A stretch of 63,305 bases of DNA, the filler included. It is 8 parts of 8 records of this genome, joined end to end, with 100 filler letters (N's around TTAATTAATTAA, not from the genome) between each part and the next. Parts side by side here need not be neighbours in the genome. Positions count along the whole stretch, not along the records: positions 35,425 to 44,615 come from SRR31156797_41316; 7 more parts are not named here. One strand, 5' to 3'. The position numbers and the translations under genes are program-made. Positions 1 to 63,305 of the stretch are shown in pieces (positions within the stretch are counted from its first letter, which is position 1; the number at the start of each line of letters is the position of its first letter). A model generated the notes under the pieces. That model saw nothing but the letters and a program-made list of their open reading frames with translations, was not told the origin of the DNA and did not search any database.

Positions 1-780
1 ATGCAAAATATTTCTAACTGCTGCATATTTTAAGCAGTCATTTTCAAAGAAAGGAGCTTGATAAGCTTTTTTGGCATCTGCTGCCCCCTGCATTAATTCA
101 TCTATATCAATTCCTGCACAAGCTATTGGGAGCAATCCAACGGGGGTTAACACCGTAAATCTTCCACCTACATCATCAGGAACAACAAATGTCTCGTAGT
201 TTTCTCCGTCAGCTAAAGTTTTCAATGCTCCTTTCGCTTTGTCTGTAGTAGCAAATATTCTCTCTTTTGCCCCTTCTTTACCGTATTTTTGCTCTAATTT
301 TTCTTTGAAAATTCTAAATGCAATTGCAGGCTCTGTTGTTGTACCTGATTTTGAAATTACATTCACTGAAAAATCTCTATCTCCAACCAGTTTCAAAAGT
401 TCTGTTAGATAAGTTCCACTAATATTAGTTCCTGCAAAATAGATTTCAGGTGTTTCTCTTTCAGATTTTGATAATGAATTATAAAAAGTTCCACCTAAAA
501 ACTCCACAGCGGCTTTTGACCCCAGATATGATCCTCCAATTCCGATTACTATTAATACTTCAGAATGATTTTTAATTTTCTTGGCAGCTTTCTTAATTCT
601 TTCAAACTCATCTTTATCATAATCAAGAGGTAAATCAAGCCAGCCTAGCATTTCACTTCCCTGTCCTGTTTTACTCTCCAGATATTCTGCAATAGCCGAT
701 ATTTTTCTTTCCATAAACTGCATCTCATGTTCAGCAATAAAATCTGTAGCACTTGAATAATCAAAACTTAGTTTTTTCAT
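1..780 (-). CDS. pgi: Glucose-6-phosphate isomerase (3' truncated by window edge)
   Basis: Manual translation from ATG at 780 (GGAGG RBS upstream): [14 protein letters not shown]...[16 protein letters not shown]...[12 protein letters not shown]...[19 protein letters not shown] motifs. Absent from the ORF track because it runs off the edge. Confidence 0.93.
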
Positions 781-797
781 TAACATTCCTCCATTTT

Positions 798-1757
798 TTA
801 TAATAAATTATGTATATGTACTAGTCCTGCCAATTTACTATCTTCATCCAAAACAGGCAAAACTGTAATTTTTTTATTTATATTTTCCATTTTTTGTAAT
901 GCTTCATAAGCATTTTCATCTTCAAATACAATAGTTGGGTTTTTTATTAATATTTCTTTCGCTTTATAACTAAAAAATTTATCTTTATTTTTTAACAAGC
1001 GCTTTAAATCACCGTCAACAATTATCCCTAATAGTTGTTTTGAATCATCTTTGTCAACAATGAAAACTGCTCCCATTTTTTTCTCTGTTAACTCACTCAA
1101 TATAACTTCCATACTATCATCCTCGTTAATCAAAGGTAACTTATCAAACGGTATCATTACATCTTTTACAGTTCTAAGCAGCTTTCTGCCTAATGCACCT
1201 CCGGGATGATATACAGAAAAATCCCTTGCTGTAAAATTTCTAAGTGTCATAAGAGTTATCGCTATTGCATCTCCCATTACCAAAAGCGCTGTTGTTGAAG
1301 CCGTCGGTGCTACATCAAAAGGACATGCCTCTTCTTCTACTCCGGTAAATAAAACCAAATCAGAATTTACAGCAAGTTCTGATTTTACTTTCCCGGTAAA
1401 AGCTATTAACTTCGCTCCTATTCTTTGGATCGGTTTAATTATATTTAATATTTCTTCTGATGACCCGCTATTTGATATTACTATTACACAATCTTCGGGA
1501 TTAATCATTCCCAGATCCCCATGTATAGCTTCGGCCGCATTCATAAATACTGCTGTAGTTCCCGTTGACATAAGTGTGGCCGCTATTTTTCTTCCTATCA
1601 AACCTGATTTGCCTATTCCGGAAAGGATAATCTTTCCTTTACAATCATAAATTGCATTTACTACATCTACAAAATTCTCATTTAAGGTATTACCAAGCTT
1701 TCCCGTCTGCTCAAGTTCAATTTTAAAAACTTCTTTCCCTAATTCCAGTATATTCAA
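798..1757 (-). CDS. gutQ: KpsF/GutQ family arabinose-5-phosphate isomerase (SIS + CBS pair)
   Basis: [44 protein letters not shown] and C-terminal CBS domains; lies in a sorbitol operon. Confidence 0.88.
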
Positions 1758-1783
1758 TTGTTTCTCTCCTTTGATTTTTATAT

Positions 1784-2806
1784 TTATTTGTTATTATACA
1801 AACCAAAACTCGCAAGCCATGCGATAAAAACAGTTGGTGCTCCGGTTAAAAATCTGGAATAAAGTACAGCCGGTACTCCAACCTCCACTGTTTCAACATC
1901 TGCTTCTGCTAAACCTAAACCTACAGGGATAAAATCACACGCTGCCTGTGAATTAATTGCAAAAAGTGCAGGTAATGCAAGATGCGGAGGGATATTTCCT
2001 TTTCCTATTTCTATTCCTATCAACACACCGGTAACTTGTGCTATTACAGCTCCGGGTCCTAAAAATGGAGATAAAAATGGAAAAGAACAAACTAAAGATA
2101 TAAATATTAAACCGCTTATAGAGCCGGTAAAAGGACTCAATATTCTCGCAAAAAAATCTCCAATTCCAGTTTCAAGGACTATTCCAATAATCATAGAAAC
2201 AAAAGCCATAAAAGGCAAAATTGTTTTTAGTACTGTATCTATAGCTTCTCTTCCCGATTGATAAAAAATTGCAACTATATTTCCCATATTAACTCCAAGC
2301 TGGGTCATTACTTTATTTTGATTTCTTAAAAATTCATTGCCGGAATTATTAATATTTTCTTTTTTCTTTTTTTCATTATTTATTATAAATTGTTTATTTT
2401 CCTCTCGAATTTCATTACTGTTGTTTATCTGTTGTTTATTTTCCAGTAAAGAGATAGTTTCAATTTTTACATTTGAAACATAAATATCCTCTGTAATATA
2501 TTCAGCTAAAGGACCTGTTTTTCCAGAAGCATTTATATTAACTGTAGGAATTCCTTTTTTAGGATACAGCCCTGTCCTAAGTGTTCCTCCGGTATTAATG
2601 ATTACAGCCGCAATCTCTTTTTCATCTAAAACTTCATCAAATCCATCTATAAGCTCCGCTCCTGACAACTCAGATAGCTTTATTGCGATATCAGGGATTC
2701 TATTTTTTGTTAAACACATTATTTTTGATTTCTCTTTTGTGGGTGTTATTATCAAAGGACCTCCATAGCCCCCTTTTCCAGCTTCTATTTTTACACTTCT
2801 ATACAT
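1784..2806 (-). CDS. srlE: PTS glucitol/sorbitol EIIBC component
   Basis: [13 protein letters not shown], [45 protein letters not shown]. Confidence 0.93.
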
Positions 2807-2826
2807 AATTCCTCCCTTAAGAACCG

Positions 2827-3375
2827 CTATTTAATTTTTAACTTAGATTCAAGATTTTTACCCTGCTGTTTCTCTATATACAGAGTTGTATAATCCGTAA
2901 CCCAACCTCTCAAAAAATTAGTTATTATTCCAACCAAAAAATATCTCATTGCCAAGTCAGCTACAGAAAATCCAAGAGTTTCAATACCGTTTGCAATCCC
3001 TAAAAAAACAAACAATTCTCCTGGATTTATGTGAGGAAAAAGTCCATTCATAGAATGGCACGAAAATGAAGCTGCTGCGTAATAACTCGGCTTAAATTTT
3101 TCTGGTAAAAATTTTCCTAATGACAAGGTCATAGGGTTTGTAAAAAAGAAAGTTCCTATGACAGGTAAAAGCAAATAACGAGTAACAGGATTTGATGTAC
3201 TTTTTTCCGCTAGTTTCTCTATTCTTTTGGTTCCTACTAATTTAATCAAAGTATTCATAGCAACTAGAAGCATTATCAAAAGTGGTACAATATCAGTAAT
3301 CATCAGTACAAATGTTTCTCCGCCTCTTCTAAAAATACCTATAAACCATTCGGCAAACTGAGTTAATGAATTCAT
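2827..3375 (-). CDS. srlA: PTS glucitol/sorbitol EIIC2 component
   Basis: [39 protein letters not shown]. Confidence 0.93.
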
Positions 3376-3740
3376 TATACACCTCCGGAAAATATACTTT
3401 CCAGTGCCTTTTTCATTCCTTTATTTAACCCCAATTCCTCTTGATTTTTCTTTAATTCATCAAGTGTCATATTATTAAAATCCGTAAACTCTTTCATTCG
3501 TGAGAAAACAGTTACCCCCTGCATTTTTTTCCCATTGATAATAGAATCATTATCTCCTAATACCAATATCAAAAGAGTTCCCGCATAAAATCCCCCTTTG
3601 GATTTCCCTATAACTATTCTTCCTTGTTTTCTTAAACTTACAATTTCCCCGCTAAAGTTCTTTACTTGAAATAGTGTCAAAAAAGATTGAAGAACCCATG
3701 CTGTTCCCAAAATTGCAAAGTAAATTAAAAATTGTTTCAT
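3375..3740 (-). CDS. gutM: Glucitol operon activator GutM
   Basis: N-terminal hydrophobic helix with [23 protein letters not shown]; start moved to ATG 3740 behind a GGAGG RBS. Confidence 0.85.
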
Positions 3741-4067
3741 TAAAATAAACCTCCTCATTAAAATAATAATATAATAAACTCTTAATAATTTTATTAATAT
3801 TATTAAACCTCATATTAATTCTCCTGTCAATCGTTTAAACTCTAAGACTTTTCTTCATTAATTAATCTTAATTCAAACAACTCAACGACTATCCACTGTC
3901 AAAATGTCGTAGTAAATAGCCGCTGATTTTATTAGTTTCGATCTTTCGATTGATACTGTATCTTCAAATTCTAAAAAAATACGACTTTTAATATTTTAAA
4001 ATTCTTTTTTTATTCTTTGAAGATTTTTATGATTTTTTATTATATTTAAACATAAAATATAATAATA

Positions 4068-6092
4068 CTATTTAATATAACCTGAATTACTCATCTGTTT
4101 TTTTGTTATTTCCTGAGATTTTTTGAGAACTTCCTCAACACTTTTTCCTTCAGTAAATATTGTACTTATCTCTATTCCGACTTGACCTCCGATCGCGGGA
4201 AATTCAGGAATACTTACAAACTGAATACCTGTATAAGGAACCTTATCCTTTGTTGGATTATTTGGATCCGCAGAATTTATTGAACTTAAAACAAATTTTG
4301 CAAATGGTGCAACTTTCAAATAGTTTGGATTAGAATAAGTTGATTCTCTCGTTCCCGGTGGAATTGCTACCCAGCCTTTTTTCTCTCCTACCAATTTGAT
4401 ATACTCTTTTGATGTTGCCCACTCTATAAACTTTTGAGCTTCATCAGGATATTTTGCCGAAGCCGGAATTCCAAGCGCCCAAGCCCATAACCAATTTGAA
4501 CCCCGTTTCGTTATCGAATATGGTGATGCTGCAAATCCTATTTTGTCATGCATTTTTGATTGATTCGAATCAAATAACATTCCTGCTGCTACAGTGGCAT
4601 CTATCCATATTCCTAACTTACCTTCAGACATTAATGCTTTGTTTTCATTAAAACTGTTTGATACTATTTTCGGAGGCCCGTATTTATTTATAATATTTGA
4701 ATAGTAAGAGATTGCATTCTTCCATTCTTGCGAGTCAAGCTGCGGATTCCAATTTTCATCAAACCATCTGGCTCCAAATGAGTTTGCTAAAATTGATAAA
4801 AATGCCATATTATCTCCCCAACCAGGTTTTCCTCTTAGACCAATTCCATAGAAGTCATTTGAAGCATCATGAATTATTGATGCAAATTTCTCAATATCCT
4901 CATATGTTGGATTTTTAGGCATTTTTATCCCGTGTTTTTCAAAAACATCTTTTCTATAATAAGTCATCGTACTCTCTGCATAAAACGGAAGAGCATATAA
5001 CTGATTATTATATGATAAACCTTCTCTAACGGGTTTTAATAAATCCGCAACATCATATTCCATTGGAAAGTTTTCCAAAGCATATAGCCAGTTATTCTTT
5101 GCCCATAATGGTGTCTCATACATTCCTATAGTCATAACATCAAAACTTTCATCATCTATTGCCAGACTACTAAGTAATCTCTGCCTAAGAATACCTTCAT
5201 CAAGAACACTCCATTCAATTTTAATATTTGGATTTTGTCTTTCATATTCATCAGATAAACTTTGCATAATAAGCATATCTCCATTGTTAACAGTTCCTAT
5301 TTTAATTATTGTCTTATCTTTATCTTCTTTTAGTTTTACCATGTTATTTTTTAATCCATGACTGGCAAGTATTTTATCCAAAGTTCCATCATCTCTAAGT
5401 ATCTGTAATCCTTCATTAAATTCTCTCAATAATTTTGCTGAATTTTTTTTTCGTTTTGAAAACCCAATATGAAAAGTGTTTTCGGCTAAAGCTGCTTTAA
5501 TAAACTCCAATTTCCCTATTAGCTGTGGTTCTTTTGAAACCATAATATCTGCTGCTGTATATTTATCTATTACAATTAAATCTGTTCTTCCTTTTGCCAG
5601 CTTTAATAAATTTTGCTGATCTGATTTTCCTAAATCTTTTTTTAGTGGAAATTCATCAAAATCACTATCGATGCTTCTTCCTCTAACAGATCCAATTTGA
5701 TATCGATTTAATTCATTTAGAAAAGCTTGTGGATTATCCTGATAAGTATTCCTAAAATTAATATCTCTATCTTTTAATTTCAAAAGCCCAATTGTATCAC
5801 CGGGAAATCCATCAGACAATAATAACTTCCCTTTCGCATCATTATAAAGTGGCAGTACTCCGTCAACTCTTCCATTTTCAGCCAGAAAAAAACTTCTTGC
5901 TTCAGGGTAATATTCTACTCTTACACTATAACCTTTTCGTGAAAATACTTCTTCAAGCAATTCATACACATAACCATTATTTTTTAGAGAATTTCCTATA
6001 TAAGGAATTCTTTCCGTTGAAGCAAAAATAAGCTCTTCACTCAATGATTTTACAGATATGACCAGTATAAACAGTAAAAATAATTTTTTCAT
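4068..6092 (-). CDS. Tandem solute-binding protein: family-3 (amino-acid type) SBP fused to a polyol (SmoE/MtlE-like) SBP
   Basis: Signal peptide; N-half PYI..NGYVYELL..GRTDLIVID..FNEGL..DGTLDKIL; C-half IGTVNNGDM, LRGKPGWGDNM, WIDATVAA, WLWAWALGIP, PYTGIQFV. Confidence 0.8.
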   Translation of the reverse strand: MKKLFLLFILVISVKSLSEELIFASTERIPYIGNSLKNNGYVYELLEEVFSRKGYSVRVEYYPEARSFFLAENGRVDGVLPLYNDAKGKLLLSDGFPGDTIGLLKLKDRDINFRNTYQDNPQAFLNELNRYQIGSVRGRSIDSDFDEFPLKKDLGKSDQQNLLKLAKGRTDLIVIDKYTAADIMVSKEPQLIGKLEFIKAALAENTFHIGFSKRKKNSAKLLREFNEGLQILRDDGTLDKILASHGLKNNMVKLKEDKDKTIIKIGTVNNGDMLIMQSLSDEYERQNPNIKIEWSVLDEGILRQRLLSSLAIDDESFDVMTIGMYETPLWAKNNWLYALENFPMEYDVADLLKPVREGLSYNNQLYALPFYAESTMTYYRKDVFEKHGIKMPKNPTYEDIEKFASIIHDASNDFYGIGLRGKPGWGDNMAFLSILANSFGARWFDENWNPQLDSQEWKNAISYYSNIINKYGPPKIVSNSFNENKALMSEGKLGIWIDATVAAGMLFDSNQSKMHDKIGFAASPYSITKRGSNWLWAWALGIPASAKYPDEAQKFIEWATSKEYIKLVGEKKGWVAIPPGTRESTYSNPNYLKVAPFAKFVLSSINSADPNNPTKDKVPYTGIQFVSIPEFPAIGGQVGIEISTIFTEGKSVEEVLKKSQEITKKQMSNSGYIK

Positions 6093-6196
6093 AACTTCCC
6101 TCCATTTTATAGGCAATTATAATTATTACTCAATGATAAATTCTCAGCACAAACTATAAATATCATACCAATCAATTAACCTAATCCTTTATTAGC

Positions 6197-6233
6197 AAAA
6201 CTCCGTTCATCTAAAATTTTAAACGAACGGAGT
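6197..6233 (-). terminator. Probable intrinsic terminator downstream of srlD
   Basis: ACTCCGTTC...GAACGGAGT inverted repeat followed by a T-run on the minus strand. Confidence 0.55.
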
Positions 6234-6365
6234 CTTACAAATATATTAGATTATAATAAACGAATAAATTTATAACACATTATTTCACAAAACCAACTGT
6301 TGAATCACTATTGATTTTGCTCGATGTGTTGAGATTTATGGTGTTAATTATCGTTTGGAGTAATT

Positions 6366-7148
6366 TTAAAACATCACCTGTCCACCAGTAATGTTAATCG
6401 ATTGACCAGTCATATAACCTGCTTTTTCCGAAGCATAAAATACAAGAGTATCCAGTACGTCCTGATAATCACAACCTCTTTTCATTGGCACTTTATCAAT
6501 ATATACCTGCTCAACTTTTTCTGATGGAATCCCAAGTTTTTTAGCATATTGAGGTATTAAACTCTGGAACATCGGTGAATTTAATAAATTTCCAAGCATT
6601 AATGAATTTACTGTAATTCCGTGCTCTGCAAGATCTAATGCAAGACTTTGAGTTAATCCTATCCCACCGAATTTAGCAGCAGAGTATCCGGAATTATGTT
6701 TACTTCCAACTTTTCCTGATTTAGAGTTTATCTGAATAATTCTTCCTGCTATCTCTTTTTCAATCATCAATTTTGAAACCTCTCTTGCGCATAGAAAATA
6801 TCCTGTTGTATTAACAGCCATTGATAAATTCCAATCCCTAAGCGGAAAGTTTGTAATTTTATGACTTTTGGCAAGCCCGGCACTATAAACTAACAGATCA
6901 ATTCTTCCATATTTATTTTTTATTTCATGCAGCATTTTAACAACTTCTTCTTCATTAGTTGCATCTACTTTTACTGCTAATGCTGATATATTTTCATATT
7001 TACCTTCAATATCATTTGCTGTATTCACTGCATTTTCTTTATTTAAATCCGCTACTACGACATCATATCCTTCTTTTGCTAAACCTTCGCATAAAAATGC
7101 TCCCAAAGTTTGACCTCCGCCAACTACTAATGCTACTTTGTTCATCAT
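6366..7148 (-). CDS. srlD: Sorbitol-6-phosphate 2-dehydrogenase (SDR)
   Basis: GGGQTLGAFL, INSKSGKVGSKHNSGYSAAKFGG, TGQSINITGGQVM. Confidence 0.95.
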   Translation of the reverse strand: MMNKVALVVGGGQTLGAFLCEGLAKEGYDVVVADLNKENAVNTANDIEGKYENISALAVKVDATNEEEVVKMLHEIKNKYGRIDLLVYSAGLAKSHKITNFPLRDWNLSMAVNTTGYFLCAREVSKLMIEKEIAGRIIQINSKSGKVGSKHNSGYSAAKFGGIGLTQSLALDLAEHGITVNSLMLGNLLNSPMFQSLIPQYAKKLGIPSEKVEQVYIDKVPMKRGCDYQDVLDTLVFYASEKAGYMTGQSINITGGQVMF

Positions 7149-7184
7149 TACCTCCTATATATTTTTTAAAGTCAAAAAGTTTCA

Positions 7185-7284
7185 NNNNNNNNNNNNNNNN
7201 NNNNNNNNNNNNNNNNNNNNNNNNNNNNTTAATTAATTAANNNNNNNNNNNNNNNNNNNNNNNNNNNNNNNNNNNNNNNNNNNN
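7185..7284. other. Artificial contig spacer
   Basis: 44 N + TTAATTAATTAA (stops in six frames) + 44 N. Confidence 0.99.
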
Positions 7285-8868
7285 GGTTTTTTTATGGAGA
7301 GAGCATTTTCTCCAATGCCTGATATGGAAGAAGTTTTAAGAGAAAATAATTTACCTATGTTCTCGCTAGAATCAAAAACTCCTCTAAAAGAATTTGATGT
7401 AGTAGGATTTTCATTAGGTTATGAACTTTGTTATACGAATGTTTTAAATACTCTTGATTTAGCGGGAATACCTATAGATAAAGAAGAAAGAACAGAGGAT
7501 GATCCTATAATTCTTGCAGGAGGAACTTGTGTAACGAATCCAAGACCTTTGGAAGATTTTATTGATGTTTTTTCTATTGGAGATGGAGAAGAATCAACAG
7601 AGCAATTAGCTAAAATTTTAGTTGCTAATTCAGATAAAACAAGAAGTGAAAAATTAGAATTAATTAAAGATATAGAAGGAATATATATTCCGAAACTTCA
7701 TAAAGAACAAAGAAGAAAAAAAGCAATACTCAAAGACCTTACAAAAGCTCCTTATATTGGAGAACAAATAGTTCCTTATGTATCAATCGTGCATGATAGA
7801 GCTATGGTAGAGATTCAAAGAGGTTGCACAAGAGGGTGTAGATTCTGCCAGGCTGGAATTATTTACAGACCTGTTAGAGAAAAAACACTTGAAGAAAATT
7901 TAAATACAATAGATAATGCTTTAAGTTCTACAGGATATTCTGAAGTATCACTATCATCATTAAGTAGTAGTGACTATACAAAAATTGGTGGTTTATTAAC
8001 GACACTTCAGGATAAATACGCAGAAGAAAATTTGAGTGTTTCTTTACCTTCGCTTAGAATGAATCCTTATTCTGTTGAAGTGGCTGAGAGTATTCAAACA
8101 GGAAAGAAAACAGGATTTACATTTGCTCCAGAAGCAGGTTCTCAAAGATTGAGAGATATTATAAATAAAGGTGTCGATGAACAGGAGATTTTAGATACAG
8201 CTGTTGCAGCAGTAAAAGCAGGCTGGGATAATTTAAAATTTTATTTTATGATAGGACTGCCATTTGAAACTGATGAGGATATTGTCGGGATACATGAATT
8301 AATTAAAAAAGTAATATATTTTTGCAGACAACATACAAGAAGACTTAATATTACTGTAAGTGTGTCAAATTTTGTGCCAAAACCTCATACACCGTTTCAA
8401 TGGTCAGAACAGATGAATTTTGAAGAGATGGATAGAAAACATAAGCTTCTTAGGGAGTTATTTTATAGAATGAAATACACAGCTTTAAAAATCCATGCGA
8501 AAAAAACGTCATATCTTGAAGGAATAATTTCAAGAGGAGATAAAGAAGTAGGGAAATTAATTAAACTTGCATATGAAAAAGGTTGTAAATTTGATGGATG
8601 GAAAACATACTTTAGATTTGATCTATGGCAAGAGGCTATGGCTGAACTTGGTATGGATGAGAATACTTATTTAGGAGAGAGAAATTTAGAAGTAGAGTTA
8701 CCTTGGGATATAGTAGATATAGGTGTAAATAAAGAATTTATGTTAAGAGAGCTAAAAAAAGCCAAAGAGGAAGCGTTAACTCCGGATTGTAGAGATAATT
8801 GTGTGGGTTGTGGACTAAAAGGCAGATTAGAAGAGTGTGGGAACTTAATAGCTGATAATAAAAACTAA
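7285..8868 (+). CDS. TIGR03960-type B12-binding radical SAM protein (5' truncated)
   Basis: ERAFSP...FSLGYELCYTNVL, CxxxCxxC (GCTRGCRFC), TFAPEAGSQRLR, FVPKPHTPFQW, C-terminal CxxxCxxC. Confidence 0.88.
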   Translation, partial: GFFMERAFSPMPDMEEVLRENNLPMFSLESKTPLKEFDVVGFSLGYELCYTNVLNTLDLAGIPIDKEERTEDDPIILAGGTCVTNPRPLEDFIDVFSIGDGEESTEQLAKILVANSDKTRSEKLELIKDIEGIYIPKLHKEQRRKKAILKDLTKAPYIGEQIVPYVSIVHDRAMVEIQRGCTRGCRFCQAGIIYRPVREKTLEENLNTIDNALSSTGYSEVSLSSLSSSDYTKIGGLLTTLQDKYAEENLSVSLPSLRMNPYSVEVAESIQTGKKTGFTFAPEAGSQRLRDIINKGVDEQEILDTAVAAVKAGWDNLKFYFMIGLPFETDEDIVGIHELIKKVIYFCRQHTRRLNITVSVSNFVPKPHTPFQWSEQMNFEEMDRKHKLLRELFYRMKYTALKIHAKKTSYLEGIISRGDKEVGKLIKLAYEKGCKFDGWKTYFRFDLWQEAMAELGMDENTYLGERNLEVELPWDIVDIGVNKEFMLRELKKAKEEALTPDCRDNCVGCGLKGRLEECGNLIADNKN

Positions 8869-8873
8869 AATAT

Positions 8874-10637
8874 ATGGGGATGAATATGAGAAGGGAAAAT
8901 ATAATTCAATTAACTTTAATTTCAATATTAGTGGCAATATTACCTTTAATTGTTTATTTGAAAATAATACCACTTCCGAAAGGAAGTATAGAGTATCTAG
9001 CTTGGCCTATTTCAAATATGAATTTTGATTTCTTTTCATATTATAAAGCCCAGATTTTAAAAATGTTTACAGCAGCAATAGTAATTGTTACCGCTGTTAT
9101 GAAATGGCGTAAAATCGAATGGAAAAATTATTACATATTTATATTTATTTATATTATGTGTATAACATTATCAACGATATTTTCTCCCTTTCCAAGTCTT
9201 GCAATAAATGGAGTTGCTGATAGATACGAAGGTATGTCAGTGCTGATAGCTTATTTAGTTCTATTCTTTGTAACAGCTAACTCTCTTAAGACGAAAAAGG
9301 AGTTTAAACTACTAATAGGAGCATTAGTAGTTTCTTCTACTTTAGTTGCTTTGATTGGAATATTTCAGTATTTTGGTTATGATCTTTTCAGATCAGAATT
9401 TGGTAAAAAGCTTATTCTGTCAGCTGAGTATGAAAAATATTTATCTAAAATAAATTTTAGATTTGGAAAATATACTATATATACTACACTTTATAATACT
9501 AATTTTGTTGGATCATATATGGGGATGTTTTTTTATTTAGGTTTAGGATTTTACTTACATTCCAGAGAGAGGTTAAAATCAGTCTTATGGCTTGTTTATA
9601 CACTTCTTATTTTTTCAAATTTAGTTGGATGTAGATCAAGAGCTGGAATAGTAGGTTTTGCTTTAACTTTAGGAATATTTGTCATTTCATATAGAAAATA
9701 CATAATAAAAAAATGGAAAAAATTATTAACAATTGCGATAGGATGTTCCATAGTCTTTTTAATATTAAATTATGCTGCTTTAAAGCAAGGGCGGGCGTTA
9801 TCAGACAAATATGCTAATATTAATTCAAAAGATTTAGGATTAAGAGATTTATATATTGAGAAAAACAGAGTTTTTATCGAACATAAAGATGTAAAGTTGA
9901 TAATAGAGAATATTGATAATAAGAAACTTAAATTTTTTGATGGCAAAAACCTAGAATTGAAAACAACAGTGAAAAACAAAAGAATTTTTATAAATGATAG
10001 TAGATATACTGATTTTAAGTTTGATATAAAAAAATCAGCAATTAATTTTCTTTATGGAGATGATTTTGAATATTTATTAATTTTAAAAGAAAACACTTTT
10101 AAAACTATAGATAGTCATAATAGAGTTGTAAATATAATTAAAGTAAAGAGGTTTAAACCTTTTGATGGAAAAGAAAAAATGGGAAGCCATAGGATATATA
10201 ATTGGTCAAGAACAATACCGCTTTTAAAGGATACTTTATTAGTTGGTTTTGGACCGGATACTTTTTCAATAGTTTTTCCTCAAAATGATTTTTTTGGTAA
10301 ATTAATATCATATGGAAAAAAATCAATAATCGTAGATAAACCTCATAATATGTATTTACAATTTGCGGTAAATACCGGTTTTGTTTCAATGCTGAATTTT
10401 ATATTGTTTTCTGTTTGGCTAATATATAAATTTTTATTTTTTCAAAAAAGAAAGATGGAAAAAAGTTATTATAAAACAATATATTACTTTGCAAGTTTAT
10501 CAATTTTTTCATATTTAATTTCATCACTTTTCAATGATAGTCTGATTTCAGTTGCTCCAATATTTTGGGTGATTTTGGGTATAACAATGGCTTCGGTTGA
10601 TAGAGTAGAGAAAATATTTACTAAAAATATAATTTAG
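8874..10637 (+). CDS. O-antigen ligase (WaaL/Wzy_C) family membrane protein
   Basis: Multiple TM helices, TLYNTNFVG, SRAG, RIYNW, GFGPDTF, KPHNMYLQ. Confidence 0.82.
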   Translation: MGMNMRRENIIQLTLISILVAILPLIVYLKIIPLPKGSIEYLAWPISNMNFDFFSYYKAQILKMFTAAIVIVTAVMKWRKIEWKNYYIFIFIYIMCITLSTIFSPFPSLAINGVADRYEGMSVLIAYLVLFFVTANSLKTKKEFKLLIGALVVSSTLVALIGIFQYFGYDLFRSEFGKKLILSAEYEKYLSKINFRFGKYTIYTTLYNTNFVGSYMGMFFYLGLGFYLHSRERLKSVLWLVYTLLIFSNLVGCRSRAGIVGFALTLGIFVISYRKYIIKKWKKLLTIAIGCSIVFLILNYAALKQGRALSDKYANINSKDLGLRDLYIEKNRVFIEHKDVKLIIENIDNKKLKFFDGKNLELKTTVKNKRIFINDSRYTDFKFDIKKSAINFLYGDDFEYLLILKENTFKTIDSHNRVVNIIKVKRFKPFDGKEKMGSHRIYNWSRTIPLLKDTLLVGFGPDTFSIVFPQNDFFGKLISYGKKSIIVDKPHNMYLQFAVNTGFVSMLNFILFSVWLIYKFLFFQKRKMEKSYYKTIYYFASLSIFSYLISSLFNDSLISVAPIFWVILGITMASVDRVEKIFTKNII

Positions 10638-10655
10638 GACTAGAAAGGAAAAAGA

Positions 10656-11435
10656 TTGAAAATAGCAATTTTGGGAAGTGGGAGTTCTGGGAATTCAATT
10701 TTGATTGAATCTAATGAAACGAAACTTTTAATTGACGCAGGTTATAGTGGAAAAAAAATTAAAGAAAAAATGGATAAATTAAATAGAGATTTAAATGATA
10801 TAAATGGAATATTAATAACTCATGAGCATGGAGATCATATAATGGGGGCTGGAATTCTTTCAAGGAGATACAATATTCCTCTTTATATAACTCGTGAAAG
10901 TTATTTTGCTGCAGAAGGAAAAATTGGTAAAATTGCAAATGAAAACTTGAATTTTATAGAAGATGAGTTTAAAATTAAAAATCTGGATATAATTCCTTTT
11001 GATGTAATGCATGATGCAGAAAGAACACTTGGTTTTAGAATTGAGGACAGATGGAAAAATAAGGCAATAGGAGTGGCAACAGATATAGGTTATGTAACAA
11101 ATATTGTAAAAGATAAACTAAAAGATTTAGATATACTTGTAATTGAGAGTAATTACGACTACAATATGTTAATGACTTGTAAATACCCTTGGCCTTTAAA
11201 AGCAAGAATCAAAAGTAATAATGGTCATTTATCAAATGAAGATGCATTGAAATTAATAAATGATATTTATAGTGAAAAATTAAAAAAAGTTTACTTTGTA
11301 CATGTAAGTCGTGATGGTAATTGTTATGACTTAGCAAGGAGTAATGTAGAGGAAACTCTTAAAAAATTTCAAATAAATATAGAATACGAACTTATTGAGC
11401 AAGAAAAAGTAAGTGAGTTTTATAATATAAAATAA
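10656..11435 (+). CDS. MBL-fold metallo-hydrolase (YycJ/WalJ-like)
   Basis: LGSGSSGNS, THEHGDH, HDA, TDIG, ESNYD, GHLSN. Confidence 0.88.
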   Translation: MKIAILGSGSSGNSILIESNETKLLIDAGYSGKKIKEKMDKLNRDLNDINGILITHEHGDHIMGAGILSRRYNIPLYITRESYFAAEGKIGKIANENLNFIEDEFKIKNLDIIPFDVMHDAERTLGFRIEDRWKNKAIGVATDIGYVTNIVKDKLKDLDILVIESNYDYNMLMTCKYPWPLKARIKSNNGHLSNEDALKLINDIYSEKLKKVYFVHVSRDGNCYDLARSNVEETLKKFQINIEYELIEQEKVSEFYNIK

Positions 11436-11457
11436 TTTTTTAAAATTAGGAGAGGCT

Positions 11458-12036
11458 ATGAATTTAGAAGAAATTTGGGAAGAACTAAGATTTGAAGTGA
11501 ATTCATGTAAAATAGCACATTTTGCAGAGAGAGCTGATAAAATCCTCCTTGGTGCAGGAAATAGATCTAGTATGATAATGTTTATTGGAGATGACCCAGA
11601 CCTATTTGATGATGAAAAAATGAATGTACAAGAGGGGAAAAGCGGACATTTTTTCAAAAGTGTTTGTGAATTAGTGGATATTGATTTAAGCGACATTTAT
11701 TTGACTAATATAGTAAAATGTAATGCGAGTTTGGGTGAACTTACTGAGATTGAACAGAAACAATATAGAGAATTCTTAGAGATGGAGATTGCTCTAGTAA
11801 ATCCCCAATTAATTGTTACATTAGGAAAAAATGCAACACAATTTTTATTGAAAAAGAAAATAAATATAAATGAAATACATGGAGATATATTTAGTTGGGA
11901 TGGGGAAATTAAATTAATTCCACTTTACGATCCGGCTTACCTCTTAAGGCAAAATGATAGAAGTAAAAAAAGTCCAAAGTGGCTTAATTGGCAAGATATG
12001 AAAATGATCCAGAAAGAATTACACTCTCATGAATAA
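11458..12036 (+). CDS. Family-4 uracil-DNA glycosylase-like protein with divergent motifs
   Basis: GAGN..IMFIGDDPD, YLTNIVKC, IVTLGK.A, PLYDPAYLLR; UDG4 layout but the catalytic motifs are altered. Confidence 0.72.
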   Translation: MNLEEIWEELRFEVNSCKIAHFAERADKILLGAGNRSSMIMFIGDDPDLFDDEKMNVQEGKSGHFFKSVCELVDIDLSDIYLTNIVKCNASLGELTEIEQKQYREFLEMEIALVNPQLIVTLGKNATQFLLKKKININEIHGDIFSWDGEIKLIPLYDPAYLLRQNDRSKKSPKWLNWQDMKMIQKELHSHE

Positions 12037-12583
12037 AAAAGAAATAAGGAAACTTGTTAGAGAAAAAAGAGAGTCACTTTTAGAACACGAAGTAAAAGAA
12101 AGATCAGAAAAAATAATTACTAAATTTTTAGAGACTGATTATTATAAAAAAGCAAAAGTTATTATGTCATATATGCCGATAAAAAATGAAGTGGATGTTG
12201 TTGGCTTAAACAAAAAAATATTAAGAGATAAAAAAAAATTAATTTTACCTGTAATAAATAAATACGACGAAATAACACCAGGTGAAGTTAAAAATCTGAA
12301 TATGTTGCGTAAAGAAAACAAATATAGTATAATGGAACCTGATTTAAGTACTGCGTACGAGAGTGTAATTGATTTAATAATTGTTCCCGGAGTCGCCTTT
12401 GATAGAGTTGGTAACAGAATTGGATTTGGGAAAGGTTATTATGATAAATTTTTACTTGATAAATCATCAATAACAATTGCTTTAATTTATGAATTTCAAA
12501 TTTCTAAAAAAATACCAATAGAACAGCATGATGAGGGAATTAATATAATAATAACTGAAGGAGATATTATTTATGCAGGATAA
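12029..12583 (+). CDS. 5-formyltetrahydrofolate cyclo-ligase
   Basis: K..IRK, NEVD, IIVPGVAFD..GNRIGFGKGYYD, EQHD. Confidence 0.92.
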   Translation: MNKKEIRKLVREKRESLLEHEVKERSEKIITKFLETDYYKKAKVIMSYMPIKNEVDVVGLNKKILRDKKKLILPVINKYDEITPGEVKNLNMLRKENKYSIMEPDLSTAYESVIDLIIVPGVAFDRVGNRIGFGKGYYDKFLLDKSSITIALIYEFQISKKIPIEQHDEGINIIITEGDIIYAG

Positions 12584-13478
12584 TAGGGGTAACTATGAGC
12601 TACAGAAAACTTATTATGAAGATGAAATAGATTTAAAGGATTTAATAAAGGTGTTGTATAGAAATAAACTAATGATTATTTTGGTGTCAGTAATATCAGT
12701 AATATTAGGTATAGGTTTTGCATTAAATATACCTAAAGAATATGAAGTATCTGCGGATATAACAGTAAATCAAATTACTTCGGATAAAATAAGAACAAAT
12801 CTTGTTTTATATCATAATAGTAAAGAATTTACTGAGAAGTTATTTAAATTATATAACTTAGATGAAGTTTACAAAGACAAAGTAGAAAATATTAATTATA
12901 ATAATCGAAAAGAAATTATTCAAAATATGATATCATTGTCAAGAAATAAGGAGATTTTAGGATATTCTGTGAGTGTTGTTGGAAGGACGGCAGAGGAAAC
13001 ATATGAATTTATGATAATATATCTTAATGAAATTGAAAAATATATAGGTGAAAGTATTTTTACGAAACTTAATCAAGAAGAAAAAGTATATAGTGATGAT
13101 TTAGTTCTAACACTTGAAAAAATAGAGAGTTACATGAATAAAATAAAAAATAATCAAGATGATAGAATTGAAATTGGTGATGAAATTTATTCTATTGAAT
13201 TGTCAGAATTGAAATCATTATCGTCGTCATATGAAAGAATGCAAACACTATATAGAGATGTAATTCTTTTAAAAAAGCAAATTGAAAATACCAATATAAT
13301 AAATGTTATAGATGTTGATGATATTCCGGAATATCCGATTAAACCCAATAAAAAGTTAATAGTACTAATTAGTGGGGTTTTGGGGATGTTTGTTTCAATT
13401 TTTTTAGCTTTTGCAAAAGATTTTTTGAAGAATTTTAAACTAAGAGAATTTATAAATGAAATTGAAAATGAAAAATAA
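12573..13478 (+). CDS. Wzz/FepE polysaccharide chain-length determinant
   Basis: EDEIDLKDLIKVLY, TM1, coiled periplasmic region, PEYPIKPNKKLI before TM2. Confidence 0.85.
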   Translation: MQDNRGNYELQKTYYEDEIDLKDLIKVLYRNKLMIILVSVISVILGIGFALNIPKEYEVSADITVNQITSDKIRTNLVLYHNSKEFTEKLFKLYNLDEVYKDKVENINYNNRKEIIQNMISLSRNKEILGYSVSVVGRTAEETYEFMIIYLNEIEKYIGESIFTKLNQEEKVYSDDLVLTLEKIESYMNKIKNNQDDRIEIGDEIYSIELSELKSLSSSYERMQTLYRDVILLKKQIENTNIINVIDVDDIPEYPIKPNKKLIVLISGVLGMFVSIFLAFAKDFLKNFKLREFINEIENEK

Positions 13479-13506
13479 AAGACATTAGACTTTAGGAGGG
13501 ATAGAA

Positions 13507-13522
13507 GTGGCAGGACATAGTA
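13507..13522 (+). CDS. First five codons of a probable YebC/PmpR family gene (truncated)
   Basis: AGGAGG RBS then GTG GCA GGA CAT AGT = MAGHS, the conserved YebC N-terminus; only 16 nt visible. Confidence 0.55.
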
Positions 13523-13622
13523 NNNNNNNNNNNNNNNNNNNNNNNNNNNNNNNNNNNNNNNNNNNNTTAATTAATTAANNNNNNNNNNNNNNNNNNNNNN
13601 NNNNNNNNNNNNNNNNNNNNNN
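13523..13622. other. Artificial contig spacer
   Basis: N44-TTAATTAATTAA-N44. Confidence 0.99.
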
Positions 13623-14797
13623 CGGCACTCTGGAAGCGGTCCAAGTCTGAACTGACCGAAGAGGACTACAACGAGTTCTACAAGACCATCGGTCATGACT
13701 CCGACGATCCCCTCCACTACATCCATACCAAGGCCGAAGGGACCCAGGAGTATACGACCCTCTTTTTCATCCCGAAGAAGGCGCCCTTCGATATGTACCA
13801 GGCCGACTACAAGCCCGGTGTCAAACTCTACGTCAGCCGGGTGTTTATCACCGACGACGAGAAGGAGTTAATGCCCGTCTATCTCCGGTTCCTCCGGGGT
13901 GTTATCGATTCCGAGGATCTGCCTCTGAATGTGAGCCGTGAGATTCTCCAGCAGAACAGGGTGATGTCTTCGATCCGGAATGCCTCGGTCAAGAAGGTTC
14001 TTTCCGAGTTGAAGTCTCTGGCGGAGAACAATCCCGAAAAGTATCTGGAGTTCACCAGAGAGTATAACCGGCCCTTAAAGGAAGGTCTCTACTCCGACTA
14101 CGCTAACCGGGAATCCCTGATGGAGCTGGTTCGTTTCAAATCCACCGATTCGGAAGAGGGTTTCACCAGTCTTGCCGCCTACGTGGAGCGGATGGCCGAA
14201 GATCAGAAGGGTATCTACTACATCACCGGTGACAATCAAGACACCCTGCGCAATTCACCTCTTCTGGAAGCCTATAAAAAGAAGGGATGGGAAGTCCTTA
14301 TCATGGATGACGAGATCGACGAGATTATTGTTCCTACTCTGGGTAAGTACAAAGAGAAGGATTTCAAGGCGATCAACCGTTCCGGATCTGATGAGGATCT
14401 GAAGACCGAAGAGGATAAGAAGAAGGAAGAGGAACTCAAACCTGTTCTGGACAAGATCAAGGAGACCCTCGGTGAGGCGGTTAAGGATGTTGTCGCCTCA
14501 GCCCGGCTTTCCGACTCCCCCTCCTGCATCGTTACCGATGATAATGATCCCACCGCCCAGATGGCTCAGATGCTCAAAGCTATGGGACAGGGGGATATGG
14601 CCGATGTGAAGCCGATTCTCGAGGTTAATCCGGATCATGAGATTGTGGCGAAGCTCCAGAACACCGAAGACGCCCAGGTGATCGAAGATGTATCCTACCT
14701 TCTCCTTGAACAGGCGATGATCGCCGAAGGAATGATGGTGAAGAAACCCGCTGAATTTGTGAAGCGGTTGAACCGGGTACTCGGTAAAAGCCTGTAA
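13623..14797 (+). CDS. htpG: Chaperone HtpG (Hsp90), 5' truncated
   Basis: ALWKR.K..L..EDY.EFYK upstream of the called ORF; GVKLYVSRVFITDD, RGVIDSEDLPLNVSREILQ, ILEVNPDH. Confidence 0.95.
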
Positions 14798-14863
14798 GAC
14801 CCGGACTTCAGAATGCCCATGCCGGCCGGGGAGCCCCCCGGCTAATGGCTTTATAAAATATAT

Positions 14864-14902
14864 AAAACCCGCCTTCCGGTTCAACCGGGGAGCGGGTTTT
14901 TT
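14864..14902. terminator. Bidirectional intrinsic terminator between convergent htpG and ltaE
   Basis: AAAACCCGC-CTTCCGGTTCAACCGGGGA-GCGGGTTTTTT hairpin with flanking A and T runs. Confidence 0.8.
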
Positions 14903-14945
14903 GTTTTTCTGGGGTAAGTTTTCCGATCAGTCTGAATTCTGGGAA

Positions 14946-15977
14946 TTAAACCCGCAACTCCTTGATGATCTTACAGGCCTCGTCAATCTCCTCGGAGGTG
15001 ACGGCCAGGCTGGTGACCAGGCGGATCAGCTTCGGGCCTGCAGCGCCGGCGAAGATCCCCTTGCGTTCCAGGGTCTCGACGGTCTCCTTTGCCTTCCGGC
15101 CGGGGGTTTCGAAGTAGACGATGTTTGTCTCCACCGTATCCAGATCGATGTGGGCCCAGGAGGTTTCCGCCAGGGCACGGGCGAGTTTTTTCGCGTTTTC
15201 ATGATCCTCGGCCAGCCGCTCCACATTGTTCTCCAGGGCATAAATTCCCGCCGCCGCAATGATACCCGCCTGCCGCATACCGGCACCCAGCATCTTTCGG
15301 ACCCGCCGGGCTTCCGCAATAAAAGGGCCGTCGCCGCAGAGCAGGGAGCCCACGGGGGCACCCAACCCCTTGGAGAGGCAAAAGGTCAGGGTATCGACAT
15401 AGGTGCAGACCTTTTTAACCGGCATTCCCGAAGCCAGAGCGGCGTTGAAGAGGCGGGCTCCATCCATATGGATCGGCAGTTTGTTCTTCCGGGCGAAGGC
15501 CTGGAGGTCTGTCAGCTGTTTTTGAGAGTAACAGGTGCCCCCTTCTTTGTTGTGGGAGTTTTCTATTTCAATAAGGCCTACCCGGGGCATATCGTATTTC
15601 GTCTCATCCCGCAGGTGCGGTTCCAGATCCCGGGGGGTTAATATGCCCTTTTCTCCCTCCACCTGAACGGGAGTGGCTCCGGCAATGGTGGCACAGGAGG
15701 AGAGTTCATAATGGATGATATGGCTGTTTTTCTGTGTAAGGACTTCTCTGCCGCGACCGGCGAGGAGGAACAGAGGGATAAGATTTCCCATGGACCCCGA
15801 AGGGACAAAGAGGGCATCCCTTTTTCCGGTGATCTGGGCCGCTTTCCGCTGAAGCTCGTTAACCGTCGGGTCTTCACCGTAGACATCGTCTCCGACCTCG
15901 GCCCGGGCCATGGCTTTCCGCATTTCCCGGGAGGGGCGGGTTATAGTATCGCTTCGCAGGTCTATTTTTCTGGGCAT
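14946..15977 (-). CDS. ltaE: Low-specificity L-threonine aldolase
   Basis: DLRSDT.T.P, GDDVYGEDPTV, HMDGARLFNA, CLSKGLGAPVGS, GMRQAG. Confidence 0.93.
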   Translation of the reverse strand: MPRKIDLRSDTITRPSREMRKAMARAEVGDDVYGEDPTVNELQRKAAQITGKRDALFVPSGSMGNLIPLFLLAGRGREVLTQKNSHIIHYELSSCATIAGATPVQVEGEKGILTPRDLEPHLRDETKYDMPRVGLIEIENSHNKEGGTCYSQKQLTDLQAFARKNKLPIHMDGARLFNAALASGMPVKKVCTYVDTLTFCLSKGLGAPVGSLLCGDGPFIAEARRVRKMLGAGMRQAGIIAAAGIYALENNVERLAEDHENAKKLARALAETSWAHIDLDTVETNIVYFETPGRKAKETVETLERKGIFAGAAGPKLIRLVTSLAVTSEEIDEACKIIKELRV

Positions 15978-16107
15978 TGTAGCAACCTCAATTGAATATT
16001 TCTTTGAAAATCATACGGCAGAAGATCGGCAAAGTCAATCCTGAGGGATTTTTTGGAGCATATGTTTATTGCTTGCAAGGAATAGGAATGAGGTTATAAT
16101 ATTGAAT

Positions 16108-17244
16108 ATGGACACCTATTTCCCTCCTCCCGAAAGGGTCGAGAAGGAAAAAATACAAAAAGATGCCGCATTCGTCTGTAAAAGCGCCCTGGTTTCAGAA
16201 CTGATGAATACTATGGGTGGTGTTTTGGTTGTATTGAATGAAAACAGGCAGATTCTCGCCGTTAATAATGAGTTTCTCAAGTATATCGGGTTTGAAGATC
16301 CCAACGGTTCTCTTGGACTCCGGCCCGGAGAAGTCTTAGGATGCGATTATTCGGAGTGTGAAACCGGTGGGTGCGGAACATCCAGGTATTGTTCAACCTG
16401 CGGGGCGGCACTGGCCATCGTTTCGGCATTAAACAACGAGAAGCCGGAAAACAGGATCTGTGCCTTAAGCTGTAACCGGAAGGGGATGCATACTGATATG
16501 GTTTTCCTGGTTCGGGCTCAACATTTAACAATTGAGGACGTGAAGTTAGTTCTGCTGTTTCTACAGGATATAACCGTACAGCAGCAGCGGGCAGCCCTGG
16601 AACGGACTTTTTTTCATGATGTCCGCAATATCCTGAGCGGGGTACTGGGGGCCAGTGAACTTTTAATCAACACCGAAAATCGGGAAAGGCAGATTTCTCT
16701 GACTGAGATGATCCATGGATCTTCACTCCGCTTGAACAAGGAGGTGGACATTCAAAGGTACCTTCTTCAATCTGAATCCCTGAACTATCAGCCCATCTAC
16801 GATGCCGTTCTCTATTCCGAACTTCTTCGGGAGTTGCTGGTCTGCGTTTCTTCCCATCCGGAAGCTGTCGACAAGACCATTTCCTTGCAGGAGCCTGTTG
16901 CGGATGTTTCTCTGCGGATCGACACCTCTCTGGTTTTAAGGGTTTTGACCAATATGCTCACCAACGCACTTGAGGCAACTGATAAAGGGGGCGAGGTGAA
17001 AATGTTTATGGAAAAAGATGATAATAACGTTCTTTTTTCGGTCTGGAATGATAAAAAGATTCCGGATAATATCGCCCTGCGTGTTTTTCAGCGGAATTTC
17101 TCCACAAAAAAGGGTGACGGCCGGGGTATTGGAACCTTCTCCATGAAACTGTTTGGAGAAAAGGTTTTGGGGGGGAAGGTCGCTTTCACCTCGACCGAAG
17201 AGGATGGTACTGTTTTCAGTCTGACTCTTCCCCAGAATCGGTAG
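16108..17244 (+). CDS. Cytoplasmic sensor histidine kinase with Cys-rich PAS-like domain
   Basis: FFHDVRN (H-box), NMLTNALEA (N-box), FSTKKGDGRGIGT (G2); GLRPGEVLGC..GCG....CSTC in the sensor part. Confidence 0.85.
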   Translation: MDTYFPPPERVEKEKIQKDAAFVCKSALVSELMNTMGGVLVVLNENRQILAVNNEFLKYIGFEDPNGSLGLRPGEVLGCDYSECETGGCGTSRYCSTCGAALAIVSALNNEKPENRICALSCNRKGMHTDMVFLVRAQHLTIEDVKLVLLFLQDITVQQQRAALERTFFHDVRNILSGVLGASELLINTENRERQISLTEMIHGSSLRLNKEVDIQRYLLQSESLNYQPIYDAVLYSELLRELLVCVSSHPEAVDKTISLQEPVADVSLRIDTSLVLRVLTNMLTNALEATDKGGEVKMFMEKDDNNVLFSVWNDKKIPDNIALRVFQRNFSTKKGDGRGIGTFSMKLFGEKVLGGKVAFTSTEEDGTVFSLTLPQNR

Positions 17245-17256
17245 TGTTCGTTTTCT

Positions 17257-19131
17257 CTATTCCAGTTTAAACGATTTGACCAGTTCATTTGTAGCCGTAT
17301 TGATATTTCCCGTTTCTTCGGCGATTGTGACAAGCTCCCCGATACTTTTTTGCATATTCTGTCCCTTATCCGCAATTTCCCTGCAGTTCCGGCTCGATTG
17401 ACTGGAGCTCTCCTCCAGTTCCTTCATTGTAAAGAGTAATTTTTCGCTGCTTGCCGACATCTTCTCCGTTAAACCGCGCAGATCTTCCGATATTTCTTTG
17501 GTTCCGGAGAGCTTGTTCAGGATCGTTTTATTGGTCTGATCGTATTCGCCCATGGACCCGGATACCAGGAGGGTCTGGCTGCTTATTTCCTTTATCCCCT
17601 CACCCATCTGCCTGAAGATCCTGCCGGTCTCTTCGGCGGCGGTCAGGGAGTCGGTGATTTCTGTCCGGATCTGCTTCAGATTTTCGGAACTCGTCTTCGT
17701 ATGAACGGCGGTATTCTCTGCCAGTTTCCGGATTTCATCGGCTACCACCGAAAATCCCTTGCCCGCCTCCCCGGCGTGGGCGGCTTCAATCGCTGCATTC
17801 ATCGCCAGAAGGTTTGTCTGGGCGGCGATGCCGGAGATCAGAGCGTTGATTTCCGAAAGGCTTTGGGAGAAATCGGCGGCCCGGGAGATGGAGGAGAGGG
17901 TTTTATCCACCTTTGCCTGCCCTTCGGAGAAGGTTTGCCGAATGAGTTCTGTCTCCGAGCTCACGTTTTCTGTTTTTTCCGACACTTCACTGATGGACGC
18001 AATCATCTTTTCCACATCAACCGATGACTGACCGACGCTTTCCGTCTGTTCGTCGATCCTGTTTACCGTGCGTACGATGGCTTCATCAAGAAGCTTGCCC
18101 GCCTGAAGGGCTTCCTTAACCATGGCGTTTTCATGTTCGATGATTTTTATCAGTTCGGAGATGTGATCGGTGACTTCATTCAGATCCGCCGAAGAGGTGT
18201 CAATATTCCGGAACAGAGCCTCCTGGTGTTCATTGAGTCGCTGGAACATGGTTCCTGTTTCCCGCATATGATCGCTTATGATATCGCTGAACAGATTGAT
18301 TCTGCCGGAGATCGAAGCGATTTCATCTACCGAACAGATATTGATCCGCTTTGTCAGATCCTTCTCCCCGGATACCATCTCTCCAAGCCGGTTATTGACC
18401 AGGGAGAAGAGAAGGGATGTGTTCTTCGCCCAGATCAGGACAAGGGGAATCACTACGGCGAGAAAGGCAAGATAGTAGGGGACCGAGGAGAGAATAATGC
18501 TGTAGAGATTCTCCATCCCGCCGCTACCGGCTGCGGTCATATTGATCAGTTTTATAAAAGTGAGGAAAAAGGCGTAGATCAGGGACATAAGGGCCATAAA
18601 TGTAGGAATAATAACAACCTTGCTTTTCTGTCGGCCCACCTGCAGGTCCCGGGGAAAACTGTGGATTCCTACACCATCAAAAAATCTAAGGATAAGACGA
18701 TCGAGAAAGACATAGGAAAAACTCGCGGAGAGCATGGACCAGGCAAAGAGGATGGCCGCGTAGGAGAGAACGGCCGCTCCGGGGGTATTCAAACCGCGTG
18801 TCAGATAAACTGTCTGGCCGGCGATAAGGATGATGGAAATAAGGACGTAGTAGACGAGGGTTTTGAGCGGCGAGCCTCCGATGATATCAAAATAGCTGCT
18901 TCGGGCCTCGGTCTCCTCAGCCCCCGGTATTTTATCCGGATCGAGGAATCTGATTTTACCCGTCAGGAGGACGTTGAGTAGGATAATTAATACGACTCCC
19001 GAGGTGACCTGAAGGCTCAGTGTCCTGAGGAGGCTCAACTCCATCAGGATGGATGTCATCACGCTGATCACAGCTGTATAGACGATAACTGGCAATGTGA
19101 TAATGATTCTGAAATTCTGTTTGGGTGACAT
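17257..19131 (-). CDS. Methyl-accepting chemotaxis protein
   Basis: Several TM helices, [42 protein letters not shown] signalling hairpin. Confidence 0.93.
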
Positions 19132-19214
19132 GTTTTCTCCGAAGTTGTAGAGATTGATATATTTTAACATAATTCTGCATTTTATTAATGAGATTTTTTT
19201 TGTATGATTTTATT

Positions 19215-19563
19215 ATGAAATTTATAGGTGCCCATGTCTCTATCTCCGGGGGGCTTTTCAACGCCCCGGCCAATGCTTGTGAAATCGGGGCGACTGCCTT
19301 TGCCATGTTTACGAAAAACCAGCGGCAGTGGCAGACCAGGCCCCTGACCGAAGAGAATGTTTCCTCCTTCAAGGAGGCTTTGCACTCCTGCGGATATACG
19401 CCTGAGCAGGTTCTGCCCCACGACGGCTATCTTATCAATCTGGCCAATCCCGATGATGAAAAACGAAAGAAGTCCCTCGATGCTTTTATCGACGAGTGCC
19501 GGCGGTGTGAGGCCCTCGGATTGACCGGCTTGAACCTCCATCCCGGATCCGCCCTTGACGGTG
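19215..19563 (+). CDS. nfo: Endonuclease IV (3' truncated)
   Basis: [32 protein letters not shown]. Confidence 0.93.
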
Positions 19564-19663
19564 NNNNNNNNNNNNNNNNNNNNNNNNNNNNNNNNNNNNN
19601 NNNNNNNTTAATTAATTAANNNNNNNNNNNNNNNNNNNNNNNNNNNNNNNNNNNNNNNNNNNN
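19564..19663. other. Artificial contig spacer
   Basis: N44-TTAATTAATTAA-N44. Confidence 0.99.
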
Positions 19664-20005
19664 CTAATGACATATAACGCATTGATTCCATCGATCATCA
19701 CCACTATATCATCTCCATGTTCATGCACTTAATCGTAATGTATGTGATATCTGGCCCATGTACAAAGAATATATAGTTCATGTTCATAAAATGGATTTTT
19801 TCACCTACGTGATTTGTCGATAAACGTACTCAATAGGAATTATGTGCCATGTATATTTATATTAGCATATATATACTGTTTGTATATCCAAAGTGCTCGT
19901 TTTCATGCTGATACGAAAGAAACGTTTTTAATCATTGATGCGATAGTTGGAAGAATAAATTAGACTACACTAATTAGACTAAAACATCATCCAGTTGGAA
20001 TAATT

Positions 20006-22780
20006 ATGCTTGAAGATGAGTATCAACTTGATTTTTTTTCTGAGAACGGATTTGTTCGCAAACAGTGCTCCAAATGTGGAAGTCATTTCTGGACCCGTGA
20101 CCTTGAAAGAGCAACATGTGGAGACGCTCCATGTGATCCGTACTCTTTTATTGGAAATCCTGTTTTTAAGAAAAAGTTTGACCTTGCAGAAATGAGGGAA
20201 TATTATCTGAATTTCTTCGAGGAAAGGAGTCACACAAGACTTGAAAGATATCCTGTAGTTGCAAGATGGAGAGATGATATATATCTGACCATTGCTTCAA
20301 TTGCTGATTTTCAGCCATTTGTTACTTCAGGAGAGGTTCCGCCACCAGCAAATCCATTGACAATCTCACAGCCATGTATACGTCTGTCAGATCTTGATGC
20401 GGTAGGCAGGAGCGGTCGCCATTTGACCACCTTTGAGATGATGGCTCACCATGCTTTCAATAAGCAGGGAGATGAGATCTACTGGAAGGACCGCACAATG
20501 GAGTTGTGTGATGAGTTCCTCAATTCTCTCGGCGCTGACCCAAAAGCTGTTACATATAAAGAGGAACCCTGGGCAGGTGGAGGCAATGCGGGGCCATGTG
20601 TTGAAGTACTCATTGGTGGCCTTGAAGTTGGAACTCTTGTGTTCATGAACATGCAGCAGTCAGATGATGGCGACATTGTGATCAAAGGTGAGAACTATCG
20701 TAAGATGGACAACTACATTGTGGACACAGGATATGGTCTTGAAAGACTTGTATGGGCATCAAAAGGCTCACCTACTATATATGACGCGGTTTTCCCGGGC
20801 ATTGTAAATGAAATAATGGACCTTGCAGGTATCAGGCATGAACTGGACGATTCGGAATACTCCAACATTCTCTCCCAGAATGCCCGTCTGGCAGGTCTGA
20901 TGGATATAAGTGAAAAGGCCAATCTTTTCGAGCTAAGAAAACAGGTTGCTTCAAGTATCGGAACAACGGTCGATAAACTATCGTCTATCATGGAGCCAGT
21001 AGAGAGTGTCTACGCGATAACAGATCACACACGATGCCTGACATTCATGCTTGCAGATGGTATAATTCCTTCAAATGTGAAAGCCGGTTATCTTGCAAGG
21101 CTGGTTCTTCGCCGCACGCTGAGAATGATGAAGGATATGGGGATCACTATTCCGTTGGTTGATATCGTTAAAATGCATATCGCAAATCTTCCTGAGTATC
21201 CTGAGTTCCAGGAAAAGATCGATGTTATCGAGGACATACTATACTATGAGGAACAGAAGTTTGCAGATACCCTTGAACGTGGAAAACGTATGATACGCAA
21301 ATCTGCTAAACATTACAAGGATGCAGGAGAAAAGATTCCTCTTGAAACTCTGGTAGAGATGTATGACAGCCATGGAATTCCTCCTGAGATCTCAAAAGAA
21401 GCAGCTTCTGAAGTAGGTGTGGATGTGGATCTCCCTGATACATTCTATTCACTTGTTGCTGAAGGGCACAGCAAAGCAGAGCCTAAGGTAGTAAAAGTAT
21501 TCCCATATTCTGACAGGGTTGAAAAGCTGCCAGAGACAAAGAAGTTATTCTATGATGAACCTACCAGGATGAACTTTGAGGCAGTGGTTCTTGATATTTT
21601 TGATAATCACCTTGTACTTGACAGTACCCTTTTTTATCCGGAGGGTGGCGGACAGCCTGCAGACCACGGTATCATTGTTGTTGAGGATGTTGTTCTAAAT
21701 GTTATAGATGTACAGGCCGTGGATGGTGTAGTTGTACATATAATCGAGGAAATGGAAAATGAACTCCATATTCGAAAAGGCGATTTTGTCCAGGGTAAGG
21801 TAAACGAAGAACGTCGTATGTCCCATGCGTGCCACCACACTGCAACCCATATTGTCAATGATGCGGCACGAAAGGTACTTGGTGCTCATGTCTGGCAGGC
21901 AGGTGCCCAGAAGTTTGTGGACAAGGCCCGCCTTGACATATCACACTACAAGCGTATTTCACAGGAAGAACTCAATCAGATTGAACTTATCGCCAATCGT
22001 ACCGTCATGGAAAACCAGCGTGTGACTGCTGAATGGATGGAAAGAACAGAAGCCGAGAAGAAATACGGGTTCGGGCTTTACCAGGGAGGTGTACCACCTG
22101 GGGCAAACATCCGCGTCCTTAAGGTGGCAGATGATATTGAAGCCTGTGGAGGCACTCATTGCGTCAGTACAGGTCTTGTTGGTCCTATAAGGATGTTGAA
22201 AACAGAGCGCATCCAGGATGGCGTTGAGCGTATAGAATACGCTGCCGGTCTTGCAGCAGTCAGGGCAACACAGGAAATGGAATCTTATCTTACACAATCT
22301 GCCGATGCGCTACGTGTCAGGCCTGAACATCTTCCTTCGACAATTGAGCGTTTCTTCAGTGAATGGAAAGAATTCAAGAAGGAAAACCAGAGGTTAAAGG
22401 ATGATCTTGCCCATGTTCATGTCCTCCAGATGGCAAATGAAGCCGTGAGCATTGGGGAACTGCGCCTTGTGGCCACAGTTATCCCGAATGCTGATATCGA
22501 TGAACTTGTAAAGATAGCAGGGGAGCTTACAACAAACAGTGATCTTGTTGTTCTTCTGGCAAGTGACTCTTCCGGAGTTAAAATAGTAGGTGCGGCAGGA
22601 GAAGGCGCACTAAAAAGCGGTGCAAATGCCGGACAGCTTGTCAGGAAGATGTCTGAGGTAGTCGGTGGTGGCGGAGGCGGCAAGCCAGCCATGGCCCGCG
22701 GAGGTGGTACAGATGCAAGTAAAATGGAAGATGCTCTGGAAGCTGGCCGAAAACTTCTTGAAGATCAGATTAATATCTAG
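20006..22780 (+). CDS. alaS: Archaeal-type alanyl-tRNA synthetase
   Basis: N-terminal CxxC...CGDAPC, YPVVARWRDD, TIASIADFQP, DTGYGLER, HHTATH and CGGTH editing motifs, GGGGGGKP. Confidence 0.97.
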   Translation: MLEDEYQLDFFSENGFVRKQCSKCGSHFWTRDLERATCGDAPCDPYSFIGNPVFKKKFDLAEMREYYLNFFEERSHTRLERYPVVARWRDDIYLTIASIADFQPFVTSGEVPPPANPLTISQPCIRLSDLDAVGRSGRHLTTFEMMAHHAFNKQGDEIYWKDRTMELCDEFLNSLGADPKAVTYKEEPWAGGGNAGPCVEVLIGGLEVGTLVFMNMQQSDDGDIVIKGENYRKMDNYIVDTGYGLERLVWASKGSPTIYDAVFPGIVNEIMDLAGIRHELDDSEYSNILSQNARLAGLMDISEKANLFELRKQVASSIGTTVDKLSSIMEPVESVYAITDHTRCLTFMLADGIIPSNVKAGYLARLVLRRTLRMMKDMGITIPLVDIVKMHIANLPEYPEFQEKIDVIEDILYYEEQKFADTLERGKRMIRKSAKHYKDAGEKIPLETLVEMYDSHGIPPEISKEAASEVGVDVDLPDTFYSLVAEGHSKAEPKVVKVFPYSDRVEKLPETKKLFYDEPTRMNFEAVVLDIFDNHLVLDSTLFYPEGGGQPADHGIIVVEDVVLNVIDVQAVDGVVVHIIEEMENELHIRKGDFVQGKVNEERRMSHACHHTATHIVNDAARKVLGAHVWQAGAQKFVDKARLDISHYKRISQEELNQIELIANRTVMENQRVTAEWMERTEAEKKYGFGLYQGGVPPGANIRVLKVADDIEACGGTHCVSTGLVGPIRMLKTERIQDGVERIEYAAGLAAVRATQEMESYLTQSADALRVRPEHLPSTIERFFSEWKEFKKENQRLKDDLAHVHVLQMANEAVSIGELRLVATVIPNADIDELVKIAGELTTNSDLVVLLASDSSGVKIVGAAGEGALKSGANAGQLVRKMSEVVGGGGGGKPAMARGGGTDASKMEDALEAGRKLLEDQINI

Positions 22781-22804
22781 TATAAATTATAATGAGGAGT
22801 TAAT

Positions 22805-24145
22805 ATGATACCTGGTGAGGTTAAGGCTTTCTTTTCATCCCAGTTTGGCAAGTCCCTTCTTGTGAAGGGAAAGCCAGGGACTGGAAAGACCACTTTTGTC
22901 TTTGGAATACTTGATGAGTTGTGTTCTCAGGGCAACTGCATTTATATTTCTCCTCGTATCGACAAATCCTCTGATTATGGTGATTATCCCTGGATTGAGG
23001 GTGATTTTACCAGTAATGAGGATTTTCTCAGAATGCTTGCATCCCGTATAAAAGTGATATGGGAATCCAGTGAAACTAACCCTATAATTGTTGTGGATTC
23101 AATTGATTCCCTAAGCATTGCCACTACAAGATCTTCTGATTGGGAATCGAATAAGTTCGAACTTGAGCGTTTGCTATTTGATTTTTCCAGGAAGGTAAAC
23201 GCAGATATTATCATGATCACCGAGCAGACAGAAGTTACATCACTTGACTATCTTGTTGATGGTGTTGTCTTCCTTGAAATCGATAGTATATCTGATAACG
23301 ATATAAGGAAGATCAATCTGCTAAAAATGCGTGGAGTGGAGCTATCTCAACCCAGGTACCCGTTCACCCTTGATGGTGGTAGTTTCAACAGCTTTGAACA
23401 ATTCAAAGTCTCATATCCACAGCAGACGCAGGTTCCGCACCCTCTTCCTGATCCTATAGAGAGCAAAATATCGACAGGAATCCATGATTTTGATGAGATT
23501 CTGGGAGGAGGCTACCAGAAAGGAAGCTTCAATCTTTTTGAAATCACAAGTGGAGTCGGTGATTCATTCTATAGTCTGCTTTTGCCTGCGTTCATAAATC
23601 ATCTGAATATGGGCAGGGGTCTTCTGAGCATGCCCACAGAAGGTACGAGTGTTGAAACTGAAAAGCGTATGATAGGTCCTTTCACAGGCGAGAATAATTT
23701 CCATGGCCAGTTCACAGGCTTTGAGATACGTGACCTGAAAGGAAGGATTCCCACATACATTGAACCGTTCTCAGGAAATGTTTACAAGGATATGGATGTC
23801 TTCCATAAGGCTAAGAGTGAAATGATGCAGAAATATGGTTCTCCTTTGCTTGATTATATTGGTCTTGACAGTATGGAGTACAACTATGGATGGGAGAACA
23901 TCGGTTCAATAATAGGTCAAATAGCATCTATAACAAAGACAACTGAGAATATTGTCCTTGCCGTTACAAAGTATGGCCAGAGGATAACAGAATCTGTGGC
24001 ACACATGGCCACAACCCACTGGAAATTTGAAAACGTTGACAGAACACTTGTTGTGTATGGTGTTGTACCCAAAACAGGTCTTTTTGCAGTTCAGATGGAA
24101 TTTGTTTCCGGCTATCCGCAGGTTAGTCTGATTCCCATGAAATAA
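22805..24145 (+). CDS. GvpD/KaiC-like tandem P-loop ATPase
   Basis: SLLVKGKPGTGKTT, VVDS, LDYLVDGVV, KMRG in domain 1; ISTGIHDFDEILGGG begins a second domain lacking an intact Walker A. Confidence 0.78.
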   Translation: MIPGEVKAFFSSQFGKSLLVKGKPGTGKTTFVFGILDELCSQGNCIYISPRIDKSSDYGDYPWIEGDFTSNEDFLRMLASRIKVIWESSETNPIIVVDSIDSLSIATTRSSDWESNKFELERLLFDFSRKVNADIIMITEQTEVTSLDYLVDGVVFLEIDSISDNDIRKINLLKMRGVELSQPRYPFTLDGGSFNSFEQFKVSYPQQTQVPHPLPDPIESKISTGIHDFDEILGGGYQKGSFNLFEITSGVGDSFYSLLLPAFINHLNMGRGLLSMPTEGTSVETEKRMIGPFTGENNFHGQFTGFEIRDLKGRIPTYIEPFSGNVYKDMDVFHKAKSEMMQKYGSPLLDYIGLDSMEYNYGWENIGSIIGQIASITKTTENIVLAVTKYGQRITESVAHMATTHWKFENVDRTLVVYGVVPKTGLFAVQMEFVSGYPQVSLIPMK

Positions 24146-24235
24146 GCAAAATTTTGTGCCGCAAGTACATTTTATGCCCAAACATTAATAAGAAAATAAA
24201 GCAAATAATATTTACTAAACAAAATTAAAAGGTAC

Positions 24236-25297
24236 TTGTCAATGAACGTTCAAACGCAGGAAATCCTCTCAACCCTCAGGAATGAGCTCGTCAGCAAGAA
24301 TGCATTGTTCCTTGCTCCGGTTGACAGCTTAATTGAACGGTTGGTATATTTTTATGTGTCAGATATACTTAATGAAGATCCTGACCGGACGATCGTCTGG
24401 TTATGTCTGAGTGCTCCCAGAGAGAAGGTTCTTTCTCGTTTTGAGGATTTCGGGTTTGATATTGGCAACTCGGAAAGGATATTTTTTATTGATATTGACA
24501 TACCTGGAAAAGAGCACCAGGATGATACGCTGTATTGTAGTTCGGTAGCTGACTACACAAAAATGGCTTCTCATATCTCCAACCTGTTTCAGTCCAATCC
24601 ATGTTCCCTGCTTGTTCTGGATAACATGAATGTACTTGCAAGCGACACAATGCAGGTAGTGGAGAATTTTGTAAAATTCATCGAAAAGAAAGTGGCTGAA
24701 AACCAGGGAAGCATTCTTTCAGTTCTTTCCAAGAATATTTTTGCATCGGAGACTGAAGTCCTTATTACTTCGTTCTTTGATGTTGTGATTGAAATCACCA
24801 ATATAGGTGAAATACATACCGAGATAGGCCTGAAAGATTTCGATTTCAGGTATTCTGTCGATGAAGGTTCCATTGAATTTGAGCCTATCCAGAAAAAAAT
24901 AAGAAGAGACCGGCTAAAAATACTTATTGTAGATGATGAACCGGATATTCCTGAATTGTTAAAGCTTTCCCTGATAAGCGAACCCTATGATTTTCTGGTG
25001 GCGCACAATGGTGAAGAAGCCATCGATCTGACTCTTAAGGAGCTGCCAGACCTGATCCTCCTCGACATTATGATGCCGGATATGGATGGCTATGAAGTTG
25101 TTGAGCATCTCAAGAAGAGTAAGTCAGCAAGCGATATCCCTGTTATTATGATTTCCGCCAAGACAGCCATTGAAGATAAGGTAAGGGGAATGGAACTTGG
25201 CATAGATGACTATATTTCTAAACCATTTGACAAAAGAGAGGTCAAGGCAAGGATTAAGATGGTCATGAGGCGTCTTGGTTGGGTTGAAGAGGAATAA
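24236..25297 (+). CDS. Response regulator: degenerate RecA/KaiC-like N-domain plus C-terminal REC
   Basis: C-terminal ILIVDDEP, LILLDIMMPDMDG, ISAK, DDYISKPF; N-terminal IFFID, LVLDNMN, FDVVIE resembling an inactive KaiC/RAD55 fold. Confidence 0.75.
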   Translation: MSMNVQTQEILSTLRNELVSKNALFLAPVDSLIERLVYFYVSDILNEDPDRTIVWLCLSAPREKVLSRFEDFGFDIGNSERIFFIDIDIPGKEHQDDTLYCSSVADYTKMASHISNLFQSNPCSLLVLDNMNVLASDTMQVVENFVKFIEKKVAENQGSILSVLSKNIFASETEVLITSFFDVVIEITNIGEIHTEIGLKDFDFRYSVDEGSIEFEPIQKKIRRDRLKILIVDDEPDIPELLKLSLISEPYDFLVAHNGEEAIDLTLKELPDLILLDIMMPDMDGYEVVEHLKKSKSASDIPVIMISAKTAIEDKVRGMELGIDDYISKPFDKREVKARIKMVMRRLGWVEEE

Positions 25298-25362
25298 GTA
25301 TATATCTTGAAAATATATTTATTCATATGTAATTACCCATTTTCAGGAGCTGTTAAAAAATT

Positions 25363-25734
25363 ATGTGTCCTAAAGTTATGGTCGTGGATGATGAACCTGA
25401 TACCATAGACCTCATCAAATTAATTCTTGAATCGGAGAACGTAGAGGTTATCGGGGCTAAAAGTGGCGCTGAGTGTCTTGAGATCATTGGAAATGAAAAA
25501 CCGGATGCAGTTCTCCTTGATATAATGATGCCTGATATGAATGGCTGGGAAACATTCCATAAAATAAAAGAAGTGCAACCACGCTTGCCTGTGGCCATGC
25601 TCACTGTGAAAAGTCAGGAATTCGACAAAATGCTTGGCTTGCATGTGCTTAAGGCAGACGATTATATCACAAAACCTTTTAGCAGAAAGGAACTCATAGA
25701 CAGAACAAGGAAATTGCTTGACATGCAATTCTAA
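25363..25734 (+). CDS. Single-domain response regulator (REC)
   Basis: VMVVDDEP, LLDIMMP, MLT, DYITKPF. Confidence 0.92.
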   Translation: MCPKVMVVDDEPDTIDLIKLILESENVEVIGAKSGAECLEIIGNEKPDAVLLDIMMPDMNGWETFHKIKEVQPRLPVAMLTVKSQEFDKMLGLHVLKADDYITKPFSRKELIDRTRKLLDMQF

Positions 25735-26281
25735 CTGTTCTGAATCTCATATATTATCGCATTTTTATCCTTGACAAAAAGATGCGCTTTTCTTTCCCCA
25801 TTCAGTCCATTCTCAAGAGCATTACGAATATTCCAGTATTGGTCAGGGTCTATGGCTGCTCTGATAATTATTTTCCCAAATGAGTTTTTTTTCAGGTAAG
25901 AATTGATTTTTTCCGTATTAAATTCCATCACATTTGACAGCTTGTAGCTATTTTTAAATAATTTGCATTCAAGGTGGGAGTCTGAATTGATAAGCACTCT
26001 CTTGCCATCGATATCAAACATGCTTATTTCATGCTTATTTTCTCTGAAATATGCTGCAAGTTCCTGCAGAAGGCCAGCTTTTGTTACGCATTCTTCCGGT
26101 TCATAGGCATAGGTTCCGGGTGTGTTACTCTTCTTAATGTCTGCTATAGCAATTTTTTTTCTTATGGTTGCTTCACCTGGCAGGGCAACTGCAGAAAGAT
26201 CACTTTTTTTCAGTTCTCCAAAATAGAGATTCAGACGATTCAGTTTACCATCAAGCGACATATATTCCTTCTCGCAATCAA
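25731..26281 (-). CDS. C-terminal THUMP-like part of a putative SAM-dependent methyltransferase (5' truncated)
   Basis: SLDGKL..L.LYFGEL and YAYEPE..V.KAGLL pattern; frame runs to the contig edge. Confidence 0.55.
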
Positions 26282-26381
26282 NNNNNNNNNNNNNNNNNNN
26301 NNNNNNNNNNNNNNNNNNNNNNNNNTTAATTAATTAANNNNNNNNNNNNNNNNNNNNNNNNNNNNNNNNNNNNNNNNNNNN
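26282..26381. other. Artificial contig spacer
   Basis: N44-TTAATTAATTAA-N44. Confidence 0.99.
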
Positions 26382-26713
26382 ACATGCTAACTTTATTAAA
26401 TAATCAAGTTGTTAAACAAAAATTATTCTAGACGCACCTACTTTTTTACATTACAATGGTCATCAAATATAGTTATTGGCAATATTTTATGGGCAGAGCT
26501 AACCCTTTTATATTATTATATTTAAATAAGTTGATTGCCGATATTTTTGTCTGATATAAATATTAGATATTATAACGAAATGAATTTGTTGTTTAATTAT
26601 CTAACAAGGTTTGAACATACAATTATAAGCCCAAATATTTATCAGGTTTGCTATCGATATGCGGCATGGCGTCGAATTAACCTTCCGGAACGCATCCTTA
26701 TTTAAAACCGCAA

Positions 26714-27265
26714 TCAGCGCCGTATTAAGCCGGCGAATACAAATATGAGTACCGGAATGAGCAGAATCAGCATCAATATCAGAATCAGCATGGCTTGCCT
26801 TTTTAATTCCTTTTTTTCCGACTGGTCCGCGTTTTTCCATCTTCTGACAGTATAGAAAAAGTTGCTGACAGCCAGCAGTAAACCCAAAGCCTGTATACTA
26901 ATAAATATAACCGGACCACGCCAGAATCCTGCCTGAACCCATGCATCCGGGAACAAGCCTGCCAGGGCCCGATATATATTGATTACTAGTATTAACGGCG
27001 CCGAAAAAGTTGTCGTTAAAGAAAGAATGACCAGGAAAGACAACCGATGGGGGCGATCCAAATAATATAGAACACACAAAATGGCAAATATTGTCAGGGG
27101 CATAAGGGGCTCAAGGCCATGGGACTCAGAAATCATCGGAGATACGGCCGCCCAAAGAAAATAAAAGCCGACAAGAATAACCCATAATAAGAATTTATAC
27201 GGCGAGGGGGCTTCGTCGATTCGTTTTATAAACCGTTTCAATGAATTTTTCTTTTTAGAATTCAT
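26714..27265 (-). CDS. Hypothetical membrane protein
   Basis: About five hydrophobic helices; 4-nt ATGA overlap with the upstream gene. Confidence 0.6.
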   Translation of the reverse strand: MNSKKKNSLKRFIKRIDEAPSPYKFLLWVILVGFYFLWAAVSPMISESHGLEPLMPLTIFAILCVLYYLDRPHRLSFLVILSLTTTFSAPLILVINIYRALAGLFPDAWVQAGFWRGPVIFISIQALGLLLAVSNFFYTVRRWKNADQSEKKELKRQAMLILILMLILLIPVLIFVFAGLIRR

Positions 27266-27843
27266 TTTTCCAATTGCTTCTGGCGGAGATAAATTAAAAT
27301 TATGATCAAAGGCGCAACCATCCCCAAGGTTAGCAAAAGCATCTTGCCAATGGGCGGGAAGTCAAATTTGAAAACGCCGAGCAGGCCAATGAAAACTATC
27401 ATCAGGGACATGAACAATGAACAGAAACCTAATAGACGAAGATTGTGTTTCAAGGCAAACATGATCGGCGTTCCGCCCAACAAGCCCAGACCTCCGCATA
27501 ATAGGAAAAGCGATCTTCTCAAATCCTCGTTCTCAATAATTTTGGGGCTTAGGAAAACAGGAGCGAGACAGAAAAAGAGCAGAAATATTGCGGCTGATAC
27601 TTTTCTGGCCAGTGGCCAACGGCCTTCCTCGCGCATTTCGAAAATCGAAAGAGCCTTATATTCTTTTTTTTCAGGATGAAGCGCCAGGCCGATAAAACAA
27701 CCCACAACTGATCCCATCATTATAATCAGTCCGCCGGGCGGCTTGAAATCAAAGAGCAACCAGGCGATCAAGGCGCCTAATCCGGTAAAACCTAAAAAGA
27801 TCAGGAAACGATATATCCTGGTTTTTCGGTCTATTATAGTCAT
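27262..27843 (-). CDS. Hypothetical membrane protein
   Basis: About six hydrophobic helices; translationally coupled to the next gene. Confidence 0.6.
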   Translation of the reverse strand: MTIIDRKTRIYRFLIFLGFTGLGALIAWLLFDFKPPGGLIIMMGSVVGCFIGLALHPEKKEYKALSIFEMREEGRWPLARKVSAAIFLLFFCLAPVFLSPKIIENEDLRRSLFLLCGGLGLLGGTPIMFALKHNLRLLGFCSLFMSLMIVFIGLLGVFKFDFPPIGKMLLLTLGMVAPLIIILIYLRQKQLEK

Positions 27844-27902
27844 GATTGATGCCCCGCACTGTAGCAGACGTAAATATCCGTGACTGCAAATTGTAATCCT
27901 GT

Positions 27903-27931
27903 AAAAAGCAGGGCCTATAAAGACCCTGCTT
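27903..27931 (-). terminator. Probable intrinsic terminator
   Basis: AAGCAGGG...CCCTGCTT stem with a T-run on the minus strand. Confidence 0.55.
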
Positions 27932-28068
27932 ATGAGTGACTAAGCGGCGGCTAAAATCGGTTGCTTCATTTTACTTCTGCATCCTCGCATGTTTCGTTTA
28001 TGATCTCCGAGTGTAATTCTGCCTGCATTCCCTGGCGTCCGGACTATATTTTTCAAGTTGGAATGTTT

Positions 28069-28488
28069 TCAAACCCAGCCTAATTCGTTCAGCGCCCAGG
28101 GCGCATTCCAGACCTTTGTCATATGGCTCACCTTGCCGTCATTATCCATCTTTATCACGTACACATAATGGGACTGGGTCTGCTTTCCTGTTGCCGGAAC
28201 AGGGCCGCCCTCCCCGGTATGCGCGCCTTTGAAAGTAGCGAAAAATAGGGCCGTCCTGTTTGTTTCATCAAAAGCGGACGCGTGTATTTCGTAGCTGCAG
28301 CCCTGTAGAGGTCCGCTGCCCACGCCGGCCATCCAATTGCAGTAGTCCTCTAGTGAATTGATATCGACAAGAGGTTCACTTTGGGCCTCGAAGGTCGCAT
28401 TTTCAGCAGCATATTGACGGCATCCTTCCCAACCCTTGAGGCTTTCGCAGGCATTGAAAAAACTTGTTGCGGTTTCGAATGGATTCAC
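28069..28488 (-). CDS. SnoaL/NTF2-like ester cyclase family protein
   Basis: FFNACE..KGWEGC, GAHTGEGGPVPATGK, DGKVSHMTKVWN. Confidence 0.75.
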   Translation of the reverse strand: MNPFETATSFFNACESLKGWEGCRQYAAENATFEAQSEPLVDINSLEDYCNWMAGVGSGPLQGCSYEIHASAFDETNRTALFFATFKGAHTGEGGPVPATGKQTQSHYVYVIKMDNDGKVSHMTKVWNAPWALNELGWV

Positions 28489-28560
28489 AGCATTCTCCTT
28501 TCCTTTTTAATTATTAGTCCAATTTCAGGCATCTCCGGGAATTGAATCGGGCTGTCCCGG

Positions 28561-28881
28561 TTAGGTTAATTTATCCACAACATCCTTGGCCGCACCGGGA
28601 GTGACGTCGATCACCGGTATTCTGTTGACGGAGTCCGCGCCGGCAAGCATGTATTGCAGGGAAACAGATGTCATGGATTCGGCATTATCACACTCCAGGA
28701 CGCCCACGGTAACCATGGTCCCGGGCGGGAGTTCGGTTCCGGTGAAAGGATTATTCAGACAGCCGTAGATAGCCTCGATCTTGTACCCGGGCGGCGGATC
28801 CTTTGAGATCTGATCGCTGACTTTGGCTATTTCACCCAGATTTTTTATGTTATACACTGTAAATGTCAGGAACTTCATCAT
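28561..28881 (-). CDS. Small hypothetical protein (possibly DUF3303/GYD-like alpha+beta fold)
   Basis: GGGGG RBS, globular 106 aa, MKFLTF start and V.ECDNAE pattern; weak family call. Confidence 0.5.
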   Translation of the reverse strand: MMKFLTFTVYNIKNLGEIAKVSDQISKDPPPGYKIEAIYGCLNNPFTGTELPPGTMVTVGVLECDNAESMTSVSLQYMLAGADSVNRIPVIDVTPGAAKDVVDKLT

Positions 28882-28936
28882 TACCCCCCTTTTTGGGTAT
28901 TGAATGCCCCATACACATTAGGCCGGCCTCCCGGAG

Positions 28937-29233
28937 CTAACCGGTCATGCCTTTGATAACCGCCTCCACTTTTTCCAATGAAATGAGTGGATGGACCTCG
29001 AAATCGACATAGGGAACAAATTTGGTCATCATCAGCTGAACTTCCTCTTCAGACCCTTCTACAATATCGAAGCCATTCGGTTCGCCCACAAATGCGCCCC
29101 ATTCTTTAATCAATCCCTTTTCCATGTCTTGCTTGACCAATGCAATCAATAAATCCCATCCGGCTGCTCGTTCGGCCGGATCAACAGGGATAAATTGTGG
29201 ATTCAATTTCCAAAGAATCAAATACTTTCCCAT
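28937..29233 (-). CDS. DUF3303 family protein
   Basis: MGKYLILWKL, G.IKEWGAF.G...GF.IVEG, PYVDFEVHP. Confidence 0.65.
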   Translation of the reverse strand: MGKYLILWKLNPQFIPVDPAERAAGWDLLIALVKQDMEKGLIKEWGAFVGEPNGFDIVEGSEEEVQLMMTKFVPYVDFEVHPLISLEKVEAVIKGMTG

Positions 29234-29320
29234 TGTAATCATACCTCCTGATTGAAAATGGGAACTCACAGCAGTCGCCCTGATAATATAAAGGTGACCG
29301 CACGCCGCTCACGTTACGGT

Positions 29321-29365
29321 AAAAAATACGCCTCCATGAAGATGCTGCGACCTTCATGGAGGCGT
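29321..29365 (-). terminator. Strong intrinsic terminator
   Basis: Perfect 14-bp stem ACGCCTCCATGAAG/CTTCATGGAGGCGT followed by a T-run on the minus strand. Confidence 0.7.
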
Positions 29366-29535
29366 GATAAACCTACCTTTCGCAAACCCTTATGAAACAT
29401 GACTCCCTCCAAAAAGGCTGGTGGTAATTCATTTTTGTGATTTGGAAACGAACGCCCGCCCACATGAAACGTTATAAGAAATATGTTGTCAAATTACGTT
29501 CCATGACGTTTTCGGTTAATAAAAAGTTAAAAACT

Positions 29536-29961
29536 TCATGCCATTGTTTCAGTGCGAATGCGATATACTACGCCTCCGACGCCTCCGTCATCAAAACCCG
29601 GATCTAAACAGCGAACATTACGCCAGACGATTTCCGGCAACTCCTCCTTGCCCGAATCAGCCCATTCCGCCGATGCTTCCCAGATGGCGCCTATCTGGGC
29701 TGTTAGGGGAAGCAAAGCCTTGGGACACATGACGCCCGTGGATTTTTCGGGATTAAGAAAAGGATCGAAAACGAGCTTGTCGCCGACTTGAACGCCTGCA
29801 AAGCAATGGTCGGATCTTATCACTTCGCATACTGTCTGGTACTGGGTGAACTTGGCCACGTTGTTGAACAGTTTTTCAAGTCCGGCATGAAGTTCGTTTA
29901 TGCGCTCTTCGTCAAGTCCGGTGGCAGCCTTGACCATTTCCTTTGTTTCTCCGGTAAGCAT
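29536..29961 (-). CDS. Cys-motif hypothetical protein (TIGR04076-like)
   Basis: V..S..CFAG.QVGD, MCPKAL, CLDPG....GVVY pattern. Confidence 0.55.
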   Translation of the reverse strand: MLTGETKEMVKAATGLDEERINELHAGLEKLFNNVAKFTQYQTVCEVIRSDHCFAGVQVGDKLVFDPFLNPEKSTGVMCPKALLPLTAQIGAIWEASAEWADSGKEELPEIVWRNVRCLDPGFDDGGVGGVVYRIRTETMA

Positions 29962-30671
29962 AACTAACTCCTTTCAATTGCATCAAGGTTTTGGATTGGA
30001 TATTTGGGTATGATGACTTTTGTTAATCTGGTGTTTAGCTTAAGGATGGAGTTATTCCTCTTTTTACCCATCAGGGTTATAGGGTTGCTTGCTTTTCATT
30101 TTTACAAATTGGATGACGAATACGTAGGGCCGACGCATTTCGTGTTTAAACCGGATTTTGTTTTGTACCGCGGCAGTCCCGGGAATATCTGGTCAGATAA
30201 GTTGAAAGGGTATTCAAAACGCCCAGGCGGAATTTTAGCCCAGTCGAGGATGTAGAATAGAATTTGATCTGGAAAGAGGATTCTCTCTTTAGGTCGAACC
30301 CTGATTTAATGATCGGGAATCAAGTCGATATTGTCAAGGGGTTCTTTCCAATTCTTTCACAGCCACTAACAGCCCGGATTTAAAATTGAGTATCAGCAGC
30401 CGGAGCAAACTCGCCCGGTCCGTCCGATACAGTGCGTTGAGACTGATGGTATTTATAATTTCATAGCTCGTGTCACCGTTCTTCTGGCTAAATCCGATCA
30501 GCCTGTGTGGTTTTAAAAAGCAATTCAGGATATATTTATATACGTGAGAATCCAATTAAATCTGAATCAATAGAAAAACTCCGTGAAGAGTTCGTCGCCG
30601 GCGCGATCCTGTATCAATGGATTCCAAGGGGCGAACTCTTCTTTTATTAACGTAATTAAGGAGGGAAGAAA

Positions 30672-31862
30672 ATGCCGCAATCAAAAATGAGTCCTTCCAG
30701 GAACAAAAAGATTAAAAAGGTTCTTTCAATGATGAACAAGCAGAATCAACGTTTTATTCTCATAGCTCCGCCTCTTGTTGAGATGATGGATCTGACCACT
30801 ACTGACGAAGAGCTTGACTATCTTCTTCAAATGGGGACCGGGCATTATGATTACGAGCAAGCCGCAAATTCGAGCAATATGGACGATGATCAGTTTCAAT
30901 CATTTTTCGATGCGATGAACCGGAAAGGTCTGGTTCATATGGAATACGATGCGAGTGGAAAAGAGACATATCGTCTGAATGCTATTGCTGTTGGTTGGTA
31001 TGAAGTCATGATGCACTATAATGTCGGGAAACCCGTGGAAAAGGAGTTTTCAGAAAAATTTGACGAATTATTTAAATTTTTTCAGAAATTCAATTTTTTC
31101 CCGCTGCGAAATGTGCAGAACCTGGTGCTGCGTTCTTTTGTTAAACCGTCCCAGGATGCCGCAATAATGAATCCGGAAATACCGGGAAAGACCAAAAGCA
31201 AGACAATTCCAATCAACACTGCCGTATCCAATACGGATTCAAAGATTTATCCAACTTTTTATGTTAGCGACCTGGTTGAGGAATATGGGAATCAGGATTC
31301 CATATATGTATTCCCGTGCGTCTGCAGACACGGCAATAACCTCATCGGTTCGCCATGTGAATTTGACATGCCGAAAGAATCCTGCATTGCTTTTGGCAAT
31401 ACGGCAAGCGCCTGGGCAAACTGGGGCTACGGCCGTCATATATCCAAAGAGGAAGCCGTGGACGTCCTAAAGGAAGTCAGGGAAAAAGGGGCTGTCCATT
31501 CGGTCATTCATGATCGCGACGACTATCGTTTACCGGAAATGGCTATTTGTAATTGCTGTTGGGACTGCTGCGGTATTTTAAAATCATATAATATGGGGGC
31601 ACAGCCCTTAATGTATAAATCTTCTTATACCGCTCGAATCAAGGATGATGCAGATTGCAAGGAATGCGGCAACTGCGTGAAATACTGCCCAACGACCGCA
31701 ATGACAATGAATGGTAATAAAGTTGCGCTAAATAGCGACATATGTATTGGCTGCGGTCAATGCGCATTTCAGTGCAGGCAGAACAATATCGAACTGTATG
31801 CCAATGAAAGGATGGTCTATCTGCCTTTATTAAGCAAATCGGAAGCGAGAATCACGGCCTGA
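30672..31862 (+). CDS. 4Fe-4S binding protein
   Basis: CVCRH, ICNCCWDCC and two CxxCxxCxxxC ferredoxin motifs at the C-terminus. Confidence 0.85.
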   Translation: MPQSKMSPSRNKKIKKVLSMMNKQNQRFILIAPPLVEMMDLTTTDEELDYLLQMGTGHYDYEQAANSSNMDDDQFQSFFDAMNRKGLVHMEYDASGKETYRLNAIAVGWYEVMMHYNVGKPVEKEFSEKFDELFKFFQKFNFFPLRNVQNLVLRSFVKPSQDAAIMNPEIPGKTKSKTIPINTAVSNTDSKIYPTFYVSDLVEEYGNQDSIYVFPCVCRHGNNLIGSPCEFDMPKESCIAFGNTASAWANWGYGRHISKEEAVDVLKEVREKGAVHSVIHDRDDYRLPEMAICNCCWDCCGILKSYNMGAQPLMYKSSYTARIKDDADCKECGNCVKYCPTTAMTMNGNKVALNSDICIGCGQCAFQCRQNNIELYANERMVYLPLLSKSEARITA

Positions 31863-31879
31863 TTAGCAAATCTTTGCTG

Positions 31880-31973
31880 TAATGAAGCGCCCAGCAGCAA
31901 GCTACGAGATACCAAAACGGAAGCATGCTATATAAATCGCGGCAAGTTACTGGGTCTCAAACCCGCTTCATTA
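31880..31973. repeat. Degenerate REP/MITE-like palindromic element
   Basis: Terminal inverted repeats TAATGAAGCG/CGCTTCATTA and internal direct repeats GCAGCAAGCTAC/GCGGCAAGTTAC. Confidence 0.5.
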
Positions 31974-31987
31974 TTGAAACAATAAAT

Positions 31988-32932
31988 CTATGGACCAAAA
32001 TCAAGTTGGCCGCGTGCACGCAATTCCATTGGAAGCAAGCTGTTGTATATAAAGGTATTTACCTGGCTTTCCACGCTTGATTGCATCCCAATGCGCACTA
32101 CGGTTCCATTAAGCGCTTCAAGCTCTGATGGTCGTCCACTCATAATATCGCGCTGCATTGAGGCGGTTCCGGACACGGGCAGACTGTCCAGAAAAGCCAT
32201 CGTCCGGGCTACGATATCTTCAGACAAGGCGATGTCGCGTGCTCGAGCCAACGAATAAATCTCGAACATCGTCTGCTCTAACATCCGGCGGGTTCCCGGT
32301 TGGCCTAGAATTATACCGATAGGCGCCCTGGTCACCGCTCCAATGCCGCTCCAACCGGTAATCAACAAGAACTTCTGCCACAGGGCGACATGAATATCGG
32401 GCGGGACGCCCACTGTTAAGCCTGTTGCGCTTTCAAAAGCCTCGCGCAGACCTTCGACTCGCTCACTGGGGCGATTATCCAGCTCGCCAAATCTTATAAA
32501 AGGATCTGCTCCAGCATGGCAAATATGACCCGGTTCAACAATATAACTGATAAGTCCACATAAACCAACCAGCACATGATTCTGACCTAAAGCTGTCGCC
32601 AACTGAGAAGCAGCATCGACTCCATTTTGCAGCGGGACTACAAATGTTTGTGGGCCAATCATCGGACGCATTGCTTCGGCAGCCTCCGTCACTTGCCAGG
32701 CCTTGACGCTCACAAGTATCACGTCGACCATGCCGGCCTGAGCCGGATCATCAGTTGCATTGACCGGATGCACAACAAAATCGCCTTTAATGCTATCCAC
32801 TCTCAAACCCTTGGTGCGAAGGGCCTCTAGATGTTTCCCACGAGCAATAAAAACAACGTTTTCACCGGCCTGGGCCAAACGCCCGCCAAAATATCCGCCT
32901 ACCCCGCCGGCGCCATAAACTGCTATCCGCAT
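31988..32932 (-). CDS. panE: 2-dehydropantoate 2-reductase
   Basis: MRIAVYGAGGVGGYFG, LQNG, LWQKF, SMQRD..GRPSEL. Confidence 0.9.
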   Translation of the reverse strand: MRIAVYGAGGVGGYFGGRLAQAGENVVFIARGKHLEALRTKGLRVDSIKGDFVVHPVNATDDPAQAGMVDVILVSVKAWQVTEAAEAMRPMIGPQTFVVPLQNGVDAASQLATALGQNHVLVGLCGLISYIVEPGHICHAGADPFIRFGELDNRPSERVEGLREAFESATGLTVGVPPDIHVALWQKFLLITGWSGIGAVTRAPIGIILGQPGTRRMLEQTMFEIYSLARARDIALSEDIVARTMAFLDSLPVSGTASMQRDIMSGRPSELEALNGTVVRIGMQSSVESQVNTFIYNSLLPMELRARGQLDFGP

Positions 32933-33396
32933 AAACACCTCTCGGATTCTTCAAGAAAGTTACACGCCATCACATTTTTTTTACATAAGCATTTCACTAA
33001 GCGATAGCATGGCGCTGAGAGCATAGAACAGCTTCAGCAAGCATTTCTCGTCAAATAAAGTCACGGCTTAAAAGTAATGATAATAACCACCGACCTTAGG
33101 CAGTTCATTTGCCCTGTCGAACAAGAAGATTGGAATTTGATATAGGAAGATGAATCCTGCCCAAGGCTGAATTCTAATAAAATGATCCTTGATCAAAGCA
33201 GGATTGTCAAGAGCTTATTGTTTGGGGCATCTGCTATTTAAGGCGTCATTTTGTTCTCAAACAATTCCTTTGATATACTCTGTAAAAGCGAAGAAATCTA
33301 AATTGCGCCTTTACTTGTTTTTGTAATAAGCGATGCATAAATCGCCTGAATTAGCTTTAAGTATTTTTCGTAATACCAAAACGGACTGGGAGTTCA

Positions 33397-34185
33397 ATGG
33401 CCTCCGGTAACAGCATGAGCATCGATTTTGTTTTAATCCAGGCGGGAACGTATTTAATGGGCAGTCGGCCTGATGAGGCCGGTCGCTTTGAAGATGAAAA
33501 TATTCATCAAGTTACCATTTTCAAACCTTTTTATCTGCAGGCTACTACAGTTACCAAGGGGCAATGGGACGCGGTAATGAAGGGCGACAGTAAAGCTGAA
33601 GAGACATTGGCTCGGAAGCCGGTTTCCCCCAAAAGGCATAAGAGCAAAAGACAAAGGCATGAAACTTTATTAGTCCCGGATTTGAAAAAACCTGTAGTGA
33701 GTGTTTCATGGTTTGATTGCCAGGAATTTATAAAAAGATTGAACAGCATGGATGGAACGGATAAATACCGTCTGCCGATCGAGTCGGAATGGGAATATGC
33801 CTGCCGGGCCGGGACGACGACTCGATTCTTCTGGGGCGACAAGGCCGATTGCTCCAGGGCAAATTTTGGAGTTTCCATGTTCACAGATGAATGCCGGGGC
33901 GTCAATCCCGGCCGAATTATTGAGGCGGGACAATATTCTCCAAATGCGTGGGGATTGTTCGATATGCACGGCAACATCTGGGAATGGTGTCAGGACTGGT
34001 GGAACAAGGAATATCCGTCCGGCGCCGTTATCGATCCTTCGGGACCTTCCAGCGGCACGGAGCGCGTGAGACGCGGCGGCGGTTGGAACATCGAATCCCG
34101 CTTTTCAAGGTCGGCCAACCGGGCCGGCTCCAACCCAAATAATCGATTAGGCGATATTGGATTTCGCCTGGCTAAAGATATTTAG
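33397..34185 (+). CDS. Formylglycine-generating enzyme (FGE-sulfatase) domain protein
   Basis: YRLP.E.EWEYACRAG, NAWGLFDMHGNIWEWCQD, RVRRGGGW, IGFRL. Confidence 0.9.
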   Translation: MASGNSMSIDFVLIQAGTYLMGSRPDEAGRFEDENIHQVTIFKPFYLQATTVTKGQWDAVMKGDSKAEETLARKPVSPKRHKSKRQRHETLLVPDLKKPVVSVSWFDCQEFIKRLNSMDGTDKYRLPIESEWEYACRAGTTTRFFWGDKADCSRANFGVSMFTDECRGVNPGRIIEAGQYSPNAWGLFDMHGNIWEWCQDWWNKEYPSGAVIDPSGPSSGTERVRRGGGWNIESRFSRSANRAGSNPNNRLGDIGFRLAKDI

Positions 34186-34270
34186 GTTCCGGTTGATTTG
34201 CCTATATTCTTAAATGTTAATTCACAGTTCAAAATTTTATCAATAATAGATAAAATGATGAACTGAGTGG

Positions 34271-34951
34271 TTATCGGTCCGTAGCAGCCGCATTCTCCTT
34301 ATTGACATCATCGTGCCAGTCGGCGCCCTCTATTTCGGCGGAAAAGTTTCCGTACATCTCCTGAAAACTCTCCTTTATCTCTTCCAGGGGCACATCATCG
34401 TATTCGTCCCGGAACCGGATGTAGTCCATGTGCCTGTTGCCGTCCAGGTCAAAGGGATGATAGATGGAATCGTTCTGTCCGTCAAAGTCCAGCGTCCTCA
34501 AACGAAATTTTTCGCACAACTCCTTGTTGAATGCGGGCGTGGATTTAACCCATTTTCCATCCAGGTAAATAGTGGTGTACCCGTGCCAATGAAAGATATC
34601 CGTTTTCATCATTTCCCGCATACGTTTTGTTGACAGGTGGTTACGGACATCGGCAAAGCCCAGACGGGCCGGAATACCCAAAACGCGGCAACAGGCGGCC
34701 AGAAGCGCGGCCTTGGGGACGCACCAGCCCTCTCCCACTGCCAAGGTTGTGGATGCTTTTAGCTTGGCGACAGAAAGTTCAAACTCGTATGGGTTGTATC
34801 TGATTACATCCCTGACGGCGTAATAGAGACTTACCGCCTGGTCTGTCGAATTACTGGAACTGCCGGCATGCTGATGCGCGAATGCCTTAATTGAATCATG
34901 ATCCGAGTCGATTATGGGGGTCGGCTGCAGGTGCTGTTTTGTCGGTTTCAT
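34271..34951 (-). CDS. Transglutaminase-like family protein
   Basis: YYAVRD.IRY.PY, GWCVPKA (catalytic Cys), GIPARLGFADVRNH, WHGY, W.K.TPAF. Confidence 0.88.
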   Translation of the reverse strand: MKPTKQHLQPTPIIDSDHDSIKAFAHQHAGSSSNSTDQAVSLYYAVRDVIRYNPYEFELSVAKLKASTTLAVGEGWCVPKAALLAACCRVLGIPARLGFADVRNHLSTKRMREMMKTDIFHWHGYTTIYLDGKWVKSTPAFNKELCEKFRLRTLDFDGQNDSIYHPFDLDGNRHMDYIRFRDEYDDVPLEEIKESFQEMYGNFSAEIEGADWHDDVNKENAAATDR

Positions 34952-35324
34952 CTCAAGTCTCCCGTTTTTTTTTCGGATTATACGATAAAAGCCCCGATTT
35001 GGGAATATCAAGCCTTATATGCCAGGTAATCCACCATGATATAACCCCCGTTGGAAAGAAAACATTGCGTTTTTTAATTTAAGGGCCGATGGCAGCGGTT
35101 TCCCAAATGCACCCCCGTGTCCGCCCGAGCATTGCTCCGACAACCCTGCTCCGCCCGCGTCCCTGACATTATTTATGTCAATAACTATAACCTTGATATT
35201 TTTATTTTAAAAAAATCAATGAATTAATAAGTAGTTTAAATATCGCTTTCCATGGCGGTTTGATTTTTCCCCCTTGATTTTGCCTTGTACAGGGCCTCGT
35301 CCGCTTTTTTTAAAAGAGATTTGT

Positions 35325-35424
35325 NNNNNNNNNNNNNNNNNNNNNNNNNNNNNNNNNNNNNNNNNNNNTTAATTAATTAANNNNNNNNNNNNNNNNNNNN
35401 NNNNNNNNNNNNNNNNNNNNNNNN
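35325..35424. other. Artificial contig spacer
   Basis: N44-TTAATTAATTAA-N44. Confidence 0.99.
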
Positions 35425-35454
35425 GAGTTGCCCCGTCTCTGGTTTTCAAGACCA
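35425..35454 (-). repeat. att site: displaced tRNA-Ser(UGA) fragment (anticodon stem-loop plus variable arm)
   Basis: Minus strand TGGT-CTTGAAA-ACCA-GAGACGGGGCAACTC; tRNA-like sequence stops at the anticodon stem with no D-arm beyond it. Confidence 0.82.
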
Positions 35455-35560
35455 TAGATAAACTTTACCCACTATCCCCAAAAAGCCCTAAGAATCCCCT
35501 TTTATCCGGCAATTTGTCCACCTTGACTTACTCGCTATTCCTCTCTATTTTTGTCCAAGA

Positions 35561-35583
35561 TGTGGGGACTAGCGTGGGGACCA
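35561..35583 (+). repeat. Putative integrase arm-type site (left copy)
   Basis: TGTGGGGACTAGCGTGGGGACCA, 22/23 identical to 44505-44527; internal tandem GTGGGGAC. Confidence 0.72.
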
Positions 35584-35609
35584 TTTGATATCTTTGTCTG
35601 AGCGAGAGC

Positions 35610-36737
35610 ATGGCTAAATATAAACGGCACAAAACGAACTATCCAGGTGTTTACTACATCATGGGTACGCACGTATCCAGCGGCAAGCCAGAACGTGTGT
35701 ACTACATCCGTTATCGGAAAAACGGGAAAATGATCGAGGAAAAAGCAGGCCGCCAGTTTCAAAACGACATGACGCCTGCCAAAGCCTCACGAATCCGTGG
35801 CAAGAGAATTGATGGCGATGAGGTCTCAAACGAAGAGCGCCGCAAAGCCGAGGAAGGCACCTGGAGCCTCGATAAGATATGGGAAGAATACAAGCGCCAA
35901 AACTCACATCTCAAAGGACTCAAAATTGACGCCTATCGATTTAAAAAGCATTTGAAACCTCCCCTTGGACACAAGCCCCCATCAGAAATCTACACAATAG
36001 ATGTAGACCGCCTAAGACTGCGCAAGCTCAAAGGCAAATCTCCACAGTCAATCAAACTTGTCTTGTCCCTCCTCAAAAGGATAATCAACTTTGGGGTAAA
36101 GAAAGGGTTATGCCCTGCTCCCGATCCTGCAAAGCTCCACATAACCATTCCCAAAGTGGATAACACCACCACGGAAGACCTTGCCCCCGACCAGTTGAAA
36201 AAACTACTTAAGACGCTTGATGAGTCAGCAAACCAACCCGTTGCATGCATGATGAAGCTGGCTCTTTACACCGGCATGCGTCGGGGAGAAATGTTCAAGC
36301 TGGAATGGTCTGATATCGACTTTGAAAATGAGTTCATAACGCTACGCAACCCTAAAGGCGGCAAGACGGAATCTATTCCACTCAACGACGCAGCCCGTGA
36401 AGTGCTTGAGAGCTTACCCAAAACGAAGAGCCACTTTGTCTTCCCTGGAAGAGATGGTAAGCAGCGAAAAAATGTCACTCCACAGATCAACAAAATAAAA
36501 AAGAAAGCAGGTCTACCCAAAAATTTTCGACCTCTCCATGGCCTCCGCCACGTATATGCATCGATGCTAGCGAGTTCCGGCCAGGTTGACATGTACATGC
36601 TTCAAAAGCTGCTCACACACAAAAGCGCGGCAATGACTCAAAGGTACGCCCACCTACGAGATGAGGCACTACAAAAGGCTTCCAAAGTGGCAGACGCCTT
36701 AATTACAGAGATTAAGAAGACAGCAAACGAGGATTAA
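35610..36737 (+). CDS. Tyrosine integrase
   Basis: N-terminal arm-binding region; TGMRRGE, K, HGLRH, LTH, TQRY catalytic residues; adjacent to att. Confidence 0.95.
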   Translation: MAKYKRHKTNYPGVYYIMGTHVSSGKPERVYYIRYRKNGKMIEEKAGRQFQNDMTPAKASRIRGKRIDGDEVSNEERRKAEEGTWSLDKIWEEYKRQNSHLKGLKIDAYRFKKHLKPPLGHKPPSEIYTIDVDRLRLRKLKGKSPQSIKLVLSLLKRIINFGVKKGLCPAPDPAKLHITIPKVDNTTTEDLAPDQLKKLLKTLDESANQPVACMMKLALYTGMRRGEMFKLEWSDIDFENEFITLRNPKGGKTESIPLNDAAREVLESLPKTKSHFVFPGRDGKQRKNVTPQINKIKKKAGLPKNFRPLHGLRHVYASMLASSGQVDMYMLQKLLTHKSAAMTQRYAHLRDEALQKASKVADALITEIKKTANED

Positions 36738-36739
36738 AC

Positions 36740-37603
36740 ATGCTCTCAGACAACAGCAAATATCTGCTATTCTGGCTATGGGAGTACACTTGTCGAACTC
36801 CCCAAAACAGGCCTCTTTATGCGAAACTTCTTAAAGCCCTCAAAGAACCTGTTGAACAGCCAGAATCAGTTCAACAAATGCTCAAGAAGGGGTGGCTCGT
36901 CGCTGTCATGGACCTTGGTGGATTCGACTTCAAAGAATGGGGTAATGTCTCCAAGAACTGCGATATCTACAAGAGTTCAGAAGACATCTTACAAGCAATT
37001 ATCGAGGACAGCTTTCGCCACCGCTTCCCATCACCTCAAATCGAATGGCCCGGATTAAACGATCTGCCACTTTCACAAAAACAACTCACAACTATTGTTC
37101 ATGATTCTTTCCCCAATGGGATAGATCGCAATCAAAAACAGAAGGAAATCGCCAGGTGGAAAGAAAAGACTAGTCAAGCAGGAGAACACGGCGGTTTCTA
37201 CTTCATTGACTTCACAAAACCATTGGAAGAAATCCAAGCACGAATTGAATATGAATATAGTATTCATAAAAATCTTATGAATGGCACCGGAATCGAACAC
37301 CTTGACATAGACAACCTCAAAAGCATTGAAATTCAACTAATCGAGCAGTGGGTCAGATCAAAAACAAAAATGAAACGAATCCACTCCTCCAAAGTAATCA
37401 GCCGAGTTATAGGGTTGTGGATGTGGGATTATCAACATGAACACAATGTCATTCCACAACAGGCCATACAGGCTTTCAAAAAAAAGTATGAGTACAAGTT
37501 GCCAGGCAAAGACGATGGGTTCGATTCAGCTGACCTTCGCTACTATCTTCGCCAAACAGACAAATGTATAAACAAGGCTGAAGTCCTTCACTTCTCCAAA
37601 TAG
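36740..37603 (+). CDS. Hypothetical protein coupled to the integrase
   Basis: 287-aa ORF starting 2 nt after the integrase stop; no family recognised. Confidence 0.7.
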   Translation: MLSDNSKYLLFWLWEYTCRTPQNRPLYAKLLKALKEPVEQPESVQQMLKKGWLVAVMDLGGFDFKEWGNVSKNCDIYKSSEDILQAIIEDSFRHRFPSPQIEWPGLNDLPLSQKQLTTIVHDSFPNGIDRNQKQKEIARWKEKTSQAGEHGGFYFIDFTKPLEEIQARIEYEYSIHKNLMNGTGIEHLDIDNLKSIEIQLIEQWVRSKTKMKRIHSSKVISRVIGLWMWDYQHEHNVIPQQAIQAFKKKYEYKLPGKDDGFDSADLRYYLRQTDKCINKAEVLHFSK

Positions 37604-37681
37604 GGAGAATACTGATTCCACTAATCGCCCGCCTTTTAATTATCTTTTTAGATTCTTTTACTCTCCCTTACTGCTTTCCAT

Positions 37682-37715
37682 AAGGTCTCCCTACAGCAAG
37701 GAGGCCTTTTCTTTT
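37682..37715 (+). terminator. Probable terminator after the int operon
   Basis: AAGGTCTCC...GGAGGCCTT followed by TTCTTTT. Confidence 0.55.
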
Positions 37716-37751
37716 GTTTGCTTCGGCTTCCTTCAAACAAACGGAGGCACT

Positions 37752-37940
37752 ATGTCTTTACTCACCGAAAAAGAAACGGCCCAGCGACTCGGAATAAGTA
37801 TTAAGACTCTCCAAGCCCGCAGACTAAACAGACGACAGCCCAGCTATGTGAAAATCGGCCGACTGGTTCGATACAAACCGGAAGTGATTGAGGCGTTCAT
37901 TGCTGAAAACACCGTCAACCTCGACTGTAACGCGGCCTAA
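37752..37940 (+). CDS. AlpA/excisionase-like HTH protein
   Basis: LLTEKETAQRLGIS.KTL..R....PSYVKIGRLVRY; GGAGG RBS. Confidence 0.88.
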   Translation: MSLLTEKETAQRLGISIKTLQARRLNRRQPSYVKIGRLVRYKPEVIEAFIAENTVNLDCNAA

Positions 37941-37945
37941 CCTCT

Positions 37946-38740
37946 ATGCAGCGCGGCTACGTTCGTCTCTGGCGCAAGATACGGGACAAGGCGATCCTTG
38001 AGGATTCAACACTTTGCCAAGTCTTCCTGAAAGCTCTGCTTGATGCTGAATTCAAAAGGACGCAGCGAAGAGTCGGCACGAAGTTTATTGACTTAGAACC
38101 GGGCGAATTTGTCTTTGGCCGCACAGCATGGGCCAGAGCGCTTAATGCCACAGAAAATCAGATACGGACCCGCATAAAGCTACTTGAGCGAATGGGGACT
38201 ATCTCCGCCAGCAAGTACTCCAGCACGTACACCGTGTATAAGTTCAACAATTGGAATACTTACGCGACAAGCGGTGACGCCCCTCACCCGCAAGTCAGTC
38301 AGGAATCAGCCCGCAAGCCGTCGGCATCCCGCCCGCATGTCGCCACATATGAAAAAGAAAAGAAGCTAAGAAACAAAGAAGTGGAGGATACTCACGTATC
38401 CTCTTGTTCGAAGCCTCCAAACGGCTCCGAACCGAATATCATAACCACCCTTCCCCTCAAAGATGGCACCGAATTCGCCATCACCGAAGAATTTGCCCAA
38501 GAGCTTGGGCAACTTTATCGGATACCGGACTTGATGAAATCATTTCGGGCAATGCGGGGTTGGCTCATTGGTAATCCCACAAAACGGAAAACCAATAAAG
38601 GAATCAAACGGTTCATCACTGGTTGGCTCAACAGGGAATTGGATGATGCGACGAGGACCGGCGGGAGAAAGGTAATCAATATGCCCCGCCACACACAGAA
38701 CAACCTCGCGGTTATCAACAAGCTCCTTGAGGAGGACTGA
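37946..38740 (+). CDS. Phage replication initiator (lambda O/DnaD-like)
   Basis: GYVRLWRKI N-terminal wHTH, low-complexity linker with DNA repeats, C-terminal WL..NP.KRKT..GIKRFI..WL.RE. Confidence 0.75.
   Translation: MQRGYVRLWRKIRDKAILEDSTLCQVFLKALLDAEFKRTQRRVGTKFIDLEPGEFVFGRTAWARALNATENQIRTRIKLLERMGTISASKYSSTYTVYKFNNWNTYATSGDAPHPQVSQESARKPSASRPHVATYEKEKKLRNKEVEDTHVSSCSKPPNGSEPNIITTLPLKDGTEFAITEEFAQELGQLYRIPDLMKSFRAMRGWLIGNPTKRKTNKGIKRFITGWLNRELDDATRTGGRKVINMPRHTQNNLAVINKLLEED
38287..38380 (+). promoter_or_regulatory. Putative iteron replication origin inside the initiator gene
   Basis: CCCGCAAGTC (38287), CCCGCAAGCC (38310), CCCGCATGTC (38332), then an A-rich tract at 38351-38380. Confidence 0.62.
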
Positions 38741-38742
38741 CT

Positions 38743-39375
38743 ATGGATTGGACCAACAAGGATGATCGAACCTCATTTCTAACCGCCTTCGGTAGCCTGA
38801 GCGAGATATTCGGAAAGGAATTCTCTGAATTCTCAGCCAAGGCATACTTCAAGGCTTTGTCCTCCCACCCTGTGCGGAATGTGGTCAACGCAATCGAAAA
38901 AGCAATCATTCGCTGCCGGTTCTTCCCCAAGCCGGTTGAGCTCTTGGAATTCCTTGAAGGGACGCCGGAGGACCAAAAAATTAAGGCCGAAGGTAAAGCA
39001 CGGGAAGTGCTCATGGCTGTCCGCCGGTACGGAGCATATGCCAACGTCCTTTTCCCTGATCCTGTCACCAATGCAATTCTCCGCCAATATTTCGGAGGCT
39101 GGATTGCGGTATGTGCCACACGCGAAGACGCGCACAAATGGTTCATCAAAGATTTTGCTGATCGCTACGCTGAATACAAAGCGAACGGCATTGAGGACAC
39201 GGAACCGCTGCGGGGAATTGGAACAAGCCCTATCGTTGAATACGTCGGAGGTACTCATCGCCCGGCCCTGATCGGAAAAAGACAGCAGGAAGTCAAGCAG
39301 TTGGCAACCGGCCTCGGCAAAGAATTGAGCAGCCGTAGCCGAGCACCCAGCACACAGGCCGCGAGAAAGGCCTAG
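38743..39375 (+). CDS. Phage replication accessory protein (DUF6475 / helicase loader-inhibitor-like)
   Basis: F...F..L.E.FGK, Y..AL, FFPKP.EL, V...V.RYG.Y..V.F.DP, GGW..C, WF.KDF...Y; directly follows the initiator. Confidence 0.65.
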   Translation: MDWTNKDDRTSFLTAFGSLSEIFGKEFSEFSAKAYFKALSSHPVRNVVNAIEKAIIRCRFFPKPVELLEFLEGTPEDQKIKAEGKAREVLMAVRRYGAYANVLFPDPVTNAILRQYFGGWIAVCATREDAHKWFIKDFADRYAEYKANGIEDTEPLRGIGTSPIVEYVGGTHRPALIGKRQQEVKQLATGLGKELSSRSRAPSTQAARKA

Positions 39376-39633
39376 AGAGGGTTCAATTCTTGTTTCTCAT
39401 AACAACTTGAAGCTGGGAGCGGGCGAAGGCCTCAAATTGCGGAACAAAGCAAATATGAGCGGAATTTATAGCATTCGGAAAAGACACACAAAAACACAGG
39501 AAACGCCCAAAAACCATGATTCAAACAATTTCAAGACATTAAGCATGTTTCACAGAGGTTTCCGAACGTTTTTTTACAGTTGTTAGCCACCCAAGGAAGT
39601 AGGTTTCTCCACACACATTACACGAAGGAAAAA

Positions 39634-40272
39634 ATGAAAGGCTGTAGACCACTCTCCCAAAGGGAGATTCACCGAATTTTAAACTCTTTCACCGGACGCA
39701 ATCGGCTCCGCAATCGAGCTCTGTTCGTCCTTGGCGCGACATGCGGCTTTCGAATTCAGGAACTCCTTTCGCTACGAGTCAAAGACGTTGTATTGGAGGG
39801 CCAAATGGTGGACCGGGTGACCGTCCAGAAGCGGAACATGAAGGGCTCCATTGAATCCCGCAATGTAGTTCTCCTCAATGTGGCCCGCACAGCCGTTCTT
39901 GACTGGATCACATCCGGCCTCTGGGAACGCGGCTATGTTTCGCCTGAAACATTCCTTTTCCGATCTGAGTACGGATTAAATCAACCGATATCCCCACAAC
40001 ATGCTCACCGTGTTCTTTCGCACAACTACAAGCGAAACCACCTGTCCGGGAAACTTGGCACCCACACCATGCGAAAAACCTACGCGAAATTCCTTTATGA
40101 GGACGCCCAAGAGCGCCGGGGCCAGGGAGAAGCTATCGACCCGCTCCCGCTTGTCTCGAAGGCGCTTGGCCACAAGTCTCTCAACAGCACCATGTCTTAC
40201 CTTTCATTCATGACCGAGGACATCGACATATCAGCCGCAAACTACGAACGCAGAATCTTTGGAGGTCTGTGA
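39634..40272 (+). CDS. Small catalytic-domain-only tyrosine recombinase
   Basis: MKGCRPLS start behind a GAAGGAA RBS; RNRALF, GFRIQE, THTMRKT, LGH, TMSYL. Confidence 0.88.
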   Translation: MKGCRPLSQREIHRILNSFTGRNRLRNRALFVLGATCGFRIQELLSLRVKDVVLEGQMVDRVTVQKRNMKGSIESRNVVLLNVARTAVLDWITSGLWERGYVSPETFLFRSEYGLNQPISPQHAHRVLSHNYKRNHLSGKLGTHTMRKTYAKFLYEDAQERRGQGEAIDPLPLVSKALGHKSLNSTMSYLSFMTEDIDISAANYERRIFGGL

Positions 40273-40463
40273 TGCAACAATATCGTACGGTCAAAATGCT
40301 GGCCGAGGAACTGAGTGTACACCCTGACACCATTTATCGCATGTGCGAACGGCGGGAGATTCCTCACCACCGCATACGCGGTCGAATCCGGTTCAGCCCG
40401 GAGCACGTCAAGGCGTTGAAAAAAGCAACCCGCGTTCCCGCTCGAAGGGGAGGAATTCAATGA
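40269..40463 (+). CDS. Second excisionase-like HTH protein
   Basis: TVK.LAEEL.V.PDTIYRM.....IP..RI...IRF; overlaps the recombinase stop. Confidence 0.82.
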   Translation: MMQQYRTVKMLAEELSVHPDTIYRMCERREIPHHRIRGRIRFSPEHVKALKKATRVPARRGGIQ

Positions 40464-40822
40464 ACAATTCACACACCCCCAACGAATTTGCAGTCCACCT
40501 GAACAACCTGGCGGCAACTGTCTACCACGACAACCCGGACGCCGCCCGAACAGCCAAACGGGCAGCAATGATAATTGAACAATGCATGAAAGACATGGCG
40601 ATACTGTTCAAAGTTTTCAAGGAAGCCAACGTTTTCATCAAACACTTTTACTTTGACAACGATTTGCCCAGCGAAATTGCAGATTGGGACCTCGTCCAGA
40701 CGGGACCGTGGACACACGGGAAGCAAGCCGAAGACGCTCTGAAAAATCTGGCTGTTGAAGTTTTCATGACTTGCTCTGAATTAAGGCGACGCGAAGAACG
40801 AATAAACAAACCGATCAACTAA
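40460..40822 (+). CDS. Hypothetical protein
   Basis: ATG at 40460 with GGAGG RBS and ATGA overlap with the previous stop; 120 aa. Confidence 0.65.
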   Translation: MNNSHTPNEFAVHLNNLAATVYHDNPDAARTAKRAAMIIEQCMKDMAILFKVFKEANVFIKHFYFDNDLPSEIADWDLVQTGPWTHGKQAEDALKNLAVEVFMTCSELRRREERINKPIN

Positions 40823-40834
40823 AAGGAATTAATC

Positions 40835-41905
40835 ATGTGCGGTAAATCGAGCAACAACGGCGGAAAAAGCAAAGGCGCAACATCTAGCTTGGGCGGATAC
40901 AGCTTCGGCCATGGTCTCGGTAGCATTGCCGACCAGCGTCGCGCCGAAAACAGGACGGCAATGAATCAAGGAATAAATATCAGTAACAGCCCCGGATTTC
41001 AAAGTCGCGGCCTTGAGCACACGTCATCAATGGGAGGACCAACTAAAACACCTCAGGCGCAAATCAAACCTCAAGGCGTTCTCATGACTCCAACGCCCGT
41101 CTCCAAACCTCGTATGACAAGCGTTTTTGGGACCATGGGAATTGATAACATCAAAGAAACAGAAGATGCATTCGAAGGCACTGGATTTATGGGACTTGGA
41201 AAAAAAGGCTCGATCAATGTTCCGGATGATTATGGTTGGGACTTTACCGCAAACAAAGCAATTGGGACCGAACCATCTTGGAGTGCAAACCGTTCCTTAC
41301 CGGGCAAGGCGCGAGATATGGTCGCCAAGGCTATTGGAAGCCCCTACGACAGAGACGTAACAGCAGATCGAGCTAGGGATATGCTTTCGAGGGGAAAAGG
41401 CACACTTTCAACCTGGACGGAGGGCCTTCAGGAAGGGAACTACCAGTACGACAAGGCAGGAAATCCAACTGAGGACAAATTAGGCAGAGCATACGATATG
41501 CTCAGCCCCATCACGGATGTTATCACAGGCAATCCGCTTGGAGCGGTATTCAGCACGGCTTCAGCTATCGACACGGCCATGGATCACAATAAACTTGAAA
41601 AGGCCGGGGTTTTCGGCCAGCCGCTTACTCAGCACGCACCACTGACACGCGGGAGAACACTGCTCTCTCGTACCATGTTCGGTAATGGAGAGAGTGACCA
41701 CGGCCCTTCCATGAAACCTTCACTCAAACCAGCCTTAAAAACTTCCTCCTCAGAAAAGCCAAAGCGTAGGCCTAGACGCGGAAGGGAAACTTTGATGCTG
41801 ACAGGGCCACAAGGAGTAACGAACCCTGCTGAACTGGCTATACGACGGCTCTTTGGCGAGGACGGAAAAAGAAAACCAGTCTTGATGCAAAAGCATTACG
41901 AGTAA
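40835..41905 (+). CDS. Gly/Ser/Thr-rich protein with podovirus small-virion-protein-like termini
   Basis: AAGGA RBS; N-terminal MCGKSS; C-terminal RRGRETLMLTGPQGVTNPAELAIRRLFG. Confidence 0.6.
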   Translation: MCGKSSNNGGKSKGATSSLGGYSFGHGLGSIADQRRAENRTAMNQGINISNSPGFQSRGLEHTSSMGGPTKTPQAQIKPQGVLMTPTPVSKPRMTSVFGTMGIDNIKETEDAFEGTGFMGLGKKGSINVPDDYGWDFTANKAIGTEPSWSANRSLPGKARDMVAKAIGSPYDRDVTADRARDMLSRGKGTLSTWTEGLQEGNYQYDKAGNPTEDKLGRAYDMLSPITDVITGNPLGAVFSTASAIDTAMDHNKLEKAGVFGQPLTQHAPLTRGRTLLSRTMFGNGESDHGPSMKPSLKPALKTSSSEKPKRRPRRGRETLMLTGPQGVTNPAELAIRRLFGEDGKRKPVLMQKHYE

Positions 41906-41916
41906 CTTTGAATCTG

Positions 41917-41945
41917 TTGCACATTTTCTCGGATATGCTTATATT
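41917..41945 (+). promoter_or_regulatory. Sigma70-type promoter
   Basis: TTGCAC (41917-41922), 17-nt spacer, TATATT (41940-41945). Confidence 0.72.
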
Positions 41946-41949
41946 GTAT

Positions 41950-42142
41950 GTGTGAGGTGATAACATGGGAATACCCGTTAGGGTGGGCCGTGCTGGATTG
42001 GCCCCCAGCGCCTATGCGGGCCTCACATATAAAGGCTGACCTAGGAAACGTCTCCTCTTGGAGCTTGGGTCGCTGGGGGGTGCCGCCCAGCGCCTAGGCA
42101 GCCTACCAAGGAACCCCGTGCAAAAGTGCGGGGTTTTCTTTT
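41950..42142 (+). ncRNA. Candidate structured small RNA (or 24-codon peptide mRNA)
   Basis: Lies between the promoter and the terminator; GC-rich, two multi-stem domains, exact 11-nt repeat CCCAGCGCCTA at 42004 and 42086. Confidence 0.55.
42112..42142 (+). terminator. Intrinsic terminator closing the small transcript
   Basis: AACCCCGTGC-AAAA-GTGCGGGGTT followed by TTCTTTT. Confidence 0.78.
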
Positions 42143-42235
42143 AAGAACCTCCTCCCCCAATTCAAGGGAAAAACAAATTCAAATATACAACGCTAATTTC
42201 CCTTCAAACCGAGGGAAACCCTTTCGCCCTTCAGT

Positions 42236-42355
42236 GCGTCAAGTTAGAGTATACCCTAACTCAACTACTTAAAACTATACTGATTCGCGTCAATTTAGAG
42301 TGTGAAATCTTTTTTCTTGACATGTCGTCAATGCAAGCTTAGAGTCTATCTTAAC
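42236..42355. promoter_or_regulatory. Putative res site of the serine resolvase
   Basis: GCGTCAAGTTAGAGT (42236), GCGTCAATTTAGAGT (42287) and TTAGAGT (42339) immediately upstream of the resolvase, overlapping a TTGACA. Confidence 0.6.
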
Positions 42356-42381
42356 GGAAGACAAAAACGGAGGTTGACACC

Positions 42382-42936
42382 ATGTCAGGTCAGAACATTG
42401 CGTATATTCGAGTTAGCACTCTGGAACAAAATACCGCCCGACAGCTTGACGGGATGGAATTTCACAGAACCTTCACCGACAAGGCAAGCGCAAAGGACAC
42501 CAACCGCCCCGCCTTACGTGATTGTCTGGACTTCGTACGCGAAGGTGACACCCTTCACATTCATTCCATAGATCGCCTCTGTCGCAATCTGCGCGATTGC
42601 CAAGAACTCTTAGACAACCTACTTGCAAAGGGCGTGTCTGTCCGCTTCCATCGCGAAAACCTGACTTTCACCGGCCAAGATGATTCCATGTCTAAGCTCA
42701 TGCTCCAAATGATGGGAGCCTTTGCCGAATTCGAAAGGAACTTATTGAGAGAACGCCAAGCCGAAGGAATTGCCAAGGCCAAGACTGCCGGGAAGTACAA
42801 GGGCCGCAAGCGGGCATTGAGCGAGGATCAAATTAAAGAAATCAAGACACGGCTTAACCATGGTGAAGGCAAGGCGACTCTGGCTGCTGAGTATGGCGTG
42901 AGTCGACAGACGTTGTACGCTACCTTGAAGCGGTAG
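42382..42936 (+). CDS. Small serine recombinase (resolvase/invertase) with C-terminal HTH
   Basis: YIRVST.EQN..RQ, SIDRL.R, AEFER.L.RERQ.EGI, GRK, GVSRQTLY. Confidence 0.95.
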   Translation: MSGQNIAYIRVSTLEQNTARQLDGMEFHRTFTDKASAKDTNRPALRDCLDFVREGDTLHIHSIDRLCRNLRDCQELLDNLLAKGVSVRFHRENLTFTGQDDSMSKLMLQMMGAFAEFERNLLRERQAEGIAKAKTAGKYKGRKRALSEDQIKEIKTRLNHGEGKATLAAEYGVSRQTLYATLKR

Positions 42937-43040
42937 TAATTTGCCACAAACAACCAAATGACATTATTAATATTGTCGGGAAACGTTTCGGACGTGTGCG
43001 CGACGCCTCTTTTTGAGTAGCACGTGGCGTCCCGGCAACA

Positions 43041-43068
43041 AAAAGGCGACTCAATCAGAGTCGCCTTT
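43041..43068. terminator. Bidirectional terminator between resolvase and Xre gene
   Basis: AAAGGCGACTC-AATCA-GAGTCGCCTTT perfect 11-bp stem. Confidence 0.7.
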
Positions 43069-43267
43069 ATCTTTTCTGGCTGAACAAATCCTTCACCCTC
43101 ACCCCAAGGATATCCGCGATCCGCTCTAGGGTATTCAAAGTGCACTTCTCGACAAGCTCCCCACGGGCGCGGTGGACCGTACCTGAAGACAGGCCGGTAA
43201 TCTGGACCAGCTTACGAATGGAGACACCTTTTTTCTCCATCAACTCTTTGACGTTGCTTTCGATCAT
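43067..43267 (-). CDS. Xre/Cro-C1-type HTH regulator (66 aa)
   Basis: MIESNVKELMEKKGVSIRKL..TGLS.GTV.R, TL.TLERIA..LGV.V.DLF; start re-called at ATG 43267. Confidence 0.85.
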   Translation of the reverse strand: MIESNVKELMEKKGVSIRKLVQITGLSSGTVHRARGELVEKCTLNTLERIADILGVRVKDLFSQKR

Positions 43268-43286
43268 ATTCGCCTTCTCACCCCTT

Positions 43287-43344
43287 TGACTTAATATATT
43301 GACACAGATTGATTTAGATTGGTATGAGTTAATATATTGAGTCA
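43287..43344. promoter_or_regulatory. Paired operator-like palindromes in a divergent promoter region
   Basis: TTAATATATTGA at 43291 and 43329, near-palindromic; the first overlaps TTGACA at 43299. Confidence 0.62.
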
Positions 43345-43369
43345 TGGTAGATTTTAAACAGGAGGATTT

Positions 43370-43705
43370 ATGCAGGACATTATGCCAACTTACAGCCATC
43401 GCCCAGAAGAAGCAGGCGCAAATCATTTATGCTCATTGCGCTGCCTGCTTGAATACGTAAACGATCAAGCCATAGACGATTCAAACGCACCGCTGATCGG
43501 GATAACCGAAGCGGCCTTGGCTCTACTTGAAAAAATTAGAAGTGACATTGAAAAAGAAATGGCCCCCCTCAAAGGCTTGAACATTGTTCGCTACAACAAA
43601 TCCCAAGAGAACGTTTGCGCAGGAGTCGCAAACAAATTCATCGGATTTGAAGTGCAAGAAGACGCCAACTTTGACATTAAACTCAAGGAGGACCTTCATG
43701 CCTAA
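43370..43705 (+). CDS. Hypothetical protein
   Basis: AGGAGG RBS; 111 aa; divergent from the Xre gene. Confidence 0.68.
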   Translation: MQDIMPTYSHRPEEAGANHLCSLRCLLEYVNDQAIDDSNAPLIGITEAALALLEKIRSDIEKEMAPLKGLNIVRYNKSQENVCAGVANKFIGFEVQEDANFDIKLKEDLHA

Positions 43706-43940
43706 ATACGATAACTACGAACCGACACTGCCCACCTGTAGCGATCCGATTTTAGAGCTATATTCAATTCAGCACGCGGTAGCTGCACTTAGCGAACAAC
43801 TCAACTCCCAAGAACAACTAGGTGAAGCATACATGGCCCTTCTTATCAGCAAAGCCCTAGAGGCTGTTGCAGGAAAAATGGATAATGAAGACTGGAAGCA
43901 AGCAAACGAGCCTCCGTGCAAAGTCCATGCGCTTGGCTAG
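43698..43940 (+). CDS. Hypothetical protein
   Basis: AAGGAGG RBS before ATG 43698; 80 aa; overlaps the previous stop. Confidence 0.65.
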   Translation: MPKYDNYEPTLPTCSDPILELYSIQHAVAALSEQLNSQEQLGEAYMALLISKALEAVAGKMDNEDWKQANEPPCKVHALG

Positions 43941-43947
43941 AAACACC

Positions 43948-43974
43948 AAAGGCGGCCCGGACAGGCCGCCTTTT
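43948..43974. terminator. Bidirectional terminator
   Basis: AAAGGCGGCC-CGGACA-GGCCGCCTTTT between convergent ORFs. Confidence 0.72.
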
Positions 43975-44309
43975 CATTTGCCAAGTAGGGATTTGTAATA
44001 GTCATTTACCTGCGTGGCCAAGTTACGCCGCTGAGTTTCGGCCTCTTCTCGCGTGTCCCAAGCATCGTAAACAATCTGCGAATTATCTTTGGGACGATAA
44101 TCGACTCTGGAATCAGTCAGCATAACCGGGAAACCCCATAAAGGGACATGTGATCCATCTTCAATTTCCAAAAATGCAATTCCCTCGTAGACTTGACCTA
44201 TCATGATAATTTTGGCGATCGGGACAAGGGAACCTGATAGGTTTACCAAATAATCAAATTCAGGATCGTCGGATTCGTATTCAACAACGGATTCAAATTT
44301 GGGTGACAT
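43974..44309 (-). CDS. Hypothetical protein
   Basis: AAGGAGGT RBS; acidic 111 aa. Confidence 0.65.
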   Translation of the reverse strand: MSPKFESVVEYESDDPEFDYLVNLSGSLVPIAKIIMIGQVYEGIAFLEIEDGSHVPLWGFPVMLTDSRVDYRPKDNSQIVYDAWDTREEAETQRRNLATQVNDYYKSLLGK

Positions 44310-44504
44310 GGGCTACCTCCTTTGCGCAAAGGATAACATACCCATTCAAAGGAGAATTAGGGAAATAAGACATACAAAATGCCCACGCCCCATATCCTTG
44401 AATACACGCTATGATACAACAGCAGAATTGAAAGAGCCTTGTTAAGTGAGCAAATTATAATTCAAATTTTGATCTTGCCACTCAAATGACAATTTAGCCT
44501 TACC

Positions 44505-44527
44505 TGTGGGGACTAGAGTGGGGACCA
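44505..44527 (+). repeat. Putative integrase arm-type site (right copy)
   Basis: TGTGGGGACTAGAGTGGGGACCA, direct repeat of 35561-35583. Confidence 0.72.
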
Positions 44528-44545
44528 CTTTTCAATCAGCAACAG

Positions 44546-44577
44546 AAAAGGGCTTGCCTCATTCGAGACAAGCCCTT
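44546..44577 (-). terminator. Terminator downstream of the tRNA 3' end
   Basis: AAGGGCTTG...CAAGCCCTT stem with a T-run on the minus strand, just after CCA. Confidence 0.75.
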
Positions 44578-44585
44578 GATATTAC

Positions 44586-44615
44586 TGGCGGAGAGGAGAG
44601 GATTCGAACCTCCGG
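44586..44615 (-). tRNA. 3' end of tRNA-Ser (truncated; att site)
   Basis: Minus strand CCGGAGGTTCGAATCCTCTCCTCTCCGCCA: T-arm, acceptor stem, discriminator G and CCA. Confidence 0.88.
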
Positions 44616-44715
44616 NNNNNNNNNNNNNNNNNNNNNNNNNNNNNNNNNNNNNNNNNNNNTTAATTAATTAANNNNNNNNNNNNNNNNNNNNNNNNNNNNN
44701 NNNNNNNNNNNNNNN
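44616..44715. other. Artificial contig spacer
   Basis: N44-TTAATTAATTAA-N44. Confidence 0.99.
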
Positions 44716-44949
44716 CTGCGCCTTCAGGCCCAATCCCGTGCGCACGGCCTGCTCGATGCAGCGCTCGTTGATGACCGGCAACATCCCGGGCATCGCCGCA
44801 TCAACCAGGGAAACCTGGGTGTTCGGTTCGGCCCCGAAGTCGGTCGCCGCACCCGAAAAAAGCTTCGCCTTGGAAACCACCTGGCCGTGGACTTCAAGGC
44901 CGCAGACCAGTTCCCAGTCGCCGGTTTCGCCGCTCAATATCCAGGACAT
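44716..44949 (-). CDS. gatB: Asp/Glu-tRNA amidotransferase subunit B (3' truncated)
   Basis: [31 protein letters not shown]. Confidence 0.95.
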
Positions 44950-44952
44950 GGC

Positions 44953-46431
44953 TCAGCCTCCCACCAGGTAGGACGGTTTGTCGTCGATACCGGCAGCACC
45001 CTCGAGGACATCGGCAATCCGCAACACCGTCTCCTCGTCGAACGGCTTGCCGACGATCTGAAGTCCAAGCGGCAATCCGTCGTCGCTGTAACCGGCCGGA
45101 ACAGAAACACCCGGAAGTCCGGCCAGGCTGCTGGGAACCGTAAAAACGTCATTGAGGTACATGGCGATCGGATCGTCCATCTTTTCGCCGATGGCAAAGG
45201 CGGCCGACGGCGCCGTCGGGGTCAATACGGCATCGACCTTTTCAAAGGCATCCTGAAAATCCTTGGAGATCAACGCCCGAACCCTTTGCGCCTTGATGTA
45301 ATAGGCGTCGTAGTAGCCGGCGCTCAGCACGTAGGTGCCAATCAGAATTCGGCGGCGAACCTCGGCTCCGAAACCGTCGCCTCGCGTGTTTTCATACATT
45401 TCGTCCAGGCTGTCGCCGGGAACCCGAAGGCCATAGCGCACGCCGTCGTATCGGGCCAGGTTCGACGAGGCTTCGGCCGGCGCGATGATGTAGTAGGTCG
45501 GCAACGCGTATTTCGTATGCGGCAGCGAAATATCGACCGGTTCGGCTCCGGCATCCTTCAGCCAGGCGACGCCTTGCTGCCAGAGATCATCGATTTCCCT
45601 GGGCATGCCGTCGACCCGGTACTCGGACGGAATGCCGATTTTCATTCCACGGATGTCGCCGGTCAGGGCGGCCGCGAAATCGGGCACATCGATCGGTGCC
45701 GAGGTCGAATCCTTCGGATCGTGCCCAACCATGGCGCCCAGCATGATCGCCGCGTCCCGCACCGTACGGGTCATCGGACCGGCTTGATCGAGACTTGACG
45801 CAAAGGCGACAATGCCCCAGCGCGAACAGCGCCCGTAGGTCGGCTTGAAACCGACGATCCCGCAAAAAGACGCCGGCTGCCGGATGGAGCCACCGGTATC
45901 GGTGCCGGTTGCCGCCATGCAAAGATGGGCCGCGACTGACGAGGCCGACCCGCCGGACGATCCGCCCGGAACCCGGTCCTTGCCGTCGGCGACTTTCCAC
46001 GGATTGATGACGTTGCCGTGATAGCTGGTGATGTTGGCGGACCCCATGGCAAACTCATCCATGTTGGCCTTGCCGAGCATGACCGCCCCGGCATCCCGCA
46101 GATTCTGCGACACGGTCGATTCGTAAGGCGGCTTGAAGCCGTCCAGGATGTGGGACCCGGCGGTCGTCAACACGCCTTCGGTACAAAACAGATCCTTGAC
46201 GGCGATGGGAATGCCGTCCATCGGACCGACCGCATCGCCCTTTTTCCGGCGTTCGTCCGACAGTTTGGCCCGATCGCGGGCGATGTCCGGGGTTTCGGTA
46301 ACGAACGCATTGAGGTCTCGCGCGGCCTCGATCGCCTTGATATGCGCGTCGGTCAACTCAAGCGCCGTGAATTCGCCGCCGGCCAAACCCTTGGCGGCAT
46401 CGGCGATGGTCAGGTCGGTTAATTTTGCCAT
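44953..46431 (-). CDS. gatA: Asp/Glu-tRNA amidotransferase subunit A
   Basis: [41 protein letters not shown]. Confidence 0.97.
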
Positions 46432-46718
46432 CACTCGACCACCTTCGGCACGGTAAAGAACCCCTGTTCGGGATCAGGCGCATTGGCCAACACACGGTCT
46501 TGGCAATTTCCGTCCGTCACCTCATCAGCACGGCGGAAAAGCGACATATCCGCGACGCTGGCAATCGGCTCGACACCATCGGTATTCACTTCGTTCAACT
46601 GCTCGACCCAACCGATGATGTTCGAAAGTTCGTCGGCCAGATGCTGAAGATCGGAGTCCGGAACCTTGATCCGGGCCAGAAACGCAATGTTCCGTACGGT
46701 ATCTGTGTCGAGAGACAT
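46431..46718 (-). CDS. gatC: Asp/Glu-tRNA amidotransferase subunit C
   Basis: MSLD..TV..IA.LARI, LNEV.T.GVEP, FF.VPKVVE; start re-called at 46718. Confidence 0.95.
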
Positions 46719-46875
46719 TTTTTCTTCTCCGTGTGGCGGGCCATCCTGCGCTTGGAACCCGGCCAAAACCCGCAATGATGCGGCGCGGAAAGTAACACCC
46801 GAAATCGTCGGGTTGCAACCCGCATCGGGAACCATGACAGCTTAAAACGAAGAGATGGCGCAATCGTCTCGATGA

Positions 46876-47997
46876 TTAAGGATCGGTCCCACCAAGCATT
46901 TCCCAGACCTTGTCATTCCATGCACTCGGCGCGAGGTTTGCGGCGCCGGACAGTGCCGCGACGACGGAGTCGGCGGAAAATTCTCCGTTCTCGGGATCAC
47001 GAGCGAATTCCTTCATCGATACGCTGTCAAGGACAACCGTTCCTGTATCAGGACGATACAGAAATACGGTCGAAAAAACCTCGTCGTACTCCCGGGTTAC
47101 GTCGAGCAGGTCGATGCTGATCTGGTAGACCCGGTTTTCCGAAAGCTGGAACGGCGCTTCGGTAATGAACATGAAACCGGGAAAGTCCATCTGCTTGCCG
47201 TCAATCAGACAGGACCAATCGATTTCGTAATCTGCGGTTTCGAACAGCTCTTCCTGGACCGAATTTTTTCCGATGAATTGAATTACATAGTCACACGACC
47301 ATCCGTCACCGAATTTGGCGCTACCCTTGATCGGCTCCAAAACCGCTCCGTCGATCAAGGGAAGCAGCATTTCAGCGAATACAAAGCCGAGTTCCTGATT
47401 GCCCCTGCGGACAACAAGCCAGCTTCCGTTTTCAGCCGAACCGAATGCCTCCACTTTCATACCGCGTTCGAGCTGGCCCCGTTTCGACGCCCGGGTCGAC
47501 GGTTTGGTTCTGAGATTGACTTCGGACGCCGCCAGAAAGCGGCCCGATACCGGAGCCACCGGAACGCCTTTGGCATCGAGGATGCGCCCCTGGCCGTCGC
47601 GTTCCAGGGGCGGCAGGCTGACCGGCTTAAGCAGAGGCTCGTAGACAAACCCGAGATCCTTGCCGGCCTGTCGAACCCCTATCCAGGCGCCTTCGGCCCG
47701 CCCCACCGCCTGGACCTCGGTCCCGCTGCGAAGCCCGCCAAGACGTTTGGCTTTTGTCAACGGGGCGGCCCGCACGTTGGCGTCTTTCAATACTTTGTAT
47801 GTACCGGTAATCGGCTGAACGACGACACCAAGAAACCTGGTTTCCGCGGCGGCTTCGGTAGGCTTGCCGAATATCAGAAGCGAGGCTGCCAGGACCAGAA
47901 TGGATACCCGACGTCGCGAAAGAAGGTCCGCAACCAAAGTCGTCAACGGCCCTTTCCCTGCAACTTGACGAGAGCCGAACATTCTACTCCACCCCAC
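46876..47997 (-). CDS. Exported protein with two bacterial SH3 domains (start uncertain)
   Basis: Signal-like segment; ANVRAAP...W..V....GFVY and VNLRTKP...W..V....GFVF repeats. Confidence 0.72.
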   Translation of the reverse strand: MGWSRMFGSRQVAGKGPLTTLVADLLSRRRVSILVLAASLLIFGKPTEAAAETRFLGVVVQPITGTYKVLKDANVRAAPLTKAKRLGGLRSGTEVQAVGRAEGAWIGVRQAGKDLGFVYEPLLKPVSLPPLERDGQGRILDAKGVPVAPVSGRFLAASEVNLRTKPSTRASKRGQLERGMKVEAFGSAENGSWLVVRRGNQELGFVFAEMLLPLIDGAVLEPIKGSAKFGDGWSCDYVIQFIGKNSVQEELFETADYEIDWSCLIDGKQMDFPGFMFITEAPFQLSENRVYQISIDLLDVTREYDEVFSTVFLYRPDTGTVVLDSVSMKEFARDPENGEFSADSVVAALSGAANLAPSAWNDKVWEMLGGTDP

Positions 47998-48121
47998 TGG
48001 CCGCCAAAGATAGATATAACAAAGGGTTAGAAGTTATGATATCCGAGTGGAGTCATCGCCTCCACATTCTTTTGCAAAGAACCGCGGCGGGATTTCCAGT
48101 GGCAGCAAGGCGCGCATCGCA

Positions 48122-48589
48122 ATGCCGGTCGTTACTTTGGCGGAACTGAAAGATTTGATCGTAACCGATCGCCGTATTCTCGGCCTCGACCTCGGCACCA
48201 AAACCATCGGGCTGGCCGTTTCCGACGTGACGAAAACAATTGCCACCCCGCGCGAAGTGATCCGTCGGACGAAGTTCCGGCGCGATGCCGAAGCCCTTTG
48301 GAAAATCGTCGATGAAAACGAAATCGGGGCGCTTTTGTTCGGATTGCCTATCAGCATGGACGGAAGCGAAGGCCCGAGATGCCAATCGACCCGCGACTTC
48401 GCCAACAATCTTCTGGCCGTGCGGGATATTCCGATCGGCTTCTGGGACGAGCGCCTTTCGACGGCTGCGGTAGAACGAGTCCTGGTGCGTGAAGCCGACA
48501 TGACGCGCAAACGCAGGGCCGAGGTCGTCGACAAGGCTGCAGCCGCGTATATCCTGCAAGGGGCCCTTGACGCCCTGGCCGCTCTCTAG
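48122..48589 (+). CDS. ruvX: RuvX/YqgF pre-16S rRNA nuclease
   Basis: LGLDLGTKTIGLAVSD, GLP..MDG, WDERLST, VD..AA..ILQ. Confidence 0.93.
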   Translation: MPVVTLAELKDLIVTDRRILGLDLGTKTIGLAVSDVTKTIATPREVIRRTKFRRDAEALWKIVDENEIGALLFGLPISMDGSEGPRCQSTRDFANNLLAVRDIPIGFWDERLSTAAVERVLVREADMTRKRRAEVVDKAAAAYILQGALDALAAL

Positions 48590-48611
48590 GCCGCGGACGA
48601 GGCAGCACGCC

Positions 48612-49532
48612 ATGCTGGATATATCCCTCGGGCTGGCGCCGATATTCCTGCTGATCATGATCGGCTTCGGGTTGAAACGGATCGGTTGGGTGCCGGACGG
48701 ATTCTGGCCGGCGGCCGAACGTGTCACCTATTTTATCTTCTTCCCGGCATTGATGATCAACAACACGGCCAAAGCGAACCTAGCCGGAATTGACGTCCTG
48801 CCGATGGTCGCCGCCCTGGTCATTCCGATATTCCTTGTCACGATTTTGGCGCTAGCGGTGCGGCCGCTTCTGGCAACCGACGGGCCGTCCTTTTCCTCGG
48901 TAATCCAGGGCAACATCCGACCCAACACCTATGTCGGTATCGCCGGCGCGTTTGCGCTGTTCGGTGAGCCTGGCCTAACTTTGACTGCCCTGGCGCTCGT
49001 ATGCTGCGTTCCCACTGTTAACGTCATCTCGGTCATGGGGTTGGTGCGATACGCACCGGCGCCAGGAAACCGTTTTCGATGGCAAAACGCAGTCATGCCG
49101 ATCATCAAGAACCCCCTCATTCTATCACCACTGTTGGGATTGGCGCTGAACCAATCGGGCATCGGATCGCCACCGGTGATCGGTCCGCTTCTCGAAGTTC
49201 TCGGCCGGGCCGCCCTCCCGGTCGGACTGATGGCGGTTGGGGCGGGATTGGACCTTTCGGCTCTTCAGCCGGTCCGGCGCCTGGTTGTGATTACCGCCGC
49301 CACCAAGCTGGCGCTTGTACCGGTCCTGACATTCGGCATGTGCCTTGCCCTTGGCCTGGACGCGCAAACCACCGGTGTTTGCGTCATGTACGCGGCCCTT
49401 CCCTGCTCGGCTTCCTCCTATGTCCTGGCCCGCCAAATGGGAGGCAATGCCGAATTGATGGCCGGCATTATCACCGCGACAACATTGGCCGGGATGGTCG
49501 CGATCCCGACCGCCATGTGGTTTGTTACATAA
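48612..49532 (+). CDS. AEC (auxin efflux carrier) family transporter
   Basis: About ten TM helices, YFIFFPAL, N.YVG, NPLI, YVLARQMGG. Confidence 0.85.
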   Translation: MLDISLGLAPIFLLIMIGFGLKRIGWVPDGFWPAAERVTYFIFFPALMINNTAKANLAGIDVLPMVAALVIPIFLVTILALAVRPLLATDGPSFSSVIQGNIRPNTYVGIAGAFALFGEPGLTLTALALVCCVPTVNVISVMGLVRYAPAPGNRFRWQNAVMPIIKNPLILSPLLGLALNQSGIGSPPVIGPLLEVLGRAALPVGLMAVGAGLDLSALQPVRRLVVITAATKLALVPVLTFGMCLALGLDAQTTGVCVMYAALPCSASSYVLARQMGGNAELMAGIITATTLAGMVAIPTAMWFVT

Positions 49533-49596
49533 TTTTTTCGAATGGCGTTGAACGCGTCTTGCGCGCCGGCCCGAGGTGTCGTTATAGTGCGCGCTC

Positions 49597-50565
49597 ATGA
49601 GCAACAAGAAGTCCGACAACAAGTTTCCTCACCGGCATTTACTTGCCATCGAAGGCATTTCCGCTTCCGAAATCACCCATCTTCTCGATCTTGCCGACAC
49701 CTATGTCGAGCAGAACCGCCAGGCCGACAAGAAGAAGTCCCTTCTGCGCGGCCGCACCATCATCAATCTGTTTTTCGAAGCGTCCACACGAACGCGGACG
49801 TCGTTCGAATTGGCGGGAAAAAGGCTTGGCGCCGACCTGATCAATATGTCGGTGGCGACAAGTTCGGTGAAAAAAGGCGAAACGCTCGTCGATACGGCAA
49901 TGACGCTGAACGCCATGCATCCGGACGTGCTGATCGTACGGCATTCGGAATCCGGTGCGGTGAAGTTGCTGTCCGAGAAAGTGAATTGCGCCGTCATCAA
50001 CGCCGGCGACGGAACCCACGCGCATCCGACCCAGGCGTTGCTTGACGCCCTGACCATCCGTCGAATGCGGGGTAACATCGAGGGCCTTTTGGTCGCCATC
50101 TGTGGCGATATCCTGCATTCCCGCGTCGCCAGGTCGAACATCGTGCTTTTGACGACGATGGGCGCGCGCGTGCGATTGGTGGCACCGAAGACGCTGATCC
50201 CTTCGGATATCGAGAGTATGGGGGTCGAGGTCTTCTACGACATGCGCGAAGGGTTGAAGGATTGCGATATCGTCATGATGTTGCGCCTTCAGACAGAACG
50301 CATGCAGGGTGGCTACTTCCCGTCGGTGCGCGAGTACTTCCGCCTCTTTGGCCTGGATTACGAGAAATTGGCTGTTTGCAAATCCGACGCGCTGATCATG
50401 CACCCTGGCCCCATGAACCGAGGCGTCGAAATCGATTCCGAACTGGCCGACGATTTCGGCCGCAGCGTCATTCGCGAGCAGGTCGAGATGGGCGTTGCCG
50501 TTCGCATGGCCTGCCTTGACATCCTGGCCCGGAATCTCCCGGATCCCGGCCTGAGGAATACGTGA
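49597..50565 (+). CDS. pyrB: Aspartate carbamoyltransferase catalytic subunit
   Basis: [38 protein letters not shown]. Confidence 0.97.
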
Positions 50566-51881
50566 TGCCGGTCAGTTGGAAAAAAACACAAAACAAGGTC
50601 GCCTATGTGAATGCGCGCCTGCTTGATCCGGCAACCGGATTGGACACGCCCGGCGCGGTTCTGACAGATGGCGAAACGATCGCCGATTTCGGGCCGAAGC
50701 TGTTCAAAAACGGCGCTCCCGACGGAATTCGCACCGTCGACTGCAAGGGATTGTGCCTGTGCCCGGGATTGGTCGACATCCGGGTTCACGTGCGCGAACC
50801 CGGCCAAGAGCACAAAGGAACCATGGCATCCGCCTGTCACGCCGCCATCGCCGGTGGCGTAACAAGTTTCGTTTGCATGCCGGATACGCAGCCGGTCATC
50901 GACGACATGTCGGTACTGGAATTCGTCGCCCGCCGGGCGCGTCTTCTGGGTCTGGCCAAGGTTTATGCCTACGGCGCCATTACCAAGAACCTGGAAGGCA
51001 AGGAACTGGCGGAAATGGGCCTGTTGGCCGAATCCGGCGCCGTTGCCTTCACGGACGGCGTTCGGTCCGTGGCCGATGCCCAGATCATGCGCCGGGCGCT
51101 TGCCTATTCCAGCACCTTTCCTTTGCTGATCGTCGAGCACGCGGAAGAACCATCGCTCGCCGGATCGGGAGTCATGAATGCCGGCGCAACGGCAACCCGC
51201 ATGGGACTGGCCAGCATTCCCCGGGAAGCTGAAATCATTATGGTGGAGCGCGACATCCGCCTGGCCGAAATGACCGGCGCAAGACTGCATTTCGCCCACA
51301 TCTCGACAGCCGATTCCATCGACGCCATTGGCCGCGCCAAGGAACGCGGGGTTCAGGTCACCTGCGATACGGCGCCACCGTATTTTGCCTTGAACGAGCT
51401 TGAGGTCGTCGATTACCGGACCTTCGCGAAGCTGTCGCCACCGCTGCGAAGCGAATCGGACCGTCAGGCGGTCGTCGAGGGACTGAAAGCGGGTGTTGTC
51501 GACGCCATCGCCTCCGATCACGCGCCACAGGACGAGGACGCGAAACGGCTTCCCTTCGCGCAAGCCGCCTATGGCGGGGTCGGGTTGGAAACCCTGCTGC
51601 CGGTGACGTTGGACCTGGTCAACAACGGACATCTCGATCTTCTGGCCGCATTGCGCCTGGTCACCTCGGCACCGGCCGATTTGATGGGCCTCGGGGCCGG
51701 ACGGCTGGAAAAAGGTGCGGCCGCGGACCTGATTCTTTTCGACCCGGATCGGGTTTGGAAAGTCACCGCGTCGTCCTTGCAAAGCAAATCGAAAAACTCG
51801 CCGTTCGACGAACGCCCGGTACAGGGCCGCGTCATGATGACGGTTATCGACGGCCGCACCGTCTACGAGGACGGGAACTAG
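50562..51881 (+). CDS. pyrC: Dihydroorotase family protein (likely PyrC'-type)
   Basis: PGLVD.RVH.REPG, GGVT, PPLR, SDHAP, SKNSPF; coupled to pyrB. Confidence 0.88.
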
Positions 51882-51884
51882 GAC

Positions 51885-52529
51885 ATGGCCGGCGCCGCAA
51901 GCGGCGATCCGATCATTTTCTTGGCCGCCTTCGCCGCCGGGTATTTGCTCGGCGCCATTCCCTTTGGACTGATTCTCGGGCACCTGAGCGGACACGGCGA
52001 TGTCCGCAAAATCGGATCGGGAAACATCGGCGCCACCAACGTGTTGCGGACCGGCAGCAAGGGGCTGGCCGCGGCTACCTTGCTGCTGGATGGCGGCAAA
52101 GGATCGGTTGCCGTGCTGGCGGTCGGATTGATTGGCCCGGAAACCGGATTGGCGGCCGGTCTGGGCGCCGTTGTCGGTCACAATTTCCCGGTCTGGCTGA
52201 AGTTCCGTGGCGGCAAGGGCGTCGCCACCACACTCGGTGTCCTTTTGGCGGCATCGTGGCCGGTCGGATTGATCGCCTGCGTGAGCTGGCTGCTGACGGC
52301 GGTTGTATTTCGTATTTCATCCTTGGCGGCGCTGGTCGCCTTGGCCGTCTCACCGCTTTTCGCCTTTTGGATTGCCGGATCGGGCGTTGCCTATCTGGCC
52401 GGCCTGTTGGCCCTGCTGGCCTTCATACGCCACCGAGCCAACATCGGCCGCCTGATTCGGGGCGAAGAACCGCGCATTGGCAGGAAGAATGACCCACCGA
52501 AGGCATCCGACACCTCGCAACCGGAATAG
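51885..52529 (+). CDS. plsY: Glycerol-3-phosphate acyltransferase PlsY
   Basis: GSGNIGATNVLR, GH.FPVWL.F.GGKGVAT, RHRANI.RL..G.E. Confidence 0.95.
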   Translation: MAGAASGDPIIFLAAFAAGYLLGAIPFGLILGHLSGHGDVRKIGSGNIGATNVLRTGSKGLAAATLLLDGGKGSVAVLAVGLIGPETGLAAGLGAVVGHNFPVWLKFRGGKGVATTLGVLLAASWPVGLIACVSWLLTAVVFRISSLAALVALAVSPLFAFWIAGSGVAYLAGLLALLAFIRHRANIGRLIRGEEPRIGRKNDPPKASDTSQPE

Positions 52530-52531
52530 GC

Positions 52532-52924
52532 CTATTTTTTCGAATAGGGCGAATCACCGACGGATTGGTGATCGGTATCCAGGGCCGTCGGGAATTGCTC
52601 CATAATTTGCCGACGTGCCGTTTCTTCCATTTCATATAGAAGGGCGACCAGGTCCGCTTCCGGCAGGTCCGCACCCAGATTGGTAGCTTGTCGGCGAACG
52701 TGGATCACCAAGTCCGCATCGCTTGGCGCCTCAAGGCCGGCGATGACGACATCCTTGGCAAATTCCTGGGCCTTGCTTTCGTCCAATCCCAATCGCTCCG
52801 CGGCCCAAAGGCCAACCAGCTTGTTACGCCGGGCCCGAATCTTGAACCGGCGTTCCTCGTCCAGCTTGTATTTGGCTTCCTGGCTTTTTTTGCGATCCTC
52901 GAAAGCGCCGTCGTCCTGCTTCAT
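52532..52924 (-). CDS. DUF1476 / ATP synthase zeta inhibitor family protein
   Basis: FEDR.K..EAK...D.E..FK..ARRNKL.GLWAAE; start re-called at 52924. Confidence 0.85.
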   Translation of the reverse strand: MKQDDGAFEDRKKSQEAKYKLDEERRFKIRARRNKLVGLWAAERLGLDESKAQEFAKDVVIAGLEAPSDADLVIHVRRQATNLGADLPEADLVALLYEMEETARRQIMEQFPTALDTDHQSVGDSPYSKK

Positions 52925-53048
52925 CACACCGCGATCTCCTGATCCACCGGACAGCAATTGGAATCTAAGGGACGTCAGGCTGTCCTGCAACACGCGCGCT
53001 GCAATGGCGGTTGCCCCTGTCGGTTCCACCCTGTAGACCTGTTTGAAC

Positions 53049-53819
53049 ATGTGCACTTTGGTGTTTCTTCGAAGACCCGGACATGCCTGGCCCGTTCTTC
53101 TCGGAGCGAACCGCGACGAAATGAAGAACCGGCCCTGGTTGCCGCCGGGCCGCCATTGGTCGGACCGACCGGAAACCGTCGCCGGGCGAGACGAACTTGG
53201 CGGCGGCACCTGGATGGGAATCAACGATTTCGGCGTCATCGCCGCGGTTCTGAACCGGCGCGGCACGTTGGGTCCGAAAGAAGGCATCAGAAGCCGAGGC
53301 GAACTGCCGCTTGAGGTCCTAGACCACGACACCGCCACCAGTGCCGCCACCGCCCTTGCCCACATCGATACACGCAGCTACCGCTCTTTCAACCTGGTCG
53401 TCGCCGATCGGGAGAAGGCTTTTCTTCTTTGTTCGCGCGGCGGGATAGATCAATCGGCCACACCGCCGCCAATCGAGGTGCTGGAAATTCCTTCCGGGAT
53501 TTCCATGATTACGGCATCTGACATAAACGACCCATCGTCCGCCCGTATTCGCGCCTACCTGCCGCGCTTTCGCGCCGCCCCCACACCGGACCCAAGCAAG
53601 GAAGACTGGACGGCTTGGGAACTGTTGTTGGCCAGCCGTCACCATGAAAAAGGCGATGGCCCGGAAGCGGCGATGAACATCGTCCTGGACGGCCGATTCG
53701 GAACCGTTTGCTCGTCGTTGCTGGCATTGCCGGCAGAAATGGATCCCAATCGCAAACCGATATGGAATTTCGCCGCCGGCCCACCGGATGAAGAGCCCTT
53801 CCGACAGGTCGACATTTGA
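53049..53819 (+). CDS. NRDE/TANGO2 family protein
   Basis: MCT start, ANRDE, GRD..GGGTW.G.N, SRG.L, FNL, FGT. Confidence 0.9.
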   Translation: MCTLVFLRRPGHAWPVLLGANRDEMKNRPWLPPGRHWSDRPETVAGRDELGGGTWMGINDFGVIAAVLNRRGTLGPKEGIRSRGELPLEVLDHDTATSAATALAHIDTRSYRSFNLVVADREKAFLLCSRGGIDQSATPPPIEVLEIPSGISMITASDINDPSSARIRAYLPRFRAAPTPDPSKEDWTAWELLLASRHHEKGDGPEAAMNIVLDGRFGTVCSSLLALPAEMDPNRKPIWNFAAGPPDEEPFRQVDI

Positions 53820-53921
53820 ACGAATTTCCATGCCGCGGCGTTGTTTTGAATGCGGGCAACTGCTATATGAGGCGCGACCCCGATACGCCTCGTGCGTTAG
53901 ATTGTTCGAGCACCCCATTTC

Positions 53922-54686
53922 ATGGCAAGACGCAGGCAAATCTACGAGGGCCGTGCCAAGATCCTTTTCGAAGGTCCCGAGGCCGGTACACTCGTTCAGC
54001 ATTTCAAGGATGACGCGACCGCGTTCAATTCGACGAAACGCGGAGTGATCACCGGCAAGGGCGTGTTGAACAACCGTATTTCCGAGCATCTGATGATGCG
54101 CTTGACGGAAATCGGCGTTCCCACCCACTTCGTGCGGCGCCTGAACATGCGTGAACAATTGGTTCGCGAGGTCGAGATCATCCCGGTCGATGTGGTCGTC
54201 CGCAATATAGCCGCCGGCACCTTTTCCGATCGCTTCGGGGTGCCCGAAGGAACGCCGCTGCCGCGGACCATCATCGAATACACATACAAGTCCGATGAAC
54301 TGGACAATCCGCTGGTCAGCGAAGAACACATCACCGCGTTCGAATGGGCGTCGCCCCAGGACATGGACGACATGGTCGCCCTGTCGTTGCGCATCAACGA
54401 CTTCCTGACCGGCCTGTTCCTTGGTGTCGGCATCCGATTGGTCGACCTTCGCCTGGAATACGGACGTCTGTGGGAAGGCGAGCAGATGCGGATCGTCGTT
54501 GCCGACGAAATCAGCCCCGATAGTTGTCGGCTTTGGGATATCAAGACCAACGATCGATTGGATTATGACAGATTTCGCCGTGACCTCGGCAAAGCCGAGG
54601 ACGCATATCAAGAGGTGGCCCGGCGATTGGGCATCCTTCCCGAGGGTGGTCCACGCGACATGAAGGGCCCGCAACTCATGCAATAG
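53922..54686 (+). CDS. purC: SAICAR synthetase
   Basis: [33 protein letters not shown]. Confidence 0.96.
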
Positions 54687-54699
54687 GGGACAAACGGGC

Positions 54700-54945
54700 G
54701 TGAAAGCGAAAGTCCACGTAACGTTCAAGGACGGGGTCCTCGATCCGCAGGGCAAAGCCGTCAGAGCCGCCCTCGGGTCACTCGGGTTCAAGGGAGTAGA
54801 TAGGGTTCGGCAGGGGAAATTCATCGAGATCGATCTCGATGAAACCGATCCGGAAAAGGCGCGTCAAAACGTTGACGAAATGTGTCGGCAGCTTCTTGCC
54901 AACACGGTCATCGAAAACTACGCCATCGAAATAGAAAGTTCTTGA
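54700..54945 (+). CDS. purS: FGAM synthase subunit PurS
   Basis: K.GVLDPQG.AV, VRQGK, LLANTVIENY. Confidence 0.96.
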   Translation: MKAKVHVTFKDGVLDPQGKAVRAALGSLGFKGVDRVRQGKFIEIDLDETDPEKARQNVDEMCRQLLANTVIENYAIEIESS

Positions 54946-55457
54946 GCAAACCGCCTTTTGACGCTCGCGCAATTGCGAATTTTGTTCTTGATTGCGGCGA
55001 TCGTCACGGAATTACATTCACAAAACTCTCATTGCAGAAAACAATGTTTTTTCTGCACGGTCATTTTTTATCTGTATACGATCAGAAGTTAATTATCCAA
55101 CCGTTTGAGGCATGGAAATATGGTCCTGTGCTAAGTTTAATTTATAGTTGTTTTTCTGACACGCCTGGACACGATATAATTGTGAAAAGAGCTTATAAAT
55201 TCAACTTGAAATCCGGGAAAAATGAAATTGCAGTTCCAAATATTGATGCTCAATATGTTGATTTTTTAGAAAATTTAGTTGGCGTCTATGGAAGAATGGA
55301 CGCCTACACCTTAGTACAAATCACTCACCGGGTTGATAGCCCGTGGACGGCTATCTGGCGTACTCGAACCAATAGCAAACCATCCCCAGGGCTAAGAGTG
55401 AGAGATGAAGACATTAAAAACTTCTTTCTTGAGAAAGGGGACGCAATACCGCACTAG
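54942..55457 (+). CDS. Panacea/SocA (DUF4065) antitoxin
   Basis: DARAIAN, LSLQK..FF.HG, FEAWKYGPV, L...TH...SPW; TTG start overlapping the purS stop (TTGA). Confidence 0.85.
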   Translation: MSKPPFDARAIANFVLDCGDRHGITFTKLSLQKTMFFLHGHFLSVYDQKLIIQPFEAWKYGPVLSLIYSCFSDTPGHDIIVKRAYKFNLKSGKNEIAVPNIDAQYVDFLENLVGVYGRMDAYTLVQITHRVDSPWTAIWRTRTNSKPSPGLRVRDEDIKNFFLEKGDAIPH

Positions 55458-55531
55458 GAAGGAGGCCTCGGCACCCAAAAACGATTCGACTCCTAGCCAT
55501 ATATAGGGGTAAAGTTGCCTTTTCGTTCCAT

Positions 55532-55917
55532 ATGTTGAGAGAAGATATGCCATTACATCTGCCCACCATGTTCACTCTCTGTGGAATTCCACCGGACGAT
55601 GCAGCCCTTGTTGGGAAACGCATTATTGCTTGGAACAACCAAGGAAGTGGGAGCGTATCTCACGATTATGCCCGTTCTAAAGTACCTTACGCTTGGGGAA
55701 ATCCGGATTTTATAAAAGTCATAAATTCGCAGCGTAAGGACGTAAAAGGCATTAATCAGAAGTCCAACCTGGATGTTCTTCAGCAAATCTGCAAAGCACG
55801 GGAAGCTAACGTAGTTAGAGCCTACGAAGGCACTGAAAAAACCTTTTCAATTCGTCCTGGAACGATGCTCAAGGCAGTGGCACACTGCCAATACGTCGAC
55901 AACAAAGATCAAGAGTA
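55532..55917 (+). CDS. Putative toxin partner of the Panacea antitoxin, possibly SocB-like (3' truncated)
   Basis: Directly downstream of the DUF4065 gene with the same AT-rich composition; only weak visual resemblance to SocB. Confidence 0.45.
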
Positions 55918-56017
55918 NNNNNNNNNNNNNNNNNNNNNNNNNNNNNNNNNNNNNNNNNNNNTTAATTAATTAANNNNNNNNNNNNNNNNNNNNNNNNNNN
56001 NNNNNNNNNNNNNNNNN
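55918..56017. other. Artificial contig spacer
   Basis: N44-TTAATTAATTAA-N44. Confidence 0.99.
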
Positions 56018-57871
56018 GGCATGCTGGTGGACAACGCCATCGTGGTGATCGACGGAATGGGGGTTAAGATCAAACAGGGCATGGACAGTAAAGAGGCCGC
56101 CATTACCGTGGTGAAACAGACGGCCATACCCCTTTTAGGAGCCACCGCCATCGCCATCCTCGCCTTTGCCGCCATCGGCACCTCGGATGATTCCACCGGA
56201 GAGTTCTGCAAATCCCTGTACCAGGTCATTCTCTATTCCCTTTCCTTGAGCTGGGTGACAGCGGTGACAATCACCCCGCTGCTGGGGGTGATGTTCCTTA
56301 AGGCGCCGGAAGCGAAAGACACGGGGAATCAAACCGATCCCTTTGATTCAAAATTTTACCGGACCTATAAAAAGGTTCTCACCTTCTGCATCAGGATAAA
56401 ATGGGTGACGGCCCTTGCCGTGGCCGCAATCTTTGTGGTGGCCCTGATGGGATTTGGCAATGTGAGTAAAAGCTTTTTCCCGGAATCCACACGACCCCAG
56501 TTCATGGTGGGCATCTGGCTGCCCCAGGGCACCCATATCGATGAAACCCAAAAACAGGTGGAAAAGATCGAAACCTATCTGCAAAGCCATGACCATGTCA
56601 CCCATGTGACCTCGCTCATCGGAAAAGGGGCATTGCGGTTCATCCTCACCTATACCCCGGAGCTGACCAACTCGGCCTATGCCCAGTTCCTCATCGATGT
56701 GGAGGATTACCGGATGATAACCGGGATGATGCAGGAGATTGAAACCTATCTCATCGATCACTTTCCCGATACCCGGCCCAAGGTGGAAAAATTCGCCATG
56801 GGATCCGGCGGCCCCAAAATCGAATTGAGGATACTGGGGCCGGACACCGACACCCTCCGCCGCCTGTCGGTGGAAGCCATTCATATCATGGCGGATACCA
56901 ACCTTGCCACCTGCATCAGCACAGACTGGGAACAGCGGGTCAAAACCGTAAAGGTAGTGCTGGCGGATGATCAGGCCAACCTCAACGGCATCACCCGACC
57001 CGATGTGGCCAAGGTCTTGAAGCAGGGGTTTGAAACCGGTCAACCGGTGGGGGTCTTCCGGGACAAGGACGAACTTCTGCCCATTCTGATCCGGGCCAGG
57101 GAAGAAGAGCGCATGGATATCCACAGTATCAAGAACCTGCAGATCTGGAGCCCCAAAGCCAACCGGATGATTCCCTTGCGCCAGGTGGTGGCCCGGTTTG
57201 AAACGGCCTATGAGGATGATATTATCTGGCGCAAGAACCGCATGCGGACCATTACGGTCAAGTGTGAACCCCACATCGGGGTGATGACCAGCACCCTCCA
57301 GGCCGCATTGATGGGGCCTGTTTCCAATATGACGCTTCCCCTGGGATATACGGTTGAGTGGGGCGGTGAGCTGGAAAGCTCGGCCGATGCCCAGAAAGCC
57401 CTTTTCGCCCTGGTTCCCATCTTTTTTCTGCTGATGGTGCTGATCGTGATCGCGCTGTTCAATAACCTCAAACAGCCCATGATCATCTGGCTCTGTGTGC
57501 CCCTCTCCCTGATCGGGGTGACCAGCGGCCTGCTTTTGACCGGCCAGCCCTTTGGATTCATGGCCATCCTGGGATTCCTGAGCCTGACCGGCATGCTCAT
57601 CAAAAATGCCATTGTCCTCATTGACGAAATCAATCTCCAGCTCACCCTGGGGGAACCGCCCCTGACCGCCGTGGTGAATTCCGGGGCCAGCCGGTTGATT
57701 CCCGTGGGCATGGCCGCTTCCACCACCGCCCTTGGCATGACCCCCCTGGTCCTTGACGCGTTCTTTGTTTCCATGGCCGTGACCATCATTGCAGGCCTTG
57801 TGTTTGCAAGTATCCTGACCATGATTTTTGTCCCGGTGTTATACACATTGTTTTATAAAATCAAGGCATAA
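56018..57871 (+). CDS. RND efflux permease (AcrB family), 5' truncated
   Basis: GMLVDNAIVV, FFP.S.R.QF, GMLIKNAIVLIDEI, RL.PV.M...TT.LG..PL. Confidence 0.93.
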   Translation, partial: GMLVDNAIVVIDGMGVKIKQGMDSKEAAITVVKQTAIPLLGATAIAILAFAAIGTSDDSTGEFCKSLYQVILYSLSLSWVTAVTITPLLGVMFLKAPEAKDTGNQTDPFDSKFYRTYKKVLTFCIRIKWVTALAVAAIFVVALMGFGNVSKSFFPESTRPQFMVGIWLPQGTHIDETQKQVEKIETYLQSHDHVTHVTSLIGKGALRFILTYTPELTNSAYAQFLIDVEDYRMITGMMQEIETYLIDHFPDTRPKVEKFAMGSGGPKIELRILGPDTDTLRRLSVEAIHIMADTNLATCISTDWEQRVKTVKVVLADDQANLNGITRPDVAKVLKQGFETGQPVGVFRDKDELLPILIRAREEERMDIHSIKNLQIWSPKANRMIPLRQVVARFETAYEDDIIWRKNRMRTITVKCEPHIGVMTSTLQAALMGPVSNMTLPLGYTVEWGGELESSADAQKALFALVPIFFLLMVLIVIALFNNLKQPMIIWLCVPLSLIGVTSGLLLTGQPFGFMAILGFLSLTGMLIKNAIVLIDEINLQLTLGEPPLTAVVNSGASRLIPVGMAASTTALGMTPLVLDAFFVSMAVTIIAGLVFASILTMIFVPVLYTLFYKIKA

Positions 57872-57890
57872 CGTTTGTCGGAGGCTGACA

Positions 57891-60422
57891 GTGAAAAACA
57901 AAAAAACAAGTCATCTGTCCATGGCCATCTTCTGGATACTGTTGTGTACAGGCCTGTACGAGGTCCAGGCAAGACCCTTCAATATCGGTGTGATCGAAGA
58001 CTGCCCGGCACGACTGGTCACCGGGGAATTGCTCCCTGAAATCAAGGCGGAGGTAAAATCCCTGACCCGGTCGGAATTTGATGTGCGGTTTCCCAAAGCG
58101 AAACATATCGTGGCCCGCTGCACCCCGAAAAGCATCCAGGCCGGCATTGACCGACTGATGAAAGATCCGGATGTGGACCTGGTCATGGCCCTGGGGCACC
58201 TGGGCTCCTATTATCTTTGCAAACGGTCCCGCCTGCCCAAACCCGCCATTGCCGGGATTATCCTGAGTACGGACATCCATGGCGTCCCCTTCACAAAAGG
58301 CAGAAGCGGCAGGAAGAATCTTACCTATATCGCATTTTCAACCGACTTCAAAAGAAACCTCAACCTGTTGAAGGAGGTCACCCCCTTTGGGAACGCAGCC
58401 TACCTCTATGACCGGGATCTTACGGACATCCTTCCCCAAAAAAGACTTTCCCCCGGGGAATGGACGGAATTAACAGGCACAAAGATGACATTTATTCCCG
58501 TGGGCGAGGATACGGATGCAGCCCTGGCGAAAATCGACAACCGATTTGACGCGGTTTTCCTGGGCCACCTCCAGCAACGGGGGAACAAAGCCATTGATAA
58601 AATAGTGGCCCGCCTGAAGGATGAAAAACTGCCCGGATTTTCCTTCTATGGAAAGGGCCTGGTTCATAAGGGGCTGCTGGCCGGGTTTGACCAGTCCACG
58701 GCTGAAAAGAAATATACCCGCCGGCTCGGCCTCCTGGTTCAGCGCATTCTCCTGGGGGACGCCCTGGCGGAAATACCAGTGATCTTCTCCAAGGAAACCC
58801 AACTCATCATCAATATGCGGACGGCACGGGAGATCGGTGTGTCTCCCTCCTTTGGCATACTGGCAAAGGCTGAAGTGATCCATCGGGAGGCGGTCATCGC
58901 CCCGGCCGGAGAGCCCCTGTTGCCGCCCTTAGAACCGCCGGCCCCCAAAGCCGTCAAACCCATCCCCATCTCCCCTACGGTTTCCCACGATACCATCCGG
59001 GAAGAGCGGGAGATCTTTCAAAAGACCCATATTTCAGGAGAGCGGCTGACCCTGCTGGATGCGGTTAACCGGACCCTGGAAAAAAACCCGGGACTCCTGG
59101 CCAGAAAGAACGAGGTGGCCGCCGGAGAGATGAATGTGAAAGAAGCCCTGTCTGTATTGTATCCCCAACTGACCACCGATCTCACCGGACGGGTCATTGA
59201 TGAAGACCGGAGTTCGGGTCTCACCGGGGTGGCGGAACGGGCCTGGGATATCACCGCCCAGGTCAGCCAGATCATTTATTCGGACAAGGCGATTACCAAT
59301 TGGAAAACCAGCCGCCACTATCAAAAGGCCCTGGCCCTTTCTGAAAACCAGGCCCAACTTGACGGGGTGCTCGACACCGGCATCGCCTACCTCAACGTGC
59401 TTAAAACCCGGGCCAACGCAAGAATCCAGCTGGAGAACCTGGGGCTGATCCGTAACCACCTGACCCTGGCCAACAACCGGTACAAGGCCGGTTTTTCAGG
59501 GCCGTCGGATGTGTACCGGCTGGAAAGCAAGGCCGCTTCCGCCTATCACGATTACCTGGAAGCCCGGGCAAAGGTGGCGGCCGGCAAAATTCATCTCCAT
59601 CAGCTCCTCTACCTCGAGCTTGAAAAAGAAACGGCCATGACCGACATCGGCCTCAATGACGGCCTCTTTGTGATCAGCACCCCCCAGGCAAGAAAAATGC
59701 TCAATGTGAAAAACCATGAAGATTTCAAGACGTTCAGGGATTTTTTCGTAAAAAAGGGGCTGGAACACTCCCCGGAACTTGCCTCCATGGAAGAGCAGAT
59801 CCTGGCCCAGGAAGCCGTATACGCATATGCAAAACGATCCTATTGGTCGCCGGATGTGAGTCTTTTCGCCAGCGGCGGCAATACCTTTGAGAAATGCGGC
59901 AAAGGAAGCGATTTTGACACATCCGCCCTGCCGCCGGCCCTGGCCACGGTTTTCGAGGACCCCGACGACACCTACTGGACCTTCGGGGTTCAGGTCTCCC
60001 TGCCCCTCTATGAGGGAGGCGCAAAATCCGCCCTGAAGATCCGCGCCCTCAACACCACCCGGCAACTGACCTATGACAAGCAGCAGATCGCTAACCTGAT
60101 ATCGGAAAACATCCGCATGGCCCTGGTGGATATCGGGGCGTCCTTCCCGGCCATTGAACTCACAAGGCTGAGTGCCGAATCCGCACGAAAGAACCTGGAT
60201 CTGGTGGTGGATGCCTATACCAAGGGAGCGGTATCCATCGTGGATCTGCTGGATGCCCAGAACGCCTTCCTGAACTCCAGGATTCTGGCTGAAAATGCGG
60301 TATATGATTTCTTCATGGATTTCCTCATTGCGGAACGGGCGGCCGGCCGCTTTTCCCTGTTGATGGATGCACAGGAAAAAGAAAATTGGCTCATGGAGCT
60401 GAAAAACAAAAACAACGGGTAA
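57891..60422 (+). CDS. TolC-family outer-membrane factor with N-terminal periplasmic-binding-like domain
   Basis: GGAGG RBS before GTG; N-part ends RIL.G.....IPV......L.IN..TA..IG (ABC substrate-binding type); Pro-rich linker; C-part has OEP repeats (LTL..AV...L..NP, Y..G......LLDAQ). Confidence 0.82.
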   Translation: MKNKKTSHLSMAIFWILLCTGLYEVQARPFNIGVIEDCPARLVTGELLPEIKAEVKSLTRSEFDVRFPKAKHIVARCTPKSIQAGIDRLMKDPDVDLVMALGHLGSYYLCKRSRLPKPAIAGIILSTDIHGVPFTKGRSGRKNLTYIAFSTDFKRNLNLLKEVTPFGNAAYLYDRDLTDILPQKRLSPGEWTELTGTKMTFIPVGEDTDAALAKIDNRFDAVFLGHLQQRGNKAIDKIVARLKDEKLPGFSFYGKGLVHKGLLAGFDQSTAEKKYTRRLGLLVQRILLGDALAEIPVIFSKETQLIINMRTAREIGVSPSFGILAKAEVIHREAVIAPAGEPLLPPLEPPAPKAVKPIPISPTVSHDTIREEREIFQKTHISGERLTLLDAVNRTLEKNPGLLARKNEVAAGEMNVKEALSVLYPQLTTDLTGRVIDEDRSSGLTGVAERAWDITAQVSQIIYSDKAITNWKTSRHYQKALALSENQAQLDGVLDTGIAYLNVLKTRANARIQLENLGLIRNHLTLANNRYKAGFSGPSDVYRLESKAASAYHDYLEARAKVAAGKIHLHQLLYLELEKETAMTDIGLNDGLFVISTPQARKMLNVKNHEDFKTFRDFFVKKGLEHSPELASMEEQILAQEAVYAYAKRSYWSPDVSLFASGGNTFEKCGKGSDFDTSALPPALATVFEDPDDTYWTFGVQVSLPLYEGGAKSALKIRALNTTRQLTYDKQQIANLISENIRMALVDIGASFPAIELTRLSAESARKNLDLVVDAYTKGAVSIVDLLDAQNAFLNSRILAENAVYDFFMDFLIAERAAGRFSLLMDAQEKENWLMELKNKNNG

Positions 60423-60580
60423 AAAAAACGCTTTTTTTTGAAACCATTGACAGACTCGATTATTACGAATAAGGATAGACACGATTTGCTGCTGCCCCTG
60501 GAATTCGAGTAAAGGAAAGGGTTATTCGTAAACCCTTCAGGCACGGTGCCATTGGCAAGACAACCCTTTAGGATTTTGAT

Positions 60581-61478
60581 ATGAAAATGATTCCTCATTC
60601 CGCCACCAGAACCTGGTCTTTCTTTCATATCATACTGACAGCCGTTATTTTAATCACAAGCGGTTGCGCCACCCACACTCGAATAACGAACACCGCCCTT
60701 GAGTCCCAAAACCGCAAAATAACGTATCATGACAAGTTTTCGGATACGTCCGGGCTTGGAGATATCTTCCTGGCCCTGTCCTTTTCCGGCGGCGGAACCC
60801 GGGCAGCGGCCTTTTCCTATGGCGTACTGAGCGAATTGCGAGATACGACCATTGATATCGACGGCCGTAAAATAAGATGACTCGGCCAGGGATATCCGAT
60901 TTCAAGCCCTGGCAGACGATATCCTGTCATTCACGAATAAAGACCAACGCAAATATATCCATCTGGTGGATGGCGGTATTTCCGATAACCTGGGAATAAG
61001 AGCCATGGTTTACAGACTGTTGCTCCTGAATGAGGTCAAAAAGAGATCGAATGTAGTCAAGGCGGATTCGCCCAAACTACCGAGGGATATCGTTGTCATC
61101 GTAGTTAATGCAGAGACCAGCAAGACAAAGAAAATGGAACAGAGCCCTGACGCGCCATCGGCGGCCCAGGTGAAGAGTGCGGTGAGTTCCGCCCAGATAT
61201 CCCGGTATAACCTGGAAACCATCTCCCAGGCAAAAGAACTGTTCAACCACGCCGCGGTTCGCATCTCAAGCAAGGGCCCACCGGTCACGGCCCATTTCAT
61301 CGAACTGAAATTCGATGATATTCCGGATCTTGATATTCGCAGGTTTTTCAACAATATGAGCACCAGTTTTTCACTCCCTGATGAACAGGTTGACATGCTC
61401 TATGAATCCGGCCGCCAGCTTCTCAGGCACTCCAGGGAGTTCCAGGATTTTCTACACGGAATGGGCAAACAATATTAA
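60581..61478 (+). pseudogene. Patatin-like phospholipase lipoprotein, internally deleted and frameshifted
   Basis: Lipobox and LSFSGGGTRAAAF in one frame (stop at 60880); YIHLVDGGISDNLG in another frame from ~60876; the GxSxG segment is missing. Confidence 0.75.
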
Positions 61479-61503
61479 CCCAGCAAACATACAAGGAGTT
61501 AAG

Positions 61504-62163
61504 ATGAAAAAGTCATTGAACCTCAGTATTGTTCTGGTGATTGGAATCATGGCAATCCTCGCCCCGGGGTGTGCAGAAAAAAAGATTCCATATTCAGGCT
61601 TTATTGACAACTATCCTTCCATGCAGCCGGGTCCGGAAAAGGGGGCGGATCTGGTCTATATCAAAGAGGGGGTCAATTTTGCATCTTACAACAAAATCAT
61701 GATGGATCATGTGGTTTTCTACCTGGATGAAAATTCTGACTACAAAGGGATTCAGACCGATGAACTCAACGAACTGGCCCAGATGTTTCATCAGGCATTT
61801 ATGGATGAGCTTGCCGGCTCCTACGAGATCGTCAAAAAGCCTGGCCCGGGGGTTCTCAGAATCAGAACGGCCTTGACCGATATTGTTCCCAGCAAGCCCG
61901 GTCTTTCCGGGGTGACGACCATCATCCCCGTAGGCCTTGCCGCCAGTTTGATAAAAAGCTCTGCCGGCGGTGGCCATACGGGTGTTGGACACGCCTCCGT
62001 GGAAGCTGAATTCCTCGATTCCATGACAAACGAACGGCTCGCCGTGGCAATCGATAAGAAATTCGGGGATAAGCTGGAAGGACTGACCCAATGGGGGGCG
62101 GTCAAAGGCGCATTTGAATTCTGGGCCAAACGGCTTCACGTATGGCTTGACAGCGTCAGATAA
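61504..62163 (+). CDS. DUF3313 family lipoprotein
   Basis: Lipobox PGC, YSGF..Y, PGPGVLRIR.A.T, E.E..DS.T.E.LA...D, WA..L. Confidence 0.82.
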   Translation: MKKSLNLSIVLVIGIMAILAPGCAEKKIPYSGFIDNYPSMQPGPEKGADLVYIKEGVNFASYNKIMMDHVVFYLDENSDYKGIQTDELNELAQMFHQAFMDELAGSYEIVKKPGPGVLRIRTALTDIVPSKPGLSGVTTIIPVGLAASLIKSSAGGGHTGVGHASVEAEFLDSMTNERLAVAIDKKFGDKLEGLTQWGAVKGAFEFWAKRLHVWLDSVR

Positions 62164-62197
62164 CTTTAACTTTTAACATATGAATTGAGTCCAACGG

Positions 62198-62860
62198 ATG
62201 AAAGTGTTGAATCGAGGCGAAAACAAATACGCGACCCTATATGCGGCGCTCGTACTGCTCATGTTGCTCGCACCCTTCATGGAAGGGGTTAAATCCCCCC
62301 TGGTTCCCCTTCTGTTTTTTGTGGTGGTTCTTTCTGTCATACGGCTGCTCAGCCTCAAAAAAACGGCGTTCCGGCTGTTCCTCGGGCTTGCAGTAACCGC
62401 ATTTTTATCTGATTTCATTGCGACACGGATCCTATTGCCCATCACCGGAGAGACTGCCATTATCCTTAAACTGATTTCAACCACCGCCTACCTGCTTTTC
62501 CTGGCCGGCGCAATCAAGTTTCTGCTGATCAGAATATTCCTGGAAGAAAATGTAACAACCGATACCATCAAAGGCGGCATTGCCGTCTACTTCATGATCG
62601 GGATCTTCTGGGCATTGGCCTATGGGGTTTTATTTATCTTCAACGCTCAATCCCTTACAATAGAGAAACCAATCACGTTTATCGATCTGCTTTACTTTTC
62701 CTTTACCACGTTGAGCACCCTCGGATATGGGGACATCGCCCCGACCACCGGCGTTGCAAGGAACCTTGCCGTGCTGGAAGCTGTCTGCGGGCAGTTATAT
62801 ATTGCCATCTTTGTTGCCCGCATCGTGGGATTACATTTAATGAAGAACCCGCGTTCTTGA
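62198..62860 (+). CDS. Potassium/ion channel family protein
   Basis: TM helices and pore motif YFSFTTLSTLGYGDI.P, E...GQLY.A..VARIVG. Confidence 0.85.
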   Translation: MKVLNRGENKYATLYAALVLLMLLAPFMEGVKSPLVPLLFFVVVLSVIRLLSLKKTAFRLFLGLAVTAFLSDFIATRILLPITGETAIILKLISTTAYLLFLAGAIKFLLIRIFLEENVTTDTIKGGIAVYFMIGIFWALAYGVLFIFNAQSLTIEKPITFIDLLYFSFTTLSTLGYGDIAPTTGVARNLAVLEAVCGQLYIAIFVARIVGLHLMKNPRS

Positions 62861-62968
62861 AAAACGCGCGTTTTTCTGGTACCCCTGTTAATACGGTTAA
62901 AAAAATGGGTTGCGTTGTTTAAATCCGCTGGAACGGTTATTGAACAATAGAACAATCATGGGGGAGAC

Positions 62969-63247
62969 ATGGAATCGATCCTGGCCGACTACCACAAAGA
63001 GACCAACGAAATCAGCATCCGGGAAGGAGCGAAACAAGAGAACTGGGTTGAGGTGTGCACCCGGTTCAACGATGACGTTGAACGCATCTGTGACGTAACA
63101 GCCATAGAGAACTACACCGGCCTCTACGAATGCTTTGACGAGGATAATAAGGGTTTTTTCTATCTGGTGAACGAGGACAAGCGCTTATTCAAACTCCGGA
63201 GAAAACACTTTCTCAGCAACATCGGGAAAGGCGAAAACAGCGAATAA
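62969..63247 (+). CDS. Hypothetical protein
   Basis: GGGGAG RBS; 92-aa acidic globular ORF. Confidence 0.6.
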   Translation: MESILADYHKETNEISIREGAKQENWVEVCTRFNDDVERICDVTAIENYTGLYECFDEDNKGFFYLVNEDKRLFKLRRKHFLSNIGKGENSE

Positions 63248-63305
63248 CATTCCGGGGTCTGCGTGGCGGGCGCCACGCAGACCGCCGGTTGTTTTAATTG
63301 ATATC

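Follow-up and report, generated by a model that had tools for sequence, protein, structure and literature searches.

A 9.2-kb integrative element between halves of a tRNA-Ser repeat, probably phage-derived and self-replicating and of satellite or tycheposon kind

The contig of 9191 bases that fills positions 35425-44615 of the window (the whole stretch of DNA analysed, 63,305 nucleotides, eight contigs with spacers of two runs of 44 N each) is a complete integrative unit, att to att. We regard it as an integrative element that derives from a phage, replicates itself and is of satellite or tycheposon kind. On a tentative fuller reading, it is a mobile element of about 9.1 kb that descends from a temperate tailed phage's early region, lies integrated in the 3' portion of a tRNA-Ser(UGA) gene and travels with a helper. 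The match of the backbone to a phage early region, the marine relatives, the purifying selection, the hypervariable slots and the motif link of a 356-aa protein are recorded as new relative to a preliminary description made from the sequence alone. None of the other contigs of the window resembles the element.

The element takes up exactly one contig, bounded by N spacers. When its last and first bases are joined, ARAGORN reads the rotated junction as a minus-strand tRNA-Ser(tga)-like gene consisting of the last 30 and first 55 bases, with poor acceptor and D arms. Comparison with public contigs gives AC as the two letters between the last and the first base, and other contigs branch off at exactly 35454 and 44585/44586. 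It follows from the branch points and the AC gap that the contig ends are halves of one 62-base att repeat, its last 30 bases on the left and its first 30 on the right; the repeat spans the tRNA-Ser gene from the anticodon stem to the CCA end. This end pattern is the k=31 assembly-graph outcome for an att-flanked unit, and a circular molecule does not follow from it. Each core 30-mer is unique within the window. The contig branching off behind 35454 is present in runs X1 and X2, and the right-core 30-mer is common to several contigs of run X1, including a 21.7-kb contig with a depth of 111.7. The two D3 copies (35561 and 44505; 26 bases, 92% identical), one on each side of the att core, are probable arm sites to which the integrase or Xis would bind. 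The claim of a complete att-to-att element of about 9.2 kb thus holds, and every gene of the set listed earlier is present. The features are as follows.

35425-35454, minus strand: left att core copy, last 30 bases of the repeat (variable and anticodon arms of tRNA-Ser(UGA); ARAGORN, branch point)
35561-35586, plus strand: arm-type repeat left of int, direct repeat D3, containing GTGGGGAC twice
35610-36737, plus strand: inward-facing tyrosine integrase (int), 375 aa; Phage_integrase 9.7e-34, phrog_1 integrase 6e-63
36740-37603, plus strand: hypervariable 287-aa protein, beginning 2 bases after int
37752-37940, plus strand: HTH_17 (AlpA/excisionase-type) regulator, 62 aa; PF12728 2.6e-7, 31.2 bits (cut-off 27)
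37946-38740, plus strand: replication initiator (phage O / DnaD-like replisome organiser), 264 aa; phrog_2514, phrog_345
38743-39375, plus strand: DUF6475 protein in the 'P' position; PF20081 4e-9, phrog_10105 1.8e-28
39634-40272, plus strand: small tyrosine recombinase, catalytic domain only; Phage_integrase 6.2e-17
40269-40463, plus strand: HTH_17 excisionase-like protein, 64 aa; PF12728 4.6e-11, phrog_66 2.6e-8
40460-40822, plus strand: second variable slot, 120-aa orphan; frame open from 40343 (159 aa)
40835-41905, plus strand: 356-aa protein of a rare family; phrog_831 2e-5 on residues 304-341
41947-42143, plus strand: candidate small structured RNA, about 190 nt; two hairpin domains sharing CCCAGCGCCTA, then a terminator hairpin
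42236-42355, plus strand: res-like site, repeated GTCAAKTTAGAG half-sites overlapping the resolvase promoter
42382-42936, plus strand: small serine recombinase (resolvase/invertase), 184 aa; Resolvase 5.4e-36, HTH_7 3.1e-11, phrog_125 'DNA invertase' 4.4e-60
43067-43267, minus strand: Xre/Cro-C1-type repressor, 66 aa; HTH_26 1.5e-13
43286-43347, unstranded: operator pair, repeat D14; promoter-like sites on both strands, divergent
43370-43940, plus strand: two overlapping small orphan genes, one of 111 aa and the other of about 79 to 118 aa
43974-44309, minus strand: 111-aa orphan read inward from the right end; promoter-like site 44481-44454
44505-44530, plus strand: arm-type repeat, right copy of D3
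44586-44615, minus strand: right att core copy, first 30 bases of the repeat (tRNA-Ser 3' acceptor strand with CCA, T arm; ARAGORN)

All fourteen frames read as genes are open; 7 of the 16 frames scanned matched a Pfam family, and six frames have no family at all. The element has two hypervariable slots, each just downstream of a recombinase gene. At locus L002, which keeps the order int, 287-aa gene, HTH, initiator and DUF6475, the 287-aa protein is only 35% identical to its counterpart, as against 84-89% for the flanking genes; the integrase itself is 88.6% identical over 88 aa. No family was found for the 287-aa protein in Pfam, PHROGs, NCBIfam or PADLOC, its AF2 model (pLDDT 43.6) is unusable, with an all-helical prediction of low confidence, and relatives in runs X2-X4 do not cover its gene. 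The 120-aa orphan in the second slot likewise has no family in these four collections and no cover in runs X2-X4, and in one X2 contig 40313-40852 is replaced by 3115 different letters.

The replication genes are under purifying selection, with dN/dS values against L002 of 0.07 for the HTH gene, 0.12 for the initiator and 0.16 for the DUF6475 gene. The initiator matches phrog_2514 'DnaD-like helicase loader' (1.3e-21) and phrog_345 'replication initiation O-like' (6.7e-4), and 69 phage records matching it by tblastn carry the annotations replisome organiser, DnaD or O protein. The DUF6475 gene lies directly 3' of the initiator gene in both phages inspected, Shewanella phage X14 and Flyfo siphovirus Tbat2_3, and its product is called 'replication protein P' in one of these two records; we infer that it is the helicase-recruiting partner of the initiator. 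Shewanella phage X14 also has an annotated helix-turn-helix gene before its replication genes, the position of the 62-aa HTH_17 gene.

The small tyrosine recombinase (212 aa from ATG; the frame opens at 39580, 230 aa) is the best-conserved backbone gene; its homologues number 118, and identity in the ten best is 65-82% (72-82% in nine of them). In IMG/VR it has 139 relatives, the best of them 42-47% identical and located on tailed-phage contigs of 30-47 kb, between replication and packaging genes. The 64-aa HTH gene overlaps the stop of the recombinase gene, and the provirus locus L016 has a 68-aa HTH gene at the equivalent position. The backbone as a whole (HTH, initiator, DUF6475, small recombinase, small HTH) matches a tailed-phage early region, ending where the packaging genes start: at locus L021 the order is methyltransferases, initiator, DnaC-like loader, small recombinase, terminase large subunit, portal and major head protein, and at L016 and L017 the recombinase is preceded, at a distance of 2-2.5 kb, by a relative of the initiator C-terminal domain (49-52% identical). 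The related phage contigs examined offer no counterpart to the 356-aa gene, RNA region, resolvase or Xre module; these are gains, not leftovers.

The 356-aa protein belongs to a family with 13 representatives among 1.84 billion. Its conservation is a mosaic along its length, with a conserved N-terminus starting MCG, a folded core (residues 90-260) and a C-terminal basic motif followed by LTGxxG. The AF2 model has a pLDDT of 59.9 overall and 75-87 in the core; Foldseek found no match at E<=0.001 in BFVD or PDB, nor any jelly-roll or HK97-like match. Of 12 family members, 7 match phrog_831. The two proviruses whose backbone is nearest have a phrog_831 gene between the terminase large subunit gene and a phrog_332 connector gene; among 10 related viral records, phrog_831 occurs in only 2. 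Comparison of the family with these two phage proteins by hhalign aligned 20 columns (probability 0.46%, E 0.13), the family profile lists only one of the two, at E 0.12 (twice, at overlapping loci), and tblastn with the C-terminus found nothing in 50,697 phage records. The apparent link to this small phage protein is thus at the level of a short C-terminal motif, and the label 'virion-like' given to the 356-aa protein earlier, for which this 38-residue motif is the one basis, is not confirmed.

A structured small transcript is plausible, as predicted from the sequence: the 201-nt fold has a z of -4.75 and none of 200 shuffles folds as well, a promoter-like site lies at 41918-41945, and a 3' hairpin with a T-run would serve as terminator. 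Rfam gave no match above threshold. Run X4 covers 41866-42119 with 7 differences in 254 bases. The res site proposed earlier is supported, the only two exact copies of GTCAAKTTAGAG in the window (42238 and 42289) being upstream of the resolvase gene, with inverted partners at 42254 and 42344, one of them 4 bases from its copy; the resolvase promoter-like site is at 42317-42345. A resolvase with a res site is the classic multimer-resolution device of plasmids, and it fits the life of a plasmid and that of a satellite alike. An Xre switch is likewise supported by the D14 operators, two near-palindromes of 16 bases (94% identical, 38 bases apart) flanked by divergent promoter-like sites. The repressor is counted from an internal ATG, its start being read from the sequence; its frame is open to 43426, and a hairpin with a T-run lies at 43042-43068. 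Pfam, PHROGs and PADLOC hold no family for the two orphans at 43370-43940, which are covered in run X2 at about 96% identity, and the 111-aa frame there has no match in NCBIfam or PDB sequences. The right-end 111-aa orphan has no family in Pfam, PHROGs, PADLOC or NCBIfam.

Searches of Pfam, PHROGs, NCBIfam and PADLOC brought up no gene for a capsid, portal, terminase, tail, lysis, relaxase or secretion function, in agreement with the description of an element that carries replication genes of its own but nothing recognisable for particles or conjugation. The one family match of this sort at E<=0.01, to a small terminase (E 0.0032), sits on the resolvase HTH and is spurious. Family searches also found no homologue of terS, ppi, sid, psu or a capsid gene and, with NCBIfam included, no packaging ATPase or any other NTPase family; no cos or pac site was identified in the element. 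With PICI and PICMI it has in common an inward int with a tightly coupled gene, an AlpA-type HTH and replication genes, but the layouts of PICI, cf-PICI, P4 and PICMI do not fit it, and membership tests for PICI, P4 and PICMI were negative, as the preliminary description had expected of PICI, cf-PICI and P4-like layouts.

Having no particle or transfer genes, the element probably needs outside help to spread, perhaps from a helper phage. We count the PICI/PICMI-like plan, the variable cargo slots and the phrog_831 match for satellite life; the lack of any gene or site linking the element to packaging and of a known helper counts against it. Four IMG/VR scans, with the initiator, the 356-aa family (as an alignment of 6 rows), one 30-base half of the core and the family of the small recombinase as queries, found no close relative, the closest match to the recombinase family being 47% identical, and so give no sign of the family reaching particles. 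In run X1, the likely source, the depth of the element is 105 versus 111.7 for the candidate flank (the contig with the right-core 30-mer), which fits a quiet integrated copy with no sign of extra copies. No packaging-redirection gene was found, and we consider the helper dependence claimed earlier plausible but short of probable.

If the element is a satellite, the Xre repressor would silence it in the integrated state. Upon induction, Int and an HTH partner would excise it at the att core, the initiator and the DUF6475 protein would load the host helicase, the circle would replicate, and the resolvase would turn multimers into monomers. With no transfer genes of its own, it would leave the cell in helper-phage particles. 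The helper would most likely be a temperate podovirus-like phage sharing the initiator domain and small recombinase of the element. The 356-aa protein may dock to the helper head or portal machinery, its motif resembling the phage protein encoded between terminase and connector, and the hypervariable slots may hold helper- or host-specific functions.

On a somewhat less likely reading, the element is no dedicated phage parasite but a cryptic one that integrates and replicates in the manner of a tycheposon or integrative plasmid. It would excise, persist as a plasmid-like circle kept monomeric by the resolvase and re-integrate at tRNA-Ser, passing between cells only via vesicles, transformation or generalised transduction, with host-beneficial or selfish cargo in its slots. 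The plasmid-type resolvase and res, the missing packaging genes and the IMG/VR result agree with this. Published accounts of tycheposons and related marine cryptic elements describe an inward tyrosine integrase at one end, a small adjoining replication module and an excisionase; they count a small serine recombinase as a hallmark gene, name tRNA-Ser(tga) as one of the targets and give a partial tRNA as the att site. The anatomy of our element fits these accounts too, a likeness by feature list. The proposal of an undescribed satellite class is therefore one of several readings. On the other hand, the replication module and small recombinase are of phage and not plasmid type: in PLSDB the recombinase matches 90 records, all below 60% identity and the best matches shown about 30%, and the 356-aa protein, with its motif of a phage head-module protein, has no match. 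Moreover, none of the 10 proteins scanned matched a PADLOC defence family.

An immobile prophage remnant, a temperate phage at tRNA-Ser that lost its late genes and is slowly decaying, would explain why the backbone ends where packaging genes start and why the depth is about that of the candidate chromosomal flank. We find it improbable, however, given two intact att copies and arm repeats, the open gene frames, the low dN/dS and the gained modules. In addition, three independent metagenome runs, one from seawater and two from marine sediment, contain the backbone again at 80-99% identity, and five further contigs contain it at lower identity. This recurrence, the kept L002 order and dN/dS of 0.07-0.16 indicate a living family, not a one-off. 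Whether homologous loci are parts of larger prophages has a divided answer: distant relatives of two backbone genes do occur in tailed phages of 30-47 kb, but the close family is bounded at 9.2 kb in this contig, with replication genes under purifying selection. A small complete virus of unrecognised kind, with a capsid hidden among the 287-, 356- and 111-120-aa proteins, is very improbable: six frames lack a family and the 356-aa core lacks a structural match, but no packaging ATPase or other NTPase, no jelly-roll or HK97-like match and nothing similar in IMG/VR was found, and the 287-aa protein is hypervariable and predicted, at low confidence, to be all-helical.

The element of satellite or tycheposon kind probably resides in a marine sulfate-reducer-like host of the Desulfovibrionaceae. 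More distant relatives of two backbone genes occur together on one Pseudodesulfovibrio indicus contig, and one backbone protein also has a homologue in P. sediminis, which makes the earlier guess of a deltaproteobacterial host reasonable. The longer contigs with close relatives are of 15.4 kb, 14.4 kb and, in P. indicus, 54.5 kb. Five of the ten best small recombinase homologues lie on contigs equal in size to contigs with an initiator or 356-aa homologue; contigs of 54506, 14436, 7321 and 6027 bases carry a recombinase homologue, and for each there is an equal-sized contig with a 356-aa or initiator homologue.

The element coincides exactly with one contig of the window (35425-44615, 9191 bases). 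The eight contigs joined there are unrelated, each spacer between them consists of two 44-N runs around TTAATTAATTAA, and their G+C content varies from about 0.25 to 0.63. Because they are unrelated and differ in G+C, neighbouring contigs give one another no context. No resemblance to the element was detected in the other seven contigs at the DNA or protein level, so they are uninformative on the host. By eye, two frames of the next contig (44953-46434 and 46431-46835, 60% G+C) look like GatA/GatC-type amidotransferase subunits; they are unrelated to the element.

ARAGORN found no tRNA in the window as given. When the last and first bases of the contig were joined, the program read a tRNA-Ser(tga)-like gene on the minus strand, composed of the last 30 and the first 55 bases; its T, variable and anticodon arms are good, and its acceptor and D arms are poor. 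An identical 9191-base contig is present at a depth of 105 in a public run (X1), which is probably the source run. Public contigs spanning the last-to-first base insert two letters (AC) there, and the branch points of other public contigs lie exactly behind 35454 and before 44585/44586. These two letters and the exact branch points show that the contig has the final 30 bases of a 62-base repeat (30 + 2 + 30) at its left end and the initial 30 at its right end. The repeat covers tRNA-Ser(UGA) between the anticodon stem and the CCA end. The loose end behind 35454, seen in X1 and in X2, one of three marine runs with relatives, resembles by eye the true 5' half of the tRNA, and the first seven bases of its reverse complement pair with the acceptor 3' strand at the right end of the contig. 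A repeat split in this way is the output of a k=31 graph assembler for a unit lying between two repeat copies. The reading of the contig as running from att to att, proposed in the preliminary description, is thus borne out by the tRNA-Ser repeat halves at its ends. An integrated copy (attL/attR) and a circle (attP) would give the identical contig, so these ends are no proof of circularity. The right-hand 30-mer is common to one 21.7-kb contig with a depth of 111.7, compared to 105 for the element. These depths agree with a single copy per chromosome, and nothing in them suggests that the element was actively replicating in the sample. A 26-base direct repeat, which holds GTGGGGAC twice, flanks the core at 35561 and 44505 (92% alike); these copies may be read as arm-type binding sites.

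The genes of the element are given below from left to right.

Gene content of the element, with matches from family searches.
Tyrosine integrase: starts at 35610, inward-facing; Phage_integrase, 9.7e-34.
287-aa protein: begins 2 bases past the integrase stop; no family match.
First HTH_17 protein: after the 287-aa gene and before the initiator; PF12728 above the cut-off.
Initiator, 264 aa: phrog_2514 'DnaD-like helicase loader', 1.3e-21; phrog_345 'O-like', 6.7e-4.
DUF6475 protein: after the initiator; followed by a 258-base gap.
Small tyrosine recombinase: catalytic domain only; expected catalytic residues all present, by eye.
Second HTH_17 protein: overlaps the small recombinase stop.
120-aa orphan: between the second HTH_17 gene and the 356-aa gene.
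356-aa protein: after the 120-aa orphan; followed by a 476-base non-coding region.
Serine resolvase: after the 476-base non-coding region.
Xre-type repressor: leftward; faces two small rightward orphans across an operator pair.
111-aa orphan: leftward; right end of the element.

Every item of the gene list drawn up earlier from the sequence was recovered on this contig by gene calls and by searches of Pfam, PHROGs and NCBIfam. Pfam families were found in 7 of the 16 frames scanned, and both PF00589 and PF12728 exceed the Pfam cut-offs. The layout of a lambda-type O/P module is present, with a second replication gene directly after the initiator and a small HTH gene before it; no iterons or tandem repeats indicating a replication origin were found near the replication genes. 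Searches of Pfam, PHROGs and NCBIfam revealed no head, tail, packaging, lysis, relaxase, secretion, primase, helicase or other NTPase family, with the exception of a weak small-terminase match (E 0.0032), which falls on the HTH of the resolvase and was rejected. The terminase, portal, major capsid, tail and lysis genes of a temperate tailed prophage are absent from the 9191 bases, and relaxase, coupling protein and type IV secretion families had no match in the protein-family searches, though an oriT may be present. When ten proteins of the element were compared with the PADLOC defence families, nine had no match, and the HerA match of the resolvase (E 0.0038) is spurious. Judging by this gene set, the element appears to encode no means of leaving the cell. 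A megablast search with the contig revealed no match in the phage and plasmid collections.

The origin of the backbone can be traced through its replication and recombination genes. Homologues of the DUF6475 protein were found in 32 phage records, mostly of Vibrio, Aeromonas and Shewanella phages. In the two phages inspected, the DUF6475 gene occupies the lambda P position, immediately 3' of the initiator gene. One record names the homologue 'replication protein P', and there a small helix-turn-helix gene directly precedes the initiator/DUF6475 pair. Matches to the initiator were found in 69 phage records, in which the protein is called replisome organiser, DnaD or O protein. The order HTH, initiator, DUF6475 is shared with Shewanella phage X14 and the Flyfo siphovirus Tbat2_3. 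The small recombinase has 139 relatives in IMG/VR, and the top ones among the best 80 of the 139 are 42-47% identical and located on contigs of 30-47 kb. In one of these IMG/VR loci (L021), two methyltransferases, an initiator, a DnaC-like loader and three small frames precede the small recombinase, which is followed by two small frames, the terminase large subunit, the portal and the major head protein.

Two IMG/VR proviruses, L016 and L017, contain a relative of the initiator C-terminal domain (49-52% identical) 2-2.5 kb upstream of a small tyrosine recombinase that is 46-47% identical to that of the element, and a small HTH gene follows as in the element; in L016, it is a 68-aa excisionase-like HTH 3' of the recombinase. 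No likeness to the att core and no tRNA were found in these two proviruses. An endolysin-like gene (phrog_894, ~5e-10) lies between their initiator and recombinase (L016 7299-7868, L017 8505-9086), which is an unusual site for a lysis gene. The synteny of DUF6475, initiator and recombinase genes in tailed phages identifies the left two-thirds of the element as the early part of a temperate tailed-phage genome, which stops at the point where packaging genes would start. The phages compared here run on into terminase, connector/portal, head and lysis genes and reach 30-50 kb. In place of such genes, the element carries the 356-aa gene, the RNA region, the resolvase and the Xre module, and it is complete at 9.2 kb.

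Most of the backbone is covered at 80-99% identity by contigs of one seawater and two marine-sediment runs. In two short metagenome contigs, L002 and L003, the order int, 287-aa gene, HTH, initiator, DUF6475 is kept with 84-92% protein identity. The dN/dS values of the HTH, initiator and DUF6475 genes are 0.07, 0.12 and 0.16, respectively. A homologue of the initiator with 84% identity was found on five contigs, the longest of which (15,414 bases) also encodes a 358-aa protein; in addition, there is a 40% identical full-length homologue. Conservation is highest for the small recombinase, whose ten closest homologues show 65-82% identity (72-82% in nine of them). Five of these ten lie on contigs of 4766, 54506, 14436, 6027 and 7321 bases, and these sizes equal those of one X2 contig matching the element and of contigs with homologues of the 356-aa protein or the initiator. 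The 54.5-kb contig belongs to Pseudodesulfovibrio indicus and encodes both a recombinase (WP_316897514.1) and a 356-aa homologue (WP_316897520.1); a more distant homologue of the 356-aa protein is found in P. sediminis (BCS87338.1). These two species support the earlier guess of a deltaproteobacterial host, and the host is probably a member of the Desulfovibrionaceae. A scan of genome contigs with the initiator revealed one distant locus (32% identical). No close relatives were found in IMG/VR in scans with the initiator, a 6-row alignment of the 356-aa family, the att 30-mer and the small recombinase.

Two slots of the element are hypervariable, the first at 36790-37712 and the second at 40313-40852, between the small recombinase and the 356-aa gene. 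Both are located directly 3' of a tyrosine recombinase gene, and neither is covered by the relatives in the three marine runs. The 287-aa gene is kept in L002, but its counterpart there is only 35% identical; the DNA similarity ends 50 bases into the gene and returns 39 bases before the next one. In a seawater relative, 3115 other letters replace 540 in the second slot. A word search revealed no homologue of the 287-aa protein, and no Pfam family was matched at E<=10 except for one chance match. Its AlphaFold2 model (pLDDT 43.6) is too poor for a structure search, and in the ESM Atlas it falls among 'hypothetical' clusters at 0.95, one of them from Thermodesulfobacteriota. A likeness of its N-terminus to a transcriptional-regulator domain was considered and found no support from any tool.

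The 356-aa family is rare, with 13 representatives at E<=0.001 among 1.84 billion. In an alignment of 12 members (A2), ten start with MCG (window 40835-40843) and no signal peptide is evident; the conserved cysteine in the second position hints at a possible N-terminal processing or modification. Conservation along the protein is mosaic. Identity to the P. sediminis protein is 65% over the first 57 residues and 26% over the core (residues 90-260); the core is 56% identical to that of the P. indicus homologue. In the AlphaFold2 model, disordered arms flank an alpha/beta core that is predicted with fair confidence (pLDDT 75-87). A Foldseek search of BFVD and PDB with this model found no match at E<=0.001 and nothing capsid-like, and a sequence search of PDB also gave no match. 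Pfam at E<=1 gave only chance-level matches across the 12 members. In the ESM Atlas, the protein is weakly linked to viral 'hypothetical' clusters (0.87), and a 0.78 match to a cluster with VirionAssem_T7 in 21% of its members is taken as a lead only.

The sole family match is phrog_831, a family of 70 positions and unknown function, at 2e-5 over residues 304-341; 7 of the 12 members match it. Ten IMG/VR records, all carrying a relative of the small recombinase, were searched for phrog_831, and two contain it, namely those in which the initiator domain is also shared. Their phrog_831 genes (62 and 94 aa) are each located between the terminase large subunit gene and a gene of 484-490 aa for a phrog_332 'head-tail adaptor'. 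These genes lie at 1456-1740 of L096 (minus strand) and 1495-1683 of L097, and their products are small and Lys/Gly-rich. The position between the terminase large subunit and the phrog_332 connector suggests that phrog_831 is a family of small head or portal-associated proteins. In phage T7, the genes encoding gp6.7 and gp7.3 directly precede the portal gene. Both are small virion proteins that are located on the portal and in the tail channel and are ejected (PMC11784390). The parallel with phrog_831 is positional only. The C-terminal motif of the 356-aa protein may be a docking peptide for a partner from the head module of a phage.

The designation of the 356-aa protein as virion-like in the preliminary description can be kept as a lead. 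It is favoured by the phrog_831 motif at the C-terminus, while direct comparisons with the phage proteins speak against it: hhalign of the family against the two phage phrog_831 proteins aligned 20 columns with a probability of 0.46%, the family profile reached one of the two at E 0.12 and did not list the other, and tblastn searches of phages and plasmids revealed no match for either the whole protein or its C-terminal 61 aa.

The non-coding region between the 356-aa and resolvase genes (41906-42381) combines a candidate RNA with a putative res site. A promoter-like site (41918-41945) precedes a segment of approximately 190 bases predicted to form two hairpin domains, followed by a terminator hairpin and its T-run. 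The fold z-score is -4.75, none of 200 shuffled sequences folds as well, and the two hairpin domains have an 11-base exact repeat in common. In a marine-sediment run, positions 41866-42119 are covered with 7 differences per 254 bases, a conservation at least as high as that of the coding flanks. Rfam, which includes a C4/CI-type antisense RNA family, gave nothing above threshold for this region, and the complementarity of the candidate RNA to possible targets within the element is not above chance.

Downstream, exact copies of GTCAAKTTAGAG are located at 42238 and 42289, the sole two in the 63 kb, with inverted partners at 42254 and 42344, and the array overlaps a promoter-like site of the resolvase. 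Such an arrangement is that of an autoregulated res site. An inverted match of 20 bases, of which 17 pair, is found between 35918-35937, inside int, and 42282-42301, a res half-site; positions 35919-35930 are the window's only copy of the half-site with one mismatch. The match was rejected as evidence of an inversion switch, as by our estimate chance alone would produce about one pair of this quality in 9 kb.

When comparing the element with satellite P4, a similar size, the insertion in a tRNA gene, an AlpA-type regulator and the lack of head and tail genes can be noted. Only the integrase and HTH of P4 have counterparts; Psu, Delta, Sid, epsilon (Ash) and the alpha primase-helicase had no match in Pfam or PHROGs. 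Immunity control in P4 involves a small RNA, which makes the candidate RNA of the element (41947-42143) worth a look.

The core components described for PICIs include an AlpA/MerR/Stl regulator, a primase-replicase, a capsid-morphogenesis gene and a small terminase (PMC10085698). Among these, the regulator may have a counterpart in two HTH_17 (PF12728) proteins, Phage_AlpA (PF05930) not being listed at E<=0.01, and the PICI-type integrase is present as well (Phage_integrase, 9.7e-34). No primase or helicase family was found in Pfam, PHROGs or NCBIfam in place of the primase-replicase, and no capsid-morphogenesis or small terminase gene was detected, apart from the spurious match on the resolvase HTH. 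The capsid, protease, portal, head-tail connector and terminase genes of cf-PICIs were also not found. The model outlined for PICMI comprises AlpA (PF05930 or PF12728), a primase with DUF3987 or DUF5906 and a site next to fis, and its 'iolg' gene overlaps int and is needed for excision (PMC10803314). Both PF00589 and PF12728 are present in the element, and DUF3987 and DUF5906 are both absent according to Pfam.

In the features described for them, PICI and PICMI resemble the element in size (6-10 kb), in a terminal int whose downstream gene is closely coupled to it, in an AlpA/HTH_17-type regulator (for PICI, a putative counterpart) before the replication genes and in accessory genes in fixed slots (PMC10085698, PMC10803314). 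Vibrio PICMI115 is likewise described as having no capsid-remodelling or terS gene (PMC10803314). Going by the same descriptions, the element differs in its lambda O/DnaD-type initiator and DUF6475 protein, as opposed to a primase-replicase or a DUF3987/DUF5906 primase, in its tRNA-Ser att site, which in PICMI adjoins fis, and in the extra small tyrosine and serine recombinases, the Xre switch and the candidate small RNA. The claim that the element fits no known layout therefore holds for PICI, cf-PICI, P4 and PICMI, as the primase-replicase, terS, capsid-morphogenesis, Sid/Psu/Delta and fis-linked features that define them are all absent.

Tycheposons are outlined as having an inward integrase at one end, a partial tRNA as the att site and a small replication module that either adjoins the integrase or lies at the opposite end (10.1101/2020.12.28.424599). 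The element has the same layout, with int at 35610 facing inward, the 62-base tRNA-Ser core and replication genes 1 kb downstream of int. Compared by their described features, tycheposons also resemble it in having tRNA-Ser(tga) among the targets, an excisionase and a small serine recombinase as hallmarks, cargo slots and a marine habitat (10.1101/2020.12.28.424599). They were defined in Prochlorococcus, where they are characterised by a lineage-specific integrase clade and by replication genes of the primase/helicase type (10.1101/2020.12.28.424599). The element differs in its O/P-type replication genes and in a probable host from the Desulfovibrionaceae. The general plan of int, coupled gene, AlpA-type HTH, replication genes and cargo slots fits PICI/PICMI and, equally, tycheposon-like marine elements. 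A search of 8.4 million papers found no mention of DUF6475, although supplementary tables might still describe such an element, and a search for Desulfovibrio and phage satellites gave nothing relevant by title among the papers listed.

Together with the complete att pair and the recurrence in several samples, the genes for recombination, replication and regulation, which are intact and under purifying selection, point to an autonomous phage-derived integrative and replicative element, and not to a decaying remnant. Dependence on a helper phage is a serious possibility, a little short of an even chance, given that the backbone comes from a phage, that a phrog_831-like motif is present and that two slots are variable. 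A plasmid-like or tycheposon-like life with no dedicated helper is somewhat unlikely; the resolvase with its putative res site, the absence of a packaging signal, of a close IMG/VR relative and of excess depth are all in its favour. The most specific reading is tentative and, taken as a whole, unlikely: the element would be the first member of an undescribed phage-satellite family in marine sulfate-reducing bacteria, with a captured O/P-type phage replication module and no capsid-remodelling or terminase gene. The modular 356-aa protein, with an exchangeable core flanked by the MCG N-terminus and the phrog_831-like C-terminal motif, would in this family enter or redirect the head machinery of a podovirus-like helper, and the small structured RNA beside the Xre switch would serve for control. 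A dead remnant is improbable in view of the intact genes and their selection, and an unrecognised small virus, for which no head or tail gene was found in the family searches, is very improbable.

The known kind closest to an autonomous integrative and replicative element of this plan may be the small integrative elements called 'hitchers', which cannot move alone. Hitchers may form a large, poorly charted share of bacterial mobile DNA, and almost all of the well-studied ones come from enterobacteria, staphylococci, vibrios and cyanobacteria. With both of its ends defined, the element adds a clean example from another setting, namely marine sediment and seawater, where its host is probably one of the Desulfovibrionaceae. 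No defined satellite family has such a parts list, in which O/P-type replication is found together with three recombinases, an Xre switch, a candidate RNA and a pair of hypervariable slots. Since the P. indicus contig contains homologues of two of its proteins, it may offer a test strain in which phage induction, the roles of the variable slots and the 356-aa protein as a new entry into the helper particle can be tested. Should the element turn out to be no more than a cryptic integrative plasmid, it would still bring the tycheposon-like lifestyle into an anaerobic lineage. A 9565-base metagenome contig (L013) encodes a DnaD-like initiator with a C-terminal domain related to that of the element; four other large frames of this contig (504, 851, 331 and 352 aa) were tested and had no PHROG match, and it may be another small element of unknown kind.

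Follow-up and report, generated by a model that had tools for sequence, protein, structure and literature searches.

The closest described relatives of the protein analyzed here, hereafter referred to as the target, are small portal-adjacent podovirus proteins, represented by gp3 of epsilon15 (MCIGSKPS...GRSSTLLTGAQG...KTLLGQ; 68 aa). Its gene is located just 5' of the portal gene gp4, so that proteins with an MC start and an R-rich end encoded ahead of a portal, as described in the initial annotation, do exist. Most of the gp3 relatives listed are 66–72 aa long, and the corresponding profile, phrog_831, spans 70 positions; its function entry in PHROGs reads "unknown". Among the gp3-family matches listed, 111 of 120 start with MC, a feature that is common rather than universal, because Ab31, HTVC100P, and P0018 start with MG. 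The phrog_831 match lies between TerL and portal, i.e., portal-adjacent within a head-gene cluster, in all five phage records examined. An expanded protein of the phrog_831 type is encoded by the cultured Pelagibacter phage HTVC100P (gp57, 196 aa), which has the 72-aa paralog gp59 alongside. A literature search turned up neither an experiment nor a publication that locates a gp3/phrog_831 protein in virions, and gp3 is not mentioned in PMC12391199.

Two further systems are relevant for comparison. The T7 proteins gp6.7 and gp7.3 are small ejected core/tail-channel proteins. Of these, gp6.7 (DUF5476, phrog_1391) is small and basic, starts with MC as does the target, and ends with ...AFGGKK. The sections of PMC11784390 considered here describe 12 copies of gp6.7 per virion, which surround the portal barrel with residues 2–15, dock to portal barrel and core by short terminal loops, and are ejected together with gp14. 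In hmmscan, gp6.7 matched phrog_1391 only and the target phrog_831 only, the gene positions differ, and gp6.7 has no sequence relation to the gp3 family (hhalign probability 2%); any docking mechanism transferred from T7 is therefore an analogy. In the second system, a virion-internal scaffold is joined to a domain that acts after ejection, which applies to the N4 vRNAP gp50 and to H66 gp60 with its methylase site (PMC4819975, in the sections considered). According to the same sections, these are fusions to the large IVP-D protein, whereas the carrier in the target would be a pair of gp3-type peptides.

The window, i.e., the whole stretch of DNA under analysis (63,305 nt), consists of eight joined contigs, and the target gene resides on the 9,191-nt contig SRR31156797_41316 (35,425 to 44,615). 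This contig is a complete element of ~9.1 kb integrated in tRNA-Ser, because a 62-nt tRNA-Ser core is split between its ends and has twice the depth of the element (joint 44615 to 35425 with 2 letters between: 197 versus 105), and the flanking contigs have depths of 93–112. The 30-mer at the left end is present on other contigs, where the alternative continuation is the true 5' half of the tRNA, and the intact tRNA-Ser runs on past the right contig end. Consistently, ARAGORN found tRNA-Ser(tga) only across joined contig ends. A joint of 35583 to 44546 in run X3 was considered as an empty site and rejected as too weak (depth 2.6, side 25). Features of the element are listed in the table.

Table. 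Annotated features of the 9,191-nt element, with positions along the window.
Feature	Position	Strand	Remarks
Left att core copy	35425..35454	-	Part of the tRNA-Ser(UGA) 3' portion: anticodon arm and start of variable arm
Tyrosine integrase, 375 aa	35610..36737	+	Pfam Phage_integrase 9.7e-34; phrog_1 6e-63
ORF287, no family	36740..37603	+	No match in Pfam, PHROGs, NCBIfam, PADLOC
DnaD-like replication initiator or helicase loader, 264 aa	37946..38740	+	phrog_2514 1.3e-21
DUF6475 protein, 210 aa, phage replication-module partner	38743..39375	+	PF20081 4e-9; phrog_10105 1.8e-28
Second tyrosine recombinase, short (230 aa), with only the catalytic domain	39580..40272	+	Phage_integrase 6.2e-17; phrog_216 1.2e-27
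Excisionase/AlpA-like HTH_17 protein, 64 aa	40269..40463	+	PF12728 4.6e-11; TIGR01764 1.3e-9
ORF120, no family	40460..40822	+	Strong GGAGG Shine-Dalgarno
Target N arm, residues 1–92	40835..41110	+	MCG start, Gly/Ser-rich, net charge +7
Target middle alpha/beta domain, residues 93–262	41111..41620	+	pLDDT 70–88 (AF2 model)
Target disordered basic linker and internal echo	41621..41743	+	Echo RGRTLLSRTMFG, residues 272–283
Target gp3/phrog_831 C-terminal signature, residues 304–341	41744..41857	+	KRRPRRGRETLMLTGPQGVTNPAELAIRRLFG; phrog_831 match and hhalign
Target 15-residue tail EDGKRKPVLMQKHYE and stop	41858..41905	+	Resembles the terminal helix motif, as if duplicated
Structured conserved non-coding stretch	41906..42140	+	Fold z-score -3.7
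Two exact CGTCAA.TTAGAGT repeats, possible res site	42237..42301	+	5' of serine recombinase gene
Serine recombinase (resolvase/invertase), 184 aa	42382..42936	+	Resolvase 5.4e-36 and HTH_7; phrog_125 4.4e-60
Cro/CI-type HTH regulator, 119 aa	43067..43426	-	HTH_26 1.5e-13
Right att core copy	44586..44615	-	T arm and acceptor 3' end of tRNA-Ser

The target gene forms the 3' end of an int2-xis-orf120 operon, in which the excisionase/AlpA-like gene overlaps both of its neighbors (ATGA overlap with ORF120). Two positions of the element are variable slots: ORF287, where three other runs have no or almost no cover over 36653–37880, and ORF120, where a relative in run X2 carries 3,115 other letters. 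The non-coding stretch behind the target gene is closed by a terminator hairpin at about 42108–42140 and yielded nothing near a gathering score in Rfam. The CGTCAA.TTAGAGT motif has four matches in the window compared to 1.03 expected, and the adjacent serine recombinase gene has its own promoter-like site according to a promoter scan (42317–42345). The Cro/CI-type regulator gene is divergent from small ORFs at 43370–43940. Searches of the contig with Pfam and PHROGs revealed no capsid, portal, terminase, or tail gene, which agrees with the initial annotation that no portal follows and that the target is the only structural-looking gene of a small integrated element.

Satellites such as P4, PICI/SaPI, and PLE are small tRNA-integrated elements with an integrase, an AlpA/xis-like HTH protein, a replication module, and a repressor, and lack capsid genes. 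The layout of the element matches, as it combines an integrase and att repeats with an excision regulator and a replication module of its own and is devoid of capsid and tail genes, but TerS, cos/pac, or Sid/Cpm-like capsid-redirection functions were not recognized by Pfam, PHROGs, and NCBIfam among ORFs of which five have no family. Furthermore, its only phage-particle-related gene encodes an internal-protein homolog, unlike in P4, PICI/SaPI, and PLE. A possible, if tentative, reading is that the element is a podovirus satellite that expresses xis, orf120, and the target upon induction. Helper-compatible end peptides would then load the middle domain of the target into helper capsids carrying satellite DNA, where it would either serve as cargo for the next host or displace gp3 or a core protein of the helper. 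This fits a small, complete, single-copy element with a repressor and without structural genes, the recurrence of the same backbone in other metagenome runs, and the co-transcription of the target gene with the excision genes. The X2 contig points in the same direction, since it has only 3,115 nt between int2/xis and the target gene, which is much too short to hold a phage structural module. However, no helper phage was identified for the element, no packaging or capsid-redirecting gene was recognized, and a literature search for satellites with ejection-protein genes found none among the matches listed.

The target ORF (40835–41905, + strand) is a real gene and encodes the 356-aa protein with the MCGKSS start that had been proposed (MCGKSS...RRPRRGRETLMLTGPQGVTNPAELAIRRLFGEDGKRKPVLMQKHYE). 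It begins at the first in-frame ATG past a stop, with an AAGGA Shine-Dalgarno 12 nt past the stop of the upstream ORF. The dN/dS value was 0.17 overall (37 synonymous and 22 non-synonymous changes) and 0.11 in the core/middle part, i.e., the gene is under purifying selection. Together with the Shine-Dalgarno and the tight coupling with the upstream genes, this value identifies the gene as alive, which is in line with the satellite reading.

The target protein is tripartite, with a Gly/Ser-rich disordered N arm, a folded conserved middle, and a basic disordered C arm that carries the motif. In the N arm (residues 1–92; 16% G, 14% S), disorder is predicted for most positions, with a single short helix at 31–44. 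The middle domain comprises ~165 aa (about residues 100–260), is conserved, and has a confidently predicted fold; R153, D161, R173, G201, D214, and G217 are invariant in the family alignment. The initial annotation had described the middle as rich in Gly, Ser, and Thr, which has to be revised: Gly and Ser are enriched in the N arm, whereas the middle is a folded conserved domain and not low-complexity filler. The weaker echo that it had noticed upstream of the C-terminal motif was located at residues 272–283 (RGRTLLSRTMFG), with M281 and G283 invariant in the 5-sequence alignment A1. The terminal EDGKRKPVLMQKHYE tail recurs in family members P0007 and P0026.

N arm and middle domain gave no match in PHROGs, Pfam, NCBIfam, or PADLOC. 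For the middle domain, a Foldseek search with the AF2 model retrieved nothing at E ≤ 0.001 in PDB or BFVD, and the best VIA match had a Z of 3.7. At the sequence level, no solved structure was found for the family alignment A3, and Ab31 ORF03 produced chance matches only (E ≥ 0.46). Viral clusters without a name in the ESM Atlas (0.81–0.87) were treated as leads only, and a further, weak ESM Atlas lead to PF11653 (score 0.78), a family present in 21% of the members of the respective cluster, was not counted as evidence. A lipoprotein reading of the MC start was rejected by eye, since no hydrophobic leader precedes the Cys. No signal peptide or transmembrane stretch was visible by eye.

Homology to the gp3 family was detected at the C-terminus. 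In hmmscan, the whole target protein matched phrog_831 with E 2e-5 (residues 304–341). The last 50 aa alone, a search proposed in the initial annotation, matched with E 1.4e-5, and the absence of a portal-adjacent match that it had named as counter-evidence was thus not what was found. Furthermore, hhalign of the long family containing the target against the gp3 family resulted in a probability of 89% (E 2e-6, 34 columns). On the basis of these two results, the C-terminal motif is more than a chance likeness, with the homology between target and gp3 being confined to about 34–38 residues. Epsilon15 gp3/phrog_831 and the target have in common the MC start, a basic run, and the R-rich C-terminal GR.S(T/L).LTG.QG...LLG signature. 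They differ in size, as the 68 aa of gp3 stand against 356 aa with an inserted folded domain, and in location, as gp3 genes lie between TerL and portal, neither of which is present on the 9,191-nt contig. The HTVC100P protein gp57 resembles the target in its Gly/Ser-rich N part and its C end (RRGKGRDTLIATSPQGVTN...SLLG; 13 of 21 residues identical to the target in a pairwise comparison). In contrast to the target, it starts with MG, its middle is unrelated, so that only the C motif is common, and its gene is located directly 5' of a portal. The C-terminal motif and the MC start support the view of the initial annotation that the target is an expanded relative of a small portal-adjacent podovirus protein.

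The long family is rare: a profile search among 1.84 billion sequences retrieved 18 representatives, of which 13 matched over nearly the full length. Its members comprise 331–436 aa, all hosts with a name are Desulfovibrionaceae, and alignment A3 contains 10 invariant columns. Named sources include P. sediminis (BCS87338.1), D. caledoniensis (XXJ19859.1), Pseudodesulfovibrio sp. JC047 (NDV19226.1), P. pelocollis (WP_285907667.1), and S. brasiliensis (WP_054650618.1). MCG starts were found in 14 of 16 other members as well as in the target, which contains N arm, middle domain, and C motif along its full length (MCG...LTG..G...LFG). Adjacency to a portal, typical of the short family, is not a feature of the long one. 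The same ends with different middles form a modular series consisting of a 47-aa mini-ORF of the homologous locus L001 (MCG...KRKPILMQKHYE, protamine-like), the 68-aa gp3, the 196-aa gp57 of HTVC100P, and the long family. Phage and plasmid collections contained no tblastn match to the target protein, the short P0018 protein had no tblastn match, and the element DNA (7.9 kb) had no blastn match among phages. No locus of a relative was found on genome contigs searched with A1 and P0004, and no relative on viral contigs searched with A1, the target protein, P0006, the L001 ORF, and the DUF6475 protein.

L001 contains a target-like gene with 93% identity, located 27 nt past an ORF that matches phrog_684 (E 3.9e-157), the large ejection protein of the epsilon15 gp17/T7 gp16 class. 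Homologs of this phrog_684 ORF occur on contigs that are equal in length to those of four of the 16 family members (15414, 2383124, 14436, and 24785 nt), from which we infer that gene and homolog share a contig in these four. Relatives of the target are found 3' of the large ejection-protein gene, in contrast to the portal-adjacent gp3, and the target gene itself is preceded by ORF120 instead of a phrog_684 gene. Among the phages examined, either isolated or assembled, all four carry a fibre or spike-like gene behind phrog_684 and not a gp3-like one. DNA homology between the window and L001 starts exactly at the ATG of the target gene, the pattern that a recombination or deletion junction would leave, and continues into the non-coding stretch (95.6% identity); the right arm of the backbone (resolvase region) is also common to L001, which favors the satellite reading. 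In L001, a TAG truncates the EDGKRKPVLMQKHYE tail, which reappears as the end of the mini-ORF. This mini-ORF is missing in the window due to a 172-nt deletion between 40-nt direct repeats, indicative of ongoing recombination.

That a near-identical gene is found in linkage with an ejection-protein gene at another locus agrees with a gene of ordinary phage origin and speaks against the satellite reading. Likewise, the L001 linkage, the four further linked members, and the junction at the ATG all count against a special "satellite invention". The junction, the 172-nt deletion, and the common linkage of family members to phrog_684 would instead suit an element that arose by deletion or recombination from a temperate epsilon15-like Desulfovibrionaceae podovirus, with the last late gene fused to the lysogeny/replication module and the target being a leftover without a role here. 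We nevertheless consider such a remnant unlikely, as the frame is intact with a dN/dS of 0.17 and the gene is translationally coupled within an operon. In addition, a related element of similarly small build, with another insert in the same slot, is present in a second sample; under the remnant reading, the target gene would have had to survive two deletions that occurred independently.

The best explanation, towards which we lean slightly, is that the target gene encodes a modular phage-internal protein of the core or ejection type. Short peptides at the two ends may anchor the protein at the portal/core of a podovirus procapsid, following the model of the N-terminal loop of T7 gp6.7 around the portal barrel, and the variable middle domain would therefore be packaged and then ejected along with the DNA. 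On a capsid-less element, such docking would require a helper podovirus resident in the same cell. The gene would therefore serve as a satellite-style tool for hijacking or have been retained as a structural gene from a parent phage, and a cargo-loading or decoy role, as initially proposed, may apply. It appears quite improbable that the target is not a virion protein and that its basic disordered arms bind DNA or membrane within the cell, e.g., as a nucleoid or replication accessory factor or as a lysogenic-conversion factor, with the gp3-like motif being a shared short linear motif. The strongly basic termini (+7 and +11), the protamine-like L001 mini-ORF, and the literature without direct evidence of gp3 in virions are compatible with such an intracellular role. 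However, the short family is portal-adjacent inside head-gene clusters (5/5 phage records), the long family adjoins an ejection-protein gene, and neither a signal peptide nor a transmembrane stretch is apparent.

Taking the phage-internal role further, 9–12-kb tRNA-Ser satellites of Desulfovibrionaceae podoviruses might bring their own ejectosome/core parts but no capsid genes, with the end peptides as portable packaging signals that load helper heads for next-cell delivery. We regard this extension as rather doubtful. The same doubt jointly covers its parts, which would be a gp3-type protein bearing a payload domain, accompanied in most members by an IVP-D-like protein, and its proposed packaging peptides (MCG..., ...LTG.QG...LFG, and KRKP.LMQ).

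If the element is only a remnant, the target gene would be an ordinary one of prophage origin whose domain architecture is informative. If it is a satellite, its contribution would be proteins that are internal or ejected, instead of factors for capsid size or packaging, and this in a host group that has been little studied, the sulfate reducers. If the end peptides dock to portal/core, the gp3/phrog_831 family, uncharacterized so far, would gain a function, and the peptides would represent a portable tag for placing proteins inside podovirus heads. The family would then be a natural cassette design, extending from 47 over 68 and 196 to about 360 aa.

The protein under study is encoded on contig 6, one of eight separate contigs, with G+C contents from 0.27 to 0.62, that make up the 63,305-base window; genes on either side of a linker are therefore not adjacent in any real genome. 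Ordinary cellular genes occupy the remaining seven contigs. The 356-aa ORF begins at the first in-frame ATG, which is preceded by an AAGGA Shine–Dalgarno sequence and lies 12 nt behind the stop of the upstream ORF, and its sequence agrees exactly with the description in the initial annotation. Searches against Pfam, NCBIfam, and PADLOC gave no match, and the single PHROGs family recovered was phrog_831 (70 positions, function unlabelled in PHROGs; residues 304–341, E 2e-5). Scanned in parts, as had been proposed, the last 50 residues alone matched this family (E 1.4e-5), residues 93–262 gave two rows near E 0.3 and nothing else, and neither the first 30 residues nor residues 1–92 had a PHROGs match at E ≤ 1. 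The internal echo RGRTLLSRTMFG comprises residues 272–283, and its M281 and G283 are invariant in an alignment of the five closest relatives.

The portal-adjacent podovirus family to which the initial annotation compared this protein is real. Epsilon15 gp3 (68 aa; MCIGSKPS...RRRRAAAGRSSTLLTGAQG...GKTLLGQ) is encoded directly upstream of the portal gene gp4, and phrog_831 was matched in all five phage records searched, each time between TerL and the portal gene. Epsilon15 was included as a known example; the other four, Pseudomonas phage Ab31 (ORF03, 84 aa, E 2e-9, between terminase and portal), Vibrio 1.182.O, pelagiphage HTVC100P, and ct3Et533, came from 122 records with a relative of the ejection protein of L001, a metagenome contig with a 93%-identical copy of the target gene. 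An MC start was present in 111 of 120 gp3-family proteins among the matches listed. Twelve of these 120 hits, chosen for diversity, were aligned with Ab31 ORF03, P0018, and P0025, and hhalign matched this alignment to that of the long relatives described below (probability 89%, E 2e-6, 34 columns). Our literature search found no paper on epsilon15 gp3; PMC12391199 does not mention gp3, and PMC8954989 mentions epsilon15 solely for gp14–16 analogues. Judged by sequence, assignment to the gp3 lineage is well supported by the C-terminal end and the MC start, whereas the size and the TerL/portal position typical of the family are not found. The observation behind the initial annotation is confirmed, and its interpretation is supported in part.

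Among 1.84 billion representatives, only 18 proteins matched the family profile at E ≤ 0.001, 13 of them over nearly full length. The alignment of this long family comprises the window protein and 15 members, excluding P0014 (a 110-aa fragment), P0017 (whose match is confined to the middle domain), and two short proteins, P0018 and P0019. Like the window protein, 14 of 16 family members start with MCG (P0022 and P0024 with longer start calls), and two start with MPDFSG. Every named source belongs to the Desulfovibrionaceae (Pseudodesulfovibrio indicus, sediminis, pelocollis, sp. JC047, and a MAG; Desulfovibrio caledoniensis; Salidesulfovibrio brasiliensis). AlphaFold2, run on this alignment, predicted a folded alpha/beta middle (about residues 100–260, pLDDT 70–88) between mostly disordered, basic arms (residues 1–92 and 263–356, net charges +7 and +11) with short helices at 31–44 and 331–339. 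Foldseek matched the middle to nothing in PDB or BFVD at E ≤ 0.001, and VIA gave a best Z of 3.7, with no recognisable fold.

Similar ends also occur around other middles. Positions 3211–4200 of the record of HTVC100P, a cultured phage, hold two phrog_831 genes between terminase and portal, gp59 (72 aa) and gp57 (196 aa), together with an ORF of 57 aa. Gp57 has a Gly/Ser-rich start and the C-terminal end RRGKGRDTLIATSPQGVTN...SLLG; it shares the C-terminal motif alone with the window protein (13/21 residues identical), the middles being without similarity. On L001, the long gene is followed by a very basic 47-aa ORF (MCGSARKKK...KRKPILMQKHYE) flanked on both sides by a 40-nt direct repeat. Comparison of L001 3436–3652 with window 41858–41905 shows a TAG in L001 for the window's GAG after ...RRLFG; with a single copy of the repeat, the window is missing 172 nt found in L001, so that the target ends in the ...EDGKRKPVLMQKHYE tail, which P0007 and P0026 also carry. 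Together, these cases indicate that the terminal peptides recur around middles differing greatly in size and sequence.

Features of the window and of the 9.1-kb element on contig 6 (numbers give the order along the element)
Order	Feature	Position	Remark
	Linkers	7185–7284, 13523–13622, 19564–19663, 26282–26381, 35325–35424, 44616–44715, 55918–56017	N44-TTAATTAATTAA-N44
	GvpD-like P-loop/KaiC-type protein	22805–24145	another contig; between alaS and two response-regulator genes
	Contig 6	35425–44615	9,191 nt
	26-nt direct repeat	35561–35586, 44505–44530	92% identical, TGTGGGGACTAG.GTGGGGACCA.TT; just within both element ends
1	Integrase
	CGTCAA.TTAGAGT copy	35918–35931 (-)	one mismatch, inverted; inside integrase gene, 6.3 kb off
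2	ORF287	36740–37603	no family found
3	DnaD-like initiator
4	DUF6475 protein
5	Second tyrosine recombinase (int2)		short
6	HTH_17 excisionase-like protein (xis)
7	ORF120	40460–40822	no family found
8	Target	40835–41905 (+)	356 aa
9	Conserved structured non-coding stretch	41906–42140	with terminator
	MC-starting ORF	41948–42097	49 aa; inside non-coding stretch
10	Two exact CGTCAA.TTAGAGT repeats	42237–42250, 42288–42301	upstream of serine recombinase gene; may be a res site
11	Serine recombinase
12	Cro/CI-type regulator		divergent
13	Small ORFs

In the Logan contigs of run X1, from which this DNA may derive, contig 6 is one 9,191-nt record (depth 105; neighbouring contigs 93–112). Its two ends correspond to abutting segments from the 3' portion of a tRNA-Ser(UGA) gene; ARAGORN called a tRNA only across the joined ends. 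The end 30-mers are connected by two additional letters, with a depth of 197 that is about double the depth of the element, and an alternative continuation at 35454 reads as the true tRNA 5' half. The element is therefore read as one integrated copy with a 62-nt att duplication at its borders; the 26-nt repeats may be arm-type sites of the integrase. Family searches of the contig detected no gene family for capsid, portal, terminase, tail, or lysis functions. ORF287 and ORF120 had no or almost no cover in three other runs, which marks them as variable cargo slots. The seawater metagenome X2 holds pieces over most of the backbone, and a 4,766-nt contig there connects int2/xis with the target, window 40312–40853 being replaced by 3,115 other letters; by length alone, one 849-aa gene plus spacers would fit.

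L001 (5,725 nt) carries a gene 93% identical to that of the target, and its DNA homology to the window starts exactly at the target ATG, with further homologous segments in the non-coding stretch behind the target (95.6% identity) and in the recombinase gene (89%). The non-coding stretch, more conserved than the coding parts, has a stable fold (z −3.7) with a terminator hairpin at its end and no Rfam family. Between terminator and recombinase gene, L001 has an extra segment of ~940 nt (3884–4824), absent from the window, whose opposite strand carries a TPR-like gene. In L001, 27 nt separate the long gene from a preceding ORF that is open at its 5' end and encodes at least 791 aa. This ORF matches phrog_684 ('virion structural protein', E 3.9e-157) and shares 26–31% identity with the large internal virion proteins found in Ab31, pelagiphages, and epsilon15-like phages. 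Hardies et al. (PMC4819975) place epsilon15 gp17 in the IVP-D (T7 gp16) class. Identical contig sizes suggest a link to a homolog of the L001 phrog_684 ORF for four of 16 long-family members (15414, P0147/P0026; 2383124, P0148/P0003; 14436, P0149/P0007; 24785, P0150/P0016+P0024); a word-limited search gave no such pair for the other 12. In all four named phages examined, a fibre or spike-like gene follows the phrog_684 gene, not a long-family gene. The common link to phrog_684, the junction at the target ATG, and an element in which no packaging gene was found would suit a derivative of a temperate epsilon15-like podovirus, formed by deletion or recombination, with the target gene left over without a role, which we consider unlikely.

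Between the window and L001, the target gene shows 37 synonymous and 22 non-synonymous differences (dN/dS 0.17; 0.11 for the middle domain, 0.08 for the recombinase gene). As xis and ORF120 overlap by ATGA and the target follows closely, it would be co-produced with the excision genes. A possible model for its action is T7 gp6.7 (MCFSPK...AFGGKK), of which, according to PMC11784390, each virion holds 12 copies; residues 2–15 are wrapped around the portal barrel, another loop touches gp15, and the protein leaves with gp14 and lines the channel. Gp6.7 belongs to phrog_1391, without profile similarity to the gp3 family, and the likeness is one of analogy only. By this analogy, the short MC... and ...LTG.QG...L(L/F)G peptides might dock the target at the portal/core, and the middle would then be encapsidated and ejected. 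As the element lacks head genes, this would depend on a helper podovirus. A podovirus satellite that loads the middle domain into helper capsids is a tentative reading, somewhat more probable than a leftover gene; it agrees with the completeness of the element, a related and likewise small architecture in another sample, purifying selection on the gene, and its place in an operon, although no satellites with ejection-protein genes were found among the literature matches listed. The target represents a novel, expanded form within a known but uncharacterised phage protein family, and it is carried by an unusual small element.

Follow-up and report, generated by a model that had tools for sequence, protein, structure and literature searches.

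A predicted structured RNA with two paralogous domains behind the late genes of a phage-derived integrative element

Introduction

Several prophages of E. coli encode small RNAs, among them DicF, IpeX, AgvB/AsxR and StxS, and DapZ and MicL are examples of small RNAs that lie in a 3′-UTR and have an internal promoter. In phage λ, the pR′–tR′ unit, located after Q and ahead of the late genes, gives rise to the “6S” transcript of 194 nt. The antisense RNAs CI of P4 and C4 of P1/P7, which we take to be the Rfam family c4, and the pRNA of φ29, presumably Rfam entry RF00044, are other phage-encoded RNAs; to our knowledge, pRNA is known only from φ29-like phages with protein-primed genomes. Structured sequences can also serve the mRNA that carries them, as in the case of the intergenic RNase III sites of T7 and the sib site of λ, which have roles in the protection or processing of mRNA 3′ ends.

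The DNA analysed here (63,305 nucleotides, “the window”) consists of contigs joined by seven N44-TTAATTAATTAA-N44 linkers, with a contig G+C content ranging from 27 to 61%. Positions 41917–42142 are described below as a structured RNA element on the plus strand, in which fold modelling predicts two paralogous Y-shaped domains followed by an intrinsic terminator. It occupies the 3′ end of a cluster of late (virion-protein) genes of the podovirus type, within an integrative element of phage origin, and belongs to no described RNA family. The preferred reading, given a probability of roughly 0.4, is that of a stand-alone phage small RNA of ~190 nt, encoded where the late transcript ends and of the moron type as this term is defined in PMC3594210. 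A phage-borne small RNA at a spot for accessory genes would be of a kind that is already known.

The Locus and Its Integrative Element

The contig of the candidate RNA (35425–44615, 9.2 kb) carries genes for integration, replication and recombination (Table 1). It terminates in the 3′ end of a tRNA gene, and a 22-nt direct repeat, for which the chance expectation is 0, is present near both of its ends (35562 and 44506); by eye, this repeat is unrelated to the loops of the RNA. The contig is read as a small integrated phage-derived element, which is probably degraded or composite. The gene immediately upstream of the RNA, P0001, has a product whose C-terminus weakly matches phrog_831. Its family is rare, with four matches in an index of 5.8 billion proteins and 13 clusters among 1.84 billion representatives, and its named members are from Pseudodesulfovibrio, with P0004 on a 54.5-kb contig of P. 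indicus and P0006 on the chromosome of P. sediminis; the relative P0007 has the same C-terminal tail as the one that precedes the candidate RNA in the window. The serine invertase/resolvase gene starts 240 nt downstream of the RNA and has a promoter-like site of its own (10 of 12 matches in the scan). By Pfam, its product is an ordinary serine recombinase and not a DEDD enzyme of the IS110 family.

Table 1. Features on the contig of the candidate RNA, with positions counted along the window
Feature	Position	Strand	Basis or remark
Tyrosine integrase gene	35610–36737
DnaD-like replication gene	37946–38740
phrog_10105/DUF6475 gene	between DnaD-like gene and short integrase-family ORF
Short integrase-family ORF	39580–40272
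P0002	between short integrase-family ORF and candidate RNA		no assigned family
P0001, 356 aa, virion-protein-like	40835–41905	+	ORF between short integrase-family ORF and candidate RNA; no assigned family, no Pfam family
Promoter-like site TTGCAC-N17-TATATT (putative)	41917–41945 (TTGCAC 41917–41922, spacer 17 nt, TATATT 41940–41945)	+	sequence and promoter scan
Longest ORF in the segment, 49 aa	41948–42097
Domain 1	41950–42028	+	MFE, pair probabilities
11-nt repeat CCCAGCGCCTA, copy 1	42004–42014	+	3′ strand of conserved hairpin and start of inner helix
Domain 2	42033–42104	+	MFE, pair probabilities
11-nt repeat CCCAGCGCCTA, copy 2	42086–42096	+
Intrinsic terminator ACCCCGUGC-AAAA-GUGCGGGGU, then UUUCUUUU	42112–42142	+	sequence and fold
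Candidate recombinase sites	42236–42360		outside candidate RNA
Promoter-like site of the invertase gene	42317–42345		scan
Serine invertase/resolvase gene	42382–42936		PF00239 at 5e-36, plus HTH_7
HTH repressor-like gene	43067–43426	opposite

Copies of the RNA

Only two loci with relatives of P0001 were readable, i.e., L036 and L068; besides the window, the RNA is present in the one that is close and absent in the one that is distant. L036 is a 5.7-kb metagenome contig in which the RNA was found at 3692–3888 with the model R1 (239.6 bits, ~96% identical). Its P0001 relative is 93% identical and lies downstream of a gene for a 791-aa internal virion protein of phrog_684 (E = 4e-157), whose relatives belong to temperate podoviruses, such as Pseudomonas phage Ab31, and to pelagiphages. 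Downstream of its structural gene, Ab31 carries the tail fibre gene, an O-antigen acetylase gene on the opposite strand (a lysogenic-conversion gene) and the integrase gene. Because of this gene order, the end of the structural operon is taken as a spot for accessory genes, and by analogy with Ab31 the layout after the structural operon would be a typical moron spot. The similarity between L036 and the window extends to just behind the terminator and is then lost for ~940 bp, until the upstream region of the invertase gene is reached; the segment in between carries a gene on the opposite strand that weakly matches TPR. A serine recombinase gene is thus found downstream of the RNA in both of the loci that carry it, but the spacing is not kept (240 nt in the window versus about 1.1 kb in L036). 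L068 is an IMG/VR provirus in which the P0001 relative is 29% identical and the next gene follows after 4 nt. A search of its 13-kb locus with R1 and with the filters off did not reveal the RNA (best score 7.4 bits, E = 0.09), and the whole record of 29,967 bp contained no R1 match either.

Near-identical DNA copies were present in contigs of the runs X2, X3 and X5, which come from three studies (seawater, marine and marine sediment metagenomes) and differ from the RNA region at 5 of 153, 3 of 293 and 4 of 150 letters, respectively. Coverage of 42119–42225 was close to nil in X2 and X5, whose loci continue differently from the window there, and the end of X2 behind 42119 resembles L036; none of the pieces listed for X4 fell on the RNA, which does not bear on its presence in that run. 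Other searches were negative: megablast and blastn of the RNA region gave no matches in plasmids and phages, tblastn found no homologs of P0001 in phages or of P0004 in plasmids, and neither the viral contig collection, searched with P0001, A1, the L036 structural protein and P0007, nor the genome contig collection, searched with A1 and P0004, gave a match. When viral contigs were searched with a DNA pattern of the two repeats, 35 loci were retrieved, none of them R1-like at the pattern site, and the sole R1 match among them was weak (13.1 bits, in L004) and away from that site. The strict pattern for a single domain gave no loci in the viral contigs; the loose one gave 30 loci with one match each and no R1 matches at E up to 10.

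Promoter-Like Site, Terminator and Reading Frame

An earlier note on this DNA had proposed that a promoter and an intrinsic terminator enclose a segment with no long reading frame, and each of these sequence features was recovered, the promoter with the qualification that follows. The putative site begins 12 nt past the stop codon of P0001 and matches 9–10 of 12 positions in the window (8 of 12 in L036, by our count); the promoter scan places it one base over, as TGCACA-16-TATATT with 9 of 12. Six promoter-like sites of such quality were found in the 2.5 kb scanned, against 2.5 ± 1.5 expected, and the site is of chance-level quality, occurring here about once per kb. Its counterpart in L036 (TTGCCC-N17-TATGTT) is weaker, with both changes sparing the TTG and TAnnnT positions. 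The −10 element ends 5 nt upstream of the first helix of the candidate RNA, and a start ~6–8 nt downstream of the putative promoter would coincide with this helix.

The terminator, a hairpin with a T-tail behind it on the plus strand only, was missed by a simple terminator scan. The hairpin and its U-run are retained in L036, and the terminator stems of three Rfam leader or small RNA models align to the hairpin. Neither the sequence nor the terminator scan revealed a terminator between P0001 and the candidate RNA, and transcription of P0001 would therefore continue into it. The longest ORF of the segment encodes 49 aa; it has no relatives among 5.8 billion proteins (size range 26–86 aa) and, by eye, no Shine-Dalgarno sequence, and by our reading four of its five differences from L036 alter a residue.

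Predicted Fold and the Shared Repeat

The plus strand of 41945–42142 folds with −98.3 kcal/mol, compared to −77.1 ± 4.4 kcal/mol for 200 dinucleotide shuffles, none of which is as stable (z = −4.8); for the minus strand, z is −3.3 and one shuffle is as stable. The minimum free energy (MFE) structure has 69 pairs, including eight G-U pairs, each of which would be an A-C mismatch on the opposite strand. Strand-specific signals on the plus strand, i.e., the one-sided T-tail, the eight G-U pairs and a change from G-C to G-U in L036, are thus supported.

When the domains are folded separately, the same plan is obtained for both: the outer helix leads through a bulge or internal loop to the inner helix, which opens into a three-way junction with two hairpins, and each domain has ~19–20 stacked base pairs. 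In domain 2, the predicted outer helix AGGCUG/CAGCCU is followed by a bulged A, the inner helix CCUAGG/CCUAGG and the hairpins CUCC-UCUU-GGAG and CGCUGGG-GGGUGCCG-CCCAGCG. All four helices have pair probabilities of at least 0.89, in line with the closing helix (GGCTG-A-CCTAGG/CCTAGG-CAGCC) and the two hairpins (CTCC/GGAG and CGCTGGG/CCCAGCG) that had been proposed for this domain. ACCA stands directly after its 12-bp helix. Domain 1 is predicted to have the outer helix GUGUGAGGU/GCCUCACAU (~1.0), which bears out the closing helix TGTGAGG/CCTCACA of the earlier note, the inner helix CAUG/UAUG (~0.8), and as its first hairpin UACCC-GUUA-GGGUG (~0.75). A TAAC(AT)GGG/CCCGTTA hairpin, which had been assigned to this domain, is disfavoured by a pair probability of 0.01–0.07. 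The second hairpin, GUGCUGG-AUUGGCCC-CCAGCGC, had also been proposed and is predicted, but only with a probability of 0.5; it is rivalled by the pairing GGGCC/GGCCC at 0.47, and with these values the two are competing folds in the model. The GGGCC/GGCCC pairing thus stands as an alternative, whereas the pseudoknot that had been considered for it would be sterically ruled out by the zero-length linkers on both sides, and the conserved hairpin and GGGCC/GGCCC are therefore alternatives to each other. This bistable helix makes no contact with the terminator.

The exact 11-nt repeat CCCAGCGCCTA, previously noticed at 42004 and 42086, is present, and at up to one mismatch these are its only two matches within the window. 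At least two matches to the 11-mer occurred in 15 of 100 shuffles, so that two matches alone are not rare. The repeat forms the central part of a longer direct repeat of 34 nt (71% alike, spacing 82), and its strand takes the same structural position in both domains: the second hairpin of each ends in the shared strand, which passes directly into the inner helix. The first hairpins vary between the domains. A comparison of the paralogous strands by eye showed CCUAUG in domain 1 versus CCUAGG in domain 2, with the partner base matched in each (A-U versus C-G), and this inner-helix difference would be a single case of compensatory change between the domains. The proposal of a constant scaffold with variable loops is based on the comparison of the two domains with each other, no diverged homolog having been found.

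Conservation

In the consensus of the window and L036, two sequences 96% alike, 60 of 61 pairs are invariant, one changes from G-C to G-U, and none is compensatory. Since only near-identical copies were found, covariation is without power, and the shuffles equal the observed value for these two sequences; the consensus structure is also biased towards conserved pairs because it was derived from the same alignment. When L036 is instead compared with the MFE structure of the window alone, about six of the about ten differences break predicted pairs. The positions of these six are helix ends, one isolated pair, and the upper or lower part of the terminator stem, and by our reading neither domain has a change in its core helices other than the one wobble change. 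The identity to L036 is 95.6% for the RNA with its promoter, 93.5% for P0001 and 88.9% for the invertase region, i.e., conservation of the RNA region does not exceed that of its flanks. With no excess of conservation and no power in the covariation, the structure therefore rests on thermodynamics, strand bias and the comparison of the paralogous domains.

Known Families and Possible Targets

That no riboswitch, ribozyme or tRNA could be matched to this RNA, as stated in the earlier note, agrees with the searches: Rfam 15 gave no match above the gathering threshold in the whole window, and ARAGORN found no tRNA-like or tmRNA-like gene. At E up to 10, nine weak Rfam matches were obtained for 41700–42400, all carried by the terminator hairpin (the best at 24.2 bits against a gathering threshold of 55 and 22.1 against 50), and neither a riboswitch family nor c4 was among them. 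Other classes were considered by eye. A K-turn or box C/D reading was rejected, with GUGAUGA occurring in L036 only and no matching D-box strand; likewise for a CsrA sponge, as just four GGA motifs are present, one of them single-stranded.

The longest complements of the RNA in the 9.2-kb contig or in L036 are 10 nt, which is at chance level. In the whole window, 17 complementary 10-mers and three 11-mers were counted against shuffled means of 20.9 and 5.3. An 11-nt complement between the U-tail (42132–42142) and 41867–41877 was discarded, as by eye it is not kept in L036. With no complementary target above chance, an antisense role within the element is unsupported. No CRISPR array was found in the window.

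Interpretation

In the preferred reading, a discrete RNA of ~190 nt would be made from its own putative promoter shortly past the upstream stop codon and would share the terminator of the late transcript, and transcription of P0001 would read into it as well. The analysis shows the sequence features, how stable the fold is, its strand bias, the lack of a known family and the genomic setting, whereas it is inferred that the segment is transcribed, where its 5′ end lies, that it persists as a discrete RNA and how it acts. The RNA might act in trans by binding protein, as a decoy or scaffold with two like sites; such a mode is favoured over seed pairing because ~70% of the bases are paired in the predicted fold, a duplicated strand is found in the same position of both domains, and no targets were identified. 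A reading as a new class of phage RNA, in which the two near-duplicate junction modules each present CCCAGCGCCUA to a protein of the host or the phage and the RNA serves as a two-site decoy or a serine-recombinase cofactor, is distinctly improbable; such a decoy could target a dimeric factor involved in defence or RNA processing, Cas-type proteins that bind repeats included. The main rival of the preferred reading is a cis-acting part of the 3′-UTR of the late virion transcript, whose stable hairpins, along with the terminator of the operon, would shield the 3′ end of the mRNA or act in RNase III-type processing; no separate RNA would be made, and the promoter match would be fortuitous. This is possible, if on balance doubtful. 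The structured segment has the same orientation as P0001 and lies 45 nt past its stop codon with no terminator between, it follows the same gene in two of the two loci that carry it, and the promoter-like site is at chance level and degraded in L036; in addition, the phage is of the podovirus type with internal virion proteins, and ~19–20 stacked base pairs are available in each domain. However, mere stabilisation leaves two elaborate three-way junctions with a duplicated strand unexplained, the −10 element is placed exactly ahead of the first helix, and the degraded element keeps the RNA and P0001 without the rest of the late operon. A site that functions as DNA (for a recombinase, integrase or replication protein, or as a repeat), or a GC-rich palindromic stretch that arose by chance, is unlikely. 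The nearby serine recombinase gene, the minus strand that also beats the shuffles, and the conservation that does not exceed the flanks would be in its favour, whereas the G-U pairs, the change from G-C to G-U and the T-run behind the hairpin on one strand only favour an RNA from the plus strand. At a distance of 82 bp, direct repeats are too near each other for a serine recombinase to carry out resolution or inversion, the 11-nt repeat is nowhere else in the window, and the candidate recombinase sites are elsewhere.

The order of promoter-like site, structured RNA, terminator and gene could suggest a cis-regulatory leader for the invertase, either a riboswitch with tandem aptamers or an antitermination RNA of the put kind, by which read-through of the terminator would be controlled. 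A pair of similar domains with three-way junctions is reminiscent of tandem glycine aptamers, and domain 1 is bistable in the model, but the reading is quite unlikely: no riboswitch family appeared even at the permissive cutoff, the bistable helix is out of contact with the terminator, the invertase has its own promoter-like site, and in L036 the 940-bp segment with the TPR-like gene separates it from the RNA. This segment and the ordinary PF00239 type of the neighbouring enzyme also leave the RNA partner of a recombinase that the earlier note had considered without support. Two hairpin units with an identical 3′ part in a phage element would be compatible with a CRISPR-repeat mimic, in which the 34-nt units are degenerate repeats of an RNA anti-CRISPR or a crRNA-like mini-array; phage-borne CRISPR repeat mimics are described in PMC10651486 and bioRxiv 10.1101/2024.10.29.618823. 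This is very unlikely here, as the period of 82 nt leaves a long “spacer” of 48 nt that is almost fully paired into the domain helices, the loops and 5′ strands differ between the units, the window lacks an array, and the 30 viral loci retrieved for the unit have one match each rather than multiple copies, none of them R1-like. An antisense immunity RNA of the P4 CI or P1 C4 kind, acting on the same element, had been another suggestion. It would be in keeping with a small structured RNA in a temperate element with a repressor-like HTH gene, and the ACCA after the 12-bp helix recalls tRNA-like substrates of RNase P, yet the lack of a c4 match and of a tRNA-like gene, together with complements that reach 10 nt at most in the contig or L036 and in the window are no more frequent than in shuffles, makes it highly improbable. 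That the segment encodes the 49-aa protein is hardly credible: the frame is open in both copies, which is no support for coding because this is expected anyway at 96% identity, and the protein has no relatives, no ribosome-binding site by eye, and mostly residue-altering differences.

Significance and Comparison with Known Systems

If real, the stand-alone small RNA would be a new entry, unclassified and highly structured, among the few non-coding RNAs that phages encode outside the enterobacteria. It comes from a rare lineage of temperate, podovirus-like marine elements with protein relatives in Pseudodesulfovibrio. Its duplicated module suggests a defined ligand, and hence a starting point for finding an RNA–protein interaction used by a prophage. 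Were the two-site decoy or cofactor reading true, an RNA expressed by a prophage would alter host immunity or DNA rearrangement. At present the value of the candidate is that of a lead rather than a result.

Among the described systems, the moron-type and 3′-UTR small RNAs resemble it in being short units, and the candidate, which lies in an element of a temperate phage, has a promoter-like site and a terminator of its own. Its place, the end of the late operon, is used for accessory genes in relatives, and it is absent from the distant relative L068. Compared with typical small RNAs that act by seed pairing, the candidate is far more structured, with two duplicated three-way junctions, and it has no relationship in sequence or in Rfam. 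With the λ 6S RNA and StxS it would share the form of a phage transcript of ~190 nt between a promoter and an intrinsic terminator, but it follows the virion-protein genes, no Q-like gene was seen, and there is no sequence similarity. Like P4 CI and P1 C4, it is small and structured and has an immunity region in its vicinity, within an element of temperate or satellite-like type, whereas at ~190 nt it is more than twice their size and lacks a c4 match or a target. The pRNA of φ29 is also phage-encoded, contains a three-way junction and adjoins virion genes; the candidate has two junction domains versus one in pRNA, and no Rfam match. The bridge RNA (seekRNA) of IS110 is another structured RNA with two modules beside a recombinase gene, but here the neighbour is a PF00239 enzyme with HTH_7 instead of a DEDD enzyme, the spacing is not kept, and no element ends are complementary to the loops of the candidate. 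Finally, the tandem glycine riboswitch shares with it two like three-way-junction domains in tandem that are followed by a terminator, while the candidate differs in having no Rfam match at E up to 10 and a downstream gene that is not conserved.

The ends and make-up of the element

The window is made up of eight contigs placed end to end, whose joints are N44-TTAATTAATTAA-N44 linkers that carry stop codons in all six frames. The G+C content per contig ranges from 27% to 61%; adjacent contigs need not have one common source organism, and no inference is drawn across the linkers.

The whole phage-derived element that carries the RNA, the predicted structured RNA candidate, is bracketed by a 22-nt direct repeat, GTGGGGACTAG[C/A]GTGGGGACCA, for which 0 occurrences are expected by chance. 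One copy precedes the integrase gene at a short distance; the other is a little downstream of a tRNA's 3′ end and terminator. The two copies are candidate attL/attR or integrase-binding sites, which would give an element of ~8.9 kb. A second, short integrase-family ORF is located mid-element, and its presence there points to a composite of two elements, either nested or degraded.

Coordinates of features in the window and in L036, a 5.7-kb metagenome contig with a related copy of the RNA
Feature	Window	L036	Details
Linkers	7185-7284, 13523-13622, 19564-19663, 26282-26381, 35325-35424, 44616-44715, 55918-56017
22-nt direct repeat, two copies	35562-35583 and 44506-44527
Short integrase-family ORF	39580-40272		230 aa; PF00589, 6e-17
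P0001 3′ end region compared	41860-41905	3436-3653
Inverted repeat arms	42161-42171 / 42197-42207	3898-3910 / 3930-3942
Three CGTCAA-(N1-7)-TTAGAGT copies	42236-42360	4825-4950
Repeats TGACTTAATATATTGA / TGAGTTAATATATTGA	43287-43344		16 nt, 94% alike, also palindromic
tRNA 3′ end	44586-44615		minus strand

Predicted binding sites downstream of the RNA

Directly past the terminator of the RNA there is an inverted repeat with the arms TTCAAGGGAAA / TTTCCCTTCAA, complementary by eye at 10/11 positions. The counterpart in L036, TCAAGGGGAAATA / TATTTCCCCTTGA, is a perfect 13-nt pair. Its left arm reads GGGG instead of GGGA, and the right arm carries the matching T-to-C substitution for this A-to-G substitution, even though the surrounding sequence is not alignable between the window and L036. 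The repeat may be an additional hairpin or a dimer-binding site.

Further on, three direct copies of the motif CGTCAA-(N1-7)-TTAGAGT precede the serine recombinase gene and overlap its 10-of-12 promoter-like site (42317-42345). All three are retained in L036, where the region has 88.9% identity to the window, and the copies are likely res-type or autoregulatory sites, predicted to bind the recombinase. The repeats TGACTTAATATATTGA and TGAGTTAATATATTGA have the divergent repressor-like gene (43067-43426, minus strand) on one side and the ORF at 43370-43705 on the other. They overlap promoter-like sites on both strands and are likely to be operators of an immunity switch.

The 3′ end of P0001

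In the P0001 family, to which the virion-protein-like gene upstream of the RNA belongs, M1 and G3 at the start of the protein hardly vary among the 12 aligned members (90% or more at each position). At its 3′ end, the L036 relative has a TAG stop at the position of the window's GAG, followed by a 172-bp duplication (40-nt repeat, 93% alike). Within this duplication lies a 47-aa ORF that starts with MCG and ends in the same tail as the window P0001, ...KRKP[IV]LMQKHYE. Since the tail sits in a separate ORF in L036, the window P0001 looks like a fusion or deletion version.
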